A stretch of DNA of 64,000 nt from Granulicella sp. (GCA_027339965.1 DAHWNL010000016.1:1-64000); one strand, 5' to 3'. Numbered from the stretch's first letter, positions 1 to 64,000 are shown. The notes: a model not told the origin generated them from the letters alone. Program-made: numbers and translations.

Positions 1-981
1 GGACTGGGCAGCGACAGCGGAGGATCCGTCCGCGTACCCGCGCACTTCACCGGCATATGCTCGCTGAAGCCCACTCCGGGACGCATTCCGGGCCAGGGTC
101 ATCTACCACCCTGCGTGGGGCCATTTTCGATCCTCGGAGCCATCGGCCCCATGGCGCGCACCATCAGCGACGTGACCCTGCTCTTTCAGACTTTGAGTGG
201 GCAGGATCCGGGCGATCCGTTCAGCCCTCCGTTGCCGCCGCTCAAGATCAACCGCGAACTGTTGCGCGCCCGTCCGGTCGGCTTCTTTGAGGATGATGGG
301 CTGGTTCCAGTCACTGCTGAGACGCGCGCCGCCGTCCAGTCAGCCGCCCAGGCGCTGCATGAAGCAGGATTCCGTGTTGAGCCCTTTCGACCCAGCACGC
401 TGGAGGCGCTGCGCCGCTTGTGGTGGACATTCTTTGTGCAATGCGGGGCCATGTTTTATGAGCCCGCGATCCGCGACAAACGCGAGCAACTGAGTCCCAT
501 CTTCACTGAGTTCCTCGGCATCGCGGAATCAGCGCAGCCGCTCACCGCGGCGCAGTTGCTCGACGCCTGGGCTGAACTTGATATCACCCGCGCCAGAACG
601 CTGGCCGAGATGCGCAACTACACGGCTCTGCTCTGCCCGGTATCCAGCATTCCGGCCTTTCGGCATGGCGAGCGCAGTTGGAAGATCGAAGGTCAGATGG
701 TCGGGTATCTCGACGCCGTACGGCACACCCAATGGTTCAACGCGCTGGCCGCGCCAGCCGCGGTGGTTCCCGTGTCCAAATCAGAGGAGGGCTTACCGAT
801 TGGTGTGCAGATTGCCGCCATGCCCTTCGAGGACGAAGCGGCTTTAGGGGTCGCGGCATTACTCGATGAAGCATTCGGATACAACCCACCCTCCCTGGCA
901 TCGGTGTCACTCAACTGGACGTCGATCGAAGTTTCCGAACCGGATCGAGACCCGCTCCGCTTGCAGCGTAAGGAGAGCTAG
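1..981 (+). CDS. Amidase signature family enzyme (5' truncated by window edge)
   Basis: Frame from base 1 reads GLGSDSGGSVRVPAHFTGICSLKPTPGRIP (amidase signature); C-terminal GLPIGVQI motif. Confidence 0.9.
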   Translation, partial: GLGSDSGGSVRVPAHFTGICSLKPTPGRIPGQGHLPPCVGPFSILGAIGPMARTISDVTLLFQTLSGQDPGDPFSPPLPPLKINRELLRARPVGFFEDDGLVPVTAETRAAVQSAAQALHEAGFRVEPFRPSTLEALRRLWWTFFVQCGAMFYEPAIRDKREQLSPIFTEFLGIAESAQPLTAAQLLDAWAELDITRARTLAEMRNYTALLCPVSSIPAFRHGERSWKIEGQMVGYLDAVRHTQWFNALAAPAAVVPVSKSEEGLPIGVQIAAMPFEDEAALGVAALLDEAFGYNPPSLASVSLNWTSIEVSEPDRDPLRLQRKES

Positions 982-1005
982 ACGCTTCGAACGATTTACC
1001 AAATT

Positions 1006-1051
1006 CTCCATCTTTCGATGGAGGCAAGTCGATAAACGATCTGCTTATAAT
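1006..1051 (+). promoter_or_regulatory. Perfect 7-4-7 palindrome CTCCATC-TTTC-GATGGAG (1006-1023) followed 22 bp later by TATAAT (1046-1051); probable activator-dependent promoter of operon A
   Basis: Read directly; no good -35 hexamer; GGAG RBS at 1069-1072 before GTG at 1081. Confidence 0.65.
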
Positions 1052-1080
1052 TAGCTCTCTCCCAGACTGGAGCGTGCAAC

Positions 1081-1962
1081 GTGCGCGCAACATGGCAGGA
1101 TTGTTTTGCCGGCGCCCCGGATGTCTTAAGGGGCGGACGCCGGCAACAAACCATCGTCCGGGTCTTGGATATTGAAGTCGGTGGGGATGAGTTTGTCACT
1201 ATGGCGGGTCCGTGCTCGGTGGAGACCGAGTCCCAGCTCATGGCCACCGCCCGTCTTGTTCGCCGCTGCGGCGCCCGTATCCTGCGCGGCGGCGCCTTCA
1301 AGCCACGCAGCTCCCCCTATTCCTTTCAAGGCCATGGCTTGAAGGGACTCAGGATGCTCGCCCGCGCCCGCGAAGAATATGGACTGGCCATCGTAACTGA
1401 GGTCATGTCAGAGTGCGATGTGCCCATGGTGGCCGAGTACGCCGACATACTGCAGATCGGCTCGCGCAGCATGGAAAACTTTCCACTGCTGGAGGCTGCC
1501 GCCCGATCGGGACGGCCTGTGCTTCTGAAGCGCGGAATGGGAGCGACGGTCGCCGAGATGCTCCACTCCGCACAGTTGATCCTCGAATACGGCAATCCTA
1601 ATGTCATTCTCTGCGAACGAGGCATCCGCACCTTCGAAACCTCAATGCGCAACACCTTCGATGTCGCGGCCATCGCCCTGCTCAAGCAGATCTCGCACCT
1701 ACCGGTGATCGCCGACCCCAGCCACGCTGCCGGACATCGCTCCCTGGTTCCACCTCTGGCGCGCGTGGCTGTGGCCGCAGGCGCTGACGGTCTGCTGGTT
1801 GAAGTTCACCCCGATCCCGATCAGGCCTGGAGCGATGGGGAACAATCCCTGGATTTTGTTGAATTCCAGGCGATGATGATCTCTCTGGACCCTTACCTGT
1901 CGCTGCGCTCGCATGTACTCAGCGCGTCCCTTGGTGCAGGGTTGGTGGAGGTTGGTGGGTGA
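1081..1962 (+). CDS. aroF: 3-deoxy-7-phosphoheptulonate (DAHP) synthase, type I-beta, catalytic barrel only
   Basis: [52 protein letters not shown] motifs; 293 aa with no N-terminal ACT/chorismate mutase domain. Confidence 0.92.
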
Positions 1963-3377
1963 GGGGTTCTGTCTTCCTATTTTTAGCTGTCCTGAGTGCT
2001 GCAACGCCTGCGCCCTCGCGTGCCTTTCCACCCCGCGCAGCGGACCGGGCAGAAGCGGATTTCATTGTGACCGCCGCACCGGTCTACGTTCCCTTGGCGG
2101 AGATGCACGGAGGGGAACGCTTCCCCGACGGAGCACAGTTGCTTCTGGTCCATGACGGCATGGCAAAGCCCCTCGTCGCCGGCTTTGCAGATACCGCAGA
2201 TGCCGATGTCTCCTTCGACGCCAAAAGAGTGCTCTTCGCCGGCAAGCGTACCGCCGACGATCCATGGCAGATCTGGGAGCTCACACTCCAGGATGGTTCA
2301 GTGCGGAGCGTCATCCAAACTGGAGCCGACTCCGAGCGGCCCTTCTATCTTCCAGGCGGACGCATGGTCTGGGCGCAGCGCACGGCCTCCGGATTCCGGA
2401 TCGAGTCTGCTCCGGATGGCCATCCTCCCAAAGTTCCATTCCTGAATCCAACCGCAGGCCCCGGCGTGCTGCCGCTCACGTACATCCAGACCAGCACCTT
2501 TCCGACCGCCATTCTGGCCGATGGTCGCATTCTCTTTGAGTCCGGCTACCCGCTCGGAGCAGGTGTCGCCCCTGAGCTGTATGTGGTCTACGCTGACGGC
2601 TCGGGAGTCCAATCTCTCCGTCCCTATCAGGGCCGCGCCCGCTGGGGCGGCTCGCAACTGGCCTCTGGCGACGTAGTGTTCACACAGGGAAGGTCGCTGG
2701 CGCGCTTTACATCTTCGCTGCTGCAGCAGACTCCGATCACCGCTCCCCATGCTGAATACGCCGGCGCGATTCAAGAGACAGCTTCCGGCGAATGGGTGCT
2801 CAGCGCACGCAAAGCCGGCGAAGTTCACTTTGCGATCGATCTTTGGAGGCCAGGAGCGGCAGACCTTGGAACCGCGCTGGCAGAACGCGGCGATGATCTT
2901 GTCGAGCCCGTGCTGCTGGCGCCGCGCACTCCACCCCGGCGTTTTCCCTCGGACCTGCACCCCTGGAGGTACGCCAATCTCCTCGCTCTCGATTCACGGT
3001 TGTCCCTCGAAGGCAATTTGAAGCAGACACCCGCGTCGGTCCGCCTGGAGACCCAGGACCCGAATGGCCGTGTCCAGATCAACGGCACGGCGCCGGTCGC
3101 CCCCGATGGTTCCTTCTTTGTGAAGGTTCCGGGCAACCGCCCGATTCGATTTCTTCTGCTCGACAGGAACGGCGCCGTGCTGCGCCGACAGCGCGGCTGG
3201 TTCTGGATTCGCGGCGGCGAACAGCGCGCCTGCATCGGTTGCCATACGGGACCGGCGCTCTCTCCGGAAAATCGCACGCCTGAAGTGCTGCTGCGCAGCA
3301 CCACTCCGGTTGACCTGACCGGGGATTCAAACCTCACAGCAACGCGCACCGCTGCGCAGGAAGGCAATACGAGATGA
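1959..3377 (+). CDS. Exported hydrazine synthase alpha-subunit-like protein (TolB-like propeller + HZS_alpha-type middle domain, one CXXCH)
   Basis: Signal peptide; [20 protein letters not shown] propeller blade; [27 protein letters not shown]...[12 protein letters not shown] (CIGCH at 3231-3245); GTGA overlap with upstream gene. Confidence 0.75.
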
Positions 3378-5140
3378 TCCTTCGCTCTCTGCTCTTATTC
3401 TCTGTCGCCGTCTCGATTGCCGCTGCGCAAAGCGTCGCACCACCAGCGCGGCCTAACCCGGATGCCGCAAAAGCAGTGGGACGATCGACCATCCGCTTTG
3501 AAGACGCCACCCCCCAGTCCGGAATCCACTTCGTTCACAGCTTCGGATCCGCCAAGCTGAGCTCACTGCTGGAAGGCACCGGCGCCGGCTGCGTGTGGTT
3601 CGACTACAACCACTCCGGCCGCAAGTCGCTCTTCGTCGTCAATGGAAGCACCCTTGACCCGAGCATGACGCCCAATTCCCTGTCGCCAAAGCCTGACCCA
3701 GGTCCGCACGCACATCTGTATCGCAATGACGGCAACGGTCATTTTACCGACGTTACTGCGCAGTCCGGTCTTGATCCGGATCTTTACGGAGACGCAGTCA
3801 CCGTCGCAGACTACGACAACGACGGCTATGAAGACCTGCTGGTCACCGGCTACGGCAAGGTGGTTCTCTATCACAACAACGGCAATGGCACATTTACTGA
3901 CGTCACCCGGCAAAGCGGCATCAAGGTAAACGGCTGGGCTATCAGCTCCACGTGGCTTGACTACGACCGCGATGGCTGCGTCGATCTGTTCGTCGGCCGC
4001 TACGTCAAATTCGACCCCAAATACCGCTCCTATTATGCGGCGGACAACTATCCTGGGCCGCTCAGCTATGCGGGCCAGTCGAACATGCTGTTTCACAACA
4101 ACTGCAACGGCACGTTTACCGACGTCTCCGACAAGTCCGGAATCAGCGCTTCCATAGGCCGCACCATGGGAGTCACCGCAGCCGACTTCGACAACGACGG
4201 CTGGGACGACATCTACGTCGCCAATGACGACACTCCAAACTTCCTCTTCCACAACATGCACAATGGAACCTTTCAGGAGATCGCCAACAACACCGGCGCG
4301 GCCTATGGAGAAGATGGCGAAGCTACATCCTCCATGGGTCCGGTTGCGGCGGACCTCTGGAACCGGGGAGTGTTGGACCTTTGGGTGACCGATGGCAGCT
4401 ACAACCGTCTGCTGAAGAACCTGGGCGCTCCGCAACTGGGATCTCCCCCAACCAAATCCGATTGGCAGGGATTCCAGGATGTTACCGCCGCCAGCGGAAT
4501 CTCCCAGGTCGAGGGGCAGTACGTGAGCTGGGGCAGCGGCGTTTACGACTTCGACAACGACGGCCTGCTGGACATCCTGGTCTTTCACGGCGGGCTGAGC
4601 CATATGATTCCGATGGAGCACACCCTCTTCCGCGGACTGGGCGACGGCAAGTTTGAAGATGCGTCGCGCCAGGCGGGTCCCGTCCTGAGTGTGCGCACCG
4701 TAGCGCGTGGCGCCTGTTTTGCCGACTACTTGAACAACGGCAAAGTTGGCGCTTACGTGGTCAATCTCGGATCAGAGGGAACGCTGCTTCACAACGTCTC
4801 CACCCACACCGGCCACTGGGTCGAAGTTAAACTCGTCGGCGCCATGAGGAAGGGTGATGCAGGTGTTGCGGTGGGAAGTCCTCTGGCGAGGAGCAACCGC
4901 GACGGCATCGGCGCGCGCATCGAGGTCTACACCAGTGGCGTGCGCCGGACTGCGGAGCGAGTGGCCAGCTCCGGCTACCTCTCGCAGAATGAAGGACGCG
5001 TTCACTTTGGCTTGGGCGATGCTTCGGTGATTGACACACTGGTCGTCCGTTGGCCAAGTGGAATTGTACAGACGCTAACAAATCAACCAGTGGATCGTGT
5101 GCTCACCGTGCAGGAGCCGGGAAGAGGGGAGCCGCGATGA
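3374..5140 (+). CDS. CRTAC1-family protein (FG-GAP/VCBS repeats + C-terminal ASPIC/UnbV domain), exported
   Basis: Repeated DYDNDG/DFDNDG and NGNGTFTDV motifs; NRDGIGARIEV...SGYLSQ...HFGLG..VRWPSG; ATGA overlap. Confidence 0.9.
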   Translation: MILRSLLLFSVAVSIAAAQSVAPPARPNPDAAKAVGRSTIRFEDATPQSGIHFVHSFGSAKLSSLLEGTGAGCVWFDYNHSGRKSLFVVNGSTLDPSMTPNSLSPKPDPGPHAHLYRNDGNGHFTDVTAQSGLDPDLYGDAVTVADYDNDGYEDLLVTGYGKVVLYHNNGNGTFTDVTRQSGIKVNGWAISSTWLDYDRDGCVDLFVGRYVKFDPKYRSYYAADNYPGPLSYAGQSNMLFHNNCNGTFTDVSDKSGISASIGRTMGVTAADFDNDGWDDIYVANDDTPNFLFHNMHNGTFQEIANNTGAAYGEDGEATSSMGPVAADLWNRGVLDLWVTDGSYNRLLKNLGAPQLGSPPTKSDWQGFQDVTAASGISQVEGQYVSWGSGVYDFDNDGLLDILVFHGGLSHMIPMEHTLFRGLGDGKFEDASRQAGPVLSVRTVARGACFADYLNNGKVGAYVVNLGSEGTLLHNVSTHTGHWVEVKLVGAMRKGDAGVAVGSPLARSNRDGIGARIEVYTSGVRRTAERVASSGYLSQNEGRVHFGLGDASVIDTLVVRWPSGIVQTLTNQPVDRVLTVQEPGRGEPR

Positions 5141-7188
5141 AACGGATCGGTTCAAGCCAACGCCGAGTTCCCGCCCGCCGGATGTTGATTCCTTCTGCCA
5201 TGATTGCGGCATTGCTCTTGGTTGCATCGTTCCGCGCCCGGAGTGTCCACGCCGACGACACTTCACAAACCAGCCAGGTGCTGGGCTACGCCTCCCCGGT
5301 GGAGTTGCTCTTTTCGCCAGACGGCACGCGGCTCTATGTCCTCTGCCAGGATAGCGGCGAGGTGCGGGTGCTGAATGGAACAACGTACGCTCCCATACAG
5401 ACCATCGCCGTTGGCCACGTTCCGCGCGGATTCTTCCTTTCTCCAGATGGAAGCACACTATTCGTGGCCAACTCCTGGGATGACACCATCTCGGTGATCG
5501 ACACCCGAGCGCTGAAGGTAGTCGCCACATGGCACGTAGGGATGGAGCCATCGAGTGTCGTTGAAGGCTCAGCAGGCAAGTATCTTTACGTCGCCAACCG
5601 CATCAGCAACGACGTTGCGGTGCTGAACGCCCAGACCGGGAGCGAAGTCAAGAGGCTGGCGGCAGGACGCGGGGCAAGCTACATGACGCTTTCGCCCGAC
5701 GGACAGCGGATCTACGTAACGCATGTCTATCCCAATCCCGCTCCCCTTGGCTCACCGCCCGAGTCGGAGATCACGGTTATCGACACGGCCAACGCCGAGG
5801 TGATCAACCGCATTCCCTTGCAAAGTATCGCCGGTGTCTTTCACGTTGCGCTTACCTCCAATAGCCAACTGGGCGTCGTGGCTGAACTGCATCCGAAGAA
5901 CCTGCTGCCGGTGACGCAGGTCGAGCAGGGCTGGGTCTTTGAAGATACGCTTACGTTGTTTGGATCGGATGTACGGAACAAGACGGTCGAAGTGCCGCTC
6001 GACGATCTGGATAGCTACGCGGTGCGACCCTTTGGAGTAGCCATTACGCCGGATGGTTCGCGCCTTTACGTGGGCTCTGGTGGCTCGGACATCGTCACCG
6101 CAATCAACCTGCCGCACCTGCGGCGTTATGTGTACACCCAACACGGCCCCATCGTGTATAACCTTGCTGCCGGCGCCCATTACATAGTGGCGCGCATCCC
6201 GGTGGGCAAGGATCCGCGCGGCATGGTCGTCAGCGCCGATGGCCATCGGCTGCTGGTGGCCAACCGGCTTAGCGACACCATCAGCGTCATCGACACGCCC
6301 ACCAACAAGGTAGTCACCACCATTGCTCTGGCTCCATCCAGGCGCCTGTGGACAGAGAACTTCGGCCTGAAGATGTTCTCCGAAATGACCATCGCCACGC
6401 CGGGGCAGAGGCGCTGCCCGGCCTGTCATATCGATGAGCGGCATCGTAACGCCAAAAGGATGAAATTGACCCCGCAGCAGCAGGTGCAGGCTCTGCGGCG
6501 CGGCCAACAGGCCTTTTATACCGCGCGTTACTCCTTCCATGGCGGCATAGGCTGCACCAACTGCCACATCGACACAACCATGGACGGGATGCGGTGGAAC
6601 TTTGAACCAGCAGGCCTGGGCCGAAACATCGTGGAAAATATGCTGCTGGAGGACATCCGGAACACTGCGCCCTACGATTGGAGCGGCATTAACCCCAACC
6701 TGCCCACCCAGGGCGGGCCGCGGACGGAACAGTTCATCTGGCGCTCACAGAATTTTGACGTCCGCACGCTGGCCGATTTATCTGCCTATATCAACAGCCT
6801 GCCGGCGCGGCCCAACCGATGGCGCCTGCCCAACGGCGAACTCACGCCCTCACAGGAGCGCGGCAAGCAGATCTTTGATCGGACGGTCGACAACTTCGGC
6901 AAGCCCATCCCGCTCGCCAATCGATGCAACTACTGCCACAGTGGCCCGCTGGGAACTGATCACCGGAAGGTTGACGTGGGAACCAGGGGAACAAACGATG
7001 ATTCGGGATTATTCGTAACGGCGCAGTTGACCAACATCGCGCTCACCGCGCCATACCTCCACGACGGCTCTGCGGCCACGCTCGAAGAGATATGGACCGT
7101 CCACAATCCTCACGATCAGCATGGCCGCACCAATGACCTGACCAAGGACCAACTGAACGACCTGATCAACTACCTGCGGACGCGCTGA
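5137..7188 (+). CDS. YVTN beta-propeller fused to di-heme cytochrome c peroxidase/MauG-like domain, 3 CXXCH (HzsB+HzsC-like architecture)
   Basis: LFVANSWDDTISVID-type repeats; CPACH (6415-6429), CTNCH (6553-6567), CNYCH (6925-6939); ERGKQIF and TAPYLHDGSAATLEE; ATG at 5137 overlaps upstream TGA. Confidence 0.85.
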   Translation: MKRIGSSQRRVPARRMLIPSAMIAALLLVASFRARSVHADDTSQTSQVLGYASPVELLFSPDGTRLYVLCQDSGEVRVLNGTTYAPIQTIAVGHVPRGFFLSPDGSTLFVANSWDDTISVIDTRALKVVATWHVGMEPSSVVEGSAGKYLYVANRISNDVAVLNAQTGSEVKRLAAGRGASYMTLSPDGQRIYVTHVYPNPAPLGSPPESEITVIDTANAEVINRIPLQSIAGVFHVALTSNSQLGVVAELHPKNLLPVTQVEQGWVFEDTLTLFGSDVRNKTVEVPLDDLDSYAVRPFGVAITPDGSRLYVGSGGSDIVTAINLPHLRRYVYTQHGPIVYNLAAGAHYIVARIPVGKDPRGMVVSADGHRLLVANRLSDTISVIDTPTNKVVTTIALAPSRRLWTENFGLKMFSEMTIATPGQRRCPACHIDERHRNAKRMKLTPQQQVQALRRGQQAFYTARYSFHGGIGCTNCHIDTTMDGMRWNFEPAGLGRNIVENMLLEDIRNTAPYDWSGINPNLPTQGGPRTEQFIWRSQNFDVRTLADLSAYINSLPARPNRWRLPNGELTPSQERGKQIFDRTVDNFGKPIPLANRCNYCHSGPLGTDHRKVDVGTRGTNDDSGLFVTAQLTNIALTAPYLHDGSAATLEEIWTVHNPHDQHGRTNDLTKDQLNDLINYLRTR

Positions 7189-7201
7189 AAGGATACGGAA
7201 C

Positions 7202-8302
7202 ATGGGAGGGATGCTCAACAAGCTTTGCCTGGGTGTGGCGTTTGCGGCGATGGCAACGCCTGCGTTTGCCGCGGCGCGTCCATCGCCTCCATCGCCCCAG
7301 ATGCCGCATTACCGCTTTGTCAACTACACCACCGCGAACGGACTACCCAACAATCACGTCTACTCTGTCCTGGTGGATGGAAGCCGCATCTGGGCGGGTA
7401 CGGATGACGGGCTGGGCTTGTATGAAGACGGCAGATGGAGAACCTTTACCACCGAGGATGGCCTGGCGCAGCAAGCTGTGCTCTCGCTGGCGCTGGACAA
7501 ACGAACCGGCGACGTGTGGGCGGGAACGATGGGCGGGCTGAACCGCATCTCCGGTGGTCGCATCATCGCCACCTATAACCAACTGAACTCAGGACTGAGC
7601 AACGATATCGTCTACGGCGTATCGGTAGAAGGAAAAAATGTGTGGGTCGCCACCGCCGCAGGAGCCTGCCGGCTGAACCTGGATACGAACCAATGGTCGA
7701 TTTATACCGACACCAACACCCCCATGAAGGAGATCTGGGCCTATGGCGTTTCCGCCGCGCCGGACAAGGTGTACTTCGCTATCTGGGGTAGCGGCCTGCT
7801 GGAGTACAACCAGCAAACCAGGCTCTGGGACATCTACGAAGATCCCGACCATCAGACCGACATCGTGCTCTTCAAAGACCAGGGGCTCATCCACGACATT
7901 GTCTCCTCCGTCAGTTATGTGGAGAAGACCGTCTGGGTGGCCACTTACTTCGGCGCCAGCCGCTACGATGGCCGCAATTGGCATAACTTCCTGACCAAGG
8001 ACAGCGGTCTGCCGTCGAACTTCATCAACTACGTCAAAGCGGTGGACGCCAACCATGCATGGTTCTGCACCGACAAGGGTCTGGCTTACTACGACGGCGC
8101 CAACTGGGCCGTCTACACACGTTCGCTCACCAACGGCAAACCGGAGATGTGGGTAAGCGATGCCCAGGGTCATGTAGCCCATATCCCTGTCACCACCGCA
8201 CCAGCCAACAACTATATGCTCGGCATCGACTTCCAGGGCCGCGATCTCTGGATCGCAACAGCCAAGGGGCTGAGTCACGGAATCTTCCAACAACAACCAT
8301 AA
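7202..8302 (+). CDS. Exported stand-alone beta-propeller of the two-component-regulator-propeller type
   Basis: Signal peptide; YTTANGLPNNHV, IWAGTDDGL, SGLSNDIV, SGLPSNFI, LWIATAKGL repeats; no TM or kinase domain. Confidence 0.8.
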   Translation: MGGMLNKLCLGVAFAAMATPAFAAARPSPPSPQMPHYRFVNYTTANGLPNNHVYSVLVDGSRIWAGTDDGLGLYEDGRWRTFTTEDGLAQQAVLSLALDKRTGDVWAGTMGGLNRISGGRIIATYNQLNSGLSNDIVYGVSVEGKNVWVATAAGACRLNLDTNQWSIYTDTNTPMKEIWAYGVSAAPDKVYFAIWGSGLLEYNQQTRLWDIYEDPDHQTDIVLFKDQGLIHDIVSSVSYVEKTVWVATYFGASRYDGRNWHNFLTKDSGLPSNFINYVKAVDANHAWFCTDKGLAYYDGANWAVYTRSLTNGKPEMWVSDAQGHVAHIPVTTAPANNYMLGIDFQGRDLWIATAKGLSHGIFQQQP

Positions 8303-8313
8303 GGAGCACCATC

Positions 8314-8814
8314 ATGAGTTCAATTGCCGCAAATCTTGAGACCGTCGCCCACACACCGATCGAGAAGCACGCCGTTACCAACTACGGCGTCCTCAACGAA
8401 GCCTACTGTTATGACAAGCCGAGTTCCTTTTCGCGTGGGATGAAAATCGACCTCGGTGAGGTGACGATCCTGTTCATCTCAGGCACCGCATCAATTGACG
8501 AGCACGGCAAGAGCGTGCACATCGGCGACTTCCGCGCACAGATGCGGCGCACACTCTCCAACATCAAAGGCCTGCTGGAGAGTGAAGGCTGCACCTGGCG
8601 CGACATCGTGCGGACTACCTGCTATCTGCGAGACATCGAACGCGATTACGAGGCCTTCAACGAGGAACGGACGGCCTTCTACAAGGAACAGGGGCTTGAT
8701 CCCCTGCCCGCATCGACCGGCATTCAAGCCATTCTCTGCCGGCCGGAGTTGCTGATCGAGATCGAGGCCATCGCCATGTTCCGCAGCGCCAAGGGGAAGA
8801 TCAGCAAGGAGTAG
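8314..8814 (+). CDS. Rid (YjgF/YER057c/UK114)-fold protein resembling the FkbO/Hyg5 chorismatase catalytic domain
   Basis: AAGGAG RBS at 8301; AYCY..PSSFSRG, LFISGTASI, H.GD..AQ..TL.NI, LCRPELLIEIEA. Confidence 0.8.
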   Translation: MSSIAANLETVAHTPIEKHAVTNYGVLNEAYCYDKPSSFSRGMKIDLGEVTILFISGTASIDEHGKSVHIGDFRAQMRRTLSNIKGLLESEGCTWRDIVRTTCYLRDIERDYEAFNEERTAFYKEQGLDPLPASTGIQAILCRPELLIEIEAIAMFRSAKGKISKE

Positions 8815-8819
8815 CGATC

Positions 8820-10904
8820 ATGGTCAAGGGATGGTTGGCGGTCGCCGCCTGGCTTTGTGCGGCGGCCGTAGCGGGCACGGCCCTGTGTCAGACGCCCAAA
8901 GAAGAGTCGACCGCGCCTTCGGACGGGAAGATGGCGAAGTCCTGGTGTTCCTGCGGCGCCCATCCGCCGGGTCCGGAGCCCGTATGGACGGCCAAGCCGT
9001 ATGCGAATGTACCGGAGGACCTGGAGCCGTACGCCAGGTTCGTTAAGCCATACAACTTCTATTACCTGCAACCGACGATCTGGAACGGGCCCGGACGAAA
9101 TGTACCCCCTCCCCGGAATCTGACCGAGGTGCGCATCGGTTTCGTGGGCCCCATCTCCCTGCACGACCCTGACTACGTCATGGGCATGCACATGTTGCAA
9201 GGCGTGCAACTGGCCATAGATGAAGCGAACGCCCGCGGCGGGTACGGTGGCAAGCCGTTCCGCCTGATGCTGCACGACGACTACAACAACTGGCAGGCAG
9301 GGGCAGTCGGCGGCAATGTCCGTCCCACCAACCCCGCCATCTGGGGCGCCGGCCTGGATCCAGCCGTCCAGTGCATCTACGACGACAAAGACTGGGCCAT
9401 CTTTGGCTCCATCAGCTCCGAGACTACGCATGAGATGCTGCGTCTGGCGCTCAAAGCCGAGATTCCCATCGTCAATTCAGCTTCCACGGATCCCACCATC
9501 CCCGAAACCTCCGTACCCTGGTACTTCACGGATCTGCAAGATGACCGCGTGCAGGGCTACACGCTGGCGCGCCGGATCTACACCCAGCTTGGCCTCAAAA
9601 GCGTTGCGATCCTGCGTGTGAACAACCGCTATGGCCGCATGGGTATTGTCAAATTTCACTCGGCCTCGCTCCGCCTCGGTCATCCCGTCATCATTGAACA
9701 GACATTTACGGCTGGGACCACCGATTTTTCGCGAGAGCTAAGAAACATCCAGGACTCGCGCGCCGACGCTATCGTCTTGTGGACCGACGAAGCTCCCGCA
9801 GCCATGATCTTGAAGCAGATGCGCGCCATGGGAATGAAACAGCCCGTCTTTGGCTCCTATCGCACTCTGGGCCCCACGTTGCTCGCCCAGGCTGGCTCGG
9901 CGGCGGAGGGATTTGAAGCTGTGTTTCCCTACGATCCCACCCGCACAGACCCGAACTGGATAGACTTCAATCGTCGCTTCGAAGCCCGCTTCCATGAAGC
10001 GCCCGATCAGCTTGCGTCCCTTGCCTACGATGCCATGAACATCCTGCTCGACTCCATCTGCAGAGCCGGCCTGAATCGTGTGCGCATCCAGGACGCCCTG
10101 GACGATGTGCGGCAGTATGACGGCGTCACCGGGCACATGGTCTTCGATCCCAACCGGAAGAATGTGGCGCCCATGTACCTGGGCACAGTGCATGATGGAA
10201 AGATCACCTACCGGCTCGCTCCCATGTCGAAGTCACAGACCGCGGAGCAGGCCCCAGAACAGGACACAGAGCAGGTCCCAGAACAGAAAACAGAGCAGGC
10301 CCCCGCCGCAAAGGCCCGTGCAGGTCAACTTGCCGCTGCGCACCCTGTGCCGGCGCCCACTCCCTATGCACGCGTGGGTGAGGACGGCATTCATTACTTC
10401 GGACCAGCACAGGCCAGCGTTCCTCGCGGCCCCTTGCGCGCCGTCCTCTTCGGCCCCCAGGCCGAAAAACTGGCGCATTCGCCCGCAATCAAAGCGCAGC
10501 TAGCCGCAGCCGCACAGAGGGGGCGAGCATGGCTGCTCCTACCCGTGGACAGCGACCAACAGTGGGGCGTTGCTTCAACTCAATTGGTCCGTTCCTTGTG
10601 GAACGAGCACGCTCTGGCGATCATTGCTCTCGGCCGCAAAGCCGGCCATCTGTCGGAGCAACTGGCGCTGAAGACCTTCGTCCCGGTTGTGGCTGTTTCC
10701 GACGACCGAACGCTCACCTCGGCGGCGGTGCCGTGGATCTTTCGCCTGCCGACTGGAACTTCCGCCCTGGCGGCACTGCGCCTGCTCACCGACGCCGAAG
10801 CCCGCGGTGGGCCGAACCCCGAGCGGGTAAGGGATGTGCTGGCCTCGGGAGATCCGATCTCTGGATTCGCCTTTCTTCCCAGCGGAGATCCACGCGTGCA
10901 ATAG
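8820..10904 (+). CDS. Exported LivJ-like (type I periplasmic binding fold) ligand-binding protein with a second, partial binding-protein domain
   Basis: Signal peptide; VRIGFVGP..GVQLAIDEANARGG..GKP, AYDAMNIL, YDGVTGHMVFD; C-terminal partial repeat after low-complexity linker. Confidence 0.8.
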   Translation: MVKGWLAVAAWLCAAAVAGTALCQTPKEESTAPSDGKMAKSWCSCGAHPPGPEPVWTAKPYANVPEDLEPYARFVKPYNFYYLQPTIWNGPGRNVPPPRNLTEVRIGFVGPISLHDPDYVMGMHMLQGVQLAIDEANARGGYGGKPFRLMLHDDYNNWQAGAVGGNVRPTNPAIWGAGLDPAVQCIYDDKDWAIFGSISSETTHEMLRLALKAEIPIVNSASTDPTIPETSVPWYFTDLQDDRVQGYTLARRIYTQLGLKSVAILRVNNRYGRMGIVKFHSASLRLGHPVIIEQTFTAGTTDFSRELRNIQDSRADAIVLWTDEAPAAMILKQMRAMGMKQPVFGSYRTLGPTLLAQAGSAAEGFEAVFPYDPTRTDPNWIDFNRRFEARFHEAPDQLASLAYDAMNILLDSICRAGLNRVRIQDALDDVRQYDGVTGHMVFDPNRKNVAPMYLGTVHDGKITYRLAPMSKSQTAEQAPEQDTEQVPEQKTEQAPAAKARAGQLAAAHPVPAPTPYARVGEDGIHYFGPAQASVPRGPLRAVLFGPQAEKLAHSPAIKAQLAAAAQRGRAWLLLPVDSDQQWGVASTQLVRSLWNEHALAIIALGRKAGHLSEQLALKTFVPVVAVSDDRTLTSAAVPWIFRLPTGTSALAALRLLTDAEARGGPNPERVRDVLASGDPISGFAFLPSGDPRVQ
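10245..10303 (+). repeat. In-frame 24-nt tandem repeat (~2.5 copies) encoding EQAPEQDT-EQVPEQKT-EQAP linker
   Basis: gagcaggccccagaacaggacaca / gagcaggtcccagaacagaaaaca / gagcaggcccc. Confidence 0.85.
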
Positions 10905-10967
10905 GTCTCAGATGCTGGTGACCGATCCGCACGCCCACCCTCCGGAATACAAAGCAACAGGAAAAGC

Positions 10968-12410
10968 CTACAGCCACTTCATCCAGCCGCTGGCGGGCAG
11001 GTCTGGAGACAGGAAGTTGGCGGCGCTCCCTGTGGCGCGCGCTACAGCCTCGGCGGCCAGACGGCCGCTGCGCACGGCCCCCTCCATGGTCGAAGGCCAG
11101 CCGGACTGGGTCCAGTCGCCGGCCAGATAAAGATGATCGCCAGCAGCCTCCGCGTTGGGGCGGAAGCGGTCCAGACCGGGAGTTACAGAGAAGGTAGCGC
11201 GAGCCTCCTTGAGCACTGCGGACTTGAGCACCTTGGCCTGGCTGACCGCGGGAAAGAAGCTGGCCAGCTCAGTCAATGCTGAATGAAGAATCTGCTTCGG
11301 GGTCTGCTCAAGCTCCGCGTGTGAGGCGCTTACCACCAGCTCGACGTTGTATCCCGACGCAGGAGTCTCCCGGCTCTCCCGGCTGCGGATCCGTGTCTTG
11401 TTGAAGATCCACTGGATGCGGGTATCCAGAAGGGCCGCGTGATCGAGATCGGTGATCTCGCGATCCAGCCACAGGTGAACTGTCGTGATGGGCGAATGTG
11501 TGAAGCGGGAGAGCAAGGGCAGAATGCGCTCGCGCTGCGGCGACCCCTCTGGGAGCGTAGCCAGCAGCCGCGCGGTCTGCTCAAATGGCAGGGCGAGGAT
11601 CAGGTCTGGTGCGGTGTGCCGCGTAACCTGCCCGGCGCCATCCGAAATCACGGCCTGCCATAAACCACCGGGCAGCATTTCGAGACTCTCTACACTGGCG
11701 CGATAACTCAGCCTTGCTCCCTGCTGCTCGGCCAGCCGAGCCACCTGGCCATAGAACTCCGAGAGCGGCTGGGAGGGTATGCCGAAGCGGCCTCCAGCGG
11801 CGGATCTCAGAAAAGACTCATAAAAGACCTGGCCGGCATAACGAGTGGAGCACCGCTCGAAGGTGTCATTCAACGTGCCAACGACGATGGGCTCCCAGAA
11901 GTGGCGAATGGCGCGTTCTGTCTGGCCAGTACGCTTCAGCCAGACGGAAAACGCCTCATCGTCTTCTGTCGGATAGCCGCGGAGAAAACCCAATAGGCCG
12001 AGGGCGATGCGAAACTTGTCGGCTAAAGAGAGCATGGGAGCGCGCAAAAAGCTCACCGCATTGTGGGCCGGCGCCGGCAGCAAGCCTGCCGTGATCTCGC
12101 TGCGTCGTTGGGGAACTTCGGTCCGGAATGGTTCAAGAAAGGTGATGCTGTCGTACCAGCGAATGTGCTCGGAGGCGCCCGAGAGCCGACAAAGATCCAC
12201 CAGATTGGTGCAGCAGCCCAGCAGCACATGCTGCGAGTCGATGACCTCGCCCAGAGCGGGGTGGGTATAGGAGTAGGCGCGGCCTCCGGCGAAGGGTTTG
12301 CGCTCCAGCAAGGATACGCCGGCTCCCGCCCCGGAGAGAGCAACCGCGGCAGCCAGGCCCGCCGCTCCTGCGCCGATGACCAGAACATCCGGCATGGGGG
12401 AATGAGTCAT
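10968..12410 (-). CDS. hpnE: Hydroxysqualene dehydroxylase HpnE
   Basis: VIGAGAAGLAAA FAD motif, IDSQHVLLGCC, EARATF, LAGDWT..GWPSTMEGAVRSG; downstream of hpnC/hpnD; ATG at 12410 overlaps hpnD stop. Confidence 0.9.
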   Translation of the reverse strand: MTHSPMPDVLVIGAGAAGLAAAVALSGAGAGVSLLERKPFAGGRAYSYTHPALGEVIDSQHVLLGCCTNLVDLCRLSGASEHIRWYDSITFLEPFRTEVPQRRSEITAGLLPAPAHNAVSFLRAPMLSLADKFRIALGLLGFLRGYPTEDDEAFSVWLKRTGQTERAIRHFWEPIVVGTLNDTFERCSTRYAGQVFYESFLRSAAGGRFGIPSQPLSEFYGQVARLAEQQGARLSYRASVESLEMLPGGLWQAVISDGAGQVTRHTAPDLILALPFEQTARLLATLPEGSPQRERILPLLSRFTHSPITTVHLWLDREITDLDHAALLDTRIQWIFNKTRIRSRESRETPASGYNVELVVSASHAELEQTPKQILHSALTELASFFPAVSQAKVLKSAVLKEARATFSVTPGLDRFRPNAEAAGDHLYLAGDWTQSGWPSTMEGAVRSGRLAAEAVARATGSAANFLSPDLPASGWMKWL

Positions 12411-13441
12411 CCCAGACATCTTATCCATAGGGACTCCGCCATGCCCTTGGCCAGGATGGCCAGCTTGCGCGCTTTGGGAACCGAGACGCGCTTTTGAAAG
12501 ACAGCCTCCGGGTGAGCGGCGATTCGCTCCAGCAGTTCGCGGTAGATCTGGGCCAGCACACGCATGGCCGGACGGGCCTCCGGATCCAGCAGCGGAATCA
12601 GATCTGCGGAGCTGAGGTAGTACTCACGAGCACGTTCGATCTCCATCCGCAACAAATCTCTCGTGGCGGCGTCGACCGGAGAACCCGCACAGACCCTGCA
12701 GATAGCCTCAACACTGCTGCCCGTCTGCCGAAGCGCGTCCTGGGGCAGGTAGATGCGTCCGCGTTCAGCGTCTTCGCGCACGTCGCGCAGGATATTAGTG
12801 AGCTGAAAGGCGATGCCGGTGCGCTCGGCCAACTCCTCGGCGCGTGGGTCGGCGTAGCCAAAGATACGAATACAGACCAGGCCAACCACCGAAGCCACTA
12901 GATAGCAGTACCGGTAGAGATCACTGAAGGTATCGTAGACGTCCAGCGAACGCGCGGCGCCAGCCTGACCTGCCTCGGTTCCCGCGCTGCCGAGTTCAGG
13001 GCCAGAGACTTTCGGATCAATGGTCAAGCGCGTCACGCCGGGTTGAACCGGCTGCAAGTCGAGTGTGGTTCCCTGCACCAGCTTTTCCAGCAGCTCATCA
13101 GAGATGCCAAAGCGCCGCTGCGTATCATTCAGAGCCATGAAGATAGGATCGGAGACGACCGCGGCGGAACGAGCCTCGCGCCAGTTGGCCGTCCAGGCAG
13201 CCATGGCCTCACGGCGGGCTTCCACAGAGAGCGTCTCGTCATCGGCCAGGTCGTCCGCCTTGCGCATGAAGGCGTACACGGCGCACATGGCGTTGGATTT
13301 GTTCTTTGGCAGCACACAGAAGGAGTAGTAGAAGTTCTTGGCCTCGCGTCTGGCGATCGTGCGGCAGAACCCATAGGCGGCCTTCAGCTCGGGAGACTGC
13401 GGCTGCGAAGCACTTTGGCGCGGCATGGATTCAGCACTCAT
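12407..13441 (-). CDS. hpnD: Presqualene diphosphate synthase HpnD (phytoene/squalene synthase family)
   Basis: NFYYSF, YAFMRKADDLADD, YCYLVASVVG, QLTNILRDVREDAERGRIYLP. Confidence 0.88.
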   Translation of the reverse strand: MSAESMPRQSASQPQSPELKAAYGFCRTIARREAKNFYYSFCVLPKNKSNAMCAVYAFMRKADDLADDETLSVEARREAMAAWTANWREARSAAVVSDPIFMALNDTQRRFGISDELLEKLVQGTTLDLQPVQPGVTRLTIDPKVSGPELGSAGTEAGQAGAARSLDVYDTFSDLYRYCYLVASVVGLVCIRIFGYADPRAEELAERTGIAFQLTNILRDVREDAERGRIYLPQDALRQTGSSVEAICRVCAGSPVDAATRDLLRMEIERAREYYLSSADLIPLLDPEARPAMRVLAQIYRELLERIAAHPEAVFQKRVSVPKARKLAILAKGMAESLWIRCLG

Positions 13442-14454
13442 GCGATACGATCCTTACCAGCCGGCGGTTCTACCGCGGCGCGGCGCGGCAGAGCCGCCAG
13501 CAGCTTGCCCGCCAGCGCCCCTGCGAACAGCCGCAGCTTGGTAGCCTTGGAGACGACCGGGCGAGACTGCAGGGTGTCATAGCCCTGCGCGGCAATGGCA
13601 TCCAGAATGGCATTGCCGCCTTTGACGAACAGCCGCAGACTGGAGGCCAGATCCCCGCCAACCATCGTCGTGAGGCGCCCTCCGCGGTTCAGGCGAGCGC
13701 GAGCGTCGGCAACCAGGAATTCCATCATGGCCCGCACGTTGGCATCAAAGCGACGGGCGATGAGCTGGTCATCCGATACATGGAAGCGACGCATGGCGTC
13801 GGCTGGGATATAGCGGCGTCCGCGAGCCCGATCTTCGACGATGTCCTGATAGAAGTTCGCCAGTTGCAGGCCCGTACAAATCTCATCGGAGAGCCGCAGG
13901 AGCTCTTCGGAGCGATAGCCGCAAACCATCAGCACAAGACGCCCTACGGGATTGGCCGAGCAGCGCGAGTACGATTCCAGGGTCTCCAGAGACTCGTGAT
14001 GGGTATAAACCTGGTCCTGCTCGAAGGCCGAGATCAGATCTTCAAAGGGTTCGATGGGAAGGTTGCACTGCGCAATGGTAGGTTGCAGAGCGACGTAGAC
14101 AGGGTGCCGCGAACGCTCCGGCTGCAGGAAGCACTGCCGCAGCATGGCCCTCCAGGTGGAGAGCAGCCGCGTAGCCGTGTCCCTGTCCGCCACCTCATCC
14201 CCAAGATCATCCGAGGTCCGACAGAAGGCATAGACGCTGTGGAAGTGTGGGCGCAACGCCGCAGGAAGAACCAAGGCGGCCACGTGGAAGTTCTCATAAT
14301 GCGTCGTGGCCAGCATCTTGCACCATGCCTGCGCCTCCGCCAGCGAGGGGCGCGTGGCCGGCGTCAGGTACACCGAGGGCGCACCCAGAAGCCGGTCGTC
14401 CCACCCCTCGGGCAAGCCGGTAACAACCGCCGGGTTGTCGGAGCGCGGGTTCAT
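13438..14454 (-). CDS. hpnC: Squalene synthase HpnC
   Basis: HYENFHVA, YAFCRTSDDLGDE, DLISAFEQD, SANPVGRLVL, LQLANFYQD. Confidence 0.92.
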   Translation of the reverse strand: MNPRSDNPAVVTGLPEGWDDRLLGAPSVYLTPATRPSLAEAQAWCKMLATTHYENFHVAALVLPAALRPHFHSVYAFCRTSDDLGDEVADRDTATRLLSTWRAMLRQCFLQPERSRHPVYVALQPTIAQCNLPIEPFEDLISAFEQDQVYTHHESLETLESYSRCSANPVGRLVLMVCGYRSEELLRLSDEICTGLQLANFYQDIVEDRARGRRYIPADAMRRFHVSDDQLIARRFDANVRAMMEFLVADARARLNRGGRLTTMVGGDLASSLRLFVKGGNAILDAIAAQGYDTLQSRPVVSKATKLRLFAGALAGKLLAALPRRAAVEPPAGKDRIA

Positions 14455-15620
14455 CGCTGCCGCCCTCCAGACATCCCCTCCGAAATCTCTTCAGTGACCC
14501 GGCCTCCGGCCTGCGTGGCGACAGCCTCCGCAGCGCCGCTCGGCAAGCCGCCGGGGAAGATGATCGTCTTGATTTCAGGCGTCACTCCGTCCGCCGGCCG
14601 GGTCATCATCGCGCGGAAGACCTTGGGAAGATCTTCAATCGTGGCCGCTCCGGTATGAAAGTCATGCGCACGGAACCTTCCGGAGACGATGAGATCAAAG
14701 GCGCATCGAGCTGTAGCGGGAGTGTGGTGAAAGCTGGCCTTGAGAGTCAGATCCGAGTAGTGGATGAGATTGGTGTCGAGAGCCACGGTAGTGCCACTCG
14801 GGGGTCCTCCGAAGAGATTGATCAAACCTCCCTTGCGCGCCATCCGCACCGCCCACTGCCAGGCCTCCGGCGTCGCCACAGCCTCCAGGACAATGTCCGC
14901 GCCCCGGCCCTCCGGGGTCAGCGCGCGGGCAGCGGCGATCGGGTCCGGGACATCCGAGATGCGCACGACATCTCCCGCTCCAAAGTGGCGCGCTGTGGCG
15001 ATCTGGTCTCTGCGCTTCACCACGGCGATAACCCGCAGGCCCGCCAGCGACGCTGCATGGATGAAGAGCAAGCCAATCGGTCCTGCGCCCAGGACGATGG
15101 CCGTCTTTCCTTTCGACTCTCCACCATCGGCTGCGAAGGAGACTCCGGACTCCTCCAGTCCGCGAATGACGCAGGCCAGCGGCTCGGTGAGAGCAGCGTC
15201 CTCAAAGCTGAGGCTATCTGGAAGATGCAGAGTGTTCTTCTCCACGATCCTGGCCGGAATGCGAATGAACTCCGCGTAAGCCCCATTGTTGAACAAAAGG
15301 TTGTCACAAAGGTTCTGTTGCTGGTTCCGGCAAAAGAAACACTGGTCGCAGGGTGCGGAGTTGAGCGGAACCACACGGTCGCCCACCGAAAAGGCAGTGA
15401 CTCCCTGGCCCCGCTCGAACACGGTGCCGGCCAGTTCGTGGCCGAAGAGGCGGTCCAGTGTCAGCATCTTGGCGTGATAACCCCGGCGGTAGACCTTCAG
15501 GTCCGTGCCACAGGTGAGGGCTGCACCAACCCGCACGACCAACTCCCCCGGCCCGGCTGAGGGTATTGGCACGTCCTCGATGCGCAGATCCTCCTGGCCA
15601 CGCAGAACGGCGGCTCTCAT
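14451..15620 (-). CDS. Zinc-dependent medium-chain alcohol dehydrogenase
   Basis: CGTD, GHE, CDQCFFC...C structural Zn cluster, GAGPIG NAD motif; ATG at 15620 chosen (MRAAVL). Confidence 0.9.
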   Translation of the reverse strand: MRAAVLRGQEDLRIEDVPIPSAGPGELVVRVGAALTCGTDLKVYRRGYHAKMLTLDRLFGHELAGTVFERGQGVTAFSVGDRVVPLNSAPCDQCFFCRNQQQNLCDNLLFNNGAYAEFIRIPARIVEKNTLHLPDSLSFEDAALTEPLACVIRGLEESGVSFAADGGESKGKTAIVLGAGPIGLLFIHAASLAGLRVIAVVKRRDQIATARHFGAGDVVRISDVPDPIAAARALTPEGRGADIVLEAVATPEAWQWAVRMARKGGLINLFGGPPSGTTVALDTNLIHYSDLTLKASFHHTPATARCAFDLIVSGRFRAHDFHTGAATIEDLPKVFRAMMTRPADGVTPEIKTIIFPGGLPSGAAEAVATQAGGRVTEEISEGMSGGRQR

Positions 15621-15820
15621 GGTGTGGCGAACGCCTTCCTCCCGCCTGTCGCCTTGCTGGACAGATCGAACCATCTCTCTATCATCTCATCCCGCGCCAC
15701 CCGTAGGATGAAGCAAAGCCTCGGTTTGGCGACGCGCAAGGTTGCGCCCGGAAACGCTCTGAACCTGGAGAGCGAGCTGTGAAGATGCCGCATCTGATAC
15801 CCTGAGCGAAGCGCGATTCC

Positions 15821-16600
15821 ATGAGAATTTTCTCGCCAGAGGCCTACGCGAAAACCGTCGTCGCTTCCGTGCAGGAGTACTCCCTGCTGTGCGCGCGAGC
15901 CGTCGCCAACATCTTCTCCCGGCCACGGTACATGGCCGATATCTACACGCAGATGGACTCCATCGGCGCCGGCTCACTGCCCATCGTCGTGCTCACCGGC
16001 TTCTTTACCGGCTGCGTGCTTGCGCTGCAGTCTGCCGTCAACCTCAGAGTATTTGGCGCGGTCAATATGACCGGCGAGTTGGTCACGCTGGCCATGATCA
16101 AGGAACTGGGCCCGGTATTGACCGGGCTGATGATCTCCGGACGCAACACCTCGGGCATGGCCAGCGAAATCGGCTCCATGAACGTCACCGAGCAGCTCGA
16201 CGCCATGCGAGCGCTGGGAACCGATCCGATACGCAAACTGGTCACGCCCCGCCTGGTCGCCACCGTCTTCATGGTGTTCTTTCTCACCATCATCTCCGAC
16301 GCCTGCGGCATCGGAGGCGGAGCCTTCGTCGCCGTGAATATGCTCAAGCTCAACGCCGGGCAGTTCTTCCATACCGGATACATGTCCCTGGAGCATGGCG
16401 ACATCGTCGAGGGCCTGGTCAAGCCTCTCTTCTCCGGGTTCATCATTGCAACCATCGGATGCTACTACGGGCTGAGAACAACGGGCGGAACCCGTGGCGT
16501 GGGCCAGGCGACGACCCAGGCTGTGGTCTCTTCCTCCGTGCTGATTATTCTGGTCGATTTCCTGGTCACTCAACTCATGATAGGCATCTTCGGAAGGTAG
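15821..16600 (+). CDS. mlaE: MlaE-family ABC transporter permease
   Basis: IKELGPVLT, ASEIGSMNVTEQLDAMRALGTDP, GVGQATTQAVV. Confidence 0.9.
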   Translation: MRIFSPEAYAKTVVASVQEYSLLCARAVANIFSRPRYMADIYTQMDSIGAGSLPIVVLTGFFTGCVLALQSAVNLRVFGAVNMTGELVTLAMIKELGPVLTGLMISGRNTSGMASEIGSMNVTEQLDAMRALGTDPIRKLVTPRLVATVFMVFFLTIISDACGIGGGAFVAVNMLKLNAGQFFHTGYMSLEHGDIVEGLVKPLFSGFIIATIGCYYGLRTTGGTRGVGQATTQAVVSSSVLIILVDFLVTQLMIGIFGR

Positions 16601-16603
16601 CTG

Positions 16604-17440
16604 ATGACCGCGACGGCTGAGAATCCGTGGATGGCGGAGTTTCTCTCCAGGGGTGGCCCTATGGTCGCGTTCGAGAACGTCTCGATCGGCTTTGAAGGGA
16701 ACCCCGTCCTGAGAGACGTAAGCTTTCAAGTCGCGCTGGGAGAGACCCGAATCCTGCTCGGTCCGGCCGGCGGCGGCAAGAGCGTTCTCATGAAGCTCGT
16801 CAACGGGCTGCTGACGCCTGACCGCGGCCAGATTCGCGTCTTCGGCCGCTTACTGAGCGAGATGAACGAAGATGAGATCTTCCAGATGCGCGCTCACATC
16901 GGCATGGTCTTCCAGGAAAGCGCCCTGTTTGACTCTCTCAGCGTGGAGGACAACGTGGCCTATCGGCTGGAAGAAGATCGTGTCGATCCCACGGAGATTC
17001 GTGAGCGCGTGCTGGAGGTGCTTCACTTTGTCGGTCTCGAAGATGCCATCAAGAAGTTTCCTGCCGAGCTGAGCGGAGGCATGCGGCGGCGCGTCTCCAT
17101 CGCGCGCGCGATCGTTGGACGTCCCGAGTTGCTCCTCTATGATTCACCTACCGGAGGACTGGATCCGATTACCTCCTCCACCATCATCGAGCTGGTGGTC
17201 AAGCAGAGAGATGTCTCCGGAGCCACATGTCTGCTGATTACGCATCGGCTGCAGGATGCGTTCACCTTGGCAACGCATCGTTACAATCTGCACGAGAACC
17301 GTATGGAACCCATCCCGAATCACCGAGTCGATCCAGGCACCCGTTTCCTGGTGCTCAATGAGGGGCGAGTGGTCTTTGACGGGACGACGTTGGAGCTTAC
17401 TCATACCGAAGATCCATGGCTGCGGGAGTTCATCCAGTAG
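16604..17440 (+). CDS. mlaF: MlaF-family ABC ATP-binding protein (Walker B Glu replaced by Ser)
   Basis: GPAGGGKS, GMVFQESALFDSL, LSGGMRRR, LLLYDSPTGGLDP, ITH. Confidence 0.88.
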   Translation: MTATAENPWMAEFLSRGGPMVAFENVSIGFEGNPVLRDVSFQVALGETRILLGPAGGGKSVLMKLVNGLLTPDRGQIRVFGRLLSEMNEDEIFQMRAHIGMVFQESALFDSLSVEDNVAYRLEEDRVDPTEIRERVLEVLHFVGLEDAIKKFPAELSGGMRRRVSIARAIVGRPELLLYDSPTGGLDPITSSTIIELVVKQRDVSGATCLLITHRLQDAFTLATHRYNLHENRMEPIPNHRVDPGTRFLVLNEGRVVFDGTTLELTHTEDPWLREFIQ

Positions 17441-17651
17441 CCTCTTCCCGGATCCCCCGCGGCCGTGCGGCTTCGCCGGAGATGGGTCGGCATTCTCCTC
17501 CGCGTATCCTTCGTATCCCTCTTCAGGAAGCTTCGGAATCGAGCGCGGAATCACTCCAACCCAGCTCAGCCCGGACGGCTCCATGGAACTCGTCCAGACC
17601 ATGTTCCCACGATGAATCGCACGAGACTCGGATCAGGGACCAGCAGAAGAA

Positions 17652-18005
17652 TCAGGCGAAGAAATTGATCTGATGGCCTTTCGTCCGGCCTCCGCCGGCG
17701 TCCGCTTCGGGCTCGTCCGCGCCACAATTCTCGCCGTCGCCGGCACCCTCCGGGTTCGCAGAGGCCTCAGAGCTGCCCGAGTCCTTCGGATTGGATGACT
17801 CAGCGAAGGATCCCGGATTGTCTGGGTCCACGCTGTCCCTGCGATGGCCGGGCGAGTAGACGGCGGCCGCATCGCGAGGCGTGTCCGGAGTAGGGTTCTC
17901 GACAGATCCCTCCGCGCGAACCACCGGCTGAGGCGGCTCAATCAGCGGTTCCTCCGGCCGCGCAAGGCCGGCGATGGAGATCTCCGGGGTGGGAACGGTA
18001 GCCAT
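17652..18005 (-). CDS. Hypothetical acidic low-complexity protein
   Basis: GAGGTG RBS before ATG; 117 aa rich in P/E/D/S/G; ends GHQINFFA. Confidence 0.55.
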   Translation of the reverse strand: MATVPTPEISIAGLARPEEPLIEPPQPVVRAEGSVENPTPDTPRDAAAVYSPGHRRDSVDPDNPGSFAESSNPKDSGSSEASANPEGAGDGENCGADEPEADAGGGRTKGHQINFFA

Positions 18006-18087
18006 GCGAGTGCACCTCGGCTCCGGGTGTTGCCAGATTCACAGGAGTTCTATCGGCAAAAACGCGCGGTAGCAGCAGCCGGAGTCA

Positions 18088-18582
18088 TTATGGACGGGTC
18101 CCGGACACACTTCCAGCCTCAGAACCCGCAGGGCTTCCGGGGGAAGAGCCGCTCGCGCTCGGCAGAGTGTAGATGACCTCACCAGAGCGAGTATAGTGAA
18201 GCTCCTCACGCGCTGCGTGCTCAATGGCGTCGGGGTCGTTCTTCAGATGAGCGATGTGCTCGTTCAGACGCTCATTTTCCGTCTGCAACTGCCGCATCTG
18301 CTGCTCCAGCGACCTGGCCTCAGCGCGCTTCTGCACATAGGCGGTAACGCCATTGTGGCCGAAGATGACTCCATAGGCCATCACCACCGCCAGCGTTCCG
18401 ATGCCCACCGTCGCCGCTCGATGCCGCCAGCGATAAGCGCAGTCCCTGGCGGCTGCCGCCAGTTCAGGCAGCCGGATGCCATGTCTCGACTTGTGTGGCG
18501 CCTTTGCCACGCTTCGCCTCGCAGGATGATCAGAGCAACGGCTTGTTCCCCGCCAGAAATCCGCCTGATCGCTACCAGCCAC
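18088..18582 (-). CDS. Septum formation initiator FtsB/DivIC family protein (start uncertain)
   Basis: Single TM ending VIFGHNG, coiled coil, LKNDPDAIEHAAREELHYTRSGEVIY. Confidence 0.85.
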   Translation of the reverse strand: MAGSDQADFWRGTSRCSDHPARRSVAKAPHKSRHGIRLPELAAAARDCAYRWRHRAATVGIGTLAVVMAYGVIFGHNGVTAYVQKRAEARSLEQQMRQLQTENERLNEHIAHLKNDPDAIEHAAREELHYTRSGEVIYTLPSASGSSPGSPAGSEAGSVSGTRP

Positions 18583-18791
18583 CTCCTGGCAGCGAACCTG
18601 GCAACCCCTGCCGGAACCGTGCGGACCCCCGTATCTTCCTTATGAGTATCGCCCATTTTTGCTCAAACGTGAGGCCGCTTCCATCCAGGGAATCAGATTC
18701 GCCCACAGACGCCGTCCTAACCCTCCGGTTGGATTTTGCTCAGAATCGGCGCTATTGGACCTCTCCGGCTTTGTTATCCTAAAACAAGCTC

Positions 18792-18941
18792 ATGCGCGTC
18801 CTATTCTGCATCTCGATGGCGGCCTTGGTTGCGCTTCTCTGGGCCTCGATCGCAATCGCGCGGCATGTATGGCAAGCGCGAAAAAACCAGTTCCGTCAGT
18901 TGCAAGGCGAAGCAACGGTAAAGACACAAGGAAGAACCTGA
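18792..18941 (+). CDS. Small single-pass membrane protein, 49 aa (MRVLFCISMAALVALLWASIAIARHVWQARKNQFRQLQGEATVKTQGRT)
   Basis: Translated by hand (below ORF-track cutoff); hydrophobic helix followed by basic tail. Confidence 0.5.
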   Translation: MRVLFCISMAALVALLWASIAIARHVWQARKNQFRQLQGEATVKTQGRT

Positions 18942-19301
18942 ATTCGCCCCCAGCTAACTGCCAGCCACACATCAATCCACCCGAGGGTGCGCATCACGCG
19001 ACGGAACCCAGGAACACAAAGACTGGAACCCGCAAATTGGAGACCGCAATGCAAACCATCCCCCTTCCCCACTCCCCTGAAGAGGACCTGAAAGGCATCT
19101 ACCCTGCCCTCACCGGGGCTCCCCACTTGCAAGTGGCTTGAGCCCTGGTTGCCGCAGTCTGCTGGCTCCAGTATCGCCAGCCGGCGAAGTTGACCAAGCA
19201 GACTCCCATCCTGCCCTTGCCAGCCGGTAGAAGCGCTCGGCGGGCAAGGACCGGAACCGAATCACCAACAAAACAGCCTTTGCAAAGCAATTGGGAACCA
19301 G

Positions 19302-20156
19302 ATGACGACTGCAACATCAGAAGTACGCGAGATCAAGATTGCCCACAGCCCCGACTCCGACGACGCCTTCATGTTTTACGGCCTGGCTACCAACAAGGTA
19401 CGGGTGCCGGGCTACAAGTTCACTCACACCCTCACCGACATCGAGACCCTGAATCGCCGCGCCATCGACGATCAGTACTATGATGTGACGGCCATCAGTT
19501 TCCACGCCTACCCCTATATTCAGGAAAACTACACCCTGATGGCCTGCGGCGGCTCCGTGGGCGAGAACTATGGACCGATGATCGTTGCAGCGAGAAACTA
19601 CACACTGGACGAGATGAAGAAGCTGAAGATTGCGGTCCCGGGGACCCTGACCACCGCCTATCTGGCCCTGAAGCTCTTCGCCCCCGAAGTGGAGACGGCG
19701 ACGCTCAGCTTCGACAAGATCATTCCAGCGGTGCTCTCCGGAGAGTACGATGCCGGACTCATCATCCACGAGGGCCAGCTCACCTACAGCCGTGACGGTC
19801 TCACCAAAATTCTGGACCTCGGCGTGTGGTGGCGTCAGCAGACAGCCCTTCCCCTACCGCTGGGAGGAAACGCCATTCGCCGCTCTCTGGGCCCCCAGGC
19901 TCAGTCAGTCACCACCAACGCCCTGCGCGAGAGCATTCAGCATGCACTGGATCATCGCGATGCCGCCCTGGAGTACGCCATGCAGTTTGCCCGCGACCTG
20001 GACAGCTCATTGGCCAACCGCTTTGTGGGCATGTACGTCAACGAGCGTACCTTGAACTACGGTGACGATGGTCGCGAGGCCATTCGGCGGCTGCTGGAGA
20101 TGGGCTACGAGCGCGGGGTGATACCGCACAAGGCCCATGTGGACTTCGTAGGGTAG
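19302..20156 (+). CDS. mqnD: 1,4-dihydroxy-6-naphthoate synthase (futalosine menaquinone pathway)
   Basis: HSPDSDDAFMFY, DIETLN, YGPMIV, IAVPGTLTTA, IIHEGQLTY, LPLPLGG, MYVN. Confidence 0.9.
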   Translation: MTTATSEVREIKIAHSPDSDDAFMFYGLATNKVRVPGYKFTHTLTDIETLNRRAIDDQYYDVTAISFHAYPYIQENYTLMACGGSVGENYGPMIVAARNYTLDEMKKLKIAVPGTLTTAYLALKLFAPEVETATLSFDKIIPAVLSGEYDAGLIIHEGQLTYSRDGLTKILDLGVWWRQQTALPLPLGGNAIRRSLGPQAQSVTTNALRESIQHALDHRDAALEYAMQFARDLDSSLANRFVGMYVNERTLNYGDDGREAIRRLLEMGYERGVIPHKAHVDFVG

Positions 20157-20656
20157 GCCACGTCCGGCCGATGGGCCGGGGCTTTCCAGATCCGTCGAAT
20201 CCCTCCCATCCCAGGGCTTCACCCTTCGTAGGCGTACTGTTCCGAATCGGGACACAGGGCCGGTTCTGGCTGCTACCGCACCCCTATCCTTCCTCCAGAC
20301 CCGCTCAGAATGGAGGGTCCGGCCGACTTGGACTGACTGTGCCATCCACGGTTGCCGGGTGTACCTGCTTCAGGGAACTGGAAGGCGCAGAAGGGGCTAG
20401 GCCATCTGACCTGCGAGGGGTGTTCCCCTTCCCTCGGAACAACTTGCACCACAGTGAGACCAGAAGAGCGGAAGCCACAGCTCCCAGGAGCCGCAGCCGC
20501 TCGTCGACCGCCAACCCGTTGGCGGATTCGATCCAGCGATCCTGTTCAAAAGACCTGCGGCGGAAAGAACTGTTCGTTCTGCAGGGAAACATCCGCCCAT
20601 CTCCGAAACTCCACGGATCGAAGCCCGTTTCGCCGTACCGATCCGGGGCGGGCCTC

Positions 20657-20684
20657 CCGGGCAAATCTCACCGGGCAAATCTCA
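20657..20684. repeat. 14-nt tandem duplication CCGGGCAAATCTCA x2 immediately upstream of a -35 box
   Basis: Read directly. Confidence 0.85.
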
Positions 20685-20688
20685 CCCC

Positions 20689-20740
20689 TTGACAATCGTT
20701 TTCGCAAGGTGCTAGTTTTTGTTGCGCAATCAATTTCGCA
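20689..20740 (+). promoter_or_regulatory. Sigma70-type promoter (TTGACA 20689-20694; TGcTAGTTT, -10 at 20713-20718) overlapped by two related operator-like 18-mers
   Basis: TTGACAATCGTTTTCGCA (20689-20706) and TGCGCAATCAATTTCGCA (20723-20740). Confidence 0.65.
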
Positions 20741-20828
20741 GGCCGGATCGGTAACGGCGCAAGCAAAGTGCGGCGCTACCCACCGATTCGGCGCCGATTG
20801 TCGACAGTGGTAGCTTTCAGGAGGTTTT

Positions 20829-23800
20829 ATGCCATCGAAGCATGCAGTCTACCGTTCACCGCTCCCGCGTGGAGCGACCGCAAGTTCCTTTCAGGCGACG
20901 AGAGGACTCTTGACCCGAACCGTATGGCTCCTTGTAATAGCGCTTTTCTTTCCCATTCTGTCGCACGCCCAGTTCAATGCGTCCATCCAAGGGAGGGTGT
21001 CGGACCCCACGGGTGCGCTGGTTCCAGGAGCGACCGTCACGTTGACCGACAACGCTACCAACCACCAGCAGACCACGGTGACCTCCTCTGCCGGCATCTA
21101 CACCTTCAACTCCCTCCCGCCCGATCAGTTCACCCTCACTGTCTCCGCGCCTGGCTTCCAGAAGAAGACCATGACCAACATCCAGATTCTCCCGGAGCAA
21201 GCCAACGCGTTCAACGTTCAGCTCGCGCTGGGGACAGCCTCGCAAGCCGTAACCGTCAATGCCTCCCATGCCGGGCGTCTTGACACTGAGACCGCCACGC
21301 TCAGCACAACCATCAACAGCAACGAAATTCAACACATGCCCTCGTTCAACCGCGACGTCTTCCAGCTCCTGCAACTGACGCCCGGAACCTTTGGCGATGG
21401 CTCTCAAGCTAGCGGCGGTGGCACCAACAACCTTCCCGGCACCATGGGCCCAGGAGGATCCTCCAACAGCGCGGCCGGAATCTTCCAGACCGAGAACGGG
21501 CCGCAGATCAATACCGTCGGCGGGCAGTATGAGACCAACGGCATCTCGATCGACGGTATCAGCACCGTCAGCGCCGTGTGGGGCGGGACTTCGGTGATTA
21601 CCCCCAGCGAGGATTCGGTCCAGGATGTAACCGTGGTTGCCAACAGCTACGACGCGGAGAACGGACGCTTCTCCGGCGCGCAGGTGGAAGTGACCACCAA
21701 GGCAGGCACCAACCAGGTGCATGGAAGCGCCTTCTTCAAGGCTTCGCGGCCCGGTCTGAACGCCTACCAGCGTTGGAACGGCTACGTCCCCGGAGTCACC
21801 AGCACCAGCACAGCCGCCTTTAAAGGCGTCAACAGGGATGATGAACGCACCAACAACTTCGGCGGCAGCATTGGCGGTCCTTTCTGGAAGAACAGGGTCT
21901 TTGCCTTCTTCAACGTGGAAGCAAGCCCGGAGTCTGCTCTGACCACCTCCCAGGGATGGTATGACACGTCCCAGTTTGACGCACTCACCCTTCCGTCCGG
22001 CGACATTGCCACAACGTACCTTACCTATCCCGGAGCAGCCGTTTCCACCAACGGCCTGATCCCTGAAACCTGCGAAGACATCGGCCTCGTGCAAGGCGTG
22101 AACTGCCAGCAGGAAGCCGGCGGTCTCGATGTAGGATCTCCTCTGAAGACCGGCTTGGGCACGCAGGATCTTACCTATGGTGGCAGCTCCAGCCAGCCTG
22201 GCGTGGGCAACGGCCTCGATGGCATACCTGACATCGGCTACTACAACGCGATCGACCCAAGCACCACCTCCCAGGCACAGTACAACGGCCGGCTTGACGT
22301 CTATGCCACCCAGAAAGACCATGCCTTCTTCACCATCTACTGGGTACCGGTATCGAGCACCTTCTACAACGGTCCCGTCCGGGCGATGAACCTCTGGCAT
22401 CACGCCCAGGTCAACGATGCGTTTTCAGGCATCTGGAACCATCTGTTCTCTTCGACTCTCGTGAACCAGGCGCGGGCCAACGCCGGCGGCTGGCGTTGGA
22501 ATGAAGTGTCAACCAACCCCCAGGAGCCTTTCGGCTTGCCACAAGACAATATCGCGGCAGTTGGAACTGCTTCCGTCAACTTCTTTGGCGCCCCGGGCCC
22601 AAGCGACTTCGATCAGTGGACCTACGACTACAACGACGTGCTCACCAAGACATTGAGCAAGCAGAACATCAAGATGGGTGGAGAACTCACACGGCTCTAC
22701 TACCTGAACAATCCTACCTATGCGGCGCGGCCCAGCTTTACCTTCGAAAACATCTGGGACTTCGCCAACGACGCTCCCTACTTTGAGAGTGGACAATTCA
22801 ATTCCACCACCGGCGTTCCCTTCGCAAACCGGCAGGACGACCGCATCGACATGTATGCACTCTTCATTCAGGATGACTACAAGATCCTGCCAAATCTAAC
22901 TGTCAACCTCGGACTGCGCTGGTCGGACTTTGGCAGCATGGACTCCAAGGAGAATAACCTTGACGTCGTCGACTTCGGCACTGGAGCCAACACTCTCACC
23001 GATCTGAAGGTGCGTGTGGGTGGCCGCTTGTATAACCCGCAGAAGTCCAACTTCGGCCCCCAGATCGGCTTTGCCTGGCAGCCAAAGAGCTCCAGCAATA
23101 GCATGGTGGTGCGGGGCGGATTCGGCATCAACTATAACCAGAACGAGATCGCCATTCTGGCCAACGGCAGCGGCAACCCGCCGAATGCATTTCAGGCCAG
23201 TTTTACCTGCCCTTACCCCTTTTACACCGGCAATTCCAAAACCAGCAATCCATCCTGCGCAAACACCGGAATCCTCTATGAAACCGCGACGAACGTAAAA
23301 TCGCTGTTCGGGTTCGCTCCCAATCCGGCCACCGAGGGACACTTCGGGTCAAACAATCTACCCACAAATGGGTCGCCCGTCTTCCTCACTGCGTTCCAGT
23401 CCAATCCCAAGACAATCGCAACCTACCACTACTCCCTGGAGACGGAATACAAACTTCCGTACAACTCCGTTGCCACCATCGGCTATCTCGGCAACCAGAT
23501 GCGGCATCTGTTCATCCAGTCAAACTTCAACGTCATCGCCATGGGCAATGGCATTCCGATCAATCCTGCGACCAACTTCGTCGACTTCTATGGCAACAAC
23601 GGCCTGGGTAACTACAACGCCATGGTAGTCACCCTGGCCCACAACTTTGCCGATAACTTCAGCCTGCAGGGTCAATATACCTGGGCCAAATCAATGGATG
23701 AAGGCTCTGGCCCGTACTACGAAGATCCCTACCCCTACGATACAAAGGCTGCCTATGGCCGCTCAGACTACGACGTTCAAAATGCCTTCAAGGCGTTTGG

Positions 23801-24428
23801 AATGTGGCAGCCGGTGTTCTTCCATAACAACGGCCTGCTCAAGAAAATCCTGGGAGAATGGTCGGTAAGCGGAATCTGGAACTGGCATACCGGCTTTCCC
23901 TTCACTCCGATCTACAACACAACCGTGGCTCCGTACTATCAGGGCGCTGGTTATGGGCAACTGCGTCCGGCTGAGTATCTGGGCGGAGCTGGAACCAAAA
24001 CGAACAATAGCGTATTCGAGGGAGAAAATGGAGCCGCGAATCCCAACTATGGTGGAAATGCAACCAAGTACTTCCTGGCACCGACCTATGCGGCCGGTCC
24101 AACGTTCCCCGCAACAGCGCCCGTTCCGACTCCAGGAATCCATCGCAACAGCCTCACCGGGCCGCATTATAACGACCTCGATGGCAGCCTGGTGAAGCAG
24201 TTTGGATTGCCAAAAAACAAAATACTCGGAAGTGATGCCATCTTCGAGTTCCGGGCGGACATCTACAACGTGTTCAACAAGATCAACGTCAACGGATCAT
24301 CCATTGACACTCTGGTGGGCGCGGCCAATCCAGACGGCACGGTAGCCTCCTACAACCCGCACTTTGGGGTTGCAACCGGAGCCTTGGGCAGCAGAACCAT
24401 CCAGCTTCAGGCGAGATTCAGCTTCTAA
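20829..24428 (+). CDS. TonB-dependent receptor, Oar-like, with N-terminal carboxypeptidase-regulatory-like domain
   Basis: IQGRVSDPTGALVPGATVT, YDAENGRFSGAQV..TTKAGTN..HGS, FIQDDYKI..NLTVNLGLRW, C-terminal IQLQARFSF; AGGAGG RBS. Confidence 0.93.
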   Translation: MPSKHAVYRSPLPRGATASSFQATRGLLTRTVWLLVIALFFPILSHAQFNASIQGRVSDPTGALVPGATVTLTDNATNHQQTTVTSSAGIYTFNSLPPDQFTLTVSAPGFQKKTMTNIQILPEQANAFNVQLALGTASQAVTVNASHAGRLDTETATLSTTINSNEIQHMPSFNRDVFQLLQLTPGTFGDGSQASGGGTNNLPGTMGPGGSSNSAAGIFQTENGPQINTVGGQYETNGISIDGISTVSAVWGGTSVITPSEDSVQDVTVVANSYDAENGRFSGAQVEVTTKAGTNQVHGSAFFKASRPGLNAYQRWNGYVPGVTSTSTAAFKGVNRDDERTNNFGGSIGGPFWKNRVFAFFNVEASPESALTTSQGWYDTSQFDALTLPSGDIATTYLTYPGAAVSTNGLIPETCEDIGLVQGVNCQQEAGGLDVGSPLKTGLGTQDLTYGGSSSQPGVGNGLDGIPDIGYYNAIDPSTTSQAQYNGRLDVYATQKDHAFFTIYWVPVSSTFYNGPVRAMNLWHHAQVNDAFSGIWNHLFSSTLVNQARANAGGWRWNEVSTNPQEPFGLPQDNIAAVGTASVNFFGAPGPSDFDQWTYDYNDVLTKTLSKQNIKMGGELTRLYYLNNPTYAARPSFTFENIWDFANDAPYFESGQFNSTTGVPFANRQDDRIDMYALFIQDDYKILPNLTVNLGLRWSDFGSMDSKENNLDVVDFGTGANTLTDLKVRVGGRLYNPQKSNFGPQIGFAWQPKSSSNSMVVRGGFGINYNQNEIAILANGSGNPPNAFQASFTCPYPFYTGNSKTSNPSCANTGILYETATNVKSLFGFAPNPATEGHFGSNNLPTNGSPVFLTAFQSNPKTIATYHYSLETEYKLPYNSVATIGYLGNQMRHLFIQSNFNVIAMGNGIPINPATNFVDFYGNNGLGNYNAMVVTLAHNFADNFSLQGQYTWAKSMDEGSGPYYEDPYPYDTKAAYGRSDYDVQNAFKAFGMWQPVFFHNNGLLKKILGEWSVSGIWNWHTGFPFTPIYNTTVAPYYQGAGYGQLRPAEYLGGAGTKTNNSVFEGENGAANPNYGGNATKYFLAPTYAAGPTFPATAPVPTPGIHRNSLTGPHYNDLDGSLVKQFGLPKNKILGSDAIFEFRADIYNVFNKINVNGSSIDTLVGAANPDGTVASYNPHFGVATGALGSRTIQLQARFSF

Positions 24429-24454
24429 CATCCACCTGCGTTTACCTCCTTTGC

Positions 24455-24490
24455 AGAGGGTGCGTGACCCGCATCCTCTTTTCTTTTTTT
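24455..24490 (+). terminator. Rho-independent terminator
   Basis: AGAGGGTGCG-tgacc-CGCATCCTCT stem followed by T-rich run. Confidence 0.85.
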
Positions 24491-24744
24491 GAACCGCCTT
24501 CCCTTATCCACAGCCACTTCGAGCGCAGATGATTCAAGCACTCGATCTTCCTATCCGCTCTAACGCCGGGACCCCGGCAGGCTCGCCCGCTAAGGTAGTC
24601 GCTGAGCGCCACAACAAGCTTGATTCGATGGGTTCATGGGCAAGGGGAAGAGCCGCAGGCGCTTCCATGCACGAGCGATTCCCTCACGGACCGCAGCCCG
24701 ACTTCGTCCACCCGCCCACGGCTGGCACGACGCCGCCTGCGGTT

Positions 24745-25176
24745 TCAGCGGGCGTCCGCAGGCTCCCGGTTCGCCGCCGAATCGTCCGCGAAGGTGCGCT
24801 GGAAGTCCGCCGGGTGAGCCTTGGCCGGAGGCGCACTTCCCTTGCGCTTGGCGCGAAGATAGGCGATCAGGTCGTGGATCTGAGAAGGGGTCAGCATACC
24901 TCCAAAGGCGGGCATCATCATGCCCCCATCATGAATCTGACGCCACATCTGCTGCCTGGTCAGGCGCTTGCGCACCAACTGAAGATCCGGCCCTCGGCCA
25001 CCGCCCACCCCTGCCGGGCCGTGGCAGTGCGCGCAGCCACGCTGGGCAAACAACTCCGCGCCACGCAGCTTCGCCGTGGAGCTGGCAGCCATCTGCGTGG
25101 GAGCGCACAGAATCAGAGAGCTCACTGCGATCCAACCCGCGACAACAACCTTGCTGGAGGAGATTGACATCCGCAT
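24745..25176 (-). CDS. Exported mono-heme class I cytochrome c
   Basis: GAELFAQRGCAHCHG...GPDL, MPAF, LIAYL. Confidence 0.88.
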   Translation of the reverse strand: MRMSISSSKVVVAGWIAVSSLILCAPTQMAASSTAKLRGAELFAQRGCAHCHGPAGVGGGRGPDLQLVRKRLTRQQMWRQIHDGGMMMPAFGGMLTPSQIHDLIAYLRAKRKGSAPPAKAHPADFQRTFADDSAANREPADAR

Positions 25177-25183
25177 CGTGGCC

Positions 25184-27493
25184 CTACTCCCGTTCGGAGG
25201 CCACCATCGTGGCCCGTTTCCCGCTTCTTGCCGGCGCCGGCGCGTTATCCGCAGGATGGCTCTGCGCAGGAGTCACCTCTATCAGATTGTGCACGTGCCA
25301 GGGGACGCTCTCCCGAGCGACATTCGGATGCTTGCGCAGGTAGTCCAGAGCAAGGGTACTCGCCGACGGATCTTCTTTCTCATCGGCGAACTCTGCTTCC
25401 TGGACCTTCGACTTTGCTCTCATCCCCAGCCTTCGATAGAGAATCGCAAGATTGTAGTGTGCCGACAGGTCATCGGGATCGATCGACTGCACAAACTCAT
25501 ACTCCGAACAGGCCAATTTGTACTCGTGATCCTGATAGTAAGAAAATCCCAGCTCTCGATGAGCGTCCAAGGATTGCGGAAATTGGGCGATCACCTGCTT
25601 TAAATCCGCGATCGCCTCACTCACCTTGCCCTGGTTGCGTTGCACCAGAGCCAGGTAATAAAGAGCCCTGGCGTTCGCCTTTGACAGAGAGAGAGATCTC
25701 TCCAGATAGGGCTCCGCCTGGTTGAACTTCTCCCACTGGATCAGAGTGATTCCGATATTTGTGGGAGCGTCTGCATAGCCGGGGCGCAGCGCCTCTACCT
25801 GCTTGAACGCCCTCATGCTCGCAGCAAACTGCTGGGCGTCCAGCAACGCAATGCCATAGTTGTTCCAGCGCATCCACTCTGGATTCTCGTCCGGCAGCGG
25901 CTTGGCGGCAGGGTTCAGGCCCACGCGTAGCGTGCGCGTGGTACTGCTCATTTGGATCACCGGCTCCGCATAGTGTTGTCCCTTCGGCACCTCCATCGCG
26001 TGATCAATGAAAAACTGATCGAACCGTCGATAGCGCACCGCGGCAGTAACGGAAACGGAGTTGCTGCCGTGGGGCATTTTGAAGGCGTAGCGAACCAACT
26101 GGGAACGCCCGGACGAAATCGTGTTGTTGAAGGCGACCACATGCGTGTCCCAAACCTCATGCAGGTGATTGAGCTGCCCATCTCGATTGATGAGCCGATT
26201 GGTGAAGCTATGCGCCGCCGGATCCAGAGATCCGTTCGGCTCCAGAAAGCCGCTTCTGGCGATCACCGCGCCGCTTGCGTCCCGCACCGTGAACGCAACC
26301 CATGCCTGATAGAAGTCCCTCTGCTCGGGAACCAGGGTATGGCCAATCCCCTTGTTCTGAATCACCACGGAGACAGTGACGCGCTGGCCGGCATGAAGCG
26401 TGAACGGCTCGGCTCCGAGCGGCGCGATCAACTTCGGCTGGCCCGGCAATGCCGGATCGGCTTCCAAGGCAAAGATATCGATGTTCAGCGCCTGATTTTG
26501 CAGGAACTCCGTCACCTTCTTCATCTGCTCATCGAAGTGGTAGTAGGAGGGGATGAGCGTGTTGCCACCCACCCAGCGATGCGAGGCAAGCTTGCCATCC
26601 TTGGCTCCGGAGTCCGGCAGTGAGGTCAGCGCCTCCTCCGGCATGTGGCAGGTCTGGCAGGTCGAGACCACCGGCTTGGTATAGAACGGCAGAGGAGACT
26701 GCTGCGAGAAGGAAGAGCTTTGCCACTCATCATAAACGGTGAAGGCTCGCTGCCATTTATACAGGTTCAGCATGCGCGGCAGAGCGGCCTTGTGACACGC
26801 CTCGCAGAACTGCGGCGTGCTGTAAAACGGCTTCATCACCGCCGCGTCATGCCGGTCCAGATGGGCAAGAATCTCCGCATCCGGCACCGGACCGACGATC
26901 GGTTTCCCACCGGAATCCAGCAGAACCGCGGGCTGAGCGAGCACATAGCCTCCCGTCCCGTACCTGCTCACCGACTGAATGGAGTGGCAGATCATGCAGG
27001 TGATGCCGTCTTCGTCGTAAGGCCGTGTGCGGGGCTGTCCATCGGTGAGGGCTCCGGCCGCCAGCGCCACAGGATTATGGCAGCCCTCACAGTGCCTTGA
27101 AAAGCTGATCCCCCTCTCATCGTTCAGCATGTTCACGCTGTAGAGATACCAGGGCGGGCGAACCGAGTTCGAGTGCGCCGACTCACGCCACTCGGCATAA
27201 GACGCCTGATGACAATGGCCGCAGTACTCTGCCGTTGGGATGCTCTTGGGATCAAGAAACTCCCCGTTGGCCGTGGTCATATTGGAGGGCAGGAAGGGGC
27301 GGCCTGCGCCAAAATCGTAGTTGTAACCCGCCGCGATCTTCTGGCTGTAGGCCGCGCGAGCCGCCGCATCCAGAGAACTCCCGGCCTTGGAGCCGGTTTG
27401 CCCACTCATCGCCGCGCCAGCAGAGATCAGGACCAGAACCGCCGCCGCGAGACTGCGCCTTGAACGAAGTTGGGAGGAGAAATCAAGCTGCAT
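25184..27493 (-). CDS. Exported penta-heme (c554-like) cytochrome c with C-terminal TPR repeats
   Basis: CGHCH, CEGCH, CMICH, CEACH, CQTCH; Y.EW..S.H motif; WNNYGIAL/AHYNLA TPR helices. Confidence 0.88.
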   Translation of the reverse strand: MQLDFSSQLRSRRSLAAAVLVLISAGAAMSGQTGSKAGSSLDAAARAAYSQKIAAGYNYDFGAGRPFLPSNMTTANGEFLDPKSIPTAEYCGHCHQASYAEWRESAHSNSVRPPWYLYSVNMLNDERGISFSRHCEGCHNPVALAAGALTDGQPRTRPYDEDGITCMICHSIQSVSRYGTGGYVLAQPAVLLDSGGKPIVGPVPDAEILAHLDRHDAAVMKPFYSTPQFCEACHKAALPRMLNLYKWQRAFTVYDEWQSSSFSQQSPLPFYTKPVVSTCQTCHMPEEALTSLPDSGAKDGKLASHRWVGGNTLIPSYYHFDEQMKKVTEFLQNQALNIDIFALEADPALPGQPKLIAPLGAEPFTLHAGQRVTVSVVIQNKGIGHTLVPEQRDFYQAWVAFTVRDASGAVIARSGFLEPNGSLDPAAHSFTNRLINRDGQLNHLHEVWDTHVVAFNNTISSGRSQLVRYAFKMPHGSNSVSVTAAVRYRRFDQFFIDHAMEVPKGQHYAEPVIQMSSTTRTLRVGLNPAAKPLPDENPEWMRWNNYGIALLDAQQFAASMRAFKQVEALRPGYADAPTNIGITLIQWEKFNQAEPYLERSLSLSKANARALYYLALVQRNQGKVSEAIADLKQVIAQFPQSLDAHRELGFSYYQDHEYKLACSEYEFVQSIDPDDLSAHYNLAILYRRLGMRAKSKVQEAEFADEKEDPSASTLALDYLRKHPNVARESVPWHVHNLIEVTPAQSHPADNAPAPARSGKRATMVASERE

Positions 27494-27740
27494 CCTGATA
27501 CCTCAAGCGTGGTGAATCATCGCTTCGATCTTGGCCCACGTTGGCCGTGGCATAGGGCCTGCGACTGGAATTCCGCAAATCATTCAAAACAGCACAGCGC
27601 CCGGAGAGGCCGTGCAGCCGCCTGACCCAAGAGCCAGGTTGCCACCCGAAACAACTCCGCAGCTCATGCATTTGAGCCGTCCCTCCAGGGACCCAGCAGC
27701 CGGCCTGGCGGGAAAGACAGGCAACCGCTCCTTGTGTGGC

Positions 27741-29690
27741 TCAAGGTTGCGCCGAAGCCAGGGGAGCCGCCGAACTCGGCTTGGCGTTGAGTTGCTGCTT
27801 CACTGGCGTTCCCTGTCCCTCCTGCAGTGTGAGGATGGTGTCGACGCAAGGCACGGTGAACTCCTCCACCTCTCCACTGGGCCAGTGCACCTCAAGCGAA
27901 TCAACCTTGGCCGCCGAACCCAGACCGAAGTGCGGCCTCATGTCGGAGCTCGAGGCAAAGCTGCCGCCGGAGATTACGTCCTCGCGCTGCCGCATTCCGC
28001 CAGCAGTCAGGTACACGGTGGCGCCAACGGCATCCCGTGGACTTCTGGCTCCGCCGATCAGCTGGAACTCCACCCAGTGATTGTCGTTTTTGTCCACGTC
28101 GCGCAACAGCGCCGGAACGGAATCGATGTTATTGACCACAGCATCGATGCGGCCATCGTTGAAGATGTCTCCCACCGCCATGCCACGCGAAGGCATCGCC
28201 TCTGCCAGGGCAGTTCCATCCACAGCCGGCATCAGCTCCAGCCGCTTGCCTTCCAGATTATGAAACAGCAGTGGACGCTCCGCCCAACTGGTCCCCCAGT
28301 TGTACTTGTCGGCGTCGCGGTACACATGGCCGTTCACCTCCAGCAGATCCTTCCACCCGTCGTTGTCGTAATCCAGAAATGCCGTGCCCCAGCCTAAAAA
28401 AGGAATCGTCTCGTCGGCGATGCGCATCGCGTAGCTCACGTCGGTAAAATTCGCATCCCCATCATTGCGATAAAGCACCTTGTAGTCGTCCGAGAAGTTG
28501 GTGTTGAAAATGTCCGCCAGGCCATTGTTGAGATAGTCTCCCACGGCAATTCCCATGGACGCCGTCTCCCGCCCCTGTTCATTCAGCGCATAGCCGGAGG
28601 CATAACTCTCGTCATCAAAGGAGCCGTCCCCGTTGTTCATGTAAAGGTAATTGGGAGTTGAATCATCGGCCACCAGCAGATCGACTCTGCCATTGTTGGA
28701 AAGATCAATAAACACCGAAGAGAGGCCGTAGTAGCCGGAAGGGTCGCTGACGCCGGCATGACTGCTGGTATCCGTAAAGGTGCCGTCGCCATTGTTGTGG
28801 AAGAGATGATCGTGCTCCCCGGGCAGACCGCGCGGACCACAGTACGTTCTGACGCCGCGATAGCTGCAAAAGGATACTGGCATTGCCCCGGCATCCTTCT
28901 CCTGCGCCTTCAGATCAAAATGAACATAACCGGGCACGAACAGATCCAGCCGACCGTCGCCGTCGTAATCTCCCCAGGTCGCGCCGGTCGACCAGATGCC
29001 TTCAGCAAGAGCGACTCCTGCCGGCTCCGCTACATCGGTAAATGTACCGTCGTGGTTGTTGTGGTACAGACGGTTCTTGCCGTAGTTGCTCACATAGATG
29101 TCCGGCCACCCGTCGTTGTCGTAGTCTGCAATGGCCGCGCCAAATCCCCAGCGCCCGTTTCCCACCCCGGCGTGCGCCGTGACATTGGTAAAAGTGCCAT
29201 CGTGGTTGTTGTGGAACAATGCGGCCTGCGGCGGCGGCGAATTTCCTTGCAGCGCATCGACCGTGCTCCCATTCACCAGGTAAATATCCAGCCAGCCGTC
29301 ATGGTCATAGTCCAGCAGCGCCACCCCGGAGCCAATGCTCTCCAGAATGAACCGCTTCTCCGGGGTTCCCATCTGGTGACGCCAACTGGTCAATCCGGCC
29401 GTCTTGGCGATGTCTTGAAAGAGAATGGGTCCGGTCTTCACCGTACCCCCCTCGGTAATGGGGCGGTGCTGCGCATCCAGCACTGGCGCGTATATTCCGC
29501 CGGTGCTGGACCCGCCCGAAGAAGGCTCCTGCGGCGGCGTCTGGCTAGCGCCCGCCGGGGAAACCGGCGCGGCTGGAGCCGCCGGGGCTGGGCTCTGGCC
29601 GCAAAGCGAACCAGCGCAGAAAGCCAAAACTGCAACCTGCGTCACAGCAGCCCAAAGAGTTGAACGAACCGCAAAGCGAACCAAAGCCAT
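27741..29690 (-). CDS. CRTAC1-family protein (FG-GAP repeats + ASPIC/UnbV), second paralogue
   Basis: DYDHDGWLDIY, DYDNDGWPDIY, NHDGTFT repeats; DAVGATV...GGSFASS..HFGLG..VHWPSG. Confidence 0.9.
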   Translation of the reverse strand: MALVRFAVRSTLWAAVTQVAVLAFCAGSLCGQSPAPAAPAAPVSPAGASQTPPQEPSSGGSSTGGIYAPVLDAQHRPITEGGTVKTGPILFQDIAKTAGLTSWRHQMGTPEKRFILESIGSGVALLDYDHDGWLDIYLVNGSTVDALQGNSPPPQAALFHNNHDGTFTNVTAHAGVGNGRWGFGAAIADYDNDGWPDIYVSNYGKNRLYHNNHDGTFTDVAEPAGVALAEGIWSTGATWGDYDGDGRLDLFVPGYVHFDLKAQEKDAGAMPVSFCSYRGVRTYCGPRGLPGEHDHLFHNNGDGTFTDTSSHAGVSDPSGYYGLSSVFIDLSNNGRVDLLVADDSTPNYLYMNNGDGSFDDESYASGYALNEQGRETASMGIAVGDYLNNGLADIFNTNFSDDYKVLYRNDGDANFTDVSYAMRIADETIPFLGWGTAFLDYDNDGWKDLLEVNGHVYRDADKYNWGTSWAERPLLFHNLEGKRLELMPAVDGTALAEAMPSRGMAVGDIFNDGRIDAVVNNIDSVPALLRDVDKNDNHWVEFQLIGGARSPRDAVGATVYLTAGGMRQREDVISGGSFASSSDMRPHFGLGSAAKVDSLEVHWPSGEVEEFTVPCVDTILTLQEGQGTPVKQQLNAKPSSAAPLASAQP

Positions 29691-29796
29691 GATAAGGCGA
29701 GAGATGTCCTTTCAACGGCAACTCAAGCGCTCGATCGAAGCGCCGGCGAGCCCCAATGACCAGAAGCGCACGCCGCAACTTCATCCGTGTGATCCA

Positions 29797-29841
29797 AAGT
29801 TAGCCCGAAAAATTCGCTTCAGGATCAACCTTTCGATGGAG
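29797..29841 (-). promoter_or_regulatory. Palindrome-like site ATCAACC-TTTC-GATGGAG (29824-29841) with minus-strand -10 TAACTT (29797-29802) 21 bp away
   Basis: 15/18 identical to the site at 1006-1023, with near-identical spacing to a -10 box. Confidence 0.6.
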
Positions 29842-30016
29842 AAGCAAAAATAATTTGCTCTGCTTTCTGAGGGTGGGAACCAAGCGATTTCGATCTCCGC
29901 AGAAGAAGGATATCCCATCAGAACATGCGCTGCTGCCGCCGGCTATATCGATGAAACCGATGTCGGACAGCTCCGGTTGGACAAACCGCGACGGACGCCG
30001 CATGCTGGAGGAAACG

Positions 30017-33000
30017 ATGCTCTTCGGCTGCTCCATGGCGCGCGCTGGACTCCCGGCTCACCTTCGACATCCGGCACGCGCCGGACTGAGCCGGCTGGTG
30101 GTCTGCGCCGCCTTCCTTCTGGGGGGCGGATCCCCAAGCCGCGCACAGCATTTGAACTATCTGAGCCGGCAGTCCTGGACCACAGAGCAGGGACTTCCGC
30201 AGAGCAGCGTGCACAGCATTGCCCAGAACCCGGACGGTTACCTCTGGATCGCCACCGAGGGCGGGCTCGCGCGTTTCGATGGGAACCAGTTCCGGGTCTT
30301 CAACCGGAGCAACGAAACGGCCTTCCAAAGCAACGATGTCTGTTGCCTTGTAACCGGATTTGGGGGGCTTTGGATAGGCACCGAGGACGGACTGATCCGG
30401 ATGCGGCACGGCAGGTTTCGCCGCTTCGGAGTCCCTGACGGACTACCCTCCTCGTGGATCGATTCCCTGGCCTTGGCCGGCTCCGATACAGGCAACGCCC
30501 GCTTGCTGGTTCATACCGAAAGCGGCTGGGCGCAATGGACGCACGGAGGCTTCCGCACCCTGACCCAGCCACCGGCCTCGCCAGGCATAGCGCTCACGGA
30601 GACAGCCCCGGCCGGCATCCAGGCGATGGCTTCCTCTCCGGCCCCCATCGCGGCTGCCCAACCGATCTCCCGCCAGACGCGGTGGAGTTTCTCCCCCGCC
30701 ATGGTTGCCGCTGCGTACCCCGGCGGTCGGCGAGTGTGGCGGATCGGGCACGAGCTTCCGTTGGGACGCATTCAGACCGTTGCCGTCGATCGAGAGGGCC
30801 AGGCCTGGGTAGGGATGAATCATGGCCTGTTGGTGTTGCGCACTGATCAGAAGCAAGCCGAGCCCGTCGCCCTTCTGGGAGCCAACTCCGTGCTCTCCAT
30901 CTTTCACGATGCCGAGGATGATCACTGGATCGGCACGGAGACCTCCGGGCTGCGCGTCCTGCGTCGGCTGGCCTTCCGCAGCGAAGCCGCACTGGATGGT
31001 CAGGCCGTGACCAGCGTGGTGCAGACGAAGGACGGCGACGTCTGGATCGGAACCCGCGACGATGGGTTGCGCCGGATCCATAACGGCGCTCTGGCTCAAC
31101 CGGTGCCGCAGAGTCTGCTCACCAGCGCATTCATCCTTTGCCTGGCGCCTGCGGCGAACGGCGGCCTATGGGTGGGAACCCCGGATGGCCTGAACTTCAT
31201 TGATGCTCACAATCGGGTGCGGCAGATCACCTCCTCCGACGGCCTGCCGGACGATGATGCGCGGGCGCTCTCCGCGGCGAGGGACGGATCCGTTTGGGTT
31301 GGAACCCGCCAGGGACTTGCCCATTTGCAGATGCTTGGATCGCAACTGAAGATCTCCACGCTGACCCGCGCCAATGGGCTGGGTGGCGACATGGTCGGAG
31401 CGCTTTTGCTGCGCTCAGGATCTCTCTGGGCGGCAACCTCCGGCGGTCTCTCCCTTATCGGACCGGACGGAAGCATTCGCAACTTCACCACCCGCGATGG
31501 CCTGGGCGGCAACATCGTCACCTCCATTGCCCAGGACAGCGCTGGCCACCTTTGGGCCGCCGGCAGCAACGGCAGCCTCGGCTTGTTCCAGGCCGGGCGC
31601 TTCCTTCCCGTGGGTCTTCCCATCCCCGCGAACCTCGATGGAGTCCATCGAGTCATTGAGGGGATCACCCCGGACCATCTCGGGTTCCTGTGGCTCCGCA
31701 TGGATCGTGGCATTCGCCGCATCGCCGTCAGCCGGTTGCTGGAGTGCGTTGGCAAGCTACCCTGCACCCGCGCCGAGGCGGGTGCGGCTGAGGAGAGCTT
31801 CGGGCTGGCCGATGGCTTGCCCAACGATGAGGTGGTGGCCGGCGAACCCTCCGCTGGCTGGCTGACCCAGCAAGGTGAGATCTGGTTTCCCACCCGCGGC
31901 GGCGTGGCGATCGTGGATACCGAGCACCTGCCACGGGATCGCGTGGCCCCTCCCGTGGTGTTGCAGCAATTCATGGTGGACGACGTCGCCGAACCGCTCG
32001 GTGACGCTCTGAACAGGCCGGGCGCAAGCCGCGAGGGCGAAATCACGATCCCCTTCGGCCATGCTCGCTTCACGATCGTCTATGACGGGCTAAGCTTCGC
32101 TGCGCCCTCGGAGGTCCGCTATCGCTTTCGTCTGCAGGGGTTCGACAAGCAGTGGACCGAGGCCGGGGATCGGCGCTTCGCCACCTACACCAACCTCCCT
32201 CCAGGCGGCTATCTTTTCCGGGTTCAGGCCAGGAACAAGGATGGAGTATGGAACCGCGCCGGGGCGGAGTTGAGCTTCCGCATTATCCCTCCCCTCTATC
32301 GCAGATGGTGGTTCCTTCTCTTGAGCCTGCTGGCGCTTCTGGCCGTGCTGGCGGGAGTCTACCTGTTGCGGCTGCGCCGGTTGCGCGGCGAATTCAGCGC
32401 CGTGCTCGCGGAGCGGAATCGTATGGCGCGCGAGATCCACGATACCCTCACCCAGGACTTCGTGGGCGCCTCGCTGCAGCTTGATCTCATTGCCCAGCAA
32501 CTCATCCGGGGCAGAGTGGACCTTGCGCTCGACCAGGTCAGACGCACCCGCCGGTTCGTCTCCGAGGGGCTGGAGGAGGCCCGGCGCAGCATCTGGGAGA
32601 TCCGCGCCACCCCCTCCCAGGATGACCTGCCGATGCGCCTGACTCGAATTGTGCAACGGGACACCTTCAGCGGCCTCAAGCCCCGTCTCCGCATAGGAGG
32701 CGCTTATCGGCCACTCGATCCGCGCGTGGAACGGGAGATTCTCCGCATCGCGCAGGAGGCTCTCACCAACGTTCTTCATCACTCGGCCTCCGAGGAGGTC
32801 GCCGTAGACCTGCATTACTCCAGTGATATGCTGATGCTGACCGTGGAAGACAAGGGTGTGGGGTTCGATCTGAACGAAGCATCCGGCAAGTCAGTACACT
32901 TTGGTCTGCTGGGGATGAAGGAGCGAGCCGCCACAATCGCCGGCCATATCGAGATCTCAAGTCAGCCTGGACAGGGAGCGAAAGTCTCATTGCGGGTGCC

Positions 33001-33022
33001 CATTGGGCAGGGCGCCAGATAA
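30017..33022 (+). CDS. Sensor histidine kinase: periplasmic regulator propellers + Y_Y_Y domain + TM + HisKA_3/HATPase
   Basis: GLPQSSV/LWIATEGGL repeats; YRFRLQGFD..W..ATYTNLPPGGY; ERNRMAREIHDTLTQ; QEALTN, DKGVGF, FGLLGMKER; start chosen at GGAGG-preceded ATG. Confidence 0.92.
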   Translation: MLFGCSMARAGLPAHLRHPARAGLSRLVVCAAFLLGGGSPSRAQHLNYLSRQSWTTEQGLPQSSVHSIAQNPDGYLWIATEGGLARFDGNQFRVFNRSNETAFQSNDVCCLVTGFGGLWIGTEDGLIRMRHGRFRRFGVPDGLPSSWIDSLALAGSDTGNARLLVHTESGWAQWTHGGFRTLTQPPASPGIALTETAPAGIQAMASSPAPIAAAQPISRQTRWSFSPAMVAAAYPGGRRVWRIGHELPLGRIQTVAVDREGQAWVGMNHGLLVLRTDQKQAEPVALLGANSVLSIFHDAEDDHWIGTETSGLRVLRRLAFRSEAALDGQAVTSVVQTKDGDVWIGTRDDGLRRIHNGALAQPVPQSLLTSAFILCLAPAANGGLWVGTPDGLNFIDAHNRVRQITSSDGLPDDDARALSAARDGSVWVGTRQGLAHLQMLGSQLKISTLTRANGLGGDMVGALLLRSGSLWAATSGGLSLIGPDGSIRNFTTRDGLGGNIVTSIAQDSAGHLWAAGSNGSLGLFQAGRFLPVGLPIPANLDGVHRVIEGITPDHLGFLWLRMDRGIRRIAVSRLLECVGKLPCTRAEAGAAEESFGLADGLPNDEVVAGEPSAGWLTQQGEIWFPTRGGVAIVDTEHLPRDRVAPPVVLQQFMVDDVAEPLGDALNRPGASREGEITIPFGHARFTIVYDGLSFAAPSEVRYRFRLQGFDKQWTEAGDRRFATYTNLPPGGYLFRVQARNKDGVWNRAGAELSFRIIPPLYRRWWFLLLSLLALLAVLAGVYLLRLRRLRGEFSAVLAERNRMAREIHDTLTQDFVGASLQLDLIAQQLIRGRVDLALDQVRRTRRFVSEGLEEARRSIWEIRATPSQDDLPMRLTRIVQRDTFSGLKPRLRIGGAYRPLDPRVEREILRIAQEALTNVLHHSASEEVAVDLHYSSDMLMLTVEDKGVGFDLNEASGKSVHFGLLGMKERAATIAGHIEISSQPGQGAKVSLRVPIGQGAR

Positions 33023-33035
33023 GTGCGAGGTTCCG

Positions 33036-33662
33036 ATGGCGAAGAAGATCCGCATTATGCTCGTGGAAGATCACCAGGTCGTCAGACAAGGGCTGGAAGC
33101 TCTGCTGGGCACCACTGAGAACCTGGAGGTGGTTGGCTCCGTCGGCGACGGGCTGGAGGCCATGGATCTGTTTCGCTCCCTGATGCCGGACATTACGCTC
33201 ATCGACTTGCAACTGCCGAAGCAGGGAGGAGCGGAGACCATCCGGCGAATCCGGGCAGAGTTTCCCCAGGCGCGCTTCATCGTCCTCACAACCTTTGACG
33301 GCGATGAAGATATCTATCGCGCGCTTCAGGCGGGGGCTCGCTCCTACTTGCTGAAAGGCATGCCGCTGGAGGAACTGCTCACCACCATCCAGGCGGTGCA
33401 TAACGGCAAGTTGCATATTCCGGCGCCAGTGGCCGAAAAGCTGGCCGAGCGTCTCAGCGGCCAGGAGTTGACCGCCCGAGAGATGAATGTCCTGGAGAGA
33501 ATCGTTGCCGGACGGTCGAACAAAGAGATTTCCACGGATCTCTCCATCTCCGAGGCTACTGTCAAGACCCATATCAACAGTCTGCTGGGAAAGCTCGGCG
33601 TCGCGGACCGCACCCAGGCTGCAACCGTCGCCATCCAGCGTGGTCTGGTAAGCCATCGATGA
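33036..33662 (+). CDS. NarL/LuxR-family response regulator
   Basis: VEDH, PDITLIDLQLP, VLTT, YLLK; LTARE...GRSNKEI..L.ISEATVKTH. Confidence 0.95.
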   Translation: MAKKIRIMLVEDHQVVRQGLEALLGTTENLEVVGSVGDGLEAMDLFRSLMPDITLIDLQLPKQGGAETIRRIRAEFPQARFIVLTTFDGDEDIYRALQAGARSYLLKGMPLEELLTTIQAVHNGKLHIPAPVAEKLAERLSGQELTAREMNVLERIVAGRSNKEISTDLSISEATVKTHINSLLGKLGVADRTQAATVAIQRGLVSHR

Positions 33663-34276
33663 TCCGTGAGCCAGGGTGCGGGTTGGTTCGTTCCACAAGC
33701 GGAAGACGGAGCCGCTGGACGCTGTTGCTGTCCGCTTGGCTGTGCGCCGGAGTTTGCTTGCTTCCTCCATCAGCTTTCGCCGCCCCGGGGGCTGACCAGG
33801 GGAGCGCGAACAACGATGCGCCCAGCAAGCTGCAATGGCGTTCAGCCACCGCGGCCGAGCTGGACGCCGCCCTGCCCGCGCGGGCCCAGATCGTCAAGGA
33901 GCACATCGAGACCGAGATGCACTCGGCCTCTGGGATCATTGACGCTCACGGAAGAGTGGTAGCGGCCGCGGTTCTGATCACTGCCGGCTATGCCGCCAGC
34001 GGAAAGTACTACTACTATCTGCTGGCCCAGGCTCCCATCCACCTGGGAGATTCCCTCGCCCTCCCTCCAGGTTCGTATGCGGTGGGCTGGAACCGGGCAT
34101 CCAATGGGCTTCTGGTTCATATCTACGATGCCGAGACCGGAGTGGCGCGAGGAGATGTCCTGGCCCGACCCTTGATCCCTCGGGCTCCCATCATCTCGGT
34201 AAAGATCTGGCCCCCCTCCGGGAGAAGCGTTCTTCAAATCGGACGCTTTGCTATACCTTATTCCGTAGGGAACTGA
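33659..34276 (+). CDS. Hypothetical exported protein
   Basis: ATGA overlap with response regulator; signal-peptide-like N-terminus; natural-looking globular composition. Confidence 0.7.
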   Translation: MIREPGCGLVRSTSGRRSRWTLLLSAWLCAGVCLLPPSAFAAPGADQGSANNDAPSKLQWRSATAAELDAALPARAQIVKEHIETEMHSASGIIDAHGRVVAAAVLITAGYAASGKYYYYLLAQAPIHLGDSLALPPGSYAVGWNRASNGLLVHIYDAETGVARGDVLARPLIPRAPIISVKIWPPSGRSVLQIGRFAIPYSVGN

Positions 34277-34569
34277 AGTACCTTCCCGAGGCCTCGTCCT
34301 TATGCAACTCCGCCCAGTTTGTTTCCATCCAATCTCAACCTGCTCCTTGAAGAACTTCATGGAGCATCATCGTTCCTTCCGTCCTCCCTGGCGCGCTTCC
34401 CGGCTGGGATGGAATGCCGGCGCGCCCGCAAACCCGCCGCGAAGAACCCATCGACACGCAAAGAACTCGCGAACTGCGTCCGTCGCTCGCCTTGGCAAGT
34501 TCAGCGTAACTTTATTGAATTCCAGTCCGCGCGAGCCTCTCCGGTTCCGCGATGCAAAGGGAGACTAAA

Positions 34570-36141
34570 GTGAGTGAGAAGAATCTTTTGCCTGCGCTTT
34601 CAACGCGCCGGAAGTTTTTGCGCAATGCAGCGGCTGCGGCCGGAGCGGCCGCAGCCGTCTCCACGAACTCGGCTTCAGCTTCCGCCGGCTCAAGTAATGC
34701 GCCGTCGAACGCGCCAAGGCCCAATGTGCTGATGATCTGCGCCGACCAGTTTCGCGCTGACTTTGTCGGCGCCAACCATGAAAACCCTTCCACCATCACT
34801 CCGCACATCGACGCGCTGGCGCAACGCGGCGTCAGCTTCCGGCATTGCATCTGCAATCAGCCGTTGTGCTCGCCCTCGCGAGCTTCCTTTCTCACCAGCC
34901 GCTATGCTACAGAAACTGGAGTGTGGCGGCTCGGTCCTGGGCTCAACCAGAGCCTGCCGACCGTGGCCACGGAGTTCGGGAAGAACGGCTACTCCACGCA
35001 CTTCCTGGGCAAATGGCATGTCTCGGAGACGAAGCTCCCGAATGGCGACAAGCAGTTGGGATGGGTTCCACCAGGCCCGTCGCGGGGAGGGTTCGACGAT
35101 CAGTGGGAGGGAGCCAACGTCCTCGAACTCGTCTCCCATCCTTATTCGGGCAACTATTGGGACTCGCAAGGGACAAACATCGGCTATAAGGGTCAGTATC
35201 GCGTGGACTTTATCACCCAGCGCGCGGTGCAGGTGATCGAAGAGAAACACGACAAGCCCTGGTTCATGTTCGTATCGCAGCTTGAGCCGCATCAACAGAA
35301 CGACGTGGATGCCTTTGTGCCTCCGCTTCGCTACGCCGACGATTTCACCTGGCGCGTCTACCGCTCTCAGCTCTCCGCCGAGCAGCAGAATGAGCTGAAC
35401 GGGCTTGCCCACCCGAACCGCCCGTCCTACTCCGATCCGTTCATTCCGCACGACCTGCGGAATCTTCCCGGGAATTGGCGCTCCCATATCGCCGGCTATT
35501 ACGGCTGCGTGCAGGCTATTGACGATTGCGTAGGCACGCTGGTGACCGCGCTGGAGCGGACCGGACAGCTGGACAACACGATCATCGTCCTCTTCTCGGA
35601 TCACGGCAATACCTTCCACACCCGGCTGGGAGAGTACAAACGCTCGCCCCATGACTCTTCTATTCGAGTTCCTTTTGTCATCGCTGGACCGGGCTTCAAC
35701 CAGTCCCGGATCATCGATGAGGTGGTCACGCTGCTGGATCTGGCGCCCACCTTGCTGGACGGCGCGGGCATTGCCCCGCCCGCAAGCATGCGTGGCCGGC
35801 CGCTGAAGCCGCTGGCGGAGGATCTGAACGTGCGCAAGAACTGGGATTCCACGGCTTACTTCCAGATCAGTCAGTCGATCTGCGGGCGCGGCATCCGAAC
35901 GCCGGACTGGGTGTTTTGCGTCTTTGACCCAACGGTCCGCAACGGCGAAGCCGAATATAGCCAGCACTACCAGGACTTCGCCATGTACTCGATCTCCGGC
36001 GATCCGGCACAGTTGGTCAATCTCGTGGGGCGCTCAGAGTACCGCAAGATTGCCAATGAACTGCGCGCCGAGTTGCTGCGGCGAATCACCGCGGCCGGCG
36101 AACCGCCGGCGACGATCACGCCCATTCACTACTACGCCTGA
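34570..36141 (+). CDS. Tat-exported Cys-type (formylglycine) sulfatase
   Basis: STRRKFL Tat motif; PNVLMICADQ, CSPSR, GKWH, EPH, SDHG; GTG start after AAGGGAG. Confidence 0.92.
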   Translation: MSEKNLLPALSTRRKFLRNAAAAAGAAAAVSTNSASASAGSSNAPSNAPRPNVLMICADQFRADFVGANHENPSTITPHIDALAQRGVSFRHCICNQPLCSPSRASFLTSRYATETGVWRLGPGLNQSLPTVATEFGKNGYSTHFLGKWHVSETKLPNGDKQLGWVPPGPSRGGFDDQWEGANVLELVSHPYSGNYWDSQGTNIGYKGQYRVDFITQRAVQVIEEKHDKPWFMFVSQLEPHQQNDVDAFVPPLRYADDFTWRVYRSQLSAEQQNELNGLAHPNRPSYSDPFIPHDLRNLPGNWRSHIAGYYGCVQAIDDCVGTLVTALERTGQLDNTIIVLFSDHGNTFHTRLGEYKRSPHDSSIRVPFVIAGPGFNQSRIIDEVVTLLDLAPTLLDGAGIAPPASMRGRPLKPLAEDLNVRKNWDSTAYFQISQSICGRGIRTPDWVFCVFDPTVRNGEAEYSQHYQDFAMYSISGDPAQLVNLVGRSEYRKIANELRAELLRRITAAGEPPATITPIHYYA

Positions 36142-36243
36142 GAGGCGCGAGAATCGGACAATCTCTTGCTGCGGGAATCATGCAGATTCTCCTTCGCGCA
36201 TCTCGAATGAAATCGGAGTAACCATGCCGCTCGCTGGAGGGAC

Positions 36244-36320
36244 TGGTGGGCGAGGCAGGGATCGAACCTGCAACCCCGGACTTAGAAGGTCCGTGCTCTA
36301 TCCAATTGAGCTACTCGCCC
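36244..36320 (-). tRNA. tRNA-Arg (anticodon TCT), CCA encoded
   Basis: GGGCGAGTAGCTCAATTGGATAGAGCACGGACCTTCTAAGTCCGGGGTTGCAGGTTCGATCCCTGCCTCGCCCACCA folds into a cloverleaf. Confidence 0.97.
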
Positions 36321-37060
36321 CGGATCCTGGGGCCTTGGCCGTCGACAGGGCTGCTCTCCTGTTGAGCCTCCCGCACGCGATTCGCATCCACTGCCTCGAT
36401 TGTAGCCGAGCCGCGTGTTGCTTGAAGCTCTCTGCCGCGCAGCAAACTCACCACGTCCTCCAAGGCCAACTCCCAGCGCCGGCGAGCGATCTCCGGCTCC
36501 GCACCAAGCGCTGTCACATAGATGGAAACGGCAAATCCCTCCAGCGGCCCGGCAAGATCCAGTAACGCCGGGCGAAGCACACACTCCAGCGTGGCTTCAT
36601 CATGCGTCAAACGCTGCGCCCGCCTCACGATCCTGTCCAGAAGATCCCGTTGGCGGTGAGCAGAGGCAAAGGTCGAGCGCTCCCGCCACAGCAGATCGAT
36701 GTATCCGGCAAAGCCATAGCGCGCCTCTTCCTCGCTCAGCATCAGCTCCAGCCGCAGCGCCTCCAGTCTCTCGCGGTGTTCCGCGCCGGAACCGGCGCTT
36801 CCATCGAAGGCCATCTGCCAGACATCACATTTGGCGGTGAAAAACGGCGATCGAGTGGCATTGAGCGAACGCAGCGCGCGGGCCAGAGACGGGTTCCGTT
36901 CCGTCTCTGGGATCTCCGCAATGGCATAGGGGTTGGCTCGGAGGTCAATAAACCTCATCCTGGCGCTTGCGTCCGGCGAGTCCGGCAATCCCTCCGTCGA
37001 CCATGGAACGACCAGCACCGGTGCATCCATCCCACACTCGGCTGTCCATTCACTCAGCAT
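36311..37060 (-). CDS. Hypothetical protein; stop codon lies inside the tRNA gene
   Basis: 249-aa ORF with GGAGG RBS, co-oriented with neighbours; FFTAKCDVW-type globular sequence. Confidence 0.7.
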   Translation of the reverse strand: MLSEWTAECGMDAPVLVVPWSTEGLPDSPDASARMRFIDLRANPYAIAEIPETERNPSLARALRSLNATRSPFFTAKCDVWQMAFDGSAGSGAEHRERLEALRLELMLSEEEARYGFAGYIDLLWRERSTFASAHRQRDLLDRIVRRAQRLTHDEATLECVLRPALLDLAGPLEGFAVSIYVTALGAEPEIARRRWELALEDVVSLLRGRELQATRGSATIEAVDANRVREAQQESSPVDGQGPRIRGE

Positions 37061-37093
37061 CTGCCTCCAGAATACGGCAGCGCCGGCGTCGCT

Positions 37094-38188
37094 TCATGCA
37101 TGAGCGGAAACAAAGCGAAGCGTTGTCTGCTCGGCCCAGTATCCGTCGCTGCCTGTGGAGCGATCGGAGGGCTCCAGAAAAGCGCAGTGACCACCATGGC
37201 TGGTCAACAGAAACACGATCTTGGGATTGTCCGCTATGGCCCGGCGAGACTCCGGCAAAATACGGACAAAGGGATCATCCTGGGAGTGAATCAGCAGTGT
37301 CGGCACCGCGATGCGGTCCAGCACCCGCGCTGCTGCCGCCCGGTGGTAGTAGTCGTCAGCGGATTGGAATCCGCAGTACAGCGCAGTGATCCGCTCATCA
37401 AACTCCCGCAGCGAAGTCACATGGTCGGCGCGATGCGGGTCATAAGCTCGCGGAAACAGTTGCGCCTTGCGCCGAAAGCGACGCAGCAAATCGCGCACGA
37501 ACTTGCGCTCATAGATGCGGTTCCACGGCTCGTGCAGCGCATCGGCGGAGACCGCCAGATCCAGCGCGGGAGAGACCCCCACCACGGCGCGCAGTTGCGG
37601 AGGCGCGTTTCCGCCCAGATCTCCGGCCAGCTTGAGCACCAGGTTCCCCCCCATGGAGTAGCCGATCAGCGCCACCGACTGCAAGCCTTGGCGAGCCACA
37701 AAGTGCTGCATCACCCGCTCCACATCCTGGGACAAGCCGGAGTGATAAAGAGTCGGCGTCAGACGCAGCATCTGGTCACCCCGGCCCGGGCCGCAGTTGC
37801 GCATGTTCATGCGAATCACGTTCCAGCCGGCCCGCCACAGCTTGTTGGCATTGCCAATCACGTATTGCGAGCGCGACGAGCCTTCCAGGCCGTGCAGGAT
37901 GATGGCCGTTGGGCGGTCCGGCCGCTGCGGAAGCGCCTGCCAATGGCACTCGCAGAGCACCTGGCTGGCAATCTGCGAGCCATGCGCGGGAGAAACCTCC
38001 ACCATCTCCGCCACCGGCTCCGGAAGAACGTCGGTTCGAGGTAAAAAGTTGCCAAGGATGGTCTGCAGATGCCCGTTGCTCATCCAGCGCCGCGGCGAGA
38101 ATTGCGGAACCTCCGTGGGCCACTGGCCTTGAGCCGAAACCTCCTGATCCCGTTCCGCTCTTGTCTTGGCAACAGCGCCAGGACTCAT
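37094..38188 (-). CDS. YheT-family alpha/beta hydrolase
   Basis: NGHLQTI, LHGLEGS..S.Y, GYSMGG nucleophile elbow, DDPF, GGH. Confidence 0.9.
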   Translation of the reverse strand: MSPGAVAKTRAERDQEVSAQGQWPTEVPQFSPRRWMSNGHLQTILGNFLPRTDVLPEPVAEMVEVSPAHGSQIASQVLCECHWQALPQRPDRPTAIILHGLEGSSRSQYVIGNANKLWRAGWNVIRMNMRNCGPGRGDQMLRLTPTLYHSGLSQDVERVMQHFVARQGLQSVALIGYSMGGNLVLKLAGDLGGNAPPQLRAVVGVSPALDLAVSADALHEPWNRIYERKFVRDLLRRFRRKAQLFPRAYDPHRADHVTSLREFDERITALYCGFQSADDYYHRAAAARVLDRIAVPTLLIHSQDDPFVRILPESRRAIADNPKIVFLLTSHGGHCAFLEPSDRSTGSDGYWAEQTTLRFVSAHA

Positions 38189-38290
38189 GCGCCCCCTCCA
38201 CGCCCGAAAGATCTCGCCCCGGCGGGATCGAGAGATGTGGTGCAACGGTAGAGCACAGTCTTCGCAAAGGCGCTCACGCTCTGCTGTCCG

Positions 38291-39952
38291 CTACCGCGCA
38301 TGCTCTTCTCCGCCCTTCACCGTCAGCCAGTGGTGGAAACCATCGACGATGGCCATCAATGCGGCCTGATTGAGATCGCTGCTGACGCCGGCCGTGACCC
38401 ACGGTTCATGGCCGTCGGCGTTGAAGCTGGCCGTGACGCGCACATGCGCCGCCGAGTCATGCGCCTTGATGTCCAGGGCCGCAACCGTAAAGGTTCCCAG
38501 CCGCACCTCGGACAGTTCCGGATACCATTTGTCCAGTTCGCTTCGCAGCGCCTTGGTGATTGCGTCCACCGGACCCGCCCCCTCGCCGCGGGTTGTGGCC
38601 AGGCTGGACTCTCCGTTGCGATGCCCGATGCTGAGACTCATGAAAGCCTGGATGAAGCGGCCGCCAACCTCGTCCGACTCGTCGAAGACCCGCCAGCTTC
38701 TTACCGTGAACCAGTTACGCCAGCTTCCCAGCATCCGCATGCAGGCCAGGCGGAAGGAGACCTCGCTGGAGGTGTACCCACCTCCCTCCACCATCGCCTG
38801 GTTGGCATCCATCAGGGTTTGCGCCTGAGCCGAGGTGAGGGAGACCCCCAGCGACTCCGCAAGGAGCATGATGTTGGCCCGGCCCGACTGCGCATTCACC
38901 CCGATCACCGGGCTGGCGCCCACCTGCGCCGGATCACACCATAGGTAGGCGCCGGGATCTTTGCGTTCGCTGGATCCGTGCATGCCGGCCCAGGTGCCAA
39001 ACGCCCCCAGACCGACGATGGGAGATCCATGCGGCGTCTCCAGCCCAAAGGCGGCATAGGCGGCATGGGCCAAGCCGGTCAGCTCCGTCAACGCCTCGGA
39101 GGAGACAAATTCGGCCTCGCCGCGCAGTTGCATCGCCCCAACAACAGTGGTCAGGTTCACATTGCCACAGCGTTCCCCGGTGCCGACCAGCGTCCCTTGC
39201 ACATGCATGGCCCCGGCCTGAATCGCGGCCCGCGTGTTCGCTACTCCCAAGCCGCGGTCCGTGTGGCCGTGGAATCCAAACTTTGCCTGCGGAAACGCTC
39301 TGGTCAAATCGGTGAAGGCCTCCCAGACCTCCTCCGGGCTGGCCCCTCCGTTGGTATCGCAAACCACAATGCGGCTGACCTTTTGAGTGACACACTGCTG
39401 GGTCAAACGGTCAAAGTAATCGCGGCTCTTTTGCCGGAAGCCGGAGTCGCAGACACGCCCAAACTCTCGCCGCCCGCAGCGGGCGTCCATGGCGTGCTCC
39501 AGATCCACCAGCACCTCCAGCCCATGCGACTGCAAACAATCAATCGTCTCAAAGGCCATGCGCAGATTCTCCTCGGGCGTGGCCTCCAGCGATCGCTCCA
39601 CATCCAGCAGCCGGCTCTTCACAACAATCACTGCGGTTGGAATCAGATGCCGATGGCGCAGGATAAACTGAACGTCCGGCCAGTCTTCCACCCGGACACC
39701 GCGGCCGCGCGAACGACCGAAGAGCGCCAGCTTCATGGCCCCGGTCGTAGCGCCGGCCAGCGCGTCGGCCAACTCGGAGACAAACTGGTTGGCGCCGGCA
39801 AAACCGATCTCCGCATAATGCACGCCAAACCTGCCCATCCGCTCCAGCAGCCGCACCGCGTTGGGTGCGGAGATTTCCAGGTTCGGCTGTTGCAGACCAT
39901 CCCGCAGGCTGGTGTCAAACAACTCAACTTTTCGAAGACTGGCGTCCTGCAT
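38291..39952 (-). CDS. Citramalate synthase / 2-isopropylmalate synthase family (DRE-TIM) enzyme with LeuA-type regulatory domain
   Basis: DTSLRDGLQ, CDTNGG, HGHTDRGLG, GERCGN, GAGPVDA, YPEL; CimA-like overall. Confidence 0.82.
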   Translation of the reverse strand: MQDASLRKVELFDTSLRDGLQQPNLEISAPNAVRLLERMGRFGVHYAEIGFAGANQFVSELADALAGATTGAMKLALFGRSRGRGVRVEDWPDVQFILRHRHLIPTAVIVVKSRLLDVERSLEATPEENLRMAFETIDCLQSHGLEVLVDLEHAMDARCGRREFGRVCDSGFRQKSRDYFDRLTQQCVTQKVSRIVVCDTNGGASPEEVWEAFTDLTRAFPQAKFGFHGHTDRGLGVANTRAAIQAGAMHVQGTLVGTGERCGNVNLTTVVGAMQLRGEAEFVSSEALTELTGLAHAAYAAFGLETPHGSPIVGLGAFGTWAGMHGSSERKDPGAYLWCDPAQVGASPVIGVNAQSGRANIMLLAESLGVSLTSAQAQTLMDANQAMVEGGGYTSSEVSFRLACMRMLGSWRNWFTVRSWRVFDESDEVGGRFIQAFMSLSIGHRNGESSLATTRGEGAGPVDAITKALRSELDKWYPELSEVRLGTFTVAALDIKAHDSAAHVRVTASFNADGHEPWVTAGVSSDLNQAALMAIVDGFHHWLTVKGGEEHAR

Positions 39953-40188
39953 CTCTTTACTCTGGCTCCGCGATCTTGCCGGGGAGCCGGCATGGGGCGT
40001 GCCTCTATTTAATCATGCGTCGGATGGATCCCCACGACCCGTCCAGCGTCCAGCGGCTACTCAGCCAGCCGGGCAGAACGAACCGGCCAGAGACTCTACT
40101 TGCCCCGGTGGACGTGAAAGCAGAACCAAACCATAACGGATGAGGAGAAAGCCGTCTCCCTTTGGAGGCGCTGTTCCTATGAAAGTTG

Positions 40189-40236
40189 CCGGCCCCAGAA
40201 CCGGCCCCAGAACCTGTCCCAGAACCTGTCCCAGAT
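40189..40236. repeat. Intergenic 12-nt tandem repeat x4
   Basis: ccggccccagaa ccggccccagaa cctgtcccagaa cctgtcccagat. Confidence 0.85.
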
Positions 40237-40334
40237 TGGCATCTACGGCACGGCGGCCACGGCGGAGCCCGCCCTACCGGCTCCTCACCGCTCGCCGGTG
40301 GCTCCCTGCTTCGGCCCGTCTATGGAACAAGCTC

Positions 40335-41810
40335 TCAGCCGGGTTCTCCGCTCCGCAGCCTGGTGACGATCTTCGTGGTGGAAGATCCCTCGACCAAAGG
40401 CACAATCTCCACCCGCCCCCCGGCTGCGATCACCTCCTCGCGCCCCACCACGGTCGCTGGGGAATAATCGCCGCCCTTTACCAGAACATCCGGCTTCAGC
40501 GCGCGGATGAGTTCCAGCGGGGTATCCTCCTCAAAGATCACCACCGCATCCACGGCGGCCAGCGCCGCCATCACCCGCGCTCGCTCCCGCTCGCCGACCA
40601 CCGGCCGCGAGGTTCCCTTGAGCCGGCGCACGCTGGCATCGGAGTTCAGCCCCAGCACCAGCTTGCTCCCAAAGTGGTGACACTGCTCCAGCAGGGTGAC
40701 GTGGCCCACATGCAGCAGGTCAAAGCATCCGTTGGTAAACACGATCGTCTCACCGGCCGCCCGCCATTCGGCCACACGCCGGGCCAGACGTTCCTGAGAC
40801 AGGACCTTCTCGCCACTGCCGACACCGCTGGACGGAGTCAGCTCGGCGATCAGCTCGTGCTGTGCAATGGGTACCGTTCCCCTCTTGCCGACCACGATCC
40901 CCGCGGCCAGATTCGCCAGCTCCACCGCGGTCTCAATCTGCAAGCCGCCCCCCAGCCCGGCGGCGAGGGTAGCAATCACCGTGTCGCCTGCGCCGGAGAC
41001 GTCATACACCTCCCGGGCGCGCGCCGGCGAGTGGAATCCGCCACCCTTCCAGAGGACCCGGATTCCATCCTCGCTCATGGTCACAGCCAGATACTTCAAA
41101 GCATGCTTCTCGCGCTGCGCCTCTCCTGCCTCCAGCAACGCCGCGGGCAGATCGGCCGCCACGCCCGTTGCGGCTGAAAGTTCTTGCAAATTCGGGCAGA
41201 TCATCGTCGCTGAGGCGTACTTGCCAAAGTCTCTGGTCTTGGGATCGGCCAGCACGGGAACCCCGGCGGCGTTGGCGGCGGCGATCAGGCGCGCACAGAG
41301 TTCCGCTGCCAGCGCTCCCTTGGCGTAGTCGGAGAGCACTACAGCCTGCACCCGGCTGACCATGGGCTCTGCGCGCTCCAGCAGGCGCTGTTGCTCCTGG
41401 GCTGAGGGACCCTGCCGGCTCTCTACATCCAAACGCAACAACTGCTGCTGGCGTCCCACAATCCTGGTCTTGGAGGTGGTTGGCTGGCCGGTGACCACCA
41501 CGGCGGAGGTGTCAATCCGCGCCGCGGAGAGCAGCGCCGCAAGCTCGGCCTTGTCCTTGTCCTCGCCCCAATAGCCCGCCAGCAAAGCCTTGCATCCCAG
41601 CCCTGCCAGGTTCATGGCTACATTGGCCGCGCCGCCCGCCCGCTCATAGTGCTGGGCATGGCGCAGCACCGGCACCGGCGCCTCGGGCGAAACTCTGTCC
41701 ACCTCACCCAGAATGTAGCGGTCGAGCATCAGATCGCCAACCACCAGCACCGACAGCCGCCCAAAACCACCCTCGAGCAACTCTAGAACAGCATCCGTCT
41801 CCCGCAGCAT
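40335..41810 (-). CDS. hldE: Bifunctional heptose 7-phosphate kinase / heptose 1-phosphate adenylyltransferase
   Basis: GDLMLDRY, RVSPEAPVPV, SDYAKG, DVSGAGDT, FTNGCFDLLHVGH, LVKGGDY. Confidence 0.95.
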   Translation of the reverse strand: MLRETDAVLELLEGGFGRLSVLVVGDLMLDRYILGEVDRVSPEAPVPVLRHAQHYERAGGAANVAMNLAGLGCKALLAGYWGEDKDKAELAALLSAARIDTSAVVVTGQPTTSKTRIVGRQQQLLRLDVESRQGPSAQEQQRLLERAEPMVSRVQAVVLSDYAKGALAAELCARLIAAANAAGVPVLADPKTRDFGKYASATMICPNLQELSAATGVAADLPAALLEAGEAQREKHALKYLAVTMSEDGIRVLWKGGGFHSPARAREVYDVSGAGDTVIATLAAGLGGGLQIETAVELANLAAGIVVGKRGTVPIAQHELIAELTPSSGVGSGEKVLSQERLARRVAEWRAAGETIVFTNGCFDLLHVGHVTLLEQCHHFGSKLVLGLNSDASVRRLKGTSRPVVGERERARVMAALAAVDAVVIFEEDTPLELIRALKPDVLVKGGDYSPATVVGREEVIAAGGRVEIVPLVEGSSTTKIVTRLRSGEPG

Positions 41811-41846
41811 CTTGATCTCCACCCTGGAGGTTTGTCCCTGGCTCCA

Positions 41847-42980
41847 TCATCGCACTGGCGGCTGAAGCAGAGCGGCCCGCACCTCAGCCATCACCTCTTC
41901 GACGGTGATCGACATCAGGCATTTTTTCTCCTTTTCAATGCAGGTCTCCAGACCGCACCCCCAGCACTCCACCCGGTGGTAGATCACGCGATGCTGAGAA
42001 CCGTAAGGAAACCACTGCCGGGGGATATTGCGCGCCGAGAAGAGCGCCACCACCGGGGTGCCCACAGCGGCCGCCAGGTGCATAGGACCGCTGTCGTGCC
42101 CCACAAACAGCCTGGCCTGAGCGATGGCCGCCGCGCTCTGGCGCGGCGTCAGGCGGCCACAGAGGTCCAGCACCGGCCCTCCACCATTTTCACTCCACGC
42201 CTGGGCGGCCGAGCGGCTGGCCTCACTCTCCTCCGCGGCCCCGATCAACAACAGGCCGCGCTGCGGAAACTCCGCCGCCAGGCTCCCCAACAGCGCCTTC
42301 CAGTTGTCTCGGCCCCAATCTTTGGCCTGCACCTTGGTGCCGACGCTCACAGCGATCCTCTCGCCCTGCCACCCCTCCGCTTCCAGTATCTCGTCCACAA
42401 CCTGCTGCTCGGCTGCGCTGAGATGGAGATTCCAACTCCTGGGATCGCGCAACCGTCCCGGGTCTGCGATATCGGCGACTGCGGCCAGTTCGCCGATGCA
42501 GCGCGCCAGCCTGGCAGCCTCCGGCTCTAGATTGCCGCTGCCCATGGCGCGATCCCTACCGCCGGTTGCGGCACCGTAGAAGTTTCGCTGCATCCCCTCC
42601 GTCAGCGGGACGCCAACGAGCCGGCGCACGCCACAAAGGCGAAAGAAGAGTTCATCGCGCCGAGCCACCTTCACGCCGCGAGCAGCGGCCAGATAGACCA
42701 ACGCCTGCGGCCTCCAACGCGCGATGCTCCACCACAGGCGGAGCAGCTCGGGCAGGCTTCGAGTTCCTACCGCGTACCAAATATAGCTTTGCACCAGCCC
42801 GGAACCCCGCAGCACCTCCGCTGCTGCCGGCGCCTTGGAGTTTATGGGCAGGTTGGTCAGCATCCGGCGCTCCGCTTCAGGAAAGGCCCGCGCGACCAGA
42901 TGGAGCGCGGGCAACGCCACCACCATATCGCCCAGGCTGCCCAGCCGATAGATCAACACCCTTCGCGCCGTCTTCGCCAT
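41847..42980 (-). CDS. Glycosyltransferase family 9 (heptosyltransferase-like)
   Basis: GSLGDMVVALP, K.W, GHDSGPMHLAAAVGTP; adjacent to hldE. Confidence 0.9.
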   Translation of the reverse strand: MAKTARRVLIYRLGSLGDMVVALPALHLVARAFPEAERRMLTNLPINSKAPAAAEVLRGSGLVQSYIWYAVGTRSLPELLRLWWSIARWRPQALVYLAAARGVKVARRDELFFRLCGVRRLVGVPLTEGMQRNFYGAATGGRDRAMGSGNLEPEAARLARCIGELAAVADIADPGRLRDPRSWNLHLSAAEQQVVDEILEAEGWQGERIAVSVGTKVQAKDWGRDNWKALLGSLAAEFPQRGLLLIGAAEESEASRSAAQAWSENGGGPVLDLCGRLTPRQSAAAIAQARLFVGHDSGPMHLAAAVGTPVVALFSARNIPRQWFPYGSQHRVIYHRVECWGCGLETCIEKEKKCLMSITVEEVMAEVRAALLQPPVR

Positions 42981-43309
42981 TCTCTTCAGTGTCGCATCGG
43001 CGTCTGAATCTCACCAAGCCCCTGCGAGCCGCCATGCCCTGCTTAGCCACTCGAAGCGCCATCAGCACCGGTATATTTCCACCGGCCGGACTCGCATCCA
43101 CGGATTCGCATCCACGGATCCAGGCCCCACGGGACCGCATCTCCCAGCCGAGTCCCCCGGCCACGCGAGAACTGGCGCAGCGTGGCTCCCTTCCCTGCCT
43201 GGCTTCCAAGCTCTCCCAGTCTCCCTGGCCGGGGCAGCTCCGCCCCTTGGCCTCGAAGCAGGACCTATCGCTTGTGGCGCGCCTCCATTATCCTTGCAAT
43301 CACCAAGCC

Positions 43310-43891
43310 ATGCTGGACGCCGCGCACATCACCGCCCTGCAAGACCGGTTCACGGCCCACGGACACGATCCCTCGCTGCCCGCCGCTCCGGCCCGCAGCA
43401 GCTTTGACCAACTTGTTCTAGACCAGCACCAGGCGAACTTTGACCTCTGGCACTGTGAAGATCAGGCCCGCGATCCCCTCGCCTCCGATCACAGCATCGT
43501 TCTGGTCAAACAGCAGATTGATCGCCTCAACCAGACGCGGAACGACCTGGCCGAGCAGCTCGATCTGGCTCTGCTGGCCCTGGCGGACCAGAACCAGGCA
43601 TCTCCTCTGCACTCCGAGTCCCCCGGATTGATCATCGACCGGCTCTCCATCCTGGCGCTCAAGATCTACCACACTCGTGAGCAGTTGGACCGCTCCACCC
43701 CAGAGCACCGGATGCGCAACCAGGCCCGCCTTATGGTGCTGCATGAACAGCGAACCGACCTTGCAGGCTGCCTGGACGATCTATGGGCGGATGTCCTCGC
43801 CGGCCGCCGCCGATTCAAGCTCTACCGTCAGCTCAAGATGTACAACGACCCAACGCTCAATCCAGTGCTCTATACCCGCTCTCCAAAGTGA
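43310..43891 (+). CDS. DUF4254-type protein
   Basis: LWHCEDQAR, KQQIDRLNQTRND, ESPG..IDRLSILALKIYH, YRQLKMYND; start at ATG 43310. Confidence 0.8.
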   Translation: MLDAAHITALQDRFTAHGHDPSLPAAPARSSFDQLVLDQHQANFDLWHCEDQARDPLASDHSIVLVKQQIDRLNQTRNDLAEQLDLALLALADQNQASPLHSESPGLIIDRLSILALKIYHTREQLDRSTPEHRMRNQARLMVLHEQRTDLAGCLDDLWADVLAGRRRFKLYRQLKMYNDPTLNPVLYTRSPK

Positions 43892-43930
43892 GCGGTTCCC
43901 GTCCAAATCCCTTATCCGTTACACTCTCAT

Positions 43931-43990
43931 TTGACCGGCGTCATCCAACCCTCGTATAAAGCCATTGCATACTGAACTCATCCAACCCTC
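43931..43990 (+). promoter_or_regulatory. Putative promoter TTGACC-N18-TATAAA with 13-nt direct repeat TCATCCAACCCTC (43941-43953, 43978-43990)
   Basis: Read directly. Confidence 0.5.
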
Positions 43991-44015
43991 AGCTCACCGT
44001 TTTCCCGAGAACACC

Positions 44016-44603
44016 ATGGCAACCAAGCAGGCTTCTTCAACCCAAGACAACAGCGCCGCGAAAGCACCCAGGGCTTCGCGGGGCTCGCGAACCCTGGCCG
44101 GCCATCCGCAGCACGCCGTTGATCCCAACCGAAAGTCCACACTCGCTCTTTACGAGAGCGCGCTCAAGCTCATGCAGACCGGAAAGTATGAGAAGGCTCA
44201 CGATGCCTTCACCCGGATGCTGGAGTCCGCTCCACAGGATCTGGCCGACCGCATTCGCATGTACATCTCCGCCTGCGTAACCCAGATCGAAAAGAGCTCC
44301 ACCAACTTCCAGAATCACGGAGAGCGTTACGACTACGCCGTCTCCCTGCTGAACCAGGGCAACTATGAGGATGCCCGGGAGCACCTCCAGCAGATTCTCC
44401 TCGAGGAGCAGTCGGCCGACTATGCATTCTATGGCCTGGCGCTTCTGGCCAGCCTCACCGGCGATGCCGACTCCTGCGTTGAGCACCTGGCCGAGGCGAT
44501 TCGGCTGAATGGACAGAACCGTCTCCAAGCGCGCCTGGACTCGGACTTCGACGGCGTAGCCGACGACCCTCGATTTACCGAACTGCTCTATCCAGAGGTC
44601 TGA
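44016..44603 (+). CDS. TPR-repeat protein
   Basis: TPR helices; C-terminal HLAEAIRLN..NR.QA..DSDF..DPRF motif. Confidence 0.8.
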   Translation: MATKQASSTQDNSAAKAPRASRGSRTLAGHPQHAVDPNRKSTLALYESALKLMQTGKYEKAHDAFTRMLESAPQDLADRIRMYISACVTQIEKSSTNFQNHGERYDYAVSLLNQGNYEDAREHLQQILLEEQSADYAFYGLALLASLTGDADSCVEHLAEAIRLNGQNRLQARLDSDFDGVADDPRFTELLYPEV

Positions 44604-44833
44604 GGCCGCTTCCGCGCCAACCGCTCCAACCGTCCCCACAGCCCCGAGGAAAAGCCTCCGGGTCCCCGTTGGAGCGGAAACCAGCAATCGAACCACCGGG
44701 GCGGTCCCGCCCCCCATCTCACCACCCGTGTGGGATCTCCCCGTTTTGATTCAACTTCTTCCCTCCGGCTGTTATGCACAAAAATGCGGGAAACATCTTT
44801 CCTGTCTTCTGCGTCCGAATACACTGTTAGCGA

Positions 44834-45862
44834 ATGCGCAACTCTCGCCAGCTTCGAGTCGTGGCCATCGGCGGCGGAACAGGCTTGTCTACACTGCTGC
44901 GTGGACTCAAGTTTTACGTGGCGCCGGCTCCCGGCACGCCGCAACTTGCCTCTTCCGGGCCAGAAGCCAAGCCGCCCCTCATCGATGAGCTGGCCGCCAT
45001 CGTCACGGTCACCGACGATGGCGGCTCCTCCGGGCGTCTGCGCGAGGAGCTCAACATGCTTCCTCCCGGAGACATTCGCAACTGCCTAGTCGCTCTCTCC
45101 CCGGATGAAGCCTTGATTTCCCGGCTCTTCCAGTATCGATTTGCCAATGGCGACCTGCAGGGACACAGCTTCGGCAACCTCTTCCTCGCCGCCTTGACCG
45201 GCATCACCGGGGACTTTGGCCAGGCCGTTCAGACCAGTTCGCAGATTCTGGCCAGCCGGGGCCGCATCTACCCCTGCACCATGGCCAACGCGACCATCTC
45301 CGCGCGCATGGATGACGGCTCCACCGTCCATGGCGAGACGAATATTACTGCCTCCCAACGCTCCATTACGGAGCTCATGCTCTCTCCCACAGATGCTCAA
45401 GCTCTCCCGGAGGCGCTGGATGCCATCGCCTCCGCCGACCTGATCACCATCGGCCCCGGTTCGCTCTACACCTCCCTGATCACCAACCTTCTGGTCCGCG
45501 ACGTGCCTCAAGCCATTGCCCGTAGCCGCGCTACGCGAGTCTTCATCTGCAACCTGATGACCCAGGCTAATGAGAGCCTTGGACTCACCGCCTCCCAGCA
45601 CATCGAGAAGATCCTGGACCACGCAGGCAGCCAGATCTTCGACTATGCTCTGATCAACACCGGTCAGGTGGACGCCAAAACGCTGGACCACTACGCTCGC
45701 TCCGGCCAGTCTCCCATTGAAGCCGACCTGAACAGAGTTCGTGCTCTCGGTGTTACACCGATCACCGGAAACTTCCTTCATCCGGGTGAGGTTCTGCGCC
45801 ATTGTCATGAAGTTGTTGCGGAAACCGTCTTGCAACTGGCCCTGGAGACCTCCACCGTATAA
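44834..45862 (+). CDS. yvcK: YvcK/UPF0052 gluconeogenesis factor (UDP-GlcNAc-binding)
   Basis: IGGGTGLS, VTDDGGSSGRLR, PPGDIRN, GHSFGNL, GPGSLYTS. Confidence 0.92.
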   Translation: MRNSRQLRVVAIGGGTGLSTLLRGLKFYVAPAPGTPQLASSGPEAKPPLIDELAAIVTVTDDGGSSGRLREELNMLPPGDIRNCLVALSPDEALISRLFQYRFANGDLQGHSFGNLFLAALTGITGDFGQAVQTSSQILASRGRIYPCTMANATISARMDDGSTVHGETNITASQRSITELMLSPTDAQALPEALDAIASADLITIGPGSLYTSLITNLLVRDVPQAIARSRATRVFICNLMTQANESLGLTASQHIEKILDHAGSQIFDYALINTGQVDAKTLDHYARSGQSPIEADLNRVRALGVTPITGNFLHPGEVLRHCHEVVAETVLQLALETSTV

Positions 45863-45918
45863 GATCCCTGCAGTTGTTCTGAACACGACCCTCCTCTGTT
45901 CATTTCCAGAGAAGCACC

Positions 45919-46731
45919 ATGCCCAGCCCCGTCTCTTCTCCGCTCGCTACGTTCGGCCGCGTCCTCTATGCCCTGTCCCTACTGGGCTTCGGCCTGCAAT
46001 ACGCCATCTACGGCCAGCTCCGGGGCAGTCTTCCGCTGTGCCCGGCGGGGCTGCCGCACCATCACGTCCTAGCCTACGCCCTGGCTGCCGTGCTCATCAG
46101 CTCCAGCCTTTTGCTGCTCTTCTCCTGGCGCACCCTCACCGTCAGCCTGCTTCTTGCTCTTCTGCTGCTGGCTTGCTCGGCGCTCCGTCTGTGGCCGCTA
46201 CACGGCAACCTTAACGACGCCCTGCTCTCTACCTTCAAGGACGCCAACGCCCGCACGCTCTTCCTGCAGTGCCTCTGCTTTGCCGCTGCGGCTATCATCC
46301 TGCATGGCCTTGCCGCAGGGGCCAAAGGCAACTACACCCTGATGCCCGGTCGCATCCTCTTCGCCTTCGCCATGGTCCTCTTCGGATTGCAACACTTTCT
46401 GGACGTGCGCTACCTGGCCACACTGGTTCCACACTGGATTCACGGCCACCATCTCTGGGTGATCGTTACCGGCTTCGCGCTGATCGCCTGCGGGCTCGCC
46501 ATCGCCACCACGATTGAAGACACGTACGCCTCCTACGCTCTCTTCCTGCTCTTTGCAGGATGGCTCGTCCTGCTCCACGCGCCACGCATCCTGCAACATC
46601 CGCGCAGCGGATGGGAGTGGTCCAGCGGCCTGGTGACCCTCGGCCTCAGCGGCGCCTCTTTGCTGCTGGCTGCCGCCTCCGGCGGTGGCGGCAAGCCGGC
46701 CAGGCGGAAAGAACGCCCATGGCGGCCGTAA
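45919..46731 (+). CDS. Multi-pass membrane protein (DoxX-like, two internal repeats)
   Basis: Two GR.L(F/Y)A....FG.Q repeats; about 8 hydrophobic segments. Confidence 0.7.
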   Translation: MPSPVSSPLATFGRVLYALSLLGFGLQYAIYGQLRGSLPLCPAGLPHHHVLAYALAAVLISSSLLLLFSWRTLTVSLLLALLLLACSALRLWPLHGNLNDALLSTFKDANARTLFLQCLCFAAAAIILHGLAAGAKGNYTLMPGRILFAFAMVLFGLQHFLDVRYLATLVPHWIHGHHLWVIVTGFALIACGLAIATTIEDTYASYALFLLFAGWLVLLHAPRILQHPRSGWEWSSGLVTLGLSGASLLLAAASGGGGKPARRKERPWRP

Positions 46732-46950
46732 AACGTTTTCAGTGCAGGTGTAACGCGACGCCTCGATCTCCATGGGCGTTTTCCCCAATGAAAACGCCAC
46801 TGCACGCCCTCTCCGGTGTACCCATCAACACTGAAAATGCTATAGCACTCTGCCCGCGGCGGCGCACAGGAGGCCTTGGCCCGCGCACAGGCTGCGCCCA
46901 TGCAGGACGCCCCTCGAAGACCGGCTCAGGAACATCGATTCAAGGAACTC

Positions 46951-48177
46951 CTAGCCGCCGATCGCCACCAGCCCGGACTCCTCGGCCACGGTCCTCTTCA
47001 ACTGCCCACAGGCCGCGTAAATATCCCGGCCTCGCGGCCGCCGGATGTACGTCGCCACTCCCCCGTCGATCAACGTCTTCTGGAAGACCCCCACGTCCTC
47101 CGGCTCGGGCTGACGGTACCCCATCCCCGGTCCCGGATTCCACACAATCAGGTTCACCTTGGCTCGCATCCCCTTCAGCAGGCGCAGCACCTCCTGCGCA
47201 TGCTGCGGCTGGTCGTTGATTCCACCCAGCAGAACGTACTCGAACGTCACCCACTCCCTGGTTCGCAGCGGAATCTTTCTCACCGCCTCCAGCAGTTGCG
47301 CAATCTTCCACTTGTTGGTGATGGGCATAATCTCCGAGCGCACCTGGTCATTGCTCGCATTCAGGCTGAGAGCCAGCTTGGGCCGCAGCGTTTCGCGAGC
47401 GAAGGCCTCGATCCCCGGCAAAACTCCGCTGGTGGAGACCGTCATCCGCGATTCGGGAACTCCAACTCCCTCCACCAGCAAGCGGACTGCCTTCATAAAT
47501 TCGCTATAGTTCAAAAACGGCTCACCCATGCCCATAAAGACCAGGTTGATGCGGTCCTTGCCCACCTGAATTCGCTGCCGGTTGAGCACCGCCGCAACCT
47601 GCCCGGCGATCTCCCCGGCGGTCAGGTTGCGCCGAATCCCCAGCCTGGCGGTGAGGCAGAACTGACAGTGCACCGCGCATCCCACCTGGCTGGAGATGCA
47701 AATGGTCGCCCGGCGGAAGCCATTCTCCGCCAGCGTTCCGAAGTTTGACCGGTCGCGCCCGTTCGCCCTCCGCTCCCAGAAGGAACGCTTCAGGCCCGAA
47801 ACAGCTTCCACAGCCGTCTCCACGTCGCCTGCCTCCTCTTCGGCCGCCTCGCTTCCGTCGCCGCGCTCCCCGCCGTCCCCATCCGGCATCCACACGGTCT
47901 CAACCGTCTCACCGTCCGCCATCCGCACCAGATACCGCTCCGTGCCATCCACGCTCACCGCGGTCTGCGCCATCATCGGCAGCCCCACATCCCACCCGGC
48001 CGTACTCAACTGCTGGCGCAAAGACTCCGGCAGTGTGGTCACCGCATCTAGCGAGGTCAGACGCTGCCGGTAAATCGCCTCAAAGAGCTGCCGCGCTCGA
48101 TACGGCTTCTGCCCCAGCGCTCCCATGAGCCCGGTCAACTCGGTCAGGTCCATGCCAAAGAGGGCGCGCGTCTCCAT
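46951..48177 (-). CDS. rlmN: 23S rRNA A2503 / tRNA A37 C2-methyltransferase RlmN
   Basis: CISSQVGCAVHCQFC radical SAM motif, FMGMGEP, STSG, FEYVLL..IND, AACGQL. Confidence 0.95.
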   Translation of the reverse strand: METRALFGMDLTELTGLMGALGQKPYRARQLFEAIYRQRLTSLDAVTTLPESLRQQLSTAGWDVGLPMMAQTAVSVDGTERYLVRMADGETVETVWMPDGDGGERGDGSEAAEEEAGDVETAVEAVSGLKRSFWERRANGRDRSNFGTLAENGFRRATICISSQVGCAVHCQFCLTARLGIRRNLTAGEIAGQVAAVLNRQRIQVGKDRINLVFMGMGEPFLNYSEFMKAVRLLVEGVGVPESRMTVSTSGVLPGIEAFARETLRPKLALSLNASNDQVRSEIMPITNKWKIAQLLEAVRKIPLRTREWVTFEYVLLGGINDQPQHAQEVLRLLKGMRAKVNLIVWNPGPGMGYRQPEPEDVGVFQKTLIDGGVATYIRRPRGRDIYAACGQLKRTVAEESGLVAIGG

Positions 48178-48208
48178 CCCTTCAGTTTACTTCCCCTACA
48201 ATCGCTCC

Positions 48209-48619
48209 ATGCCCCAGCCCGGCACCTCTACCCGAACCAGCGCAGAACTTCAAACTGTTCTCGAGGAACTCATCGGCCGCGAGCCTATCTTCCATCGCCC
48301 GGACCGCCCCACCACCATGGCGCCAAGCTACTGGGAGGTGGGCGCCTCCGGCCGCCGCTACAGCCGCGAGTTCATTCTTCAGCACCTGGCAGCGTCTCCT
48401 CCCGCAGACGCCGTTCAGGCCGGCTGGCAGACCTCAGGCCACGCTGTCCTTCGCCTGAGCGCCGACACGTACCTCTTCACCTACACCCTTCGTCAATCCG
48501 AGCGCCTGACCCGCCGCGCAACGATCTGGCGACAAACCTTATCTGGATGGCAAGTTCTGTTTCACCAGGGCACGATCGTCAGCGCCGACGAGGATGATGT
48601 GGCGCCTGCGCAATCATGA
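48209..48619 (+). CDS. NTF2-like / DUF4440 family protein
   Basis: WEVGASGRRYSR, RRATIW....WQVLFHQGT. Confidence 0.75.
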   Translation: MPQPGTSTRTSAELQTVLEELIGREPIFHRPDRPTTMAPSYWEVGASGRRYSREFILQHLAASPPADAVQAGWQTSGHAVLRLSADTYLFTYTLRQSERLTRRATIWRQTLSGWQVLFHQGTIVSADEDDVAPAQS

Positions 48620-48632
48620 AACAATAGGCGGG

Positions 48633-49961
48633 ATGCCCATCTCCGTTCCCGTCGCCGAGAATGCGACCGTCTCCGCCTCCGCTCCCCACCTGCGTGACAT
48701 CCGCACCACAACCCTTCCCAACGGCCTTCTGGTCATCACGGAGCGCATGCCCCACCTCCGCTCCATCGCTATGGGTGCCTGGATCGACTCCGGCTCTCGC
48801 GACGAGTCTCTGGAGGTGAACGGAATCTCTCACTTCATCGAGCACATGGTCTTCAAAGGAACCACCACGCGCTCCGCCCAGCAGTTTGCCCGCGAGGTGG
48901 ACTCCATCGGCGGCAATCTGGACGCCTTCACCGGCAAGGAGACGATCTGCTTCAGTATCAAGGTCCTGGACCAGAACGTGGCGGCTGCGCTGGATCTGAT
49001 TGCAGACCTGGTCCTCCACCCCACCTTTACCCCGGAAGACATCGCCCGCGAGCAGGGAGTCATTCTGGAAGAGATCAGGATGGATGAGGACAATCCTGAT
49101 TACCTGGTCCACGAACTCTTTACTCGCAACTTCTGGCCCAAAGACGCTCTGGGCCGGCCCATCCTGGGAACGGCTTCCTCCGTCTCCAGCTTCACGCAGC
49201 CGATCGTGCGCTGCGAGTACTCGCGTCGCTTCACCCCGGCAAACATGATCTTCTCGGCCGCCGGAAATCTGCAGCACGAAGCGTTCGTGGCCCAGGTCGC
49301 AGCATCTTTCGCCTCCCTCGCCCCAGGGGGTGCCGAGAAGATGGCCCGCTCCCACAGCCCAAGCCCCTCGCCGCACATCACGCTGCGGAGAAAGAGATCC
49401 CTGGAGCAGGTTCAGCTCTGCCTGGCGGTTGCCGCGCCCCCGGTGGCCTCGCCGCTGCGCTACACGGCTTATCTGCTGAACTCGATTCTGGGTGGCGGTA
49501 TGAGCTCGCGGCTCTTCCAGTCCATTCGCGAAGAACGCGGCCTGGCTTATAGCATCTTCTCCGAACTCAATCCCTTCCGCGATACGGGCTCGCTGGCCGT
49601 CTATGCCGGCTGTTCGCCGGCAAATACGCGCCAGGTACTGGACCTCACGCTCGCCGATCTGACCCGCATCAAGAAACACGCCGTAGCCGGCGAAGAGTTG
49701 CAGCGCGCCAAGTCGCAGTTCAAAGGCAACATGGTCCTCGGCCTGGAGACCTCCGGCTCGCGCATGTCTTCCCTGGCGCGCCAGCAGATGTACTGGGGCC
49801 GGTTCTTTTCCCTCGATGAGATCACCGCCGCCATCGACGCGGTAACCGCGGAGGATATTCAGGCCCTGGCCAATCAGCTCTTTCAGCCCCAGCATCTGGC
49901 CCTGACTCTGCTTGGGAATCTCGGCTCACTCAAGCTGAACCGGACCGACCTTGGCTGCTAG
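48633..49961 (+). CDS. M16 family zinc metallopeptidase
   Basis: GSRDE, HFIEH, LGGGMSSRLFQ.IRE.RGLAY. Confidence 0.93.
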   Translation: MPISVPVAENATVSASAPHLRDIRTTTLPNGLLVITERMPHLRSIAMGAWIDSGSRDESLEVNGISHFIEHMVFKGTTTRSAQQFAREVDSIGGNLDAFTGKETICFSIKVLDQNVAAALDLIADLVLHPTFTPEDIAREQGVILEEIRMDEDNPDYLVHELFTRNFWPKDALGRPILGTASSVSSFTQPIVRCEYSRRFTPANMIFSAAGNLQHEAFVAQVAASFASLAPGGAEKMARSHSPSPSPHITLRRKRSLEQVQLCLAVAAPPVASPLRYTAYLLNSILGGGMSSRLFQSIREERGLAYSIFSELNPFRDTGSLAVYAGCSPANTRQVLDLTLADLTRIKKHAVAGEELQRAKSQFKGNMVLGLETSGSRMSSLARQQMYWGRFFSLDEITAAIDAVTAEDIQALANQLFQPQHLALTLLGNLGSLKLNRTDLGC

Positions 49962-50190
49962 CGAACAGTGTTCGGCCTTCCAACTCTATCTCCCCGCGCC
50001 CACCAGGAAGAGCTCTGCATGGCTCCGGCGGCCCAGAAGGCAGCGGCAAGCGCGGGGACGAGGCGAGCCGGACCTTTTACTCCATCCAGCCGAATCGGCC
50101 CCGACGGGAGATGCTGCCATCCCAACGCCGGAAGCGTCTATACTCTGAAACTGGAAGATCTGAGCGCACCTGCGGCTCTTCGAGGCATTC

Positions 50191-50694
50191 ATGAACACTT
50201 CTACCCATCGTCACGAGTCCGGCTTCACGCTGGTTGAGCTGCTGATCGTCATGTCGGTGATTCTGATCCTGCTGACACTGGCCATCCCCGCCATGCAGTC
50301 GGTCATTCGCCGCGGCAATGAGACCTCGGCGATCACCAGTCTGCGCATGCTCAATGAGATGGAAGGCCAATACAACTCCACCTATCCGCAGCACGGCTTT
50401 GCCTGTTCACTGACCGCTCTGGGAGGCAAAATCGGCTCCGGGCCACCCACCGCCGAGTCCGCGCAACTGATCCCTGACGACCTTGCCAGCGGGCATAAGG
50501 CAGGCTATACCTTCACCATTAGCAACTGCGCCAAGACCACCATCAACAATGTGGATCAGTACAACAGCTACCAGATCACGGCCGTGCCCAACTCAGTAGG
50601 CCATAGCGGCAACCGCGGCTTCTGCACCGACGAGAACGGCGAGATTCGCTACGATCCCAAGGGTGGAACCAACTGCACAGAGCTGCTGCAATAA
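50191..50694 (+). CDS. Type IV pilin-like protein
   Basis: Class III signal SG|FTLVELLIV; C-terminal Cys residues. Confidence 0.88.
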   Translation: MNTSTHRHESGFTLVELLIVMSVILILLTLAIPAMQSVIRRGNETSAITSLRMLNEMEGQYNSTYPQHGFACSLTALGGKIGSGPPTAESAQLIPDDLASGHKAGYTFTISNCAKTTINNVDQYNSYQITAVPNSVGHSGNRGFCTDENGEIRYDPKGGTNCTELLQ

Positions 50695-50714
50695 AACCGC
50701 TGCCGATACCCCGC

Positions 50715-50748
50715 ACCTGAGGCCGTCGAATGGCGGCCTCAGGTCTTT
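50715..50748 (+). terminator. Probable intrinsic terminator
   Basis: ACCTGAGGCCGTC-gaat-GGCGGCCTCAGGT followed by short CTTT. Confidence 0.65.
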
Positions 50749-51099
50749 GCTCTGACAACTCGGCCTGCGCCGTCCGCTCACCGACGAGGCTTGAGCGGGT
50801 TTGGCAGCCTTAGCCGAAAAGGGCTCGGAGAGGTGTCGACGACGGAGATCCCCAGAGATCGGCAGCGGAGACAGCGGCAGCTCAAAATCGCTGCCAAAGG
50901 AATCGACAACTCAGAAGTCGGTAACCCAAGGCGATCTCGCTGCGTCCCACCATCGTGCCGCTCTTCGTCCTCCGTCTACCCCTTCCTTTGACCTGTTGAC
51001 CGCTTCCAGATGATCTAATAAGGAGATTGAACCTCCGGTCTGCCCCTTGGAGGGCAGCGGCATATCCGGCGCACGCTCAACCCTCAGGAGAGGAAGTAC

Positions 51100-52731
51100 A
51101 TGACTGACCGCATCGCTCCGCTGGCCTCCCGCCCAGCATGGAAGGCACTTCAGCAGCACGCCGACACCCTCCGTCCCCAGCATCTGCGCGACATCTTCCA
51201 GGCTGACCCCTCGCGCGGCAGCCGCTTCACGGCCCAGGCCTGCGGCCTCTTTCTGGACTACTCCAAGAACCGCATCACCGACGAAACCTTGAAGCTGCTG
51301 ATCGAACTGGCCCATCAGTCCGGCCTGCGCGAGCGCGCCGAGGCCATGTTTACGGGAAAAAAGATCAACACCACGGAGAATCGCGCCGTGCTCCATGTGG
51401 CCCTGCGCGCGCCACGATCGGAGTCCATCCTGGTGGACGGCGAGGATGTTGTTCCTGGCGTTCACCAGGTTCTGGACAAGATGGCCGCCTTCGCGGAGCA
51501 GATTCGCTCCGGCGCGTGGCTTGGATACACCGGGAAGCCGATCCGGAATATCGTCAACATCGGCATCGGCGGCTCTGACCTGGGCCCGGTGATGGCCTAC
51601 GAGGCTCTGCGTCATTACTCCCGGCGCGATCTCAACTTCCGCTTCGTCTCCAACGTCGATGGCACGGACTTTGCCGAGGCCGTGCGCGACTTCCATCCGG
51701 AAGAGACCCTCTTCCTGGTGGCCTCCAAGACCTTCACCACGCTTGAAACCATGACCAACGCCCACTCTGCCCGGGCCTGGACACTGGGCCGGCTCAAACA
51801 GACCGAGGCAATCGCCCGCCACTTCGCGGCCATCTCCACCAACGCCGAAGCCGTGACTAAGTTCGGGATCGACACCGCCAACATGTTTGGCTTCTGGGAC
51901 TGGGTCGGCGGACGCTACTCCATGGATTCAGCCATCGGCCTTTCGACCATGATCGCCATTGGGCCGGAGAACTTCCGCTCCTTGCTGGAGGGCTTCCACG
52001 CCATGGATGTTCACTTCCGGACCGCGCCCCTGGAGAAGAACCTCCCTGCGCTGCTCGGGCTGCTCACCGTCTGGTACACGAACTTCTTCCATGCCCAGAC
52101 CGTGGCCATCCTGCCCTATGAGCAGTATCTCAAGCGCTTCCCCGCCTACCTGCAGCAACTGACCATGGAGTCCAACGGCAAGCACGTCACCCTGGATGGT
52201 ACTGAGGTACAGGCCGATACCGGTCCCATCTACTGGGGCGAACCCGGCACCAACGGCCAGCACTCCTTCTACCAGCTCATTCATCAGGGTACCCGGCTGA
52301 TTCCTTGCGACTTCATCGGCTTTTACAAGAGCATCAACCCACTGGGCCGGCATCACGACATGCTGATGGCCAACGTCTTCGCCCAGGCCGAGGCGCTGGC
52401 CTTCGGCAAGACGGCCGCGGAGGTTCGCGCCGAAGGCGTCCCCGAGCCGCTGGTTCCCCATAAGGTCTTCGCCGGAAACCGCCCCTCGAACATCCTTCTG
52501 GCGGAACGCCTCACCCCCTACACGCTGGGTACGCTGGTGGCTCTTTACGAACACTCCGTCTTCACCCAGGGAGCGATCTGGTCGATCGACTCCTTTGACC
52601 AGTGGGGCGTCGAACTCGGCAAGGTCCTGGCCCAACGAATTCTGGGTGAGATCGAATCTCCCTCCGAGCCGTCTTTGGCGCACGATACCTCCACTTCCAA
52701 TCTGGTCCGGCTTTATCGAAGCCAAAGGTAG
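51100..52731 (+). CDS. pgi: Glucose-6-phosphate isomerase
   Basis: [45 protein letters not shown]. Confidence 0.97.
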
Positions 52732-52841
52732 GTGGACGTTCCTCGACGGCAACCGGTTTGAGACGATTACCAGCATCTTTTGCGGCTGGACTCTCGAATA
52801 TCGACCAATCATGTCCGGCAAATAATTGCATCGAAATGGTT

Positions 52842-52856
52842 GTGCGTTTATCGTAG
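52842..52856. promoter_or_regulatory. PcaR/PobR-like operator GTGCGTTTATCGTAG
   Basis: 12/15 match to the PcaR-type box GTGCGATTATCGAAC as I recall it; directly upstream of a PcaR-like gene. Confidence 0.5.
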
Positions 52857-52920
52857 AAATGGAGCGGCCATCGCTTGGAATCCTTGAATGCCAGGCGATG
52901 GCCCTGCCTGGAGCCTTTCG

Positions 52921-53772
52921 ATGACGCCTCGATTGTCAATCGCCGCAGCGACCTCTTCGCCGACGGCTCCCGCCAAAGCCAAGATCCTCCCCGGCGTCGC
53001 CCTGGATTCCTACACTGGAGACCCGAACTTCATGGCCTCGCTGGCCCGAGGCCTTGTGGTGATTGAAGCCTTCACGCCCCAGTCGCCGCAGATGACCATC
53101 TCGCAGCTCTCCCAGCGCACAGGCCTCTCCCGAGCGGCTGTGCGCCGCTGCCTTTATACCCTGGTCAAGCTGGGCTTTGCCGGGGCCGATGAGTCCCAGC
53201 GTTACTCTTTGCGCCCCAAGATGCTCTCCCTGGCCAACACCTACACCGCGTCCAGCACCTTGGCCAACGCCGCCCAACCGATCCTGGAACGGATGTCCAA
53301 CACCTACCATGAGAGCTTCTCGGTCGCCACGCTGGACGGCGACCAGATTGTTTACATCGCGCGCAGCAGCGTCACGCGCGTGATGTCCGTGGATCTGCAC
53401 ATCGGTTCTCGCCTGCCTGCCTTCTGCACCAGCATGGGGCGCGTCCTGCTCGCCTACCTCCCCCAGGATCAGCTCGAGGCCACACTCTCGCATCTGGTGC
53501 TCACCCAGTACACGCCACGCACCATCAGCTCCATCGACAAACTGCGTCTGGCGCTGCGCAACGTCCGGCGCAACGGCTATGCCCTGGTGGACCAGGAGTA
53601 TGAGATCGGCCTCCGCTCCATCGCTGTACCCATCTACGCGGGCAACGGCCGTGTGGTCGCCGTGGTGAACCTGAGTGGCCATGCCCCGCGCATCCCCATG
53701 TTGGAGATGCAGACCCGCTTCCTGCCTCCGCTGCGTGCGGCTGCCGCCGAACTCAGCGTCTTCCTGCGCTGA
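52921..53772 (+). CDS. IclR-family regulator, PcaR/PobR subfamily
   Basis: SLARGL.VIEAF, TGLSRAAVRRCL.TL, GSRLPAFCTSMGRVLLA, DQEYEIGLRSIAVP. Confidence 0.9.
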   Translation: MTPRLSIAAATSSPTAPAKAKILPGVALDSYTGDPNFMASLARGLVVIEAFTPQSPQMTISQLSQRTGLSRAAVRRCLYTLVKLGFAGADESQRYSLRPKMLSLANTYTASSTLANAAQPILERMSNTYHESFSVATLDGDQIVYIARSSVTRVMSVDLHIGSRLPAFCTSMGRVLLAYLPQDQLEATLSHLVLTQYTPRTISSIDKLRLALRNVRRNGYALVDQEYEIGLRSIAVPIYAGNGRVVAVVNLSGHAPRIPMLEMQTRFLPPLRAAAAELSVFLR

Positions 53773-53879
53773 AGATCTTCCCTGCCGGCCTGGCCCAGCG
53801 CCCGACCCGGGATGGGCGTAGCGCCGCTCGCCAGCGGCGAAGTCTTGCCAAGAGCTCCTCTTGCTCAACCCTCATCACC

Positions 53880-53923
53880 ATTACAAATCTCTTACACGCG
53901 CCGGCCCGGCACCCGAGTATCGT
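53880..53923 (+). promoter_or_regulatory. Direct repeat ATTACA-N5-CTTACA (OmpR-family-type box) 21 bp upstream of candidate -10 TATCGT
   Basis: 11-bp period repeat read directly; upstream of desaturase and TCS genes. Confidence 0.45.
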
Positions 53924-53966
53924 CTTCAATAAGGACTCGGAGAGTCCAGACTTCCTGCCAAGGACA

Positions 53967-54956
53967 ATGATGCCAGCGATGAATTCAACCCTACTCGACG
54001 TTGAAACCGGAGCGGCTACCCCTGCCGGCGCTCTGCTTGCCGTTCAAGAGATCCAGATCAAAATCAAGCAGGATCTCCGCATGGGCCGCCAGTATCAGCA
54101 GGGCCGGATCAACTGGATCACGGCCGTTGCCATGGGCCTTTTCCACCTCGGCGCGCTGGCCGCCCTGTTCTTCTTCTCCTGGAAGAATCTGGCTGCCTTT
54201 TGCATCATGTACTTCTTTGCCATCAATGTGGGAATCGGCATGGCCTACCACCGTCTGCTGACGCACCGCGGCTACAAGACGCCGGCATGGCTGGAGTACC
54301 TGATCACCGCCTGCGGCTGTCTTGCCCTGGAAGGCGGTCCCATCTTCTGGGTGGCCACTCATCGAGTCCATCATCAGAACTCTGACCAGGAGGGCGACCC
54401 TCACACCCCCCATGAGGGCACCTGGTGGGCACACGCCGGCTGGATCCTCTCCGGCCGGGCGCTGCACTCGGAGACGGCTCTGCTGGGCCGCTACGCTCCA
54501 GACCTGACCCGCGACCGCGTCCACGTTTGGCTCTCCAAGTATCACTACGTCCCCTTGATCGTCACCGGGCTGGCCCAACTCGCCCTTGGCGCAGCGCTCG
54601 CCCCCGGCCATCGCATCGCCGGCGCCATCGGCATGGTGCTGTGGGGAACCTTCCTTCGCGTTACGATTGGCCTCCACGCCACATGGCTGGTCAACTCCGC
54701 AACGCACATGTGGGGCAAACGCCGCTTTGAAACCAAGGACGACTCACGCAACAACTGGTGGGTGGCCCTGCTCACCGGCGGCGAAGGTTGGCATAACAAC
54801 CACCACGCCCACCCCGTGAGCGCCCGTCACGGCCTCACCTGGTACGAGTTCGATATCAACTACTATGGCATCTGGCTGCTCTCCAAAGTCGGCCTCGCCC
54901 GGAAGGTCCAGATCGCCAAGTTCGACCCCGCTGATCCCAGGCCCGCCGGGGTGTAG
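53967..54956 (+). CDS. Acyl-lipid/acyl-CoA delta-9 fatty acid desaturase
   Basis: His boxes HRLLTH, HRVHH, HNNHH; NSATH; GEGW. Confidence 0.93.
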   Translation: MMPAMNSTLLDVETGAATPAGALLAVQEIQIKIKQDLRMGRQYQQGRINWITAVAMGLFHLGALAALFFFSWKNLAAFCIMYFFAINVGIGMAYHRLLTHRGYKTPAWLEYLITACGCLALEGGPIFWVATHRVHHQNSDQEGDPHTPHEGTWWAHAGWILSGRALHSETALLGRYAPDLTRDRVHVWLSKYHYVPLIVTGLAQLALGAALAPGHRIAGAIGMVLWGTFLRVTIGLHATWLVNSATHMWGKRRFETKDDSRNNWWVALLTGGEGWHNNHHAHPVSARHGLTWYEFDINYYGIWLLSKVGLARKVQIAKFDPADPRPAGV

Positions 54957-54993
54957 AACACCCCCATCATCCGGAACAGCATCATCAGAGATT

Positions 54994-55033
54994 GCAACCA
55001 GGCCACCCGGCAGCGCCGGGCGGGCCGGGTTGC
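54994..55033. other. GC-rich intergenic hairpin without U-tract between desaturase and kinase genes
   Basis: GCAACC.GGCC.CCCGGC-agc-GCCGGG..GGCC.GGTTGC. Confidence 0.55.
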
Positions 55034-55050
55034 TCTATGCTCGTTAATGC

Positions 55051-55977
55051 ATGAACCTTAACCGACGCCGCGGAGCCAAAGCGTTTTTCATCGCGCTGGG
55101 TGTGTGCCTCACCGCCGTGGCCATCATCCTCAACATCACCTGGATTCATCACAACAGCCGCCGCATCGCCATCGACTTTCTGGGCGTCGTTCTTTTCCTC
55201 ATCCTGATCGCCGGCCTGGTGCTGAACACCGTCTTTCTGGTCCGCGAGGTGCGCCGCAACGAGCGTCAGGACTCTTTTCTCAAGGCCGTCACCCACGAGC
55301 TCAAAACTCCTCTCGCCAGCATCCGTCTCTACCTGGACACCCTGGAGCGTCATCCCGGCGACGAACAGCAACGGCGGCGGTTTTACGCCATCATGCGGGA
55401 GGATAGCGACCGTCTGCTCGCCACCGTGGAGAGCGTCCTGAAGGCCGGAGAACTAGGTCAGCGCCATCGTATCCAGCAGCGCACCCGGGTTGAACTCTAT
55501 CCTCTGGTTGCCGAATGCATCTCCACCGTCCTGATTCGCCACCACCTGCCGCCGGACAACATCATCCTCCAGGAGATTCCGGGAAGTGTCCGGCTCTTCG
55601 TCCTGGCCAACATCGATGATCTTCGCACGGCCATCCTCAACCTGCTGGACAATGCCGTGAAATACTCTCCTCAGGGCGTCTGCGTCCACTGCAAACTGGC
55701 CATCGAACGTTATACCTGGGTGGTTCTCTCCATCTCCGACAACGGCCTTGGGCTTCTTCCCCGCGAGATAACGCGCATCTTCAAACGTTTCTACCGCGCC
55801 CCTTCCAACGATCAGGTTAAGATCAAAGGAACCGGTCTTGGTCTCTTCCTGGTCCGCACCATCGCCCGACAGCACGGTGGCAGCGTCCGCGCCATCAGCC
55901 AGGGACAGGGCAAGGGAAGCACGTTCCAGCTCAAACTTCCGCTCTCCATCGGCAACCCGCACTCCGACACACCATGA
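55051..55977 (+). CDS. Sensor histidine kinase (two TM helices with very short loop, HisKA + HATPase)
   Basis: THELKTPL, NLLDNAVKYS, DNGLG, F.RFYR, GTGLGL. Confidence 0.93.
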   Translation: MNLNRRRGAKAFFIALGVCLTAVAIILNITWIHHNSRRIAIDFLGVVLFLILIAGLVLNTVFLVREVRRNERQDSFLKAVTHELKTPLASIRLYLDTLERHPGDEQQRRRFYAIMREDSDRLLATVESVLKAGELGQRHRIQQRTRVELYPLVAECISTVLIRHHLPPDNIILQEIPGSVRLFVLANIDDLRTAILNLLDNAVKYSPQGVCVHCKLAIERYTWVVLSISDNGLGLLPREITRIFKRFYRAPSNDQVKIKGTGLGLFLVRTIARQHGGSVRAISQGQGKGSTFQLKLPLSIGNPHSDTP

Positions 55978-56672
55978 ACCTTACAAATATTCTTCTGCTA
56001 TGGAAGTTCTTTGCTCTCGCCTTCAGCGCGCTTCTTCCGCTGGTCAATCCCCTGGGCTCGGCGCTGCTCATCGTCGGCTTTGTGGGCTCCGTGCCCATCC
56101 ACCTTTATCAATCCCTGGCTCGGCGTATCGCCATCTATGTTCTCTTCTTCTTCGGCATCATTGAGGTCATCGGCTCGGCCATCCTCAACTTCTTCGGCGT
56201 CTCTCTGCCCATCATGCAGGTCTCCGGCGGACTGGTCATCGCGGCCATGGGCTGGGGGTTGCTCAATCAGAAGAGCACCACCTCCAGCACCGACGACAAA
56301 AAGTCTCAGGTTGAACCGGAAGACACCAACGCCATCTCCTCCTCTCTTTCTGAAAGGTCCTTCTACCCTTTTACCTTTCCGCTGACCGTCGGTCCGGGTT
56401 GCCTGGTCGTCACCCTCACGCTGAGCGCCAAGGCCACTCAAGGCAACCTCCCCAACACAATGTTCGCGCATGGCGGCATCTTCCTGGCCAGCATCGCCAT
56501 GAGCGCCATCATTTACATCACTTACGCCAACGCTCCTCGCATCACCAAGGCCATCTCGCCTTCCACGGCGCATGGCGTCCTGCGGGTCATTGCCTTCTTC
56601 CTGTTCTGCATCGGCGTACAGATCACCTGGACCGGCCTGAGCGAGTTGCTGACACACTTTCTTCACCACTAG
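55974..56672 (+). CDS. MarC family membrane protein
   Basis: LVNPLG, FFGVSLP..QVSGG, P.TFPLTVGPG, GVQI..G; ATGA overlap with kinase. Confidence 0.88.
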   Translation: MNLTNILLLWKFFALAFSALLPLVNPLGSALLIVGFVGSVPIHLYQSLARRIAIYVLFFFGIIEVIGSAILNFFGVSLPIMQVSGGLVIAAMGWGLLNQKSTTSSTDDKKSQVEPEDTNAISSSLSERSFYPFTFPLTVGPGCLVVTLTLSAKATQGNLPNTMFAHGGIFLASIAMSAIIYITYANAPRITKAISPSTAHGVLRVIAFFLFCIGVQITWTGLSELLTHFLHH

Positions 56673-56822
56673 GAATTCTCGTGAAAAGCAACAGTCTGGG
56701 TGGAAAGCCATCCGATCCACCGCCTGCCTCTGCCGCCGCTCCACCATGTGCCGCGTCTCGTCCACTGCTTCGGCGCTCCTTTCAACCAACCCGTCGTTCG
56801 GACCAATAACCTTCCTGCTCGC

Positions 56823-57587
56823 ATGACCCATCCCGGCCTCCTGATCGCTGTCATTGAAGACGAAGAGCACCTCGCCCAGGGCCTGCTCTTCAACCTGCAA
56901 GCTGAAGGTTACCGCACCCACCATGAGGCCGACGGCGGGGCTGCGCTGCGCTGGCTGCTGCAGGCCACCAGCGCCGCATCCGGAGATCAGCCTGCCGCCA
57001 TTCTGCTGGACGTCATGCTGCCCGGGCGCGACGGCTTCTCCATCGTGAGTGCGCTTCGCCAGTCTGGCTGCTACACCCCGGTTCTGATTCTGACGGCGCG
57101 AGGCCGCAGCGAAGATATCGTCGCCGGCTTCGCCGCCGGCGCCGACGACTACCTCCCCAAGCCCTTCGACCTGGACGTCCTGATGGCTCGCCTTTCCGCC
57201 CTGCTGCGGCGCATGCACTGGCACAAGGCCATTCCTGCAAACGCGCCGGCACCCACGACCGGAACCGAAATCACCCTGGCCGGCCACATCATCAACCTGG
57301 ACACGCTGGAGATTCGCCCCCTTCATCCCCAGAGCCCTGACGCCAAAACCATCCATCTCACCCTGATGGAGGCCGAACTTCTACGTTATCTGTTGGACCA
57401 TCCAGGCAAGGTGATCTCCCGCTCCGAACTGCTGGAAAATGTCTGGCACGTCCGCGAAGATACGGACACGCGGGCCATCGACAACTTCATCGTCCGCCTG
57501 CGCCGCTACCTGGAACCAAACCCCGCCAAGCCGGTTCACCTGCTCACCATCCGCGCCGTCGGTTATCGCTTTCTTCCAGAGCCTTAA
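56823..57587 (+). CDS. OmpR/PhoB-family response regulator
   Basis: IEDE, LLDVMLP, LTAR, GADDYLPKPF, R.IDNFI.RLR, TIRAVGY. Confidence 0.93.
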   Translation: MTHPGLLIAVIEDEEHLAQGLLFNLQAEGYRTHHEADGGAALRWLLQATSAASGDQPAAILLDVMLPGRDGFSIVSALRQSGCYTPVLILTARGRSEDIVAGFAAGADDYLPKPFDLDVLMARLSALLRRMHWHKAIPANAPAPTTGTEITLAGHIINLDTLEIRPLHPQSPDAKTIHLTLMEAELLRYLLDHPGKVISRSELLENVWHVREDTDTRAIDNFIVRLRRYLEPNPAKPVHLLTIRAVGYRFLPEP

Positions 57588-58017
57588 AGGGAACCTCCGC
57601 GTGCTTGTCCGGCCCGGCGAAGGCCCGGAGAAGGCCGGGACAAGCCCTTCAAACCTGCGCCGCGCACAGCGGGTCGCGTCTCAGAGTCTCCTCACGCCGC
57701 CACCCTGCCCGGCGAGCTTTTGCGCCTCTTTCCTCAGCTCCGCAAAGATTCCCAGCCGCGCCTTTTGCAGAGCTCCGCTCGATCGTTCCGGCTTTTTTGG
57801 CCAACCCCGCGGTCAGCCCTGCGCTCTCCAGCTCATCTTGCCCCTCTCCTCTCCATCCGACCCGCCATCGCCTTGAACCCATCGTTCCCCGGCCAAACCG
57901 GTGTCGACCGCGCGGAATGATCCAGACGTCCTTCGAAAGCCTGAACAGAACATCAACCGATCGAAGCATATAGAATCTGCCCGCGTCCGCATCCTCGCAG
58001 GCGCATCATATTTAATT

Positions 58018-58227
58018 ATGGCGACACTTTCCTTGCACATCGAGAACATGCACTGCGGGTCCTGCATCCGCCACGTCACTCAGGCCCTCAACACCCTTCC
58101 CGGCACCCACGCCGAAGAGGTCCGCATCGGCAGCGCACGCATTACCACTAGCGCCGAGCCGGAACAGATTCAACAAGCCTTGAAAGCGGCCGGCTATCCG
58201 GCCTTCGTCGATCCGGCCAGTGTATGA
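58018..58227 (+). CDS. copZ: Heavy-metal-associated (CopZ-like) chaperone
   Basis: MHCGSC motif, AGY terminus, 69 aa, overlaps ATPase start. Confidence 0.85.
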
Positions 58228-60614
58228 GCGAACAATTCCTCAGCATCCAGGGCATGACCTGCGCCTCGTGCCAGATCCATGTACAGAAGGCGCTGCGGGC
58301 GGTTCCGGGGGTCCAATCTGCCAGCGTCAACCTGATGGCGCACACGGCCCAGATCTCCGCTGAGACGCCCATCGCAGTCGAGACGCTCATTACTGCCGTG
58401 CGAAACTCCGGCTATGACGCCTCTTTGCCTCCGGCCTCCGGCTCGCTCCAGGCTGACTTGTCGCGTGGCTCGGCAACCACAAGCTCCTCCGCCATTGACG
58501 AGCAAGCAGACGCCGGAATGCACTCTCTTGGTCTGCGCGCCGGCCTCGCTCTGGCCGCCGGCGTCATCGCCATGGCTCTGTCGATGCTGCTCTCGAACTC
58601 CGGTACTCTTCCCCCATGGGCGCGCCTGCCTGCGCCGCCCATCCGCTGGCTCCTCTGCATGCTGTCTCTGGCGACCATGCTCTTTGCCGCCCCGGAAATT
58701 TATAGCGCCGCGTGGCGAGCCGCGCGGCATGGCGCCACCAACATGAACACGCTGGTCGCCCTGGGCACGCTGGCCGGCTTCACAGCCTCCTTTGCCGCCA
58801 CCATCGCTCCCGCCTACTGCCTCCGCCACGGGCTCTCTTCCGCGATCTACTACGAAGCGGTGATCTTCATCCTCGCCTTTTTACTCGCCGGCCGCTGGCT
58901 GGAGGCCCGGGCCCGAGCCCGAGCCTCCGGCGCCTTGCGCAGCTTTGCCCGGCTGGAGTCCTCCGACGCCCGCCTACTTGACCCCGCCGCCGGAAATATT
59001 GCCGGCGAAGACTCAGCCCCGGTCGATTACAGCCGTCTTCCCGAAACCATCCTGCCACTCTCCGCCATCGTTCCCAACGATCTGATCCGGGTTCTGCCCG
59101 GCGACCGGATTCCGCTCGACGGTCTCATCGTGGATGGCCGCAGTTCGGTCGACGAGTCCATGCTCACCGGAGAGCCTCTGCCGGTCACCCGCTCCGCCGG
59201 TGATCCCGTCTCCGGTGGCACCCTCAACCTGGATGGACCGCTGGTGATTCAGGCGACAGCCGTTGGACAAGACTCAACGCTGGCGCAGATGCGGCGGCTG
59301 CTGGAGCAGGCGCAGTCCAGCCGCGCTCCCCTGCAACGCCTGGCAGACAGAGCCAGCGCCATCTTCGTCCCCACGGTCCTTACCCTCTCCGCACTCACTT
59401 TTCTGTTCTGGTCGGTTGTCCTGAACACCGGAGGTCACCACGAAGGTTATGGCCGTGCCCTCTCCATGGCGATCTCGGTTCTTATCATCGCTTGCCCTTG
59501 CGCGATGGGGCTGGCCGTCCCGGCCGCGATCACCGTTTCCCTGGGCCGGGCCGCCCAGTCCGGCCTGCTCATCAAAGGGGGCGAAGCCCTGGAACGGCTC
59601 GCTGAAGTGGATACCATCGCTCTGGACAAAACCGGAACCCTCACCGAGGGACGCCCCCGCATCGCAGCCTTCGTTTTGTCCCCAGCCGCCATCCTCGACG
59701 CGCCCACGCTGCTGGCCTGCGCACAGGCCACCGAGCGCCTCTCCACCCATCCGCTGGCGCAAGCCGTGGTCGAGTACGTTCCCTCCGCCGAGCAAACCCT
59801 GGCACTCCCCAGCCCTCCATCCCCACCCACCATCACCGACCACCGCACGCTTCCGGGCATCGGAATCACCGCCACAATCTCCCTGGCCGACGGCAAGACC
59901 CTTCGCCTGGCTCTGGGGAATGCCTCCTTGCTCCCTTCCTCCGGGCTGCATGGTCAAATGGCCGCTGAGCTTCAGCCACCCGGCGACCTGCCCAATGCCA
60001 CACCTCTCTACCTGCTGCTCGACGACATCCCGCAAGCGGTCTTCTTCGCCACCGACGAACTCCGGCCCAGCGCAGGCACGGCCGTAGCCCAACTGGAACG
60101 ACTGCGGGTTCATCCTGTGCTGCTCACCGGCGATGTGGCCTCCTCCGCCAACGCGCTCGCGCGGCAGGCTGGAATCGGCGATGTACACTCCCACCTGCTC
60201 CCAGCGGAGAAACTTGCCGTCATCGGCGCTCTGCAATCCGCAGGCCACAGGGTCGCCATGGCCGGCGACGGCATCAATGACGCGGCGGCGCTCGCCCAGG
60301 CTGACGCCGGCCTGGCCATGGCGTCCGGCTCCGATCTGGCTCGCGAAGCCGGCGACATCCTTCTGCTGCACCCTGATCTCTGCCTGCTCCCGCTCGCCGT
60401 TCGCATCAGCCGGCGCACGGTGAGGATCATGCGCCAGAACCTGGGTTGGGCCATGGTCTACAACCTGATCGGAATTCCTTTGGCCGCCGGCCTCCTCTAC
60501 CCGTACTTTCACATCCTGCTCAGCCCGATCCTCGCCAGCGCCGCCATGGCTCTCAGCTCGGTGAGCGTGCTCACCAACTCACTGCGCCTGCGGTCTTTAC
60601 CCAACGCCCGGTAA
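58224..60614 (+). CDS. copA: Cu(+)-translocating P1B-type ATPase
   Basis: MTCASC, TGE, CPC, DKTGT, HP, GDGIND, YN and MALSS. Confidence 0.93.
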
Positions 60615-60691
60615 CCTTCCAACCTTCTCCTGTGTTCTGCGCGCCCGTCTCCACGCGATACACTTAAACCACCGCCGTGGGCGGGTTCAAC

Positions 60692-63076
60692 GTGCGCATC
60701 TTCACCCGCTATATCCTCCGCGAGATCACCGGCTACGCCTTGCTGGGCGGCGTTCTGTTCACCTTCATTCTCTTCATGCGCTACCTGCTTCCGCTCATGG
60801 AGCTCACGGTGCGCGGTATCGCCTCCCCCATGGATATCCTCCGCCTGGTCGGATATCTGCTGCCGGGCTTCTTCTCCTTCACCATCCCCATGGCGGTACT
60901 GGTGGGCATCCTTCTGGGTTTGAGCCGCCTGGCCGCGGACAGTGAAGTCACCGCCATGCGCGCCTCGGGCGTGGGGGTACTCTCCTTCGTCCGCATCGTC
61001 AGCCTCTTCGCCATCGTCTTCTGGATCATCGGCATGGCCAACTCGCTGTATGTGGCGCCCCGCGCCGCAACCGCACTGCTGGCCTACGAGAGCGCCAGCA
61101 AGACCAGCCAGGCCACGGTGGAGGTGCAGCCGCGGGTGTTTTACGAAGACTTCAAGAACTACGTTCTATACGCCCAGGACGTTATCCCGGGAGCCAACGG
61201 CACGGCCATTTGGCGTCATGTCTTCCTGGCCGATCTGAGCAAGCCGGCCAACCCGCACATCATCACCGCCAACAACGCCACCGTTCTCAGCGGAGGCCCA
61301 CAGACCCTTCGCCTGGAACTCTCCAACGGCAGCCGCCATGATATCTCGCTCTCCAATCCCGGGCAGTACGATATCTCCACCTTCCTCAGCACGGAACTGC
61401 CCATGCAAACCGTGCCTCAGGAGGAGGGGTCTCATCTGAGCCGCCGCGACACTCCCATGCACGCCCTCAATACGCGTGACCTGTGGGCTCTGGCCGAAGC
61501 CCCCGGCGCCGCTTCCCGACCCTACCGCATTGAGCTTAACTACCGCTTCGCCTTCCCCACCGCCTGCCTGGTCCTGATGCTGGTCGGTGTTCCACTCGGA
61601 CTCTCCTCCAAACGCGGAGGCAAGGGCGCCGGCTTTGTTGTCACGCTGGGGCTGGTGTTTCTCTACTACTTCCTCTCCTCAATGGGCATTGCCCTGGCCC
61701 GTCAGGACAGGCTTTCCCCGGCTCTGGGGGTGTGGAGCGCCAATCTGCTGTTTGCCATGGCCGGAGTGGTGCTGCTGCAGCAGATCTCCCGTGGCGGGGC
61801 CATGCTGGAGACATTCGCCGGCATCGGCAGAAACCTCACCCGGCTCCTGGATCGTCTCCGCAACCGATCTCAGCCTCATGCTGCCGGTAGCGGTCCCCAT
61901 GTCAATGAAGAGGGCGCGCTCATGCAGCGCCTTCGCCTCGTCTTCGGCATTCACTTCCCCCTCATCCTGGATGAGTACGTGATGGGAAGCTTCCTGCGCA
62001 ACTTCCTGCTGGTTCTGTTCACCCTGATCCTTCTCTTCATCATCTTCACCTTCTTCGAGCTGATCGGCGACATCCTCCGCTACCGCACTCCGCTCTCCGT
62101 GGTGGGCGACTATCTGATCAACCTGATTCCCTTCATCATCAACTCCGTGCTCCCGCTCTGTTCTCTGGTCGCGGTGCTCATCACCTTTGGCGCGCTCAAC
62201 CGCAACAGCGAACTGACGGCGATGAAGTCGGCCGGCGTCAGTCTCTACCGCATCGTTGCTCCCATGCTGGTGGTCGCCACGCTGCTCTCGGCGCTTCTGT
62301 TTGTCTTTGATGAGACCTATCTGCCGGGAGCCAACCGCCGGCAGGAGGCTTTGCTGTCCCAGATCAAGGGGAAGCCGGCGCAGACATTTCTTCGTCCGGA
62401 TCGCAAATGGATGTCCGGCGACACCACGGACGCCAAGGGCGGGCAGATGCAGCCAACCCGCATCTTTTATTACCAGTTCTTCGATCCTGACCGCAACATC
62501 TTCGACAACCTCACTGTCTTTGAGTTTCAGCCCGGCACCTTCAATCTCACCCGCCGCATCTTTGCGCGCAGCGTTCGCTGGGACGACAAGCTCAACCAGT
62601 GGGTCTTTGAAGATGGCTGGCAACGCACCTTCGCGGGTGAATCGATTACCAGCTACCAGCCCTTCACGCTGGCCACCTTTCCGGAGATCCACGAGCAACC
62701 CAGTTACTTCAAGAAGGAAGAACTCCAAAGCCAGGAGATGTCCTTCACCGAGCTCTCCCGTTACATACGCGACCTTGAACAGAGCGGCTTTGACACCATG
62801 CGTCTGCGCGTTCAACTCAACCGCAAGCTGGCCTATCCGCTCATGACGCTGGTGCTGGCCATTCTGGCCATTCCGTTCTCGCTGTTCGCCGGCAAGCGGG
62901 GCGGCATCGCGGGCATCGGCACGGCGATCGGAGTCGCCATCTGCTACTGGGTCATCGCCGGCATCTTCGAGAATCTGGGCGACGTCAACTCGCTTCCGGC
63001 GATCCTGGCCGCGTGGTCCCCGGATATGCTCTTCGCCATGGCCGGAGCTTATCTTCTGCTCCGCACCCCCACCTGA
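60692..63076 (+). CDS. Fused LPS export permease LptF-LptG
   Basis: Two tandem YjgP/YjgQ units (SEVTAMRASG; SELTAMKSAG) in one ORF. Confidence 0.88.
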   Translation: MRIFTRYILREITGYALLGGVLFTFILFMRYLLPLMELTVRGIASPMDILRLVGYLLPGFFSFTIPMAVLVGILLGLSRLAADSEVTAMRASGVGVLSFVRIVSLFAIVFWIIGMANSLYVAPRAATALLAYESASKTSQATVEVQPRVFYEDFKNYVLYAQDVIPGANGTAIWRHVFLADLSKPANPHIITANNATVLSGGPQTLRLELSNGSRHDISLSNPGQYDISTFLSTELPMQTVPQEEGSHLSRRDTPMHALNTRDLWALAEAPGAASRPYRIELNYRFAFPTACLVLMLVGVPLGLSSKRGGKGAGFVVTLGLVFLYYFLSSMGIALARQDRLSPALGVWSANLLFAMAGVVLLQQISRGGAMLETFAGIGRNLTRLLDRLRNRSQPHAAGSGPHVNEEGALMQRLRLVFGIHFPLILDEYVMGSFLRNFLLVLFTLILLFIIFTFFELIGDILRYRTPLSVVGDYLINLIPFIINSVLPLCSLVAVLITFGALNRNSELTAMKSAGVSLYRIVAPMLVVATLLSALLFVFDETYLPGANRRQEALLSQIKGKPAQTFLRPDRKWMSGDTTDAKGGQMQPTRIFYYQFFDPDRNIFDNLTVFEFQPGTFNLTRRIFARSVRWDDKLNQWVFEDGWQRTFAGESITSYQPFTLATFPEIHEQPSYFKKEELQSQEMSFTELSRYIRDLEQSGFDTMRLRVQLNRKLAYPLMTLVLAILAIPFSLFAGKRGGIAGIGTAIGVAICYWVIAGIFENLGDVNSLPAILAAWSPDMLFAMAGAYLLLRTPT

Positions 63077-63145
63077 TGCCCGGTCCGGGCCAACTCTTCG
63101 GCCAACTCCCCGGCCAAGACTCGATCGGCTACACTAAAAATCGAC

Positions 63146-63883
63146 ATGAAAACTTCAAGCCTCCCTTGTTGCACGCTCGTCATGGCATTGGCTGCGCTCC
63201 CCATCGGAGCGCAAACCTCCACCACCCACCCCATTCACCATACAGCCGCGCACAGCGCCCATACCCCGGGCTGCGTCGCCCCGCCGCGGGTCTCCCCCAA
63301 GATTCCAGCGCTTCCATCCAACGCACCCTGCCCACGCATCCTCTATACCCTCACCCACATTCCGGACACCCATCTGGACTACGCCTCGCCTCTGCTCAGC
63401 AAAGATCTGCGTGAGGAGCTCTCCGGACAGAAGTCCACGTACTCGCTCATCTATGTTGACACCCAAGTTGGAACCGGCCCGGTGGCCCAGAGCGGCAAGT
63501 TCCTCACCGTGCACTATACCGGGTACCTGACCGACGGCAAAAAGTTCGACTCTTCCGTGGACCGCGGCCAACCCATTACCTTTCCCTACGGCCGGCACCG
63601 CGTGATTCCGGGCTGGGACACTGGCTTTGAGGGCATGCGCATCGGCGGAAAGCGCCGTCTCTACATCCCCTACCAGCTTGCCTATGGTGAAGCCGGCCGC
63701 CCACCCATCATTCCAGCCAGAGCAGAGCTGGTCTTCGATGTACAACTCATCGGTCAGAGTGACGAGATGCCCAAGCCCACGGTGCCCTTCCGCCGCTCCG
63801 CGCCGGCCCAGCCCGCGTCCAAACCGGCCACCCCAGCAAAACCCGCCACCTCCCAGCCCGCCAACCCGCAGGCCCCCAAATAG
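63146..63883 (+). CDS. FKBP-type peptidyl-prolyl isomerase, exported
   Basis: VHYTGYLTDGKKFDSS, VIPGWD, IPYQLAYG, LVFDVQL; Pro/Ala-rich tail. Confidence 0.93.
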   Translation: MKTSSLPCCTLVMALAALPIGAQTSTTHPIHHTAAHSAHTPGCVAPPRVSPKIPALPSNAPCPRILYTLTHIPDTHLDYASPLLSKDLREELSGQKSTYSLIYVDTQVGTGPVAQSGKFLTVHYTGYLTDGKKFDSSVDRGQPITFPYGRHRVIPGWDTGFEGMRIGGKRRLYIPYQLAYGEAGRPPIIPARAELVFDVQLIGQSDEMPKPTVPFRRSAPAQPASKPATPAKPATSQPANPQAPK

Positions 63884-63901
63884 TCGAAGCGCAGGGATTC
63901 A

Positions 63902-64000
63902 AGCGTAGAGTGTCGAGAAGACGGCGATACTCGAATTGCAGTTTTGCCGGAAGCCTTATCCTTCTTCCTGGCGCTCTACGCTCCACCCTTTTTCTTCTTT
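63902..64000 (+). terminator. Extended stem-loop followed by T-rich tract; terminator or structured RNA
   Basis: AGCGTAGAGTGTC (63902-63914) pairs with GGCGCTCTACGCT (63970-63982). Confidence 0.5.

What the first reader, a model, noticed from the sequence alone, without database searches (positions are those of the whole stretch)
1081..10904. Hydrazine-synthase-like heme complex operon coupled to shikimate/chorismate enzymes in a non-anammox bacterium
Seen: seven co-oriented genes. The first four are joined by GTGA/ATGA overlaps and the rest are separated by 13 nt or less. Order: DAHP synthase, exported HZS-alpha-like heme protein, CRTAC1/ASPIC-UnbV, YVTN propeller + CCP-like multiheme fusion, stand-alone propeller, chorismatase-like Rid domain, orphan LivJ-like binding protein. 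Established: anammox hydrazine synthase consists of alpha (propeller + heme domains), beta (propeller) and gamma (CCP-like di-heme) subunits, and beta and gamma are fused in some anammox genera. Inference: all three architectural equivalents are here, in an apparent Acidobacterium, together with two cytoplasmic enzymes that would supply a chorismate-derived molecule. This suggests an uncharacterised extracytoplasmic oxidative or heteroatom-coupling machine acting on an aromatic/cyclohexadiene substrate. I do not claim hydrazine synthesis.
Basis: partly seen in the sequence, partly recalled or inferred. Interest (0 to 1): 0.9.

Follow-up and report, generated by a model that had tools for sequence, protein, structure and literature searches.

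The report
Hydrazine-synthase relative with aromatic-acid module
This seven-gene operon encodes secreted haem proteins that are true but catalytically altered relatives of the anammox enzyme hydrazine synthase (a cluster type described in 2025), together with two cytoplasmic enzymes that probably make a small aromatic acid, which gives a testable lead to what this unexplained cluster does.

Summary
All seven genes, overlaps and domain calls are real. The 1959 and 5137 products have hydrazine synthase (HZS) alpha and beta/gamma as best structural matches, and an orthologous pair is predicted to bind (0.84 vs control 0.02). The HZS catalytic residues (alphaTyr591, haem alphaII, betaGlu253, gammaAsp168) are missing, so hydrazine synthesis is very unlikely. 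The core cluster (alpha-like, CRTAC1, fused beta-gamma, binding proteins) is already published (PMC12758564), so the headline is not new. Not in that paper's text: the link to a regulator-free DAHP synthase and a Rid protein carrying the Hyg5-chorismatase residues in one domain. Among 400 genomes of the phylum, 22 of 22 with a beta-gamma match hold this Rid family, against 13 of 378 others. Rid plus DAHP synthase also occur without the haem genes, and no activity is shown. Best reading: a periplasmic peroxidase-type haem complex, plus a cytoplasmic module making a chorismate-derived acid (probably a hydroxybenzoate). That the acid is its substrate is inference. This scan noted the same system before, in four other genomes and in this genome's second copy.

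The parts
1081..1962 (+). Type I-beta DAHP synthase without the N-terminal regulatory domain; an extra copy (housekeeping copy is at G000:C54 next to a chorismate mutase)
   Evidence: PF00793 3e-74; TIGR01361 365 bits over cut-off 268; AGPC, KPR, DPSH motifs conserved; no match to the N-terminal domain of other DAHP synthases
1959..3377 (+). HZS alpha-like exported protein: six-bladed propeller plus HZS_alpha middle domain with one CxxCH (425-429); no Tyr591 equivalent, no haem-alphaII domain
   Evidence: PF18582 1e-16; only PDB sequence hit 5c2v_A; model pLDDT 87, best Foldseek hit 5c2v_A E 3e-20, TMq 0.80
3374..5140 (+). CRTAC1-family FG-GAP propeller + ASPIC/UnbV protein, exported
   Evidence: PF13517 7e-42, PF07593 2e-23; present in 41 of 42 uncut loci
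5137..7188 (+). HZS beta-gamma-like fusion: YVTN propeller with the beta-type loop, then CCP/MauG-type dihaem domain (CxxCH 473, 597; Trp515; distal His662)
   Evidence: PDB hits 5c2v_B 2e-36 and 5c2v_C 4e-15; NF052340/NF052342 below cut-off; Foldseek 5c2v_B 5e-30, VIA Z 42.6, rmsd 2.8 over 338; residue tallies
6337..6474 (+). About 46-residue insertion in gene 4 carrying a third CxxCH (427-431); boundaries approximate; possibly a tandem duplicate of the first gamma helix + CxxCH
   Evidence: Present in 7 of 46 aligned proteins (window, C70 copy, L013-L017); low pLDDT; period 46, weak similarity
7202..8302 (+). Stand-alone Reg_prop beta-propeller, exported
   Evidence: PF07494 2e-11; 41 of 42 uncut loci
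8314..8814 (+). Single-domain Rid/YjgF protein lacking the RidA arginine and carrying chorismatase-type residues R41, G57, Y112, R119, G136, C142, E149
   Evidence: PF01042; TIGR04444 4e-8, far below cut-off; conservation; mapping to Hyg5 through three-domain homologues
8820..10904 (+). LivJ-type binding protein fused to a partial second binding-protein domain; no cognate permease found in the genome
   Evidence: PF13458 8e-46, two stretches; two separate genes in distant loci; PF02653 0 matches in own genome, control rings in 12 of 14
1002..1080 (+). Upstream DNA shared with the C70 copy (possible promoter region; none predicted)
   Evidence: blastn match between the copies starts at 1002; 0 sigma-70-like sites

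Best explanation
A member of the published non-anammox HZS-homologue operons, with a linked aromatic-acid module. (1) SHOWN by homology and prediction: genes 2 and 4 encode an exported alpha/beta-gamma haem-c complex built like HZS, with the loop after the alpha haem packed against the beta loop and the gamma active-site helix. (2) SHOWN by sequence: the HZS-specific catalytic residues are absent, while the CCP/MauG-type inter-haem Trp515, a distal Gln525 and a bis-His second haem are kept. (3) INFERRED: electrons enter through the bis-His haem (helped by extra haems that different lineages add in different places), reach the open gamma-I-like haem, and reduce or activate a small oxidant (peroxide most likely, an N-oxide possible); the alpha haem is a second site. 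(4) INFERRED from residues and context: the feedback-free DAHP synthase raises shikimate flux, and the Rid homotrimer, with chorismatase sites at subunit interfaces, cleaves chorismate to pyruvate plus an aromatic acid, most likely 3-hydroxybenzoate. (5) WEAKEST: that acid leaves the cytoplasm, is held by the transporter-less binding protein and is the substrate, co-substrate or mediator of the haem complex. My odds: complex forms 0.85; no hydrazine synthesis 0.95; Rid acts on chorismate 0.6; its product is used directly by the haem complex 0.35.
For: Folds. Complex (L049 orthologues, 56-59% identical to the window proteins): ipSAE 0.84 in three runs, best control 0.02, runs agree in 96% of contacts or more, partner pLDDT 87 or more; the mark was reached by 116 of 157 solved complexes and 2 of 215 mismatched pairs; HZS is solved, so the pass may reflect likeness. 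Residues: W515 46/46, H662 46/46, R529 45/46, Q525 42/46. Extra haems: 4 or 8 N-terminal, 4 C-terminal, a separate c554 gene, or the insertion here. Rid: R41, G57, Y112, R119, C142, E149 invariant in 16 of 16, G136 in 90% or more; 13 other loci examined carry a longer form, 12 with all motifs split over two domains as in Hyg5, whose best PDB hit is Hyg5 5AG3. Linkage: Rid in 36 and DAHP synthase in 23 of 42 uncut loci, DAHP synthase never without Rid; genome level 22 of 22 vs 13 of 378. 35 of 37 Rid-linked DAHP synthases lack the regulatory N-domain and fall into four starred clades plus two single rows. No LivH/LivM permease found.
Against: No activity, expression or ligand data. Of 25 Rid places found with the Rid as anchor, 6 have a DAHP synthase but no HZS-like gene nearby and 8 have neither; five such genomes gave no gamma-domain or HZS_alpha match (no positive control in 116). 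So the module works without the haem complex. 6 of 42 uncut clusters lack the Rid and 19 lack the DAHP synthase. The Rid scores 33 bits against a TIGR04444 cut-off of 325, and its best PDB sequence hits are ordinary RidA-family proteins. No exporter or decorating enzyme is in the operon. The binding protein's closest solved relatives are annotated as amino-acid binders, with aromatic-acid-type binders ranking lower (the ligand of the lower-ranked entries is recalled). The window copy has Gly526 where 33 of 46 homologues, including the C70 copy, have the third haem-linking Cys. The AU test against a single origin of the Rid-linked DAHP synthases is marginal (p 0.042). Genomes are kin, so counts overstate independence.
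Confidence: 0.45

Rival explanations
1. The DAHP synthase/Rid module supports the haem complex only indirectly, by raising supply of a quinone precursor or a soluble redox mediator for the electron chain; the complex acts on something else (for example peroxide or NO detoxification).
For: Rid genes outside the cluster sit beside multihaem cytochromes in 6 of the 8 Rid-alone loci (L070, L073-L075, L083, L084) and near a UbiA/MqnP-like prenyltransferase and prephenate dehydratase in one (L064). Genome-level co-occurrence (22 of 22) is tighter than locus-level (16 of 25 beta-gamma places).
Against: Does not explain two conserved orphan binding proteins and a Reg_prop propeller in 41 of 42 loci. 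The Hyg5-type signature points to 3- rather than 4-hydroxybenzoate (PMC7170507 passages).
Confidence: 0.25
2. A sensing or signalling device: the aromatic acid is a signal, the binding proteins and Reg_prop propeller are its receptors, and the haem complex modifies or destroys it or senses redox state.
For: Orphan LivJ-type proteins with no permease; Reg_prop is the sensor-domain repeat of two-component systems.
Against: No kinase, regulator or membrane-spanning protein among the seven genes (one search found no TM-like stretch) and none among the families that recur around the cluster as far as I annotated them.
Confidence: 0.12
3. The Rid is not a chorismatase: it binds chorismate or prephenate and regulates the truncated DAHP synthase in trans, or has another Rid-type activity.
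For: Rid-linked DAHP synthases have lost their own regulatory domain in 35 of 37 cases; Rid4-7 proteins without the arginine have no known function (PMC4433059 passages).
Against: The catalytic Glu and the Gly/Gly/Cys signature are invariant, and three-domain chorismatase-like proteins take its place in other clusters. The Rid often occurs with no DAHP synthase nearby (13 of 36 uncut loci).
Confidence: 0.15
4. A true hydrazine synthase in an unrecognised anammox organism.
For: HZS subunits are the best sequence and structure matches; PMC10732223 proposed this for other HZS-like genes (passages).
Against: Scores 40 of 800, 159 of 560, 64 of 625 and 158 of 1250 bits against the HZS models; Tyr591, haem alphaII, Glu253, Asp168 and (in this copy) Cys165 absent; the only ORF with eight CxxCH matches class-I cytochrome repeats, not HAO/HDH; PMC12758564 reached the same conclusion for the family.
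Confidence: 0.03

Closest known systems
Non-anammox HZS-homologue gene clusters, clades I-III, most like clade II (Hagglund et al., Genome Biol Evol 2025, PMC12758564)
   Same: alpha-like gene upstream, CRTAC1 gene between alpha and fused beta-gamma, binding-protein genes downstream; short alpha without haem alphaII; no Tyr591; beta-loop Glu lost; Trp at gammaHis144.
   Different: Here: a third CxxCH in an internal 46-residue insertion, the two binding proteins fused, Gly at the gammaCys165 position, two copies in one genome. DAHP synthase, Rid/chorismatase and Reg_prop genes are not discussed in the sections I read (0 hits for DAHP, phosphoheptulonate, chorism); labels inside Fig. 4c could not be seen.
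Anammox hydrazine synthase (K. stuttgartiensis, PDB 5C2V; NCBIfam NF052339-NF052342)
   Same: Six-bladed propeller + HZS_alpha domain; seven-bladed propeller with the loop insertion; CCP-like dihaem domain with bis-His second haem; predicted alpha/beta-gamma contact.
   Different: 15-27% identity; all NCBIfam scores far below cut-off; catalytic ligands missing; extra genes; no HDH-like protein found.
Chorismatases Hyg5 / FkbO / XanB2 (PDB 5AG3, 5A3K, 4BPS; TIGR04444)
   Same: FxR, SGTAS, YxxFxxxR, PA(S/A)TGI and CRx(D/E)LLxExE motifs, including Hyg5 E334, C327, G240, G173.
   Different: Gene 6 is one 166-residue domain holding motifs that Hyg5 splits over two domains; 33 bits vs cut-off 325; no activity data.
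Bacterial dihaem cytochrome c peroxidase / MauG / MbnH superfamily
   Same: Two c-haems with an intervening Trp and a distal Gln (role of the Gln recalled).
   Different: Fused to a propeller; second haem His/His rather than His/Met (CCP) or His/Tyr (MauG) (ligand sets recalled); partner alpha subunit.

Membership tests
Anammox hydrazine synthase | Scores over the NCBIfam HZS alpha/beta/gamma/BC cut-offs | tested here: not met
   40.5/800, 158.8/560, 64/625, 157.7/1250
Anammox hydrazine synthase | alpha, beta and gamma folds | tested here: met
   alpha: Foldseek 5c2v_A E 3e-20, TMq 0.80; beta: 5c2v_B E 5e-30, Z 42.6; gamma by sequence only, 5c2v_C E 4e-15
Anammox hydrazine synthase | Haem alphaI with Tyr591 ligand; haem alphaII domain | tested here: not met
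   One CxxCH, followed by TGPALSPEN with no Tyr; protein ends at 472; features
Anammox hydrazine synthase | gammaAsp168, gammaCys165, gammaHis144, beta-loop Glu253 | tested here: not met
   Thr530, Gly526 (Cys in the C70 copy), Trp515, Gln261; HZS numbers set by my offsets of +39 and +34 on the PDB chains
Anammox hydrazine synthase | Host with hydrazine dehydrogenase / HAO-family octahaem proteins | tested here: inconclusive
   PF13447 search empty but its control was also empty; three of the 21 multi-CxxCH ORFs scanned, plus one in the window, none HAO-like; the two 10-motif ORFs of 312 residues were not scanned
Anammox hydrazine synthase | Hydrazine formation | not testable with these tools
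   Needs an enzyme assay
HZS-homologue clusters of PMC12758564 (clades I-III) | Co-located alpha-like, CRTAC1, fused beta-gamma and ABC binding-protein genes | tested here: met
HZS-homologue clusters of PMC12758564 (clades I-III) | No Tyr591, beta Glu lost, Trp at His144 | tested here: met
HZS-homologue clusters of PMC12758564, clade II | Short alpha, CRTAC1 between alpha and beta-gamma, no additional CxxCH; placement in their tree | tested here: inconclusive
   Order and short alpha fit; there is one extra CxxCH, but in an internal insertion that close relatives L018 and L049 lack; no tree with their sequences was built
Chorismatases (FkbO/Hyg5) | TIGR04444 cut-off and three-domain monomer | tested here: not met
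   33 bits vs 325; single domain; three-domain cluster homologues reach 42-49 bits
Chorismatases (FkbO/Hyg5) | Catalytic Glu334 and Hyg5-type Gly/Gly/Cys signature | tested here: met
   E149, G136, G57, C142; signature from PMC7170507, converted from Nat-hyg5 numbering by an offset of 9
Chorismatases (FkbO/Hyg5) | Chorismate cleavage to pyruvate + acid | not testable with these tools
   Needs an assay
RidA imine deaminases | Catalytic Arg (PAR motif) | tested here: not met
   PAS134 aligned to PAR of PDB RidA-family chains; Ser invariant in 16 of 16
Type I-beta DAHP synthase | TIGR01361 cut-off and metal/substrate motifs | tested here: met
   365 vs 268 bits; C45, K74, R76, H215, E241, D252 at 95% or more in 21 sequences
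HAAT (Liv) ABC importer | LivH/LivM permease partner | tested here: not met
   PF02653 0 matches in a 98.9% complete genome; control rings in 12 of 14

The most novel reading that the evidence does not exclude
The closest relatives of hydrazine synthase are a widespread periplasmic two-site haem enzyme that couples a small activated oxidant or N-oxide, made at the gamma-I-like haem, to a self-made chorismate-derived aromatic acid at the alpha haem; the acid is made by a single-domain homotrimeric chorismatase (the minimal form of the three-domain Hyg5/FkbO enzymes) and presented by transporter-less binding proteins. HZS would then have arisen by swapping an aromatic co-substrate for ammonia.
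Probability: 0.2. Interest if true: 0.9.

Novelty: new variant of a known kind. Interest (0 to 1): 0.55.

Why it matters
The origin of hydrazine synthase is an open question, and its only known relatives have no assigned reaction (PMC12758564). The tight link to a DAHP synthase and a chorismatase-like Rid gives the first concrete substrate-side lead that I could find, and the cheapest test (one 166-residue soluble protein plus chorismate) is easy. A single-domain chorismatase would also give a function to an arginine-less Rid group. The clusters matter for annotation too: about 5% of the sampled genomes of this phylum (22 of 400) carry genes that can be mistaken for anammox markers.

Tried and rejected
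Promoter scan: 0 sigma-70-like sites vs 3.0 expected; no terminator-like site called at the operon end. PF13447 search of the own genome: empty with an empty control. ESM Atlas for gene 6: only automatic 'L-PSP/Rid' clusters, no model. Structure search for the gamma domain: the propeller filled the Foldseek and VIA lists, so gamma rests on sequence. Direct profile search of gene-6 homologues against PDB ranks FkbO/Hyg5 (E 6e-8, 7e-9) below RidA-family chains; the chorismatase mapping comes from motifs and three-domain homologues. Tandem-duplication origin of the extra haem: same Gly-to-CxxCH spacing, period 46, but profile E-values only 3e-5 to 0.015 for five of the seven copies listed in the top 75 and unrelated cytochromes score alike: suggestive only. 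Rid as replacement chorismate mutase: the genome has its own AroQ-type mutase. DAHP synthase/Rid as chance neighbours: rejected. Upstream amidase as a core part: only in close relatives, absent from the C70 copy. CRTAC1, Reg_prop and binding-protein contacts with the complex were not modelled. Literature: searches gave no paper linking chorismatase or DAHP synthase to HZS homologues; the library lacks most subscription journals.


Full report
OBSERVATION. The seven ORFs, the three 4-nt overlaps and the 13, 11 and 5 nt gaps are as described. Pfam and NCBIfam confirm every domain call. Five products have an N-terminal hydrophobic stretch; the DAHP synthase and the Rid do not. The closest named records are Acidobacteria/Acidobacteriaceae at 68-90% identity for gene 4. 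The genome holds a second complete copy at C70:133071-142955 (78-88% protein identity, about 80% DNA identity from window position 1002 on).

HZS HOMOLOGY IS REAL. Gene 2's only PDB sequence hit is HZS alpha, and its model (pLDDT 87) matches 5c2v_A at E 3e-20, TMq 0.80, far ahead of TolB. Gene 4 hits HZS beta along the whole propeller (E 2e-36, including the beta-type loop) and HZS gamma (4e-15); its model's best hit is 5c2v_B (E 5e-30; Z 42.6, rmsd 2.8 over 338 residues). The window pair exceeds the size limit, so I modelled the L049 orthologues (56% and 59% identical): score 0.84 in three runs, best of three controls 0.02, contact agreement 96% or more, partner pLDDT 87 or more; 116 of 157 solved complexes and 2 of 215 mismatched pairs reach this mark. 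Because HZS itself is solved, the pass shows likeness, not binding. The interface joins the loop after the alpha haem (423-445, invariant Asn439) to the beta loop (258-272) and gamma residues 453-458 and 491-501.

IT IS NOT HYDRAZINE SYNTHASE. NCBIfam scores are 5-28% of the cut-offs. The alpha-like protein has one CxxCH, no following Tyr and no alphaII domain. In gene 4 the positions of betaGlu253, gammaCys165 and gammaAsp168 hold Gln261, Gly526 and Thr530; across 46 aligned proteins these columns are Arg 23/Gln 12/Glu 3, Cys 33/Asp 9/Gly 4, and Leu 25/Thr 15. Trp515 (46 of 46) stands at gammaHis144; I placed this by the P-F-x-(W/H)-x-G motif, since the phmmer alignment is shifted there. His662 (46 of 46) is the distal ligand of the second haem. 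No HAO/HDH-like protein was seen among the multihaem ORFs scanned (incomplete).

THE CORE CLUSTER IS PUBLISHED. PMC12758564 (I read parts 1-5 of 9: introduction, results, first part of the discussion; word searches of the whole text; two word searches of the supplement, which is cut and partly unreadable) describes co-located alpha-like and fused beta-gamma genes with a CRTAC1 gene and two ABC binding-protein genes, and the same residue losses. Our operon fits its clade II in order and in the short alpha. PMC10732223 (passages) had noted hzs-like genes and suggested a wider family with other substrates. HZS features were taken from these and from bioRxiv 10.1101/2023.01.22.525020 (passages). 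PMC9387917 (passages) and bioRxiv 10.1101/2023.04.27.538623 (first half) added nothing. The main text of PMC12758564 has no hit for DAHP, phosphoheptulonate or chorism; labels in its Fig. 4c could not be seen.

THE RID LOOKS LIKE A MINIMAL CHORISMATASE. It lacks the RidA arginine (significance from PMC4433059 passages). In 13 other loci examined the hit lies in a longer ORF; 12 of them show the motifs YxxxNxxR and PASTGI in one domain and FxR, SGTA and CRxxLxE in the next. One such protein (L035) has Hyg5 as best PDB hit (E 3e-8), and the alignment gives Hyg5 Y147, R154, G173, R220, G240, C327, E334 for those motifs (numbers counted by me along the chain). Gene 6 holds all of them in one domain: Y112, R119, G136, R41, G57, C142, E149, invariant or nearly so in 16 sequences. 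E334 is the catalytic acid and Gly/Gly/Cys the Hyg5-type (3-hydroxybenzoate) signature according to PMC7170507 (passages); the substrate-binding role of the Tyr and two Arg is recalled. A Rid homotrimer would rebuild the site between subunits (inference). Against: 33 bits vs a cut-off of 325, and RidA-family chains rank higher in sequence searches.

LINKAGE. Of 67 distinct beta-gamma loci (71 before removing 4 duplicates; hits under 190 bits dropped), 42 are not cut by contig ends; alpha, CRTAC1, Reg_prop and binding protein each occur in 41, Rid in 36, DAHP synthase in 23 (150-bit floor, which drops a weak hit in L045), and the DAHP synthase never without the Rid. These loci are biased towards relatives. 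In an even draw of 400 genomes of the phylum, 22 have a beta-gamma match (two of them weak, and only 3 candidates scored per genome), 35 have the Rid family (union), and all 22 are among the 35; 13 of the other 378 have the Rid. Follow-up found no strong gamma match in those 13 (best E 2e-10). Of the 25 beta-gamma places, 16 have the Rid and 10 the DAHP synthase within about 10 kb. The 22 genomes span 13 family codes but are kin, so I give no P-value. Among 40 near relatives only 9 have a full-length gene-4 match, so distribution is patchy. Conversely, of 25 Rid places, 11 are in HZS-like clusters, 6 are beside a DAHP synthase with no HZS-like gene, and 8 have neither; the latter often adjoin multihaem cytochromes. 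So Rid + DAHP synthase is a module in its own right, which the haem cluster nearly always accompanies at genome level but which does not need it.

THE DAHP SYNTHASE IS AN EXTRA, UNREGULATED COPY. The housekeeping gene lies at C54 beside a chorismate mutase. 35 of 37 Rid-linked enzymes do not match the N-terminal domain shared by the 21 others (the profile was built on those 21). In a 58-row tree (2 rows dropped for lacking the anchor motif) they form four starred clades and two single rows among the others; holding them together is only marginally rejected (p-AU 0.042). Repeated recruitment is likely but not established.

BINDING PROTEIN AND ELECTRON SUPPLY. No LivH/LivM permease was found in this 98.9% complete genome, so gene 7 is not part of a standard importer. 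Its family keeps several arginines (R208, R243, R270, R273, R285, R348), which would suit an anionic ligand (inference), though its closest solved relatives are annotated as amino-acid binders. Different lineages add haems to beta-gamma: eight or four N-terminal, four C-terminal, a separate c554 gene, or, in 7 of 46 proteins including this one, a 46-residue insertion with a CxxCH. This points to a need for an external electron path. Haem-c maturation genes are present.

MECHANISM AND VERDICT. Most likely: an exported HZS-shaped complex with a peroxidase-type open haem fed through a bis-His haem and Trp515, plus a cytoplasmic module that turns chorismate into an aromatic acid. The first half is well supported as architecture, the reaction is inferred, and the link between the halves is the weakest step (0.35); indirect support through quinone or mediator supply is the main rival. 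Earlier notes of this scan reached the same reading in four other genomes and for this genome's second copy; I read them after forming mine and they are not independent support. Novelty: new variant of a known, functionally unassigned kind. Interest 0.55.

Noticed in passing
G000:C70:133071-142955 (L054): Second full copy of the operon; keeps the third haem-linking Cys that the window copy has lost; a four-CxxCH c554-like gene lies about 3 kb downstream, a HipA-like kinase gene between, and an eight-CxxCH cytochrome about 6 kb upstream.
   Followed up: partly
window 115-981: Amidase, cut by the contig start. In five close relatives the order TPR-FG-GAP-ASPIC protein, amidase, DAHP synthase is kept; absent from the C70 copy.
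   Followed up: partly
window 6337-6474: Clade-limited insertion with a third CxxCH, possibly a tandem duplicate of the start of the gamma domain.
   Followed up: partly
window 10968-15674 (-): Two squalene/phytoene synthase genes, a flavin oxidoreductase and a zinc dehydrogenase (hpnC/D/E-like, names recalled) converging on the operon end.
   Followed up: no
window 19302-20156: Menaquinone futalosine-pathway gene (PF02621, MqnD-like by recall), 8 kb downstream; probably unrelated, but relevant to the quinone rival.
   Followed up: no
window 20829-33659: Outer-membrane barrel protein, cytochrome c, TPR + five-CxxCH protein, a further CRTAC1 gene and a Reg_prop/Y_Y_Y histidine kinase with LuxR-type regulator.
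   Followed up: no
L073:9578-11507, L074, L075: The same Rid family directly upstream of a Leu/Phe/Trp-type dehydrogenase among multihaem cytochrome and cytochrome b genes in three related genomes.
   Followed up: partly
L064:5422-9678: Rid downstream of a 2OG-Fe(II) oxygenase and near a UbiA/MqnP-like prenyltransferase and prephenate dehydratase, in a genome with no HZS-like match.
   Followed up: partly
L086 (G044:C1): Divergent beta-gamma gene with no alpha, CRTAC1, Reg_prop or binding-protein hit, yet a three-domain Rid about 5 kb away.
   Followed up: no
control: PF18582 (HZS_alpha) rings over cut-off in Bacteroides thetaiotaomicron among the named control genomes.
   Followed up: no
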